Source: an uncultured virus (IMG/VR IMGVR_UViG_3300031787_000077) (taxonomy: Duplodnaviria > Heunggongvirae > Uroviricota > Caudoviricetes). Taken from it: 20,000 nt of DNA. How positions within the stretch are numbered: position 1 is the stretch's first letter; each line of letters starts with the position of its first letter. The notes under the pieces were generated by a model, which saw nothing but the letters and a program-made list of their open reading frames with translations, was not told the DNA's origin and ran no database searches. Below are positions 1-20,000 of this stretch, one piece after another. The stretch lies in the IMG/VR virus record IMGVR_UViG_3300031787_000077, positions 52,658 to 72,657 of that record; one strand, written 5' to 3'. Made by a program: the position numbers and the translations under genes.

Positions 1-2
1 TG

Positions 3-737
3 GCAAATGGATATACAGAACAATTTGTCAAAACTGCCGCACACTTACGCAAATCTTTTCCAGAAATTATTTTAATGGCTGGGAATGTGGTTACTCCAGA
101 AATGACTGAAGAACTTATTCTTCATGGCAAAGTTGATATAGTCAAGGTTGGTATAGGCTCAGGTAGTGTTTGCACCACACGTTTAAAAACGGGCGTGGGA
201 TACCCTCAATTGAGCGCTATAATGGAATGCGCCGACGCTGCTCATGGTCTAAAAGGTCATTTATGTAGCGATGGAGGATGTAAAATTGTTGGAGATATTT
301 GTAAGGCATTTGGTGGTAATAGTGATTTTGTAATGCTTGGTAGTATGTTTGCTGGAGCGGATGAGTGTGAGGGAGAATGGGAATATGAATATCGCGGAGC
401 CATAATTAATAACGACAACACTGTACTCTGTGAGTGGTGGCAGCCGAACGATCCTGGTTCACAAACAGAAAAAAGAAAAAAAACGTTTAAGTATTATGGA
501 ATGAGCAGTAAAAACGCGATGGACAAACACCATAATGGAGTAGCAGATTACAGAACAGCAGAGGGTAAATGTGTTACTGTTCCATATAAAGGACCAGCAT
601 CAGAAATTATACAAGATATCTATGGTGGCTTAAGAAGCGCATGCACATATATTGGAGCAAATAATATAAAAGATTTTGGCAAAAAAACAACATTTATACA
701 AGTTAATAACACTCATAATAAGGTATATGAAAAATGA
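3..737 (+). CDS. guaC: GMP reductase (type 1), 5'-truncated by the window edge
   Basis: The frame is open from nt 3 ([10 protein letters not shown]...). Motifs [29 protein letters not shown] (catalytic Cys), GYPQLSA, DGGC, YYGMSS, YRTAEGK and [12 protein letters not shown] match E. coli-type GuaC. The ATG at 75 is internal. Confidence 0.95.
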
Positions 738-1807
738 ATATTTTTTCTCCAGTTAGTGCGCATACAGGATATGGTTTAGTTGGATATAATATATGGAAAC
801 ATATCTATAATCATAGTCCTGAGAAGACCACATTATTTTTACAAGGACAAGGTAGTTTTGAACAAAATTGGGATATATCTGCCTTAAAACAAAGTATTGA
901 TAATAGAATTCATTTTAATAAAGATGCTCCATGCTTTAAGCTATGGCATGGTAATGACTTATTTACTAGAACTATTGGTAATTCTAAGTATGGAGTATTG
1001 TCATTTTTTGAAATTGATAAACTAACTCCTATAGAAAAAGTAAGCTATAATAGTGCTGATATTATTATGATGCCATCATTATGGGCAAAAAATGTCTTAG
1101 AAAATAATGGTGTGACCAAACCAATAGTAGTTATACCACAAGGCGTAGATACCACTATTTTTAATGGACTAGTTTCGCCTCCAGATAAAGAAACCAGAAA
1201 CACATTTGTCTTTTTAAATGTAGGCAAGTGGGAAGTACGTAAAGGTCATGATATATTAGTAGATATGTTTAATAATGCTTTTAATGAAGAAGATGATGTG
1301 GAATTATGGATGATTAATCATAATCCTTTTTTAAATAATGAACAAACTAAACAGTGGGGTGAATTATATTCGTCATCTAAATTGGGTTCAAAGATTAGAT
1401 TTTTTCCACGACTACCAGATCAAGCAACATTGTCTAAAGTTATGTCATATGCTGATTGTGGAATATTTCCATCAAGAGGAGAAGGATGGAATAATGAAGC
1501 TTTAGAGATGATGGCAATGAATAAACCAGTTATTATCACAAACTATTCGGCGCACACACAGTTTTGCAATAAAGATAATTCATATTTAATTGATATTCAA
1601 GAAACAGAGTCTGCATTTGATAATATGTGGTTTCATGGCGAAGGTAATTGGGCCACAATTGGTCCTGATCAAATAGACCAAAGTATAGAACATATGAGAT
1701 ATGTCTATAAAAATAATATTAGAACAAATCCTAGTGGACTACAAACAGCACAAGATCATTCTTGGACTAAAACGGCCAATAGCATCATATCTACTATGTA
1801 TAGTTAA
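734..1807 (+). CDS. GT-B fold glycosyltransferase (GT4 / Glycos_transf_1-like)
   Basis: Motifs [18 protein letters not shown] and [28 protein letters not shown] (EX7E motif). ATGA overlap with the guaC stop. Confidence 0.9.
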
Positions 1808-1815
1808 TTGGTGTA
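1808..1815 (+). promoter_or_regulatory. Recurrent intergenic motif TTGGTGTA, candidate phage promoter (copy 1)
   Basis: The identical 8-mer occurs in intergenic gaps at 1808, 6031 and 16111. Here it is followed by an AGGAGA RBS and the ATG at 1840. Confidence 0.55.
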
Positions 1816-1839
1816 ATCAAATTAAATAGGAGATACTAT

Positions 1840-2349
1840 ATGCCAATACCAAAAAGAAAACAAAACGAAGACAAAAACACTTATGTGTCTCGTTGCATGG
1901 GTAATGAGACGATGAAAAAGGACTATCCAGACTCAAAACAAAGAGTAGCCATCTGTTTAGGACAAACACGCACAAAAAGTAATCTCATAGAAGAAGTTCA
2001 TGATGAGCTTTTTGCTAAAAATTGTTCATGGGATGATGAGTGGGATGAGTTTGTATGGGAAGTAGAAGCTAAAGAGATTTTTGATGAAGAAGGCAAGAGT
2101 TTAGGATCAGAATATCAGGGGAGAAAAGTAACACTAAATAAGCCCTTTAGAACACCAGATGGTCCAAAGAAATTTGCTGTTTATGTAAAAAATGAAAGTG
2201 GTAATGTTGTGATTGTACGTTTTGGTGATCCTAATATGAAAATCAAGAAAAATATTCCAGAGCGTAGAAAAAGCTTTAGGGCTCGACACAATTGTGATAA
2301 TCCGGGTCCAAAATTTAAAGCCCGATATTGGGCTTGTAAGTCATGGTAA
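1840..2349 (+). CDS. Hypothetical phage protein: two basic modules joined by an acidic linker
   Basis: AGGAGA RBS. N-terminal MPIPK...SRCM...QRVAIC module, acidic linker (WDDEWDEF), C-terminal KKFAVYV...FGDP...RRKSFRARHNC...YWAC-W module of a type I recall from large-phage hypothetical proteins. Confidence 0.8.
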   Translation: MPIPKRKQNEDKNTYVSRCMGNETMKKDYPDSKQRVAICLGQTRTKSNLIEEVHDELFAKNCSWDDEWDEFVWEVEAKEIFDEEGKSLGSEYQGRKVTLNKPFRTPDGPKKFAVYVKNESGNVVIVRFGDPNMKIKKNIPERRKSFRARHNCDNPGPKFKARYWACKSW

Positions 2350-2371
2350 TAAAAAAATAAGGAGAATAACT

Positions 2372-2860
2372 ATGTCTGAACGCATCAAAGATATTTTAAA
2401 TTCTGTTAATGAAACTCTTCATAACACAAAATCTCAAGATACTGACTTTACTGAAGTTGAAGAAATGGAAGTTGAAAGTCCAGAAATGGAATTGATGGAA
2501 TATAAAAACGATTTTTATCAAATGAGTGTTGGTGCCATAAAATCAATTGCCACACACGCAAATGTTATCCTACAAGCATTAGATAATCCTAGCGTAAAGG
2601 AAGCCTTGACAGAAAGCTGGCTACAGGGTAAAATCGCCGTGACCGAAGATTATATGATCACGATCCACAATTTTGTCATGTTTGGTAAAACAGAAACCGA
2701 TACTGAAGGTAGCGTTTCTGAACACGCCACAAATGGCGATAAACCTGGACTGTGGGATAATATTCGTAAGAAAAAGGAAAAGATGGGCAAAAATTATCGA
2801 CCAGCTAAACCTGGAGATAAAGATAGACCCGATCCAGAACAATGGAAAAAATTAACTTAG
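2372..2860 (+). CDS. Hypothetical phage protein (acidic N-terminus, basic C-terminal module)
   Basis: The strong AGGAGA RBS precedes the ATG at 2372, so this start is preferred over 2294. Contains SWLQGKI...EDY and KPGLWDNIRKK modules. Confidence 0.8.
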   Translation: MSERIKDILNSVNETLHNTKSQDTDFTEVEEMEVESPEMELMEYKNDFYQMSVGAIKSIATHANVILQALDNPSVKEALTESWLQGKIAVTEDYMITIHNFVMFGKTETDTEGSVSEHATNGDKPGLWDNIRKKKEKMGKNYRPAKPGDKDRPDPEQWKKLT

Positions 2861-2867
2861 TAGTTAA

Positions 2868-2879
2868 TTAGTATAAATA
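2868..2879 (+). promoter_or_regulatory. Variant motif TTAGTATA overlapping TATAAATA, upstream of the sigma gene
   Basis: 2861-2876 TAGTTAATTAGTATAA matches 1801-1816 TAGTTAATTGGTGTAA at 14 of 16 positions. It contains TATAAATA (2872-2879), the T4 late-promoter consensus. Confidence 0.4.
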
Positions 2880-2909
2880 CTAGGACTCTTATTAAGGATT
2901 AAATAAAAC

Positions 2910-3566
2910 ATGATAGATATTGTATCTGTTGGTAATCAAAAATTATCTTATAAAGACCATGCTGATATTCAATTTGAGTCTTTACCATTCTATTTAGAAT
3001 TAGCACAAAAAGCCATATCTAAATTTGGTAAGAACTTTTCTGCAAATATTAGCAAGGAAATGTTGAGAAGTGAGGACGCTATAGCGTCGGTAGCAAACTG
3101 TATAATGATGGCAGATTGGAGATGGGATAAAGATCGGAAGGGAGATTCTGGTTTACAAAAAACTAAATATTCTTATAGAAATCAGTGCGCTATTTGGGCA
3201 ATCAAAAGCTATATCAGCCGTAAGAAGAATAAAAAGAGTAAAAGAGGTATCGAGATCAATGGCTGCTATGATAGCGAACAAGATTACTCATTATTAGATA
3301 TCTTATGTATTGAAAATGAATGTCCAGTTGAAACACTACAAAATAAAGAAGAAGATCAAAATCTTAAAAATTATTTTAAGCAAATATTAGATCCTAACAA
3401 TAAATTGCTCTCAGAAAGACAGTCTCAATATATCAAAATGTATTATTTTGAGAATAAGACATTTGCTGAAATCGGCAAAAGGTTTTCTGTAACCAGAGAG
3501 GCCGTAAGACAAGGTATCAAAAAGGCAATTATAAAAATTAAGGAGGTTAGCGAAGCACATGCCTAA
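2910..3566 (+). CDS. Phage-encoded sigma-70 family RNA polymerase sigma factor
   Basis: Region-4 HTH LSERQSQYIKMYYFENKTFAEIGKRFSVTREAVRQGIKKAIIKIK. Divergent region-2-like segment (IMMADWRWDKDR...YSYRNQCAIWAIKSY). AAGGA RBS. Confidence 0.85.
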   Translation: MIDIVSVGNQKLSYKDHADIQFESLPFYLELAQKAISKFGKNFSANISKEMLRSEDAIASVANCIMMADWRWDKDRKGDSGLQKTKYSYRNQCAIWAIKSYISRKKNKKSKRGIEINGCYDSEQDYSLLDILCIENECPVETLQNKEEDQNLKNYFKQILDPNNKLLSERQSQYIKMYYFENKTFAEIGKRFSVTREAVRQGIKKAIIKIKEVSEAHA

Positions 3567-3957
3567 TGTTAAAATATTATTGAGTGTTATTAGTGCGGAA
3601 CCAACAAGAAATGAAAAATACGTCTTATCTTCAACAGATCATCAAATAATATTCCCATCATTTGAATTAGTATCTGGTGATAAGATTGAAGATGAAATTA
3701 TAAATTTTTTGGGTAATTTTTTTGGACCACTAGCCCTGAAAGGCCACGCCTCCAGTTTAGGATTGTTGAGTGTGAATCATCATAATGTTCAAAATCTGCT
3801 AGACTGCAAAAATACCATATATATACTATATGGTTTAGTAACTCATAAACTACCAATTTATAATTCTGGTGTGGTATGGAAATCTTTTAATTTTTTAGAT
3901 CTATCTATACCAAATGAACTAGCAATTATTGGTGAAACTATCAGATTAGGATTTTAA
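3559..3957 (+). CDS. Hypothetical protein, possibly a degenerate Nudix fold
   Basis: Overlaps the sigma stop by 8 nt. The pattern KYVLS...FPSFELVSGDKIEDEIINFLGNFFG...IYILY...VVW...AII resembles Nudix topology but lacks the GX5EX7REUXEEXGU box. The CDS is solid; the fold call is tentative. Confidence 0.6.
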   Translation: MPNVKILLSVISAEPTRNEKYVLSSTDHQIIFPSFELVSGDKIEDEIINFLGNFFGPLALKGHASSLGLLSVNHHNVQNLLDCKNTIYILYGLVTHKLPIYNSGVVWKSFNFLDLSIPNELAIIGETIRLGF

Positions 3958-4284
3958 ATGATATTAAGCATATTCAAAAAAATATTTAATAAAAAATCAC
4001 AAAAAATTACTAAATTAGAATTTAATCTTGATGATAGTATAATCAATACAATCTTTTATCATTATGACGAAACCACTGAGGATGCCCATAAAATAGCTAA
4101 CATAATTTATGCTTTAAATACAGGATTATTATCAAAACAAATTATAGATAGTATAATTAGTCTGAAAACTAATAATAAACAATTTATTACAGATATTTTA
4201 AGTAGAATAAACTATTTAAGCACCTTAACATTAGATAATGTTGTAGTAACTCCACTGGAAACTTTTAATAAAAATGCAAAATAA
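3958..4284 (+). CDS. Hypothetical protein
   Basis: The ATG directly abuts the upstream stop, and the gene overlaps the downstream gene by 11 nt. No recognisable motif. Confidence 0.7.
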   Translation: MILSIFKKIFNKKSQKITKLEFNLDDSIINTIFYHYDETTEDAHKIANIIYALNTGLLSKQIIDSIISLKTNNKQFITDILSRINYLSTLTLDNVVVTPLETFNKNAK

Positions 4285-4702
4285 TCCTACTATAGTTTGG
4301 GAAAAATGGGTTGATCCATACGGAAATAATCCAGAAGATATAGAGTGGCCAGGATATGATTCTGATCATATTATTGATGATCATGATGAAGAATCTGAAC
4401 ACAAGCCTAAAGTTAGCAAAATTAATGCTATAGTCACTTCGATGGGTATTATTCCATTTAATGAACATACAGATTGTAGTAAAATTTTTAATTTTTGGGT
4501 AGGACACACCAATTTTAGTATTACTCAATATATTGCTCATATTTTGCAGTCTATAGAGGGGGTTGAGACTTTGGATATATTTACTAGATATAGATTTAGA
4601 ATAGCATTTGGTAAGGCGTTTGATGATAGACAAGTGATGGATACTATAAATAGTAAAATCAAAACATTATTTATCACAAATGCCAATGAATCCGAATTTT
4701 GA
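4274..4702 (+). CDS. Hypothetical phage protein (acidic N-terminus, small alpha/beta C-terminal domain)
   Basis: Coupled to both neighbours. The C-terminus IAHILQSIEGVETLDIFTRYRFRIAFGKAF looks like a small folded domain. Confidence 0.75.
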   Translation: MQNNPTIVWEKWVDPYGNNPEDIEWPGYDSDHIIDDHDEESEHKPKVSKINAIVTSMGIIPFNEHTDCSKIFNFWVGHTNFSITQYIAHILQSIEGVETLDIFTRYRFRIAFGKAFDDRQVMDTINSKIKTLFITNANESEF

Positions 4703-5357
4703 ACAAAAATTATCCAATATCCATCATTATGGTATTGATCCAGAAAATAGAGAAATATTTCTCCATTCACACATGATGGATTGCGAGGATGAAAATGGCG
4801 TAGATTATAGATGTGCTGTGACTTTTGAAAAAAATTTACGCTACCTTAATACCATATCATTTGATCCTATTATTATACATATGCATATGCCGGGCGGCGA
4901 TTGGTCGGATTGTTTGGGTATATATGACGCTATGCAACACTCACAATCTCCCATTGCCTGCGTAGCATATGCTAAAGCAGAATCTGCTAGTGGTGTTATT
5001 TTCCAAGCGGCCGATCTGAGAATATTAATGCCTAATGCATATATGCTTATTCATTATGGGTCTTTATCACTAGATGGTGAACACAAAGCGGCCCTTAGTA
5101 ATCTAAAATGGAACGAACAAGAAGCATCAAAAATGATAGAAATTTTTACAGAGAAATGCTGCTTGTCTCCAATGGCTAAAGAAAAAATGTGGAAAAAATC
5201 AATGATAAAAAAACATATAACCTCCCAACTGTCTAATAAATCAGATTGGATACTTACAGCTAACGAATCGGTGTATTATGGTTTTGCTGATGGTATATTT
5301 GGCACATCACCATATCAATCCATAGAACACATCAAGAAAAAATTAGCGAAAAAATAA
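4680..5357 (+). CDS. clpP: ClpP-like serine protease (peptidase S14)
   Basis: NREIFL, HMHMPGGD...GIYDAM (cf. INSPGG...AIYDTM), AES (Ser102), MLIHY (His125), SDWILTANESVYYGFADGI (Asp189). The start may be 4680 or 4686. Confidence 0.88.
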   Translation: MPMNPNFEQKLSNIHHYGIDPENREIFLHSHMMDCEDENGVDYRCAVTFEKNLRYLNTISFDPIIIHMHMPGGDWSDCLGIYDAMQHSQSPIACVAYAKAESASGVIFQAADLRILMPNAYMLIHYGSLSLDGEHKAALSNLKWNEQEASKMIEIFTEKCCLSPMAKEKMWKKSMIKKHITSQLSNKSDWILTANESVYYGFADGIFGTSPYQSIEHIKKKLAKK

Positions 5358-5995
5358 TGTTTATAGAATACTATATTACTAATATAGACGAAAAAGAAAT
5401 TGAACTAAAAAATAATATAGAACAAATTATACAATACCCCATATCAGGCATAGTAGCGTCTCATCCACAAAGCAAATTTATAAAAAAAAATTTTCCTAAT
5501 ATTCGTACCGGTTGCTTTGTAGATTATCCCATAGCTAATAATGATATTGATCGTAGACCAGATTTAATCAAAGACGCAATCAGTATTGAATGTAATTATA
5601 TTAATATTACCATACCATTCTATTATATTATTAATAGAAAATATAATAAATTTAGAGAAGATATAAAAAAAAATTTAGATATCTGTAACTCCCATTCTAT
5701 AGAATTAAGATATATTCTAGAATATCGTAAATTTGATCACCAGCTATTATTAAAGGTTTGTGAAATTCTATTAGAAAATCAGATCAATACCATATATCCT
5801 TCAACGGGACTGTTTTTAGATAATATCGAAGACAATACTATAGCATGTGCCTATCTCAATAATAAAACAGGCATTAATACTATTGTAAATGGTAATATTT
5901 GGAAAAAAGACCAAATCACACAAATACATAAAATTCAACCATATGGATTTAGTACAAATCAAATAGAGACTGTAAAGCTTGCTTTAATACCATAA
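5357..5995 (+). CDS. DeoC (deoxyribose-phosphate aldolase)-like TIM barrel, probably catalytically inactive
   Basis: CFVDYP (cf. TVVGFP), LRYILE (cf. LKVILE), IYPSTG (cf. IKTSTG), NTIVNGNI (cf. GVKASGGI). The key lysines are absent. TAATG overlap with clpP. Confidence 0.7.
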   Translation: MFIEYYITNIDEKEIELKNNIEQIIQYPISGIVASHPQSKFIKKNFPNIRTGCFVDYPIANNDIDRRPDLIKDAISIECNYINITIPFYYIINRKYNKFREDIKKNLDICNSHSIELRYILEYRKFDHQLLLKVCEILLENQINTIYPSTGLFLDNIEDNTIACAYLNNKTGINTIVNGNIWKKDQITQIHKIQPYGFSTNQIETVKLALIP

Positions 5996-6030
5996 TAATA
6001 ATAGCCAATAAATATACAAACTTATGTTAT

Positions 6031-6038
6031 TTGGTGTA
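6031..6038 (+). promoter_or_regulatory. TTGGTGTA motif (copy 2)
   Basis: Intergenic, upstream of a GGAGA RBS and the ATG at 6086. Confidence 0.55.
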
Positions 6039-6085
6039 TAGAACTTTGAATCTCATATTAATGCAAATTTTCATGGAGAAAACAA

Positions 6086-6688
6086 ATGCCTATTACACAA
6101 ATTGTAGCAGTAAAAGCTGATGGTAGTGAGTATAATACAGTACCACCCAATGCCACGGGTAGTGGTGCTGGCGGTAATGGCGGTTCTGTTGCTAAAGCCT
6201 CAGACTCGTCTTTGCTTGATGGCGTAAGTGTGGCACGATATGATGCTGGTGTTTTTGGTTCGACCGTTTTAGATAATAATCATATTGATAAGGCTTTATC
6301 TGGCGGCACTTTAGCTTATAATAATCCTGGCCCAATAGCCAAAAAGATTACTTCAGATCTTAATGGATCAGCAAATGATGTGCTTCGTAGTGGCGCTGCT
6401 CAACCAACATTAGTTCAGAGTATCCATAAGATTCAAGTAGAAGGTATGGGGTATGCTGAAGGTGTTAGAACCACAAAGACTACTTCTGCTATTAGAGGTG
6501 GCTACTGGAATATTTACAATGGTCAATTTGCTGGTGGCTATCCTCAGTCATCTGTTGATGTATTGAGTTTAGCTCCTTCATATCAAGATAGTGCTGCTAA
6601 TCCTACACGAGCCATACCGGGTAGAATTACATATAAAACATCAGCACCAGTATCAGTAAATACTAATTACAAAAAGAAAACTGGCTGA
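6086..6688 (+). CDS. Hypothetical protein, probable virion structural protein
   Basis: GGAGA RBS. Gly/Ala/Ser-rich composition. First gene of the tail/structural module. Confidence 0.7.
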   Translation: MPITQIVAVKADGSEYNTVPPNATGSGAGGNGGSVAKASDSSLLDGVSVARYDAGVFGSTVLDNNHIDKALSGGTLAYNNPGPIAKKITSDLNGSANDVLRSGAAQPTLVQSIHKIQVEGMGYAEGVRTTKTTSAIRGGYWNIYNGQFAGGYPQSSVDVLSLAPSYQDSAANPTRAIPGRITYKTSAPVSVNTNYKKKTG

Positions 6689-6720
6689 TAATTTATATAA
6701 GCCTCATACTGATTTAGTGT

Positions 6721-6759
6721 ATATAAGCTAGTAGAGTATTCTGCTAGCTTATATTCTTT
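6721..6759 (+). terminator. 15-bp stem-loop followed by TCTTT (possible intrinsic terminator or operator)
   Basis: ATATAAGCTAGTAGA-GTAT-TCTGCTAGCTTATAT: 14 Watson-Crick pairs plus one G-U pair, 4-nt loop. Short U tract. Confidence 0.55.
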
Positions 6760-6771
6760 AATGAGGTCTCT

Positions 6772-7092
6772 ATGAGTGAAACTATTATACATTTCTGGGA
6801 AAATATTGCTACTACTAGCATAGGAATTATTGTGACCATGTTAGGATTTTGGGTGGCTATTGGCCGTAAAATGGTCACTAAAAGTGAAGTGCTTGAAATA
6901 GTTAAAAATGAAAGCCCCTATCTGATTGATAGGCAGTTTATCATGGAAAGATTAGCCATGAATAAAGAAACTCAGGCCGCATTTGCTAATGCTTTACAAC
7001 GCAATACTGAAGTTATGAATGATCTTAAGGTTCAATTAGCAACACTAGGTAAAACTCTAGAAGCTTTAGAAGATAGAATAGAAAGAGCATAG
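6772..7092 (+). CDS. Single-pass membrane protein with C-terminal coiled coil (possibly lysis-related)
   Basis: GAGG RBS. Hydrophobic helix IATTSIGIIVTMLGFWVAIG followed by RK. Heptad pattern in LQRNTEVMNDLKVQLATLGKTLEALEDRIE. Confidence 0.75.
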   Translation: MSETIIHFWENIATTSIGIIVTMLGFWVAIGRKMVTKSEVLEIVKNESPYLIDRQFIMERLAMNKETQAAFANALQRNTEVMNDLKVQLATLGKTLEALEDRIERA

Positions 7093-7096
7093 ACTT

Positions 7097-7498
7097 ATGA
7101 AAGCATCATTATATGATTTTGCAATTGATCAGGGCAGTTCTTTTAGATTATCATTTATTTATAAAGATGCCCAAGGTAATCCTATTGACTTAACTGGGTG
7201 GTGCGCACGACTAATTTGGAAAACAAACAAAGGAGATGTTCAAACATTTATTACCACAAATGTAGATTATACAATATATAAATTTACTATTGATCCCTTG
7301 TTGGGTAAAGTAACTTTACTTTTGCCGCCATCAACAACTAATAACTTAGCGTTTAATACCGCTAAATATGATTTAGAACTTCAAAGCGATGATGAGATTT
7401 ATACAGGGGCTGGTAAAAATATAATTAGATTACTATATGGTAATATTACTCTTAATCCAAGATTTAGTAAAACTGATACCTTATTAAACTGTGATTAA
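7097..7498 (+). CDS. Tail-fiber adaptor/baseplate beta-sandwich protein (LtfC/p132-like)
   Basis: YDFAIDQGSSF...YKD..G.PIDLTGW.AR...YDLEL...RLLYGNITL is the characteristic pattern of this family. It lies directly upstream of the tail fiber. Confidence 0.7.
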   Translation: MKASLYDFAIDQGSSFRLSFIYKDAQGNPIDLTGWCARLIWKTNKGDVQTFITTNVDYTIYKFTIDPLLGKVTLLLPPSTTNNLAFNTAKYDLELQSDDEIYTGAGKNIIRLLYGNITLNPRFSKTDTLLNCD

Positions 7499-7501
7499 AA
7501 T

Positions 7502-10500
7502 ATGAGCATTGAAATACAGGAAACAGTTTACAATCTTGAAATAGAAACCACTATTGGTTTAATTGATACAGATAATTCTTCTATAGCTCATGCCGCATTA
7601 ATTGCTATAGAAAATATAGATAGTATTACTAATATTGATCTAGCAGATAAAACATATGAAACTATAACAGATACTGTTTCTGTTGTAGAATTAAGCTCCT
7701 CTAGCGCTCAACAATTATCAATTAATAGTGATTTTTTATCACCAATTCCAGCTGATTATATTATTGGTCTTAACGAATATTTAAGTAATTTTATAGATAA
7801 TTATGAAATAGATTGCGGTCTGCCATCTCACACAAGACTACAATTACGCAGGGACGTGTCTAATAATTGGACTATTAATAATCCTATACTGTATAGTGGT
7901 GAAATTGGCTATGAAACAAATACTGGGCGTTTTAAGATTGGCGATGGAACTACCTCTTGGATAAATTTAGACTATAATGCAATAATCCCAGCTGGTTTTT
8001 TGGCTGGGAGCGGATTGAATGTAAGTATAGCAAATGATGGGTCAACAGTTACATATAGTTTGAGTGATCCCACAATTCAATTAAATGATATTACTGATTT
8101 AACGTCTCAAGCAAAATCATTTCTAGAGACCCCAAGTAGTTTTAATTTATCATCATTAGTAACTGATGAAATTGGTAGTGGCTCTCTGGTATTTGCTAGT
8201 GGAGCAACGTTATATAATGTTACATTATCTGGTTCTATCAATATTGGATCAGAAAGCTTAAACGAAATTATTGAAGATACTATTGGTAATAAAATTAAAG
8301 CAGGATCTAATATTGATATTAATTATAATGATACTAATGGTGAGACTACAGTCAGTACCACTGGAGTTAGCTTAATAGGACATCTACACACAGTATCAGA
8401 TATTATTAATTTTAATAGTGGAGTTAATGATTTATTGCCAGTAAAAGATATTCTAGGTAGTGGCTATGTTAATGTAAATGCTACTTCTGGCAACTACACT
8501 ATTAGTGTTAGTGGATTACAGCCAAGTGGAAATTATAGCATTGTCGGCCATACCCATACTGCATCCAATATTACAGACTTTAATAGCAGCGTTAGCGGCT
8601 TAATACCACCATCAAATTTTACATCTTTGGTTGGTATTAGCGGAATTACAGTAAGTAATAGTGGTACAAATTATATTGTAAGATTAACAGACCCTACTAT
8701 TCAATTAAATGATATTACAGATTTATCTACTAACGCCATCTCTTTTTTATTAACGCCAAATAGTCTTAATTTATCCAACTTAATTACTGATGAAACTGGG
8801 AGTGGATTATTAGTATTTAACAATAGTCCAATATTTACTGGTAATCCAAGAGTACCAACTGCGACAGCCGGCACCAATACTGCACAAATTGCTAGCACAG
8901 CATTCGTGAGAACAGAAATCAGTAATCTAGTAGATTATGCTCCAGGCTTTTTAGACACATTAAATGAACTAGCTAATGCTTTAGGAGATGATCCAAATTT
9001 TGCTACAACAATTACTACCATGATTAGTAATAAAGTAAGCAAAGATGGAGACACAATGACAGGCACACTATATGCTCCAAGTGGAGTATTTAGTAGTGGC
9101 TTAACCCTAAATGGCAATACTGTTAGCGTTGTTGGTCATACTCATACATCCAGCAATATTATAGATTTCAACAGTAGTGTTAGTGGACTATTACCTATCA
9201 TAAGTAATAGTGGTAATAATAGATTATTAACTAGCACTGGTACTAGTACTGGTATTAATGCTGAGAATAATTTAACATTTGATGGTACTACTCTTAGTAT
9301 TAGTGGATCTCTAATTGTTGATGATCTTCAGCTAAATTCTAATATAATTAGTGCTAATAAAGTTATTATAGATGGTGGTCCAGATGGGGTGGTGATATCA
9401 GGAACAGTAGTTCCGTCGCTAACATTTATTGGATCAACGCCTAGTATGGGGTCAGTTATATTCTTAGATGGTTATACTAATAATAATATATCTTTAAGTC
9501 GTTTTAATAATACTAGCGTTATAGATATTTCAACAGAGCATGGCGCACCATACTCTACTGGTATTATCAATTTTTATGCTGATGAATTAACATTTAATGG
9601 TATACCTATTAGTATCAGTGGACATACTCACATAGCATCTCAAATTATTGATTTCAATAGTAGTGTGAGTGGCTTAATTCCTGTGAAGAATATACTAGCT
9701 GGTAGTGGAATAGTAGTATCATCAATTAGTGGCATTTATACTATTGATGCTAATATTAGTGGAGTTATTTTAGAAACTATTCAGGATAATTTAGGCAATG
9801 AATTTTTAGTTGAGGGAACAGGAGTTCAACTAACTTATAATGATAGTGCTAATACTCTTACTTTAAATAATCTTCATACTGAAATTAATGAACTTAGTCT
9901 TGAGCCTCAAGGTTTTGTTAATCGTCTTGATAGTATTATAAGTTTCAATGATAGTACCAGAACTTTTACTATTGCTCCTAGTGGTTCTAGTTATGAAATT
10001 TATATTGAGGGCGTAAAAGTTACTAAAACAACCAGTGAAAGCATTGTTATTGGTAGCGGCACAGCGCTAAACTATATTCATTTTAATACTGATACTGGAT
10101 TATTAGATACTAAAACCACAGGATTTAATTTTGATACTGATGTACCCATTGCTTTTATTCATTGGAATAGTGATATTAATCAAAGCACATTTTTTGGAGA
10201 AGAGAGACACGGCATCAGAATGGACAGCATGACCCACAAGTGGATTCATAACACTTTTGGTATGCAATATATTAATGGATTAAGTATTGGTGGATATACT
10301 CTATCAGGAAACGGAAGTTTGGACAGCCATGCTCAAATTGATATTAGTGATGGTACTCTTTATCAAGAAGATATTATTATTAATATTGCTGATGGAAACA
10401 ATGGGGTTGAATTTACTCAACAGTTGAGTCCAATAGCTTATATTCCAGTTTATTATCATAGTGGCTCTACTGGACAATGGGTAAGAGATGTTTCAACTCC

Positions 10501-11749
10501 GTATCCATTAAAATATAATGCTACACGAGCGCTTTATAATTTATATTCTGGTGGAACATGGACTACACCTAATGTGCCTAATAATCGTTATTTTGCTATG
10601 TGGATTGTGGCCACTAATGATATTAATGATCCAGTATTAGCCATTATGGGACAACGAGAAGATAGTAGTTTAGGCGGTGCTGAAAATAATAATAATTGGG
10701 GTGAGATTAATTTAACAAATATTCCTACCAATGAATTAAGACCATTATATCGATTAATTTTTGTTACTAATGATGCTTTTGCTAATACCTCTAAAAGCAG
10801 TTTACAAAGCATACTAGATTTGCGCAAAAGTATTATCACAAGCACATATGGCGTTACCCAAAATGATCATGGTAGTTTATTCGGTTTGGGCGACGACGAT
10901 CATTCACAATACGTTCATATTAATGAAGCTCGCACTATTAGTGCTAATCATACTTTTACTAATGGATTAACTATTAATAATGGATTATTAAGTGCTACTA
11001 GTGGTAATTTTACTGCGATACAAGTAAATGGAACAGGAGTGAGCGTTAGTGGTCACTCTCATACAGCTTCTAATATTACGGATTTTAGTAGTTCTGTTAG
11101 CGGTTTGCTACCATTAACAAATATAGTTGGTGGAACTAATATTAGTGTAATTCCTAGTGGAACAGTATACACTATTAGTGTGAGCGGTAGCTTAGGATTA
11201 ACCACAGAAGAAGTAGACGATAGAGTAGCATCACTATTAGTAGCAGGAAGTGGAATTAATTTAAATTATGATGATAGTGGTAATATTCTTACTATTTCTA
11301 GCAGCGGCTCAACAATATTAAATCCTAGCGACAATAGAATATTAACTAGCAACGGCACTACTAATGGCATCAATGGTGAAAGTAATCTTACATTTGACGG
11401 ATCGGTCCTTAATGTAGATGGTAATATAGTATTTGACAGTTTCACAGAGAGTGTGGTATCAATAGGATCAAGTGGACCAACAAAAACATTATCTATTGAG
11501 GGTGGAACCGTTCAAACTTGTACGCTCACATCTAATTGTGTTTTTACTATGCCAAGTGCTGTGGCTGGTAAAAGTTTCAGTATGTTTTTAAATACTGGTA
11601 GCGGAAATTATACCGCTAGTTTTAGCGGAGTATTATGGAGTGATAGCGCGCCGCCAACAGTTACTACAACATCAAACAAGGTGGATATATTGAGTTTTAT
11701 TAGTGATGGAACTTATTGGTATGGAAGTTATTCTCAAAATTATGGATAA
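7502..11749 (+). CDS. Large mosaic tail fiber protein (1415 aa)
   Basis: Mtd_N-like segment (LQLRRD...NPILYSGEIGYETNTGRFKIGDGTTSW). Fiber motifs PTATAGTNTAQIASTAFV and APGFLDTLNELANALGDDPNFATT. Five GHxH repeats, a HGSLFGLGDDDHSQY motif, and a C-terminal beta domain ending VDILSFISDGTYWYG. Confidence 0.88.
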   Translation: MSIEIQETVYNLEIETTIGLIDTDNSSIAHAALIAIENIDSITNIDLADKTYETITDTVSVVELSSSSAQQLSINSDFLSPIPADYIIGLNEYLSNFIDNYEIDCGLPSHTRLQLRRDVSNNWTINNPILYSGEIGYETNTGRFKIGDGTTSWINLDYNAIIPAGFLAGSGLNVSIANDGSTVTYSLSDPTIQLNDITDLTSQAKSFLETPSSFNLSSLVTDEIGSGSLVFASGATLYNVTLSGSINIGSESLNEIIEDTIGNKIKAGSNIDINYNDTNGETTVSTTGVSLIGHLHTVSDIINFNSGVNDLLPVKDILGSGYVNVNATSGNYTISVSGLQPSGNYSIVGHTHTASNITDFNSSVSGLIPPSNFTSLVGISGITVSNSGTNYIVRLTDPTIQLNDITDLSTNAISFLLTPNSLNLSNLITDETGSGLLVFNNSPIFTGNPRVPTATAGTNTAQIASTAFVRTEISNLVDYAPGFLDTLNELANALGDDPNFATTITTMISNKVSKDGDTMTGTLYAPSGVFSSGLTLNGNTVSVVGHTHTSSNIIDFNSSVSGLLPIISNSGNNRLLTSTGTSTGINAENNLTFDGTTLSISGSLIVDDLQLNSNIISANKVIIDGGPDGVVISGTVVPSLTFIGSTPSMGSVIFLDGYTNNNISLSRFNNTSVIDISTEHGAPYSTGIINFYADELTFNGIPISISGHTHIASQIIDFNSSVSGLIPVKNILAGSGIVVSSISGIYTIDANISGVILETIQDNLGNEFLVEGTGVQLTYNDSANTLTLNNLHTEINELSLEPQGFVNRLDSIISFNDSTRTFTIAPSGSSYEIYIEGVKVTKTTSESIVIGSGTALNYIHFNTDTGLLDTKTTGFNFDTDVPIAFIHWNSDINQSTFFGEERHGIRMDSMTHKWIHNTFGMQYINGLSIGGYTLSGNGSLDSHAQIDISDGTLYQEDIIINIADGNNGVEFTQQLSPIAYIPVYYHSGSTGQWVRDVSTPYPLKYNATRALYNLYSGGTWTTPNVPNNRYFAMWIVATNDINDPVLAIMGQREDSSLGGAENNNNWGEINLTNIPTNELRPLYRLIFVTNDAFANTSKSSLQSILDLRKSIITSTYGVTQNDHGSLFGLGDDDHSQYVHINEARTISANHTFTNGLTINNGLLSATSGNFTAIQVNGTGVSVSGHSHTASNITDFSSSVSGLLPLTNIVGGTNISVIPSGTVYTISVSGSLGLTTEEVDDRVASLLVAGSGINLNYDDSGNILTISSSGSTILNPSDNRILTSNGTTNGINGESNLTFDGSVLNVDGNIVFDSFTESVVSIGSSGPTKTLSIEGGTVQTCTLTSNCVFTMPSAVAGKSFSMFLNTGSGNYTASFSGVLWSDSAPPTVTTTSNKVDILSFISDGTYWYGSYSQNYG
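8060..8818 (+). repeat. Two diverged ~135-bp intragenic repeats (8060-8194 and 8684-8818)
   Basis: Both encode L(S/T)DPTIQLNDITDL...FL.TP.S.NLS.L.TDE.GSG.LVF and share the DNA core ATTCAATTAAATGATATTAC. Confidence 0.85.
8378..11113 (+). repeat. Five dispersed 21-codon GHxH repeats (starts 8378, 8546, 9134, 9620, 11051)
   Basis: Consensus GHTHTASNIxDFNSSVSGLLP, read directly from the translation. Confidence 0.9.
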
Positions 11750-11754
11750 TAGTT

Positions 11755-12774
11755 ATGTTTAGTGCTAAAATAAATTTATACAAACCATTTAGTCGATTAG
11801 TTAAGAAAAATCAACTATTAACACTAGATGTAGTATATCAAGGTAAGCCGTTCGTTAATGTTGTTAGCAGCAATCAGAATAATTATAATTTAGATACGGC
11901 ATATAGAGGCCAACCATTTGTAGGCACACCAAATCACTATATTAAGCGTTCGCTTATTGGAACTAATCATCCTGATGTTGAAAATTGGCTCAATACTATC
12001 TCCCTAAATAATGGAAGTGCTAGTAGTACCACAATATCAGCACTCAATACTTTTTGTAATAGTATAGATGTCGCTGGATTACGACAAAAATTTTATCGAC
12101 TTAATTTATTTTGTGGAAATAATTTGAATGCCTGTTTGGTACCATTATATGTGAATTTATGGTGGAATCAACCAGTACTAGGATCTTCTATAGATCAAAA
12201 TTTCAATTTTACTACTAGCGATTATAATGAAACCGGAATGAATGGAGGTTTACTAGGTAATGGAAGTAATAAGTATTTAGATACTAGATTGTATTCAAAT
12301 TTATTGCCTGATCTTAGTAGTGGAGGACATTTGTCGGTATATGCTGCTGGAAGTTTTTCCTCTCAGATAGCCATAGGAATTTATAATTATACAACCCCGC
12401 CCTTTACAATTACTCATGAATCAGAACTACAAATTGGATCTACTACAACAAATGCATATATTAATTTTGGTGGTGGAGCAGAATCTCCTTCATATACATC
12501 TCCGGTATTTATAGTTGGAAATCGTAGTTCTAATACTAGTATCATTTGTTATGCTAATGGAGTAGGCGGAACCAGTTTTACTGGTTTGGCAAATAGCAGC
12601 AATCCAGCATTATCTTTTTTTGTTTTTGCTAGAAATCTCATAGGTGTACCAACAGCACACTTTGGTCAAAGATTAAGATCTTATTCTATTGGAGCTGGAT
12701 TTACACCACAAGAAATTACCAACTACAATAGTATTATGCAAACTTTCCAAACATCATTAAACAGGAACGTATAA
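11755..12774 (+). CDS. Putative virion lectin/concanavalin A-like (LamG-like) protein
   Basis: The ATG at 11755, 5 nt after the fiber stop, is preferred over the TTG at 11716. GLLGNGSNKYLDT, a beta-rich core and a C-terminal helix (QTFQTSLNRNV). N-terminal tandem LD..Y.G.PFV motifs. Confidence 0.65.
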   Translation: MFSAKINLYKPFSRLVKKNQLLTLDVVYQGKPFVNVVSSNQNNYNLDTAYRGQPFVGTPNHYIKRSLIGTNHPDVENWLNTISLNNGSASSTTISALNTFCNSIDVAGLRQKFYRLNLFCGNNLNACLVPLYVNLWWNQPVLGSSIDQNFNFTTSDYNETGMNGGLLGNGSNKYLDTRLYSNLLPDLSSGGHLSVYAAGSFSSQIAIGIYNYTTPPFTITHESELQIGSTTTNAYINFGGGAESPSYTSPVFIVGNRSSNTSIICYANGVGGTSFTGLANSSNPALSFFVFARNLIGVPTAHFGQRLRSYSIGAGFTPQEITNYNSIMQTFQTSLNRNV

Positions 12775-12775
12775 T

Positions 12776-15700
12776 ATGGCCACATTATTTGTAGATTTTG
12801 AAAATGGAAATGATAATTATGCTGGAACCAGCTTTAATCCACTAGCGTCTGGAACAGACGGCCGAATCACCATATCCACAGCCCAAACTTTTAGTTCAGC
12901 TACCGCTAATTTTCCTAATGATGGCTCAATAACTCAGACTAAAAATTTATTTGGCTCGGCAGAAAGTATTGATAATGGTAATGCTTTTAGTGCGCTAGAT
13001 ATTAGTAGAACACGGGTCATCAACGAAACATCTCCAATATCTGGATCTAACGTATATACAATAGTTGAACTAGCTAATAATGCTACTCATAGATTAGCTC
13101 CACAAACAATAAGCTATTCATTAAATACTTCTCTACCATATACAGTATCACTTTATGCTAAAAGTTTTGGTCGATATATAGTAACTATGCGTTTTGGTAG
13201 TTTAACTAGCAAGGGTGCCAGATTTAATTTAAATAATGGTACTGTAGAAGCTGTCGGATTTAATGCTACAGCATCAATATCTAGTGCTGGTAATGGGTGG
13301 TACAGAATATCGTTAACAGCAACGCCAGCGGCCAGTAATGATTCGATTGAGTTAGGTTTAACCGACAATAATTATAGTGATACTGGTATGGAAACTTATG
13401 TTGGTAATGGCGTAGATGGCATTTATATATCCGCCCCTCAATTAGAACAAAACTCATCAGCTACAACTTATGAAAAACCAACCGAACAATATTTAAGTAT
13501 TTGGAATGGAAGTTTATATGCTGTATTTAAACTAGTATATTTATTAAATTCAACAACATTTATAATTACTGCTTTGTCTAGTGGTACAGCGGCGACAAGT
13601 CAAGCTGTTGATCGTCAATATTATATTGGAGGACGATGGAAAAATATTAATCTTAGTAACAGTGCTGTTGGGGCTAATGCCGCAAGATTAGTTCCTGGTG
13701 ATACTATAAGAATTATGGGTAGTCCAGCCCCAACTTTAGTTGGTAGTGGATTATGGACTAGTGACAGAGGCGGAATTTCTAGTAATGTTAGTAGTACGAC
13801 TAATACTTCTCCAATTACTGTTAATACATCTAGTTCAATGGCAACGCTTGGTGTAAGTACCGGCGATACTATTACTATTGCTGGTCACACAACCAATACT
13901 AATGCGAACGGAACATGGGTTGTTACAGTCGCAGATCCAGCCCTTGGTCGTTGTACGCTTAATGGATCCACAGGAAACGGAGTTGGTGGAGCGTCGGGGT
14001 TTTTCAAAAAAAGAACAAATTGTGTTGTAACATTAGATAGCGCAGTAACGGCTAATATTGCTAGTTATGGAAATCGAGGAGAAGGTCGCACAGGATGGAC
14101 AGGAGTAACAAATGTGACAGTTACGCTAGATGCTACTGATACTAAAGAGGGAGATGTCAGCGATAGCGTAGCTATAGGCGCAGCATTTACAACGGGCAAA
14201 GCAGCATATAAAAGTACAGGCGCATTAAATCTGAGTGGTTATCAACAACTTAGTTTTCATATTAAACAAACGGCTGGAACAGTTGCTGTTGTTGGGGATA
14301 TTAGTATCAGATTATGTTCTGATACTTTAGGAGATACTCCGGTTCATACATTCAATATACCGGCGCTAGGAGTATTAAATCAATGGGCTTGTTTTACTAT
14401 AGATCTTGGCTCTAATATGAATAGCAGCATTCAAAGTGTTGCCTTATACGTCGATACTGATAGAGGCGCTCAAACATTCTTATTAAGTAATATTATTGCT
14501 TGTAAAGCATCATCATCACCGGATAGTTTAAATTTATGCTCGCTGATTAGTAAAAATACAACTAATGAGCCTTGGTTTCCTATTATGAGTATTAATGGAA
14601 CAAGAGTAGTACTAGGTGCCTATCCAAATATTACCCCACTAGCTAATCCTAGCAATAATGATACTTATAGAGGATATTATGGATTTTCTGGAACTGGTAA
14701 TTCTACTGTTTATAAGAGAGAAACTATTAAAACACCAATTGGTACTTCTGTAAATATCCCACAAGCACTTAGACCACCAGAAGCTGGGTCAGTTAATTTG
14801 CCATATAATTTTGAGGGCGGCTGGGATCGAACAAATATGAGTGTTCAAAATTTAGAAACTTATATTGATGGTATTAATGGTTATGGGCTAGGATGTATAT
14901 CTCAAAATATGGTTTATGTTAATATTAACAAAATTGGTGTTGTAAGATATTATACAGGCGGTAGTTTTAATGCTAATCATCTTTCTACTCTAAGTTTAGA
15001 ATATGCTATAGGATGTACCAACATTGGTTGGGACTTCAGCATTGCTCAACAAAATATTATTAATAAAATAGCGGCTGTGGGTAATAATTATGGTATTAAC
15101 ATGGCTAATGCCGGAACGAATGTATTGTCTAATATAATACTTGTATCTAACATACAGGCTGGTATGTATACAAACAATACTACTGCTAATAATAAATATA
15201 ACAATTTTACTGTACTGAATACTAGTAGGAATGGATTAGATATTAGAGATACCACTGATTCTATATTTAATAGTGGTGTTATTGAGGCATCTAGCACATA
15301 TGGAATTAATGCATTATCATCTAACAATAATATATTTAATAATTTATCAACAAATAATAATACTATTTATGGTGCATTTTTAGGTGGTGGTCAATTATTA
15401 TTAAATAATTCTACTATAAATGAAACTGTTGAATTTTTTGTGGGTAATACTAGTCTTAATGGTAGAATACTTAGTTCTAATCATGATAATACAGCAAATA
15501 ATTATATTATTACAACAGACTACGGCTTAATAAGGCCACAAACTAGCATACGGTATACTAATAGTGGTTGGGCATGGGCATTAAGTCCGACTAATGCTAC
15601 ATATAGAAACTCTTTTTTCCCACTGGATTTATCTGTGACTAAAATAGCAGTATCTGCTAATAGTCTTGTTACAGTAAAGGCTTGGATGAGACGAAGTAAT

Positions 15701-15916
15701 GTCTTATTAACTACGGGATTAAGAATTAAAGGTGGTCAAATAGATGGTGTACCAAATGATATTACTAGTTATATGACTGCTGCTGCTGATACATGGCAGC
15801 AAGTAACTTTAACTTTTACTCCATCAGAAGTTGGCGTGGTGGAAATACTAGCAGAATGTTATGGTGGAACCACCCATACGGCATATGTTGATGATATTAG
15901 TGTAACTCAAGTTTAA
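12776..15916 (+). CDS. Tailspike/depolymerase-like virion protein with a beta-helix and carbohydrate-binding-like domains
   Basis: CBM/head-spike-like domain (GNGWYRISLT...APQLEQ). Asn/Ile-rich parallel beta-helix-like repeats at about 14900-15480. C-terminal jelly-roll-like domain (ADTWQQVTLTFTP...YVDDISVTQ). Confidence 0.72.
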   Translation: MATLFVDFENGNDNYAGTSFNPLASGTDGRITISTAQTFSSATANFPNDGSITQTKNLFGSAESIDNGNAFSALDISRTRVINETSPISGSNVYTIVELANNATHRLAPQTISYSLNTSLPYTVSLYAKSFGRYIVTMRFGSLTSKGARFNLNNGTVEAVGFNATASISSAGNGWYRISLTATPAASNDSIELGLTDNNYSDTGMETYVGNGVDGIYISAPQLEQNSSATTYEKPTEQYLSIWNGSLYAVFKLVYLLNSTTFIITALSSGTAATSQAVDRQYYIGGRWKNINLSNSAVGANAARLVPGDTIRIMGSPAPTLVGSGLWTSDRGGISSNVSSTTNTSPITVNTSSSMATLGVSTGDTITIAGHTTNTNANGTWVVTVADPALGRCTLNGSTGNGVGGASGFFKKRTNCVVTLDSAVTANIASYGNRGEGRTGWTGVTNVTVTLDATDTKEGDVSDSVAIGAAFTTGKAAYKSTGALNLSGYQQLSFHIKQTAGTVAVVGDISIRLCSDTLGDTPVHTFNIPALGVLNQWACFTIDLGSNMNSSIQSVALYVDTDRGAQTFLLSNIIACKASSSPDSLNLCSLISKNTTNEPWFPIMSINGTRVVLGAYPNITPLANPSNNDTYRGYYGFSGTGNSTVYKRETIKTPIGTSVNIPQALRPPEAGSVNLPYNFEGGWDRTNMSVQNLETYIDGINGYGLGCISQNMVYVNINKIGVVRYYTGGSFNANHLSTLSLEYAIGCTNIGWDFSIAQQNIINKIAAVGNNYGINMANAGTNVLSNIILVSNIQAGMYTNNTTANNKYNNFTVLNTSRNGLDIRDTTDSIFNSGVIEASSTYGINALSSNNNIFNNLSTNNNTIYGAFLGGGQLLLNNSTINETVEFFVGNTSLNGRILSSNHDNTANNYIITTDYGLIRPQTSIRYTNSGWAWALSPTNATYRNSFFPLDLSVTKIAVSANSLVTVKAWMRRSNVLLTTGLRIKGGQIDGVPNDITSYMTAAADTWQQVTLTFTPSEVGVVEILAECYGGTTHTAYVDDISVTQV

Positions 15917-15927
15917 AGAGGATTATT

Positions 15928-16104
15928 ATGAATTATATTATTAGTGAGGTATATTTAGATCCTGCAAACAAATATAGGGTGCGAGTAATTATAGACGAAA
16001 ATAGTGCAGAATTTTTCAAATTTGACCATTACCCTACCAAAGAACAAGTTAATGAGGCGGTTCAAAACTATCTAGATAATAAATCTTTACCAGACAACGA
16101 ATAA
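15928..16104 (+). CDS. Small hypothetical protein (58 aa), absent from the ORF track
   Basis: AGAGGA RBS. Translation MNYIISEVYLDPANKYRVRVIIDENSAEFFKFDHYPTKEQVNEAVQNYLDNKSLPDNE*. Fills the gap after the tailspike gene. Confidence 0.8.
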   Translation: MNYIISEVYLDPANKYRVRVIIDENSAEFFKFDHYPTKEQVNEAVQNYLDNKSLPDNE

Positions 16105-16110
16105 TATGTT

Positions 16111-16118
16111 TTGGTGTA
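16111..16118 (+). promoter_or_regulatory. TTGGTGTA motif (copy 3)
   Basis: Intergenic, upstream of an AAGGA RBS and the ATG at 16154. Confidence 0.55.
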
Positions 16119-16153
16119 ATACTAGTTATATCCACTAACAAGAAGGAATTATT

Positions 16154-16372
16154 ATGGCTAATGATATTAGTAAAGCTATTGTGGCCAATCCTATTAAAAA
16201 CGGCACCAGCATTGTGGGGTGCAAAGTAACAGGATTTGATAGTCACGATCTATTAAATACTTATGTTAGTAATAAGCCAACTATTACTGATATACAAGAT
16301 AAATATGATAACAGATTCTCTAATGGATTATTAGTACAACTAGTTGGAACCTCTGGCATTATAGGAGTTTAA
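16154..16372 (+). CDS. Small hypothetical protein (72 aa)
   Basis: AAGGA RBS. Ends 2 nt before the next ATG and contains that gene's AGGAG RBS. Confidence 0.75.
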   Translation: MANDISKAIVANPIKNGTSIVGCKVTGFDSHDLLNTYVSNKPTITDIQDKYDNRFSNGLLVQLVGTSGIIGV

Positions 16373-16374
16373 AT

Positions 16375-18300
16375 ATGGGTGGAATAGTTAGACTCAATCA
16401 ACTTCCAGAAGGTAGCGGTAATCTTACCAATGATGATATTTTTGTATTTATGGATGATCCATCTGGTAATGCTGTTACTAAAAAAATTAGTTTGAGCGAT
16501 TTGAACGCGGCTATGGGTGGCGCTGGCGAATCTGTAATGGTTGCCGGCTCAGGCACCGGCAGCATCGTCGGCCTGCCGACAGCGAACACGAATGTCGCCA
16601 GCGGCGACTACGGCGTAGTCGCTGGCGGCTACGGCAACACCGCCGGCGGAAACTACAGTTTTGTGGGCGGCGGCGGCTGGGATTCGCCAACCGGCGGAAA
16701 CACGGCGAGCGGCACTTACAGCGTTGTAGTGGGCGGTTGGGAAAACGTGGCAGAAGGCGACGCGGCGTTTGTCGGCTCTGGCGGAGAAAATACTGCCAGC
16801 GGACTCTACAGCGTGATCGGCGGCGGTCAGTCCAACGCCGCCAGCAACGATTACTGTGTTGTTGCTGGTGGTCAGAGCAACCTTGCCAGCGACACATCTA
16901 GCGTGGTCGGCGGCGGCAAGAACAACATCTCTAGCGCCAACTGCAGTGTGGTCGGCGGCGGAGATGGCAATGCCGCTACCGGCGCTCGAAGCACAGTAGC
17001 AGGCGGCGGCGCGAACACCGCCAGCGGCGACTATAGCGTGGTCGGCGGCGGCGAGAACAACACCGCGTCCGGCAATTACTCCAGCGCCGTGTTCAGCGGA
17101 AAAAACAACACCGCCAGCGGGTATCGGTGCTTCGTAGGCGGCGGAAAGGACAACACGGCGAGCGGCTACGGCTACGACGTTATCTGCGGTGGATACTACA
17201 ACGTCGCAACAGACGGAATCATCGTCGGCGGTGGGCATAATACTGCCAGCGGTTTTTACAGTTTCATCGGGGGCGGACACTACAACACCGTCACGGGTGA
17301 TCGTTCGGTCATTTGCGGCGGCGGAAAGGCACTTGGCGGCTTCCCGCCACTGCCAACCGAAGGCAATACCGTAAGCGGCAACTATTCATTCGTCGGCTGT
17401 GGAACCCTGCACTCCGTCGGCTCTGAACACAGCGTCGTCGTCGGCGGAAGGCAAAATTCGGTGTCAGGAAGTGGATACGCCTTCATCGGCGGCGGGAAGC
17501 AGAACAACGCCCAAGACAAGTTCTCCACCATCAGCGGCGGATACTCAAACAACGTCCAATACGACGGGTACGGGACTTATGTAACGGCCTCGACTGTTTG
17601 CGGCGGCCGATACAACACCATTTGGGGTAGCGGATACGATTGCTTCATCGGTGGCGGAGTTAGCAACACTGCTGGCGATATCTCCAGCACGGTTGCGGGC
17701 GGCAGCAACAACTCCGCAACGAATCCTTATACAACGGTAGGCGGCGGAGTAGGCAATGCCTGCTCTGGGATGGGTTCGGTCATCAGCGGAGGGCAGAACA
17801 ACACAACGAGTGCGTACTTTTGCTCCATCACTGGAGGCCGTTCGGCTGTTGCTGACCGAATTGGGATGCAAGCATACGCGGTCGGAGCGTTTGCGGCTAA
17901 TGGAGATGCGCAGCGGGTGAATTTCGTCCTGCGGGCCGTCACCACCGACGCTACGGCCACGCCTCTCACGATAGATTGGAATGGGTCCGGCGGTGTATAT
18001 CTGACTATCCCAACCGGCAAAGCCCTGTTCGCAACCGTCAACGTGGCTGGCATCATCAATGGCGGCAGCAAAGCGGCGCACTACTGCCGAAAAGTCGCGA
18101 TCAAGAACATCGGCGGAACGACGAGCCTCATCGGCACGGTCAGTACGGTCGGGACTGACGTTGAGGACGACGCCGCGTATGCCGTTGCCATCACGGCCGA
18201 CGACGCCAGCGACGCATTGCTAATCAACGTGACGGGCAAGGCCAGCGAAACGATCCGCTGGGTCGCGCACGTTGATGGCGTGGAGATTGCATATGGCTAA
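16375..18300 (+). CDS. Chimeric Gly-rich repeat fiber/adhesin-like protein (YadA-head/Hep_Hag-like ~15-aa repeats)
   Basis: More than 20 repeats of the form ASGxYSVVGGGxxNT. C-terminal beta domain (GDAQ...LRAVTTDAT...TIRWVAHV). The first ~42 codons are AT-rich and the rest GC-rich. Confidence 0.85.
   Translation: MGGIVRLNQLPEGSGNLTNDDIFVFMDDPSGNAVTKKISLSDLNAAMGGAGESVMVAGSGTGSIVGLPTANTNVASGDYGVVAGGYGNTAGGNYSFVGGGGWDSPTGGNTASGTYSVVVGGWENVAEGDAAFVGSGGENTASGLYSVIGGGQSNAASNDYCVVAGGQSNLASDTSSVVGGGKNNISSANCSVVGGGDGNAATGARSTVAGGGANTASGDYSVVGGGENNTASGNYSSAVFSGKNNTASGYRCFVGGGKDNTASGYGYDVICGGYYNVATDGIIVGGGHNTASGFYSFIGGGHYNTVTGDRSVICGGGKALGGFPPLPTEGNTVSGNYSFVGCGTLHSVGSEHSVVVGGRQNSVSGSGYAFIGGGKQNNAQDKFSTISGGYSNNVQYDGYGTYVTASTVCGGRYNTIWGSGYDCFIGGGVSNTAGDISSTVAGGSNNSATNPYTTVGGGVGNACSGMGSVISGGQNNTTSAYFCSITGGRSAVADRIGMQAYAVGAFAANGDAQRVNFVLRAVTTDATATPLTIDWNGSGGVYLTIPTGKALFATVNVAGIINGGSKAAHYCRKVAIKNIGGTTSLIGTVSTVGTDVEDDAAYAVAITADDASDALLINVTGKASETIRWVAHVDGVEIAYG
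16500..18292. other. High-GC horizontally acquired segment inside a CDS
   Basis: Hand counts: 16441-16500 is 18/60 GC, 16561-16620 is 39/60, 17941-18000 is 36/60, 18481-18540 is 15/60. Codons switch from GGT/GGA/AAT to GGC/AAC/GCC. Confidence 0.95.
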
Positions 18301-18329
18301 GATTCTAACTACTATATTATAGAATCTTA
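18298..18329. repeat. Perfect 10-bp inverted repeat with 12-nt spacer
   Basis: TAAGATTCTA (18298-18307) and TAGAATCTTA (18320-18329). It begins at the stop codon of the chimeric gene. Confidence 0.75.
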
Positions 18330-18347
18330 CCATAATGGAGACAACGA

Positions 18348-19148
18348 ATGAAAAAGTTCTTTTTTATTAGCGGTTTACCACGATCAGGCAGCACACTACT
18401 TTGTAATATATTAGCACAAAATCCTGATCTTTTTATTAGTAAAAGCACTAGCGGTTGTCATGATGTATTATTTGGTATACGAAATCAGTGGGATAAATTA
18501 ATAGAACATCAAGCAGAAGGATTAAATTATAATCAATTAAAAAGTGTGCTAGGTGCAGTATTAAATAATTATCACTATACTAATAAATCTTTAATAGTTG
18601 ACAAAGGGCGAGGTTGGCTAAGTTTGATAGAAATGGCCGAATTTATTCTTGGATATACTCCTAAAATTATAGTTCCAGTACGAAATCTTAGTGAAATATT
18701 AAGTAGTTTTGAAAAATTATGGAGAAAAAGTACAGGATCTACTCAATGGAATTTTGAATCTGGTGATTATTTTAAAGCTCAAACAACAGATGGTCGATGT
18801 GAAATATGGTGCAATCAGTCTCAACCAGTTGGATTAGCATATAATAGAGTTAAAGACGCTATTAGTAGAGGATATAAAGAGAAATTATTATTTTTAGAGT
18901 TTGATAATCTAACATCATATCCAGAACAAACTATAAAAACGGTGTATGACTATTTAGAATTACCATATTATACCCATAATTTTAATAATGTAGAACAATA
19001 TACTCAAGAAGATGATATTGGTGTTCATAAAATACCAGATTTGCATACTATAAGACCAGTAGTATTACCAGTTAATCATGATAGTGATAAAATATTGGGC
19101 AAAATTTTAACACAAAAATACTCTAATCTAGAAATATGGAGAAACTAA
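18348..19148 (+). CDS. PAPS-dependent sulfotransferase family protein
   Basis: 5'-PSB loop FISGLPRSGSTLL..IL.QNP, the DKGRGW motif, 3'-PB motif VRN...ILSS, and a FDNLTSYPEQTI..VYDYL segment. GGAG RBS. Confidence 0.88.
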   Translation: MKKFFFISGLPRSGSTLLCNILAQNPDLFISKSTSGCHDVLFGIRNQWDKLIEHQAEGLNYNQLKSVLGAVLNNYHYTNKSLIVDKGRGWLSLIEMAEFILGYTPKIIVPVRNLSEILSSFEKLWRKSTGSTQWNFESGDYFKAQTTDGRCEIWCNQSQPVGLAYNRVKDAISRGYKEKLLFLEFDNLTSYPEQTIKTVYDYLELPYYTHNFNNVEQYTQEDDIGVHKIPDLHTIRPVVLPVNHDSDKILGKILTQKYSNLEIWRN

Positions 19149-19149
19149 A

Positions 19150-19482
19150 ATGAGCATATTAGATAATAACAATGTTCCAAATCAACCACCACATCTCGCC
19201 AAACATGCTGCTAATAGACTAATAAACATAACTCGTCAAACATATCAGCAAATGGTCACAAGTTTTAATCAAGGGTCCCAAATGTTTTGGAAAAATCCTA
19301 TGGGGGTGTCACCAGAAGCTATTGCATCTGAACTAGGAAATAATGCTAAAGAAATATTTGAATTACACGCTAAACTTGGAGCATTAATAGCTAGTGTGAA
19401 ACCAGAAGCAATCAGTGAAGGTTCTTCATTAGTAGGTAATTTTACAATAAATGATGACGGCACAGTTACTATTAATAACTAA
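19150..19482 (+). CDS. Hypothetical phage protein (110 aa, mostly helical)
   Basis: Starts 1 nt after the sulfotransferase stop, with native codon usage. Confidence 0.8.
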   Translation: MSILDNNNVPNQPPHLAKHAANRLINITRQTYQQMVTSFNQGSQMFWKNPMGVSPEAIASELGNNAKEIFELHAKLGALIASVKPEAISEGSSLVGNFTINDDGTVTINN

Positions 19483-19494
19483 TATCATAAATTA

Positions 19495-19818
19495 ATGATT
19501 AAGCCAGGATATCGCACAAGTGAGTTTTGGTTTACACTAGTAAGCTTCTTATTTAGTGGAGCTTATCTAGTAGGTCTATTAGATAGTGTAAATCAAAAAG
19601 ATGATCTTATAGCAGAAACTAGCAAAGGACTAGAAGCGTTGATCCTAATCATGGGTCAATTGGCTGTGCTATTTCGATATATCAAAGGAAGAAATGATAT
19701 TAAACAAATTTGGTGGACTAATCAAAAAATAGTAGAGGAGAAAAAAGATGTCGAGCCAACAACTAATAAGAGACGAAGTAGAAAAACTAATAAACAGCGC
19801 CCAAGAAAGAGCAAATAG
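19495..19818 (+). CDS. Putative holin-like membrane protein
   Basis: KPGYRTSEFW N-terminus. Two hydrophobic segments (FWFTLVSFLFSGAYLVGLL; ALILIMGQLAVLF). Highly basic C-terminal tail. The CDS is solid; the holin function is inferred. Confidence 0.6.
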   Translation: MIKPGYRTSEFWFTLVSFLFSGAYLVGLLDSVNQKDDLIAETSKGLEALILIMGQLAVLFRYIKGRNDIKQIWWTNQKIVEEKKDVEPTTNKRRSRKTNKQRPRKSK

Positions 19819-19999
19819 TGTTAAAAGATTTGCTTTAGACGAAGCGTGGAAACTATTACAACTAGCCACAGCTAGCGTTGTACAAATTATAGAAGCTATT
19901 GGAAATGACCTTAGTAATCCGTCTAAAAAAGCTTTGGCAGTAGAATTATTGAATAAATACTATGATAAGGTTTTCGTAGTGGTGGATATTCCTTTTGTT
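19748..19999 (+). CDS. Hypothetical protein, 3'-truncated by the window edge, absent from the ORF track
   Basis: GAGGAG RBS at 19735-19740 and ATG at 19748. The frame is open to the end: MSSQQLIRDEVEKLINSAQERANSVKRFALDEAWKLLQLATASVVQIIEAIGNDLSNPSKKALAVELLNKYYDKVFVVVDIPFV. Confidence 0.8.
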   Translation, partial: MSSQQLIRDEVEKLINSAQERANSVKRFALDEAWKLLQLATASVVQIIEAIGNDLSNPSKKALAVELLNKYYDKVFVVVDIPFV

Positions 20000-20000
20000 C

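What the first reader, a model, noticed from the sequence alone, without database searches (positions are those of the whole stretch)
16375..18329. In-frame capture of a ~60-65% GC adhesin module behind a native AT-rich anchor peptide
Seen: GC content doubles abruptly near 16500, inside the ORF just after ...VTKKISLSDL. It falls back within a few codons of the stop (about 18292-18300). The frame, native RBS and upstream motif are preserved, and no transposase, integrase or target-site duplication is visible. Inference: a recent, unameliorated swap of the whole receptor-binding portion from a high-GC donor (host or co-infecting phage) onto a ~42-aa virion-attachment anchor. This would be a plug-in cassette locus for host-range change. 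It also suggests that this AT-rich phage replicates in cells containing high-GC DNA, which is a clue to the host.
Basis: partly seen in the sequence, partly recalled or inferred. Interest (0 to 1): 0.8.

Follow-up and report, generated by a model that had tools for sequence, protein, structure and literature searches.

The report
GC-rich fibre body on native anchor
An AT-rich lake phage carries a tail-fibre gene whose short front end is its own, while the rest still has the DNA make-up of a GC-rich phage, a clear but not new kind of example of phages swapping host-recognition parts.

Summary
ORF 16375-18300 (641 aa) starts at native composition (GC3 0.13-0.17). GC3 jumps to 0.6-0.9 at about 16500 and stays there to the stop. 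This is the only GC>0.47 stretch in the 72.7-kb phage contig (GC 0.34).

The shift is not driven by amino acids. It is not an assembly artefact either: independent contigs from other samples bridge both junctions.

The protein has three parts: a 42-aa N-terminal anchor, a YadA/LbR-like beta-roll repeat shaft, and a conserved C-terminal beta-sandwich domain.
- The anchor occurs on 54 other proteins with at least six unlinked body types.
- In two laid runs the same anchor continues into other, AT-rich sequence.
- The same shaft+tip family is encoded with AT-rich codons in other AT-rich phages and with GC-rich codons in GC-rich phages.
- The closest relative (87% aa) carries the Ala-rich anchor type seen in a GC-rich phage.

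I conclude that homologous module replacement from a GC-rich phage lineage is the most likely origin. The donor DNA was not retrievable, and the host was not identified.

GC-rich imports recur at this locus in related AT-rich phages. This is a new member of a known kind (a modular receptor-binding protein) with an unusually clean compositional tracer.

The parts
16154..16372 (+). Small ORF (72 aa), no family. It lies directly upstream of anchor-bearing fibre genes in relatives.
   Evidence: 57% aa identity to the ORF directly upstream of the anchor gene in the L003 group and 53% in L012. In L019 it is displaced to after the sulfotransferase module. No Pfam or PHROG hit.
16364..16367 (+). GGAG ribosome-binding site, 7 nt before the ATG at 16375.
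   Evidence: Read directly from the sequence.
16375..16500 (+). Native AT-rich N-terminal anchor (aa 1-42, ending ...TKKISLSD). Presumed virion-attachment module.
   Evidence: GC 0.34, GC3 0.17. 80% aa identity to the N-termini of the L003-L011 fibres and 67% to L012, which have unrelated AT-rich bodies. 54 further proteins carry it at 59-89% identity. Nucleotide similarity to the L003 group ends at 16500. Contigs of other runs branch at 16496 and 16499. Virion attachment is inferred, not tested.
16501..16545 (+). Linker (LNAAMGGAGESVMVA) of intermediate composition. The 5' crossover lies somewhere in this stretch.
   Evidence: Shared with P0003 (same anchor) but not with P0002, whose similarity starts at GSGTGSIVGL, aa 58. 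GC3 rises through this stretch.
16546..17826 (+). GC-rich shaft: about 15-aa (45-nt) GGxxNxASGxxSxVxGG repeats, an LbR/YadA-head-like beta-roll.
   Evidence: Pfam PF21300 LbR_Ice_bind, 3e-10, 40.5 bits against a cut-off of 30. Relatives carry PF18792 UspA1_rep and PF05658. Period-45 repeats are only 60-77% identical at nucleotide level, so they are old. GC3 is 0.47-0.93. The AF2 model has short strands throughout, with pLDDT 64-88 for residues 70-270.
17827..18297 (+). GC-rich C-terminal domain (157 aa, beta-sandwich). Putative distal or receptor-binding tip.
   Evidence: AF2 pLDDT 96.7, pTM 0.90. The six best of 48,161 chains are the tail-fibre or tailspike chains of Klebsiella and Acinetobacter phages (four align at the chain's C-terminal end) and a Klebsiella phage KP1 baseplate-tail interface chain, Z 6.4-8.2. 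The best BFVD match has TMq 0.92. 36-77% aa identity to 26 homologues from phages of locus GC 0.33-0.61. GC3 is 0.69 here, against 0.14-0.32 in the 9 other loci with GC <=0.40.
18298..18347 (+). Stop codon and AT-rich intergenic spacer; the 3' boundary of the island.
   Evidence: GC drops to 0.35 in window 18250-18549. In the alignment with L019 and L002, a conserved nucleotide patch (GAAAC.AT.CGCTGGGT) lies about 40 nt before the stop and is a possible crossover site.
18348..19148 (+). Sulfotransferase at native AT-rich composition. It is a conserved downstream partner of this fibre family.
   Evidence: PF13469 1.5e-14, PF00685 1e-9, phrog_27463 1e-55. GC3 0.135. 81% aa identity to L019 and 65% to GC-rich L002 and L013, in each case directly after the fibre homologue. 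It is also next to the fibre in L027 and L049.
19150..19482 (+). ORF110, no family. Third member of the conserved fibre-sulfotransferase-orf module.
   Evidence: 69% aa identity to L019 and 53% to GC-rich L002, in the same order. GC3 0.198.

Best explanation
The gene encodes a modular tail fibre (receptor-binding protein) of a large AT-rich lytic freshwater phage. Its first 42 residues are a lineage-specific anchor. By analogy with other phage fibres, this anchor docks the fibre to the virion. It ends at a conserved ...TKKISLS[DEQ][IL] boundary.

Everything after that was brought in by recombination with a homologous fibre gene from a GC-rich phage lineage. This comprises a beta-roll repeat shaft of the YadA/LbR type and a conserved C-terminal beta-sandwich domain. 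It replaced an AT-rich counterpart of the kind still present in the nearest genome relative.

Only recombinants that keep the recipient's own anchor can assemble, which explains the in-frame junction. The 3' crossover lies in or just after the last conserved codons, so the native sulfotransferase and orf110 downstream were retained.

The import is recent. Its codon usage is still that of the donor class, and the body is identical across samples while the anchor region exists in two alleles about 6% apart.

Shown: the composition, the junctions, the modularity of the anchor, and native-composition homologues in both GC classes.
Inferred: the direction and recency of transfer, virion attachment by the anchor, receptor binding by the body, and any effect on host range.
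For: 1) The composition is foreign at synonymous sites for nearly every amino acid. It is the only such stretch in 72.7 kb.

2) It is not an artefact.
- X7 contig record 10 (6,274 nt) spans 15900-17989.
- X4 record 7 spans 16439-18900 with 0 differences.
- X8 records 16 and 17 span 16379-16603 and 16579-18482.
- X7 record 12 and X12 record 5 cross the 3' junction (4 of 4 laid runs).
- L057, a contig from another collection, is 99.975% identical over 3,934 nt.
- 20 runs from 15 studies hold the stretch or part of it; 15 of them hold half or more of its sampled words.

3) The anchor is modular.
- 10 viral loci (2 distinct genes) carry it on unrelated AT-rich bodies with GC3 0.19 and 0.17.
- 14 more anchor loci, read, all have AT-rich genes.
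- 54 proteins carry it. With P0001 and P0010 added, the 56 fall into at least 6 unlinked body classes; only P0001, P0003 and P0010 have this body.
- Loose ends at 16496 (X4) and 16499 (X12) continue into other AT-rich sequence.

4) High GC is not intrinsic to the protein family.
- Of 37 loci (about 27 distinct) with the C-terminal domain, the gene GC3 follows the flanks in all but the L013/L055 contig.
- L020, L026, L031 and L035 encode long repeat arrays plus the tip with GC3 <=0.22 in every 60-codon window.
- GC-rich L002 (GC 0.61) and L058 (0.55) encode it natively.

5) The donor class is indicated by P0002. It is 87% identical over 428 aa and sister to the window in the C-terminal tree (98/99). 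It carries an Ala-rich anchor homologous to that of P0123, a fibre in a GC 0.57 phage contig.

6) The event is a replacement rather than an insertion. L019 is the closest genome relative found (sulfotransferase 81%, large fibre 74%). It has the same fibre-sulfotransferase-orf110 order with an AT-rich C-terminal domain.

7) It is recent. There are 14 differences, all at 16201-16434, and 0 across 16435-17989 in X7.
Against: - No donor DNA was recovered. P0002 (87% aa) and P0003 (same anchor, 53%) sit in collections whose DNA I could not fetch. No synonymous-site distance, and hence no date, can be given.
- The C-terminal tree does not resolve direction: the 10-row clade holding the window mixes AT-rich (L019) and GC-rich (L042, L058) rows.
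- Recombination between a 33% GC phage and a roughly 60% GC phage needs a shared cell. No host is known, and no cultured relative exceeds 35% identity for rIIA.
- In L019 only the repeat region is GC-rich (GC3 0.5-0.7). An intrinsic process in repeats would also predict this.
- The laid runs are contigs, not raw reads, so even read coverage across the junctions was not shown.
Confidence: 0.8

Rival explanations
1. The GC enrichment arose in place. GC-biased gene conversion, or another mutational bias, in a highly recombining repeat array pushed synonymous sites towards G/C inside an otherwise AT-rich phage, with no foreign donor.
For: - In L019 the GC3 rise (0.5-0.7) is confined to the repeat region. 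The N-terminus and C-terminal domain stay at 0.10-0.23.
- L038 has a local GC3 0.5 patch.
- L076 and L084 carry partly GC-enriched repeat genes, GC3 0.47-0.48.
- GC-rich patches recur in two unrelated repeat-protein families at this locus.
Against: - In the window the non-repeat C-terminal domain is as GC-rich (GC3 0.69) as the repeats.
- The boundaries are sharp and coincide with module borders.
- AT-rich phages keep long arrays of the same repeats at GC3 <=0.22.
- In the second family (MATLYFNGAVD...), the full-length genes in AT-rich flanks (<=0.38) are bimodal: 0.18 in 2 loci and 0.71-0.76 in 6 loci. The high value equals that of about 20 loci in GC-rich phages, GC3 0.58-0.80.
- The nearest relative, P0002, has an Ala-rich anchor.
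- The repeat units are only 60-77% identical, so there is no sign of active homogenisation.
Confidence: 0.08
2. The body was captured from the bacterial host chromosome, for example from a trimeric-autotransporter-like adhesin gene of a GC-rich host, rather than from another phage.
For: The repeats resemble adhesin head repeats (PF21300 in the window; PF18792 and PF05658 in relatives). Three MAG contigs hold distant relatives at 30-36% identity.
Against: - No relative was found with the protein patterns in one genome for each of 185,579 species: 173 pattern matches, none confirmed.
- The three profile hits are weak, lie on short MAG contigs, and may themselves be phage DNA.
- The C-terminal domain and the fibre-sulfotransferase pairing are found on viral contigs of all GC classes.
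- BFVD has 91 viral matches at E<=0.001.
- No autotransporter membrane anchor was detected.
Confidence: 0.05
3. Chimeric assembly: a GC-rich fragment from another organism was joined in silico into the phage contig.
For: Abrupt composition shifts are a classic sign of chimeras. The window lies at the end of a fragmentary contig, with CheckV completeness 53%.
Against: - AT-rich sequence resumes on both sides and the frame is preserved.
- Both junctions are reproduced in contigs of 4 of 4 laid runs, dated 2017-2025, and in L057.
- P0003 shows the same anchor-linker-body junction at protein level.
Confidence: 0.02
4. Diversity-generating retroelement or other targeted hypermutation of the fibre gene.
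For: The neighbouring 1,415-aa fibre has an Mtd_N domain.
Against: No reverse transcriptase was found in the 72.7-kb contig, while the control genomes did give matches. The altered stretch is 1.8 kb, far longer than a variable repeat. The change is a uniform codon-usage shift, not adenine-specific variation. The contig is only about half the genome, so absence is not proven.
Confidence: 0.01

Closest known systems
Modular receptor-binding proteins with a conserved N-terminal anchor and an exchangeable C-terminal specificity module (Klebsiella phage RBPs: PMC6872550, PMC8262889; E. coli tailspikes: PMC10408124). I saw only the search listings and the start of each abstract.
   Same: A short conserved N-terminal module is shared by related phages, and unrelated C-terminal bodies sit behind it. 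Exchange happens at the module border, within a tail-fibre gene cluster.
   Different: - The body here is a beta-roll repeat shaft plus a small beta-sandwich, not a depolymerase beta-helix.
- The phages are uncultured lake phages.
- The swap crosses a roughly 25-point GC gap and is still unameliorated.
- Anchor function was not tested here.
T-even distal tail-fibre locus, where recombination between conserved motifs swaps adhesin specificity (Tetart, Desplats and Krisch 1998).
   Same: Homologous fibre genes are mosaic, with crossovers in conserved stretches and glycine-rich repeats.
   Different: There is no sequence relation to gp37/gp38. No chaperone-adhesin pair was identified here.
Host-recognition module shared between distantly related Alteromonas phages (PMC10579305). 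I saw only the listing and the start of the abstract.
   Same: A tail-fibre module moved between unrelated phage lineages.
   Different: That case concerns phages of one host and similar composition, and the module includes a chaperone. Here the composition contrast itself is the evidence, and the host is unknown.
Trimeric autotransporter adhesin heads (YadA/UspA1 left-handed beta-roll) and the LbR_Ice_bind beta-roll (PF21300).
   Same: Repeats of about 15 residues rich in Gly, Asn, Ser and Ala. The Pfam match is above its cut-off.
   Different: There is no autotransporter membrane anchor. The N-terminus is a phage anchor and the C-terminus is a phage fibre domain. The protein works like an adhesin stalk but is not a TAA.

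Membership tests
Modular phage receptor-binding protein (anchor + exchangeable body) | Conserved N-terminal module shared by related phages that carry different C-terminal bodies | tested here: met
   The anchor is 80% and 67% identical in the L003 group and L012, which have unrelated bodies. 54 proteins carry it; with P0001 and P0010 added, the 56 form at least 6 unlinked body classes.
Modular phage receptor-binding protein (anchor + exchangeable body) | Gene lies in a tail or tail-fibre gene cluster | tested here: met
   ORF 7502-11749 upstream matches 26 PHROGs, most of those shown annotated tail fibre or tail protein (best 4.9e-27), and has Mtd_N. A prohead-protease-like ORF lies at 4680-5357.
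Modular phage receptor-binding protein (anchor + exchangeable body) | C-terminal domain with the fold of known fibre or spike distal domains | tested here: inconclusive
   The top 6 of 48,161 chains are phage tail proteins (five tail-fibre or tailspike chains and a baseplate-tail interface chain). But Z is 6.4-8.2, which the tool rates as middling.
Modular phage receptor-binding protein (anchor + exchangeable body) | Protein is part of the virion and binds a host receptor | not testable with these tools
   Needs virion proteomics, cryo-EM and adsorption assays. The host is unknown.
Horizontally acquired, unameliorated segment | Synonymous-site composition differs from the rest of the genome, independent of amino-acid content | tested here: met
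   GC3 is 0.66 against 0.135-0.296 in the other 20 ORFs.
Horizontally acquired, unameliorated segment | Homologues at native composition in donor-like genomes and in recipient-like genomes | tested here: met
   GC-rich: L002, L058 and L013. AT-rich: L020, L026, L031 and L035, with GC3 <=0.22.
Horizontally acquired, unameliorated segment | Identified donor with near-identical DNA | tested here: not met
   The best relative, P0002, is 87% identical at protein level, and its DNA is not in the collections scanned. No close relative was found in genome contigs.
Trimeric autotransporter adhesin (YadA/UspA1 type) | Head-type beta-roll repeats | tested here: met
   PF21300, 3e-10, 40.5 bits against a cut-off of 30. 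BFVD relatives are named TAA head or LbR_YadA-like.
Trimeric autotransporter adhesin (YadA/UspA1 type) | C-terminal membrane-anchor (translocator) domain | tested here: not met
   PF21300 is the only Pfam family found in the 641-aa protein at E<=0.01. The C-terminal 157 aa give no Pfam hit at E<=0.1 and model as a soluble beta-sandwich.
Diversity-generating retroelement target | Reverse transcriptase and template repeat nearby | tested here: not met
   PF00078 gives no match at E<=1 in the 72.7-kb contig. The contig is about 53% of the genome.

The most novel reading that the evidence does not exclude
The fibre locus of this clade of AT-rich lake phages is a standing import site for adhesin genes from GC-rich phages.

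Cases found here:
- The window's fibre body.
- The repeat patch in L019.
- Six distinct GC-rich MATLYFNGAVD-family genes inside AT-rich flanks.
- In the opposite direction, an AT-rich glycan-modification block in the GC-rich contig of L013.

If true, these 33-37% GC phages routinely replicate in the same cells as roughly 60% GC phages. They would therefore infect hosts far more GC-rich than themselves, as phiKZ does in Pseudomonas (recalled from memory). Unameliorated fibre modules could then serve as natural tracers to map who co-infects whom and to predict hosts of uncultured phages.
Probability: 0.3. Interest if true: 0.6.

Novelty: new member of a known kind. Interest (0 to 1): 0.42.

Why it matters
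Exchange of tail-fibre modules is textbook, but it is usually inferred from protein mosaics. Here codon composition marks the imported piece to within a few codons. This shows exactly which modules travel (shaft plus tip) and which must stay (a 42-aa anchor and the downstream sulfotransferase).

The exchange also runs between phages about 25 GC points apart, and it recurs in this clade. That bears on host prediction from phage composition and on how far fibre genes spread in lake communities. The anchor boundary (...TKKISLS[DEQ][IL]) is a natural junction, documented on dozens of bodies.

Tried and rejected
- Phage GenBank collection. blastn of 14000-20000 and tblastn of the protein gave no match.
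- Donor search. P0002 and P0003 as queries in viral contigs gave only distant loci. P0002 in metagenome contigs gave the window's own phage (L057) and a 42% relative. Genome contigs gave nothing with the protein and 3 weak MAG hits with the profile.
- Second copy of the anchor in the contig: none.
- Reverse transcriptase: none.
- tRNA genes in the window: none.
- Whole-protein fold search. Only weak beta-helix tailspike matches, TM 0.09-0.17, so I folded the C-terminal domain alone.
- Host via rIIA. The best cultured relatives are 28-35% identical, from many host genera, which is uninformative.
- Tree of the C-terminal domain. Window plus P0002 is supported, but the deeper order is open, so the tree alone does not give direction.
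- Contig depths. The depths differ between parts of the gene, but the tool states that contig depth cannot rank parts of a gene. I draw nothing from them.
- Earlier notes on this genome: none.
- Literature. One search for tail-fibre genes with higher GC content as a sign of transfer found 3 papers, none about this situation judging by title and abstract start. This one search, is my only basis for saying I saw no description of this case.
- One search was a mistyped reference that I did not repeat.
Full report
**Where the window lies.** The window is the last 20 kb of a 72,657-nt viral contig. The contig is classed linear, with CheckV completeness 53%, and its GC is 0.337.

The rest of the contig encodes the following:
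- rIIA and rIIB
- RtcB-like and T4-like RNA ligases
- a DNA ligase
- a clamp loader
- thymidylate synthase
- endonuclease VII

The window itself encodes the following:
- a GMP-reductase-like protein
- a glycosyltransferase
- a sigma-factor-like protein
- a ClpP-like prohead protease
- several very large fibre-like ORFs

This is therefore a large lytic phage. No cultured relative exceeds 35% identity for rIIA. Runs that hold the stretch are labelled freshwater or 'fungus' metagenomes, 20 runs in 15 studies.

GC rises from 0.33 to 0.59-0.64 at about 16500 and falls back at about 18300. GC3 goes from 0.13-0.17 in the first 40 codons of ORF 16375-18300 to 0.67 from 16495, and stays at 0.47-0.93 to the stop. 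The other 20 ORFs have GC3 0.135-0.296.

No other 500-nt window of the contig exceeds 0.43, and the island lies at least 6.9 sd above the mean. Codon choice changes for nearly every amino acid. For example Asn is 0.72 G/C-ending against 0.10, Ile 0.81 against 0.07, and Gly uses GGC 75 times out of 122.

**It is not an assembly artefact.** I laid contigs of four other runs on 15900-18900.
- X7 record 10 crosses the 5' junction (15900-17989).
- X4 record 7 covers 16439-18900 with no difference.
- X8 records 16 and 17 cover 16379-16603 and 16579-18482.
- X7 record 12 and X12 record 5 cross the 3' junction.

A contig from a different collection (L057) is 99.975% identical over 3,934 nt. These are contigs, not raw reads, so even coverage was not shown.

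**Anatomy.**
- Residues 1-42 are the anchor.
- Residues 43-57 are a linker shared with P0003.
- Residues 58 to about 484 are repeats of about 15 residues, GGxxNxASGxxSxVxGG. They match PF21300 at 3e-10. The repeats have a 45-nt period and are only 60-77% identical to each other.
- Residues 485-641 form a beta-sandwich, modelled at pLDDT 96.7.

The best structural neighbours of the last domain are phage tail proteins: five tail-fibre or tailspike chains, four aligned at their C-terminal ends, and a baseplate-tail interface chain. Z is 6.4-8.2, which is middling. Among predicted viral structures it recurs behind beta-roll, collagen and Mtd_N shafts, with 91 matches at E<=0.001.

**The anchor is a module.**
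- Ten viral loci (two distinct genes) carry it on unrelated AT-rich bodies.
- Fourteen more anchor loci came from another scan, all with AT-rich genes.
- The protein collection holds 54 proteins with the anchor at 59-89% identity. With P0001 and P0010 added, the 56 fall into at least six unlinked body classes, and only three have this beta-roll body.
- In runs X4 and X12, contigs that share the anchor leave the window's sequence at 16496 and 16499 and continue into other AT-rich sequence.
- Nucleotide similarity to the L003 group also stops at 16500.

**High GC is not a property of the protein family.** A profile scan found 37 viral loci with the C-terminal domain. In all but one contig the gene's GC3 follows its flanks, across flank GC of about 0.29-0.64. 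Four AT-rich phages encode long arrays of the same repeats plus the tip with GC3 <=0.22 in every 60-codon window. GC-rich contigs (L002 at 0.61, L058 at 0.55) encode it natively. Among the 9 other loci with GC <=0.40, the C-terminal domain has GC3 0.14-0.32. The window has 0.69.

**Where it came from.** The nearest protein, P0002, is 87% identical over 428 residues and is sister to the window in the tree, with support 98/99. It lacks about 135 residues of repeats. Its anchor is a different, Ala-rich type that is homologous to the anchor of a fibre (P0123) in a GC 0.57 phage contig.

No bacterial genome holds a close relative. Note that this collection has one genome per species and could miss a prophage.

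The closest genome relative found, L019, has a fibre, sulfotransferase and orf110 in the same order, and its C-terminal domain is AT-rich. The GC-rich phage L002 has the same three-gene order too. I therefore read the event as replacement of a resident homologous body by an allele from a GC-rich phage. The crossovers lie at the end of the anchor and in the last conserved codons. The donor DNA could not be fetched, so the date and exact crossover points remain open.

**Recency.** The body's GC3 of about 0.70 equals that of GC-rich homologues, 0.70-0.82. In X7 (as in X4 and X12) all 14 listed differences from the window lie at 16201-16434, and X7's contig shows none across 16435-17989. X8 has the window's anchor allele. 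So two anchor alleles carry the same body.

**A wider pattern.**
- L019's fibre is GC-rich only in its repeat region.
- The L003 group and others carry a second repeat-protein family (N-terminus MATLYFNGAVD...) right after the anchor gene.
- Of 35 distinct genes of that family, the full-length ones in AT-rich flanks (<=0.38) are bimodal. Two have GC3 0.18 and six have 0.71-0.76. About 20 in GC-rich flanks have 0.58-0.80.
- Three of the six GC-rich genes have AT-rich sequence on both sides (L089, L102, L117). The others lie at contig ends.

Bimodality argues for import and against a gradual in-place bias. The contig of L013 shows the converse: a GC 0.57 phage contig ending in 4 kb of GC 0.33 DNA that encodes a radical-SAM enzyme, a GT2 and a sulfotransferase. 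I could not check that junction.

**Comparison with what is known.** The architecture matches modular receptor-binding proteins with N-terminal anchors (listings and abstract starts only). It also matches module sharing between unrelated phages. It is not a trimeric autotransporter, because no membrane anchor is present.

I confirmed only the gene adjacency, in five contigs.

**Verdict.** The finding is real, and its reading as a recent in-frame swap behind a native anchor is supported. The donor is more likely a phage than the host. The host clue is reasonable but unproven. This is a new member of a known kind.

Noticed in passing
L019:4728-5954 (closest genome relative found; 80-kb viral contig): Its fibre gene (P0006) is GC-rich only in the repeat region, about 4953-5500, with GC3 0.5-0.7. 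The N-terminal 60 aa and the C-terminal domain stay at GC3 0.10-0.23. This is a second mosaic with different borders.
   Followed up: partly
L003:7455-8654, L077:4806-5981, L076:4483-5643, L084:4780-6830: A second repeat-protein family (N-terminus MATLYFNGAVD...NWW, GNATFNDSS-type repeats) sits right after the anchor gene. In AT-rich flanks its GC3 is either 0.18 or 0.71-0.76. In GC-rich phages it is native at 0.58-0.80.
   Followed up: partly
L013:1-3000 (= contig G001:C1:33600-37595): A GC 0.57 phage contig ends in about 4 kb of GC 0.33 DNA encoding a radical-SAM protein, a GT2 glycosyltransferase and a sulfotransferase, abutting a GC-rich fibre gene. This is either the reverse kind of import or a chimeric contig end.
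   Followed up: partly
window 18348-19482; L002, L013, L019, L027, L049: A sulfotransferase follows this fibre family within about 100 nt in five contigs of different GC, and in three of them an orf110 homologue follows too. In the window both are at native AT-rich composition although the fibre body is not.
   Followed up: partly
window 16201-16434: There are two alleles of the anchor region, differing at 14 positions, mostly synonymous, plus G2S and N19S. X4, X7 and X12 share one allele. X8 and the window share the other. Both are joined to the identical body.
   Followed up: partly
window 7502-11749 and 12776-15916: Two very large ORFs. The 1,415-aa ORF has Mtd_N and many tail-fibre PHROG matches. 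The 1,046-aa ORF has no Pfam or PHROG match at all.
   Followed up: no
window 75-3566: GMP-reductase/IMPDH-like gene, GT4 glycosyltransferase and a sigma-70 region-4 protein lie upstream of the structural genes. A heptose-phosphate kinase/adenylyltransferase-like gene sits just before the window, at L067:8995-9438.
   Followed up: no
L012:5995-8979: The same anchor is fused to a 994-aa body with about 400 residues of collagen-like G-x-x repeats and a Phage_tail_C tip.
   Followed up: no
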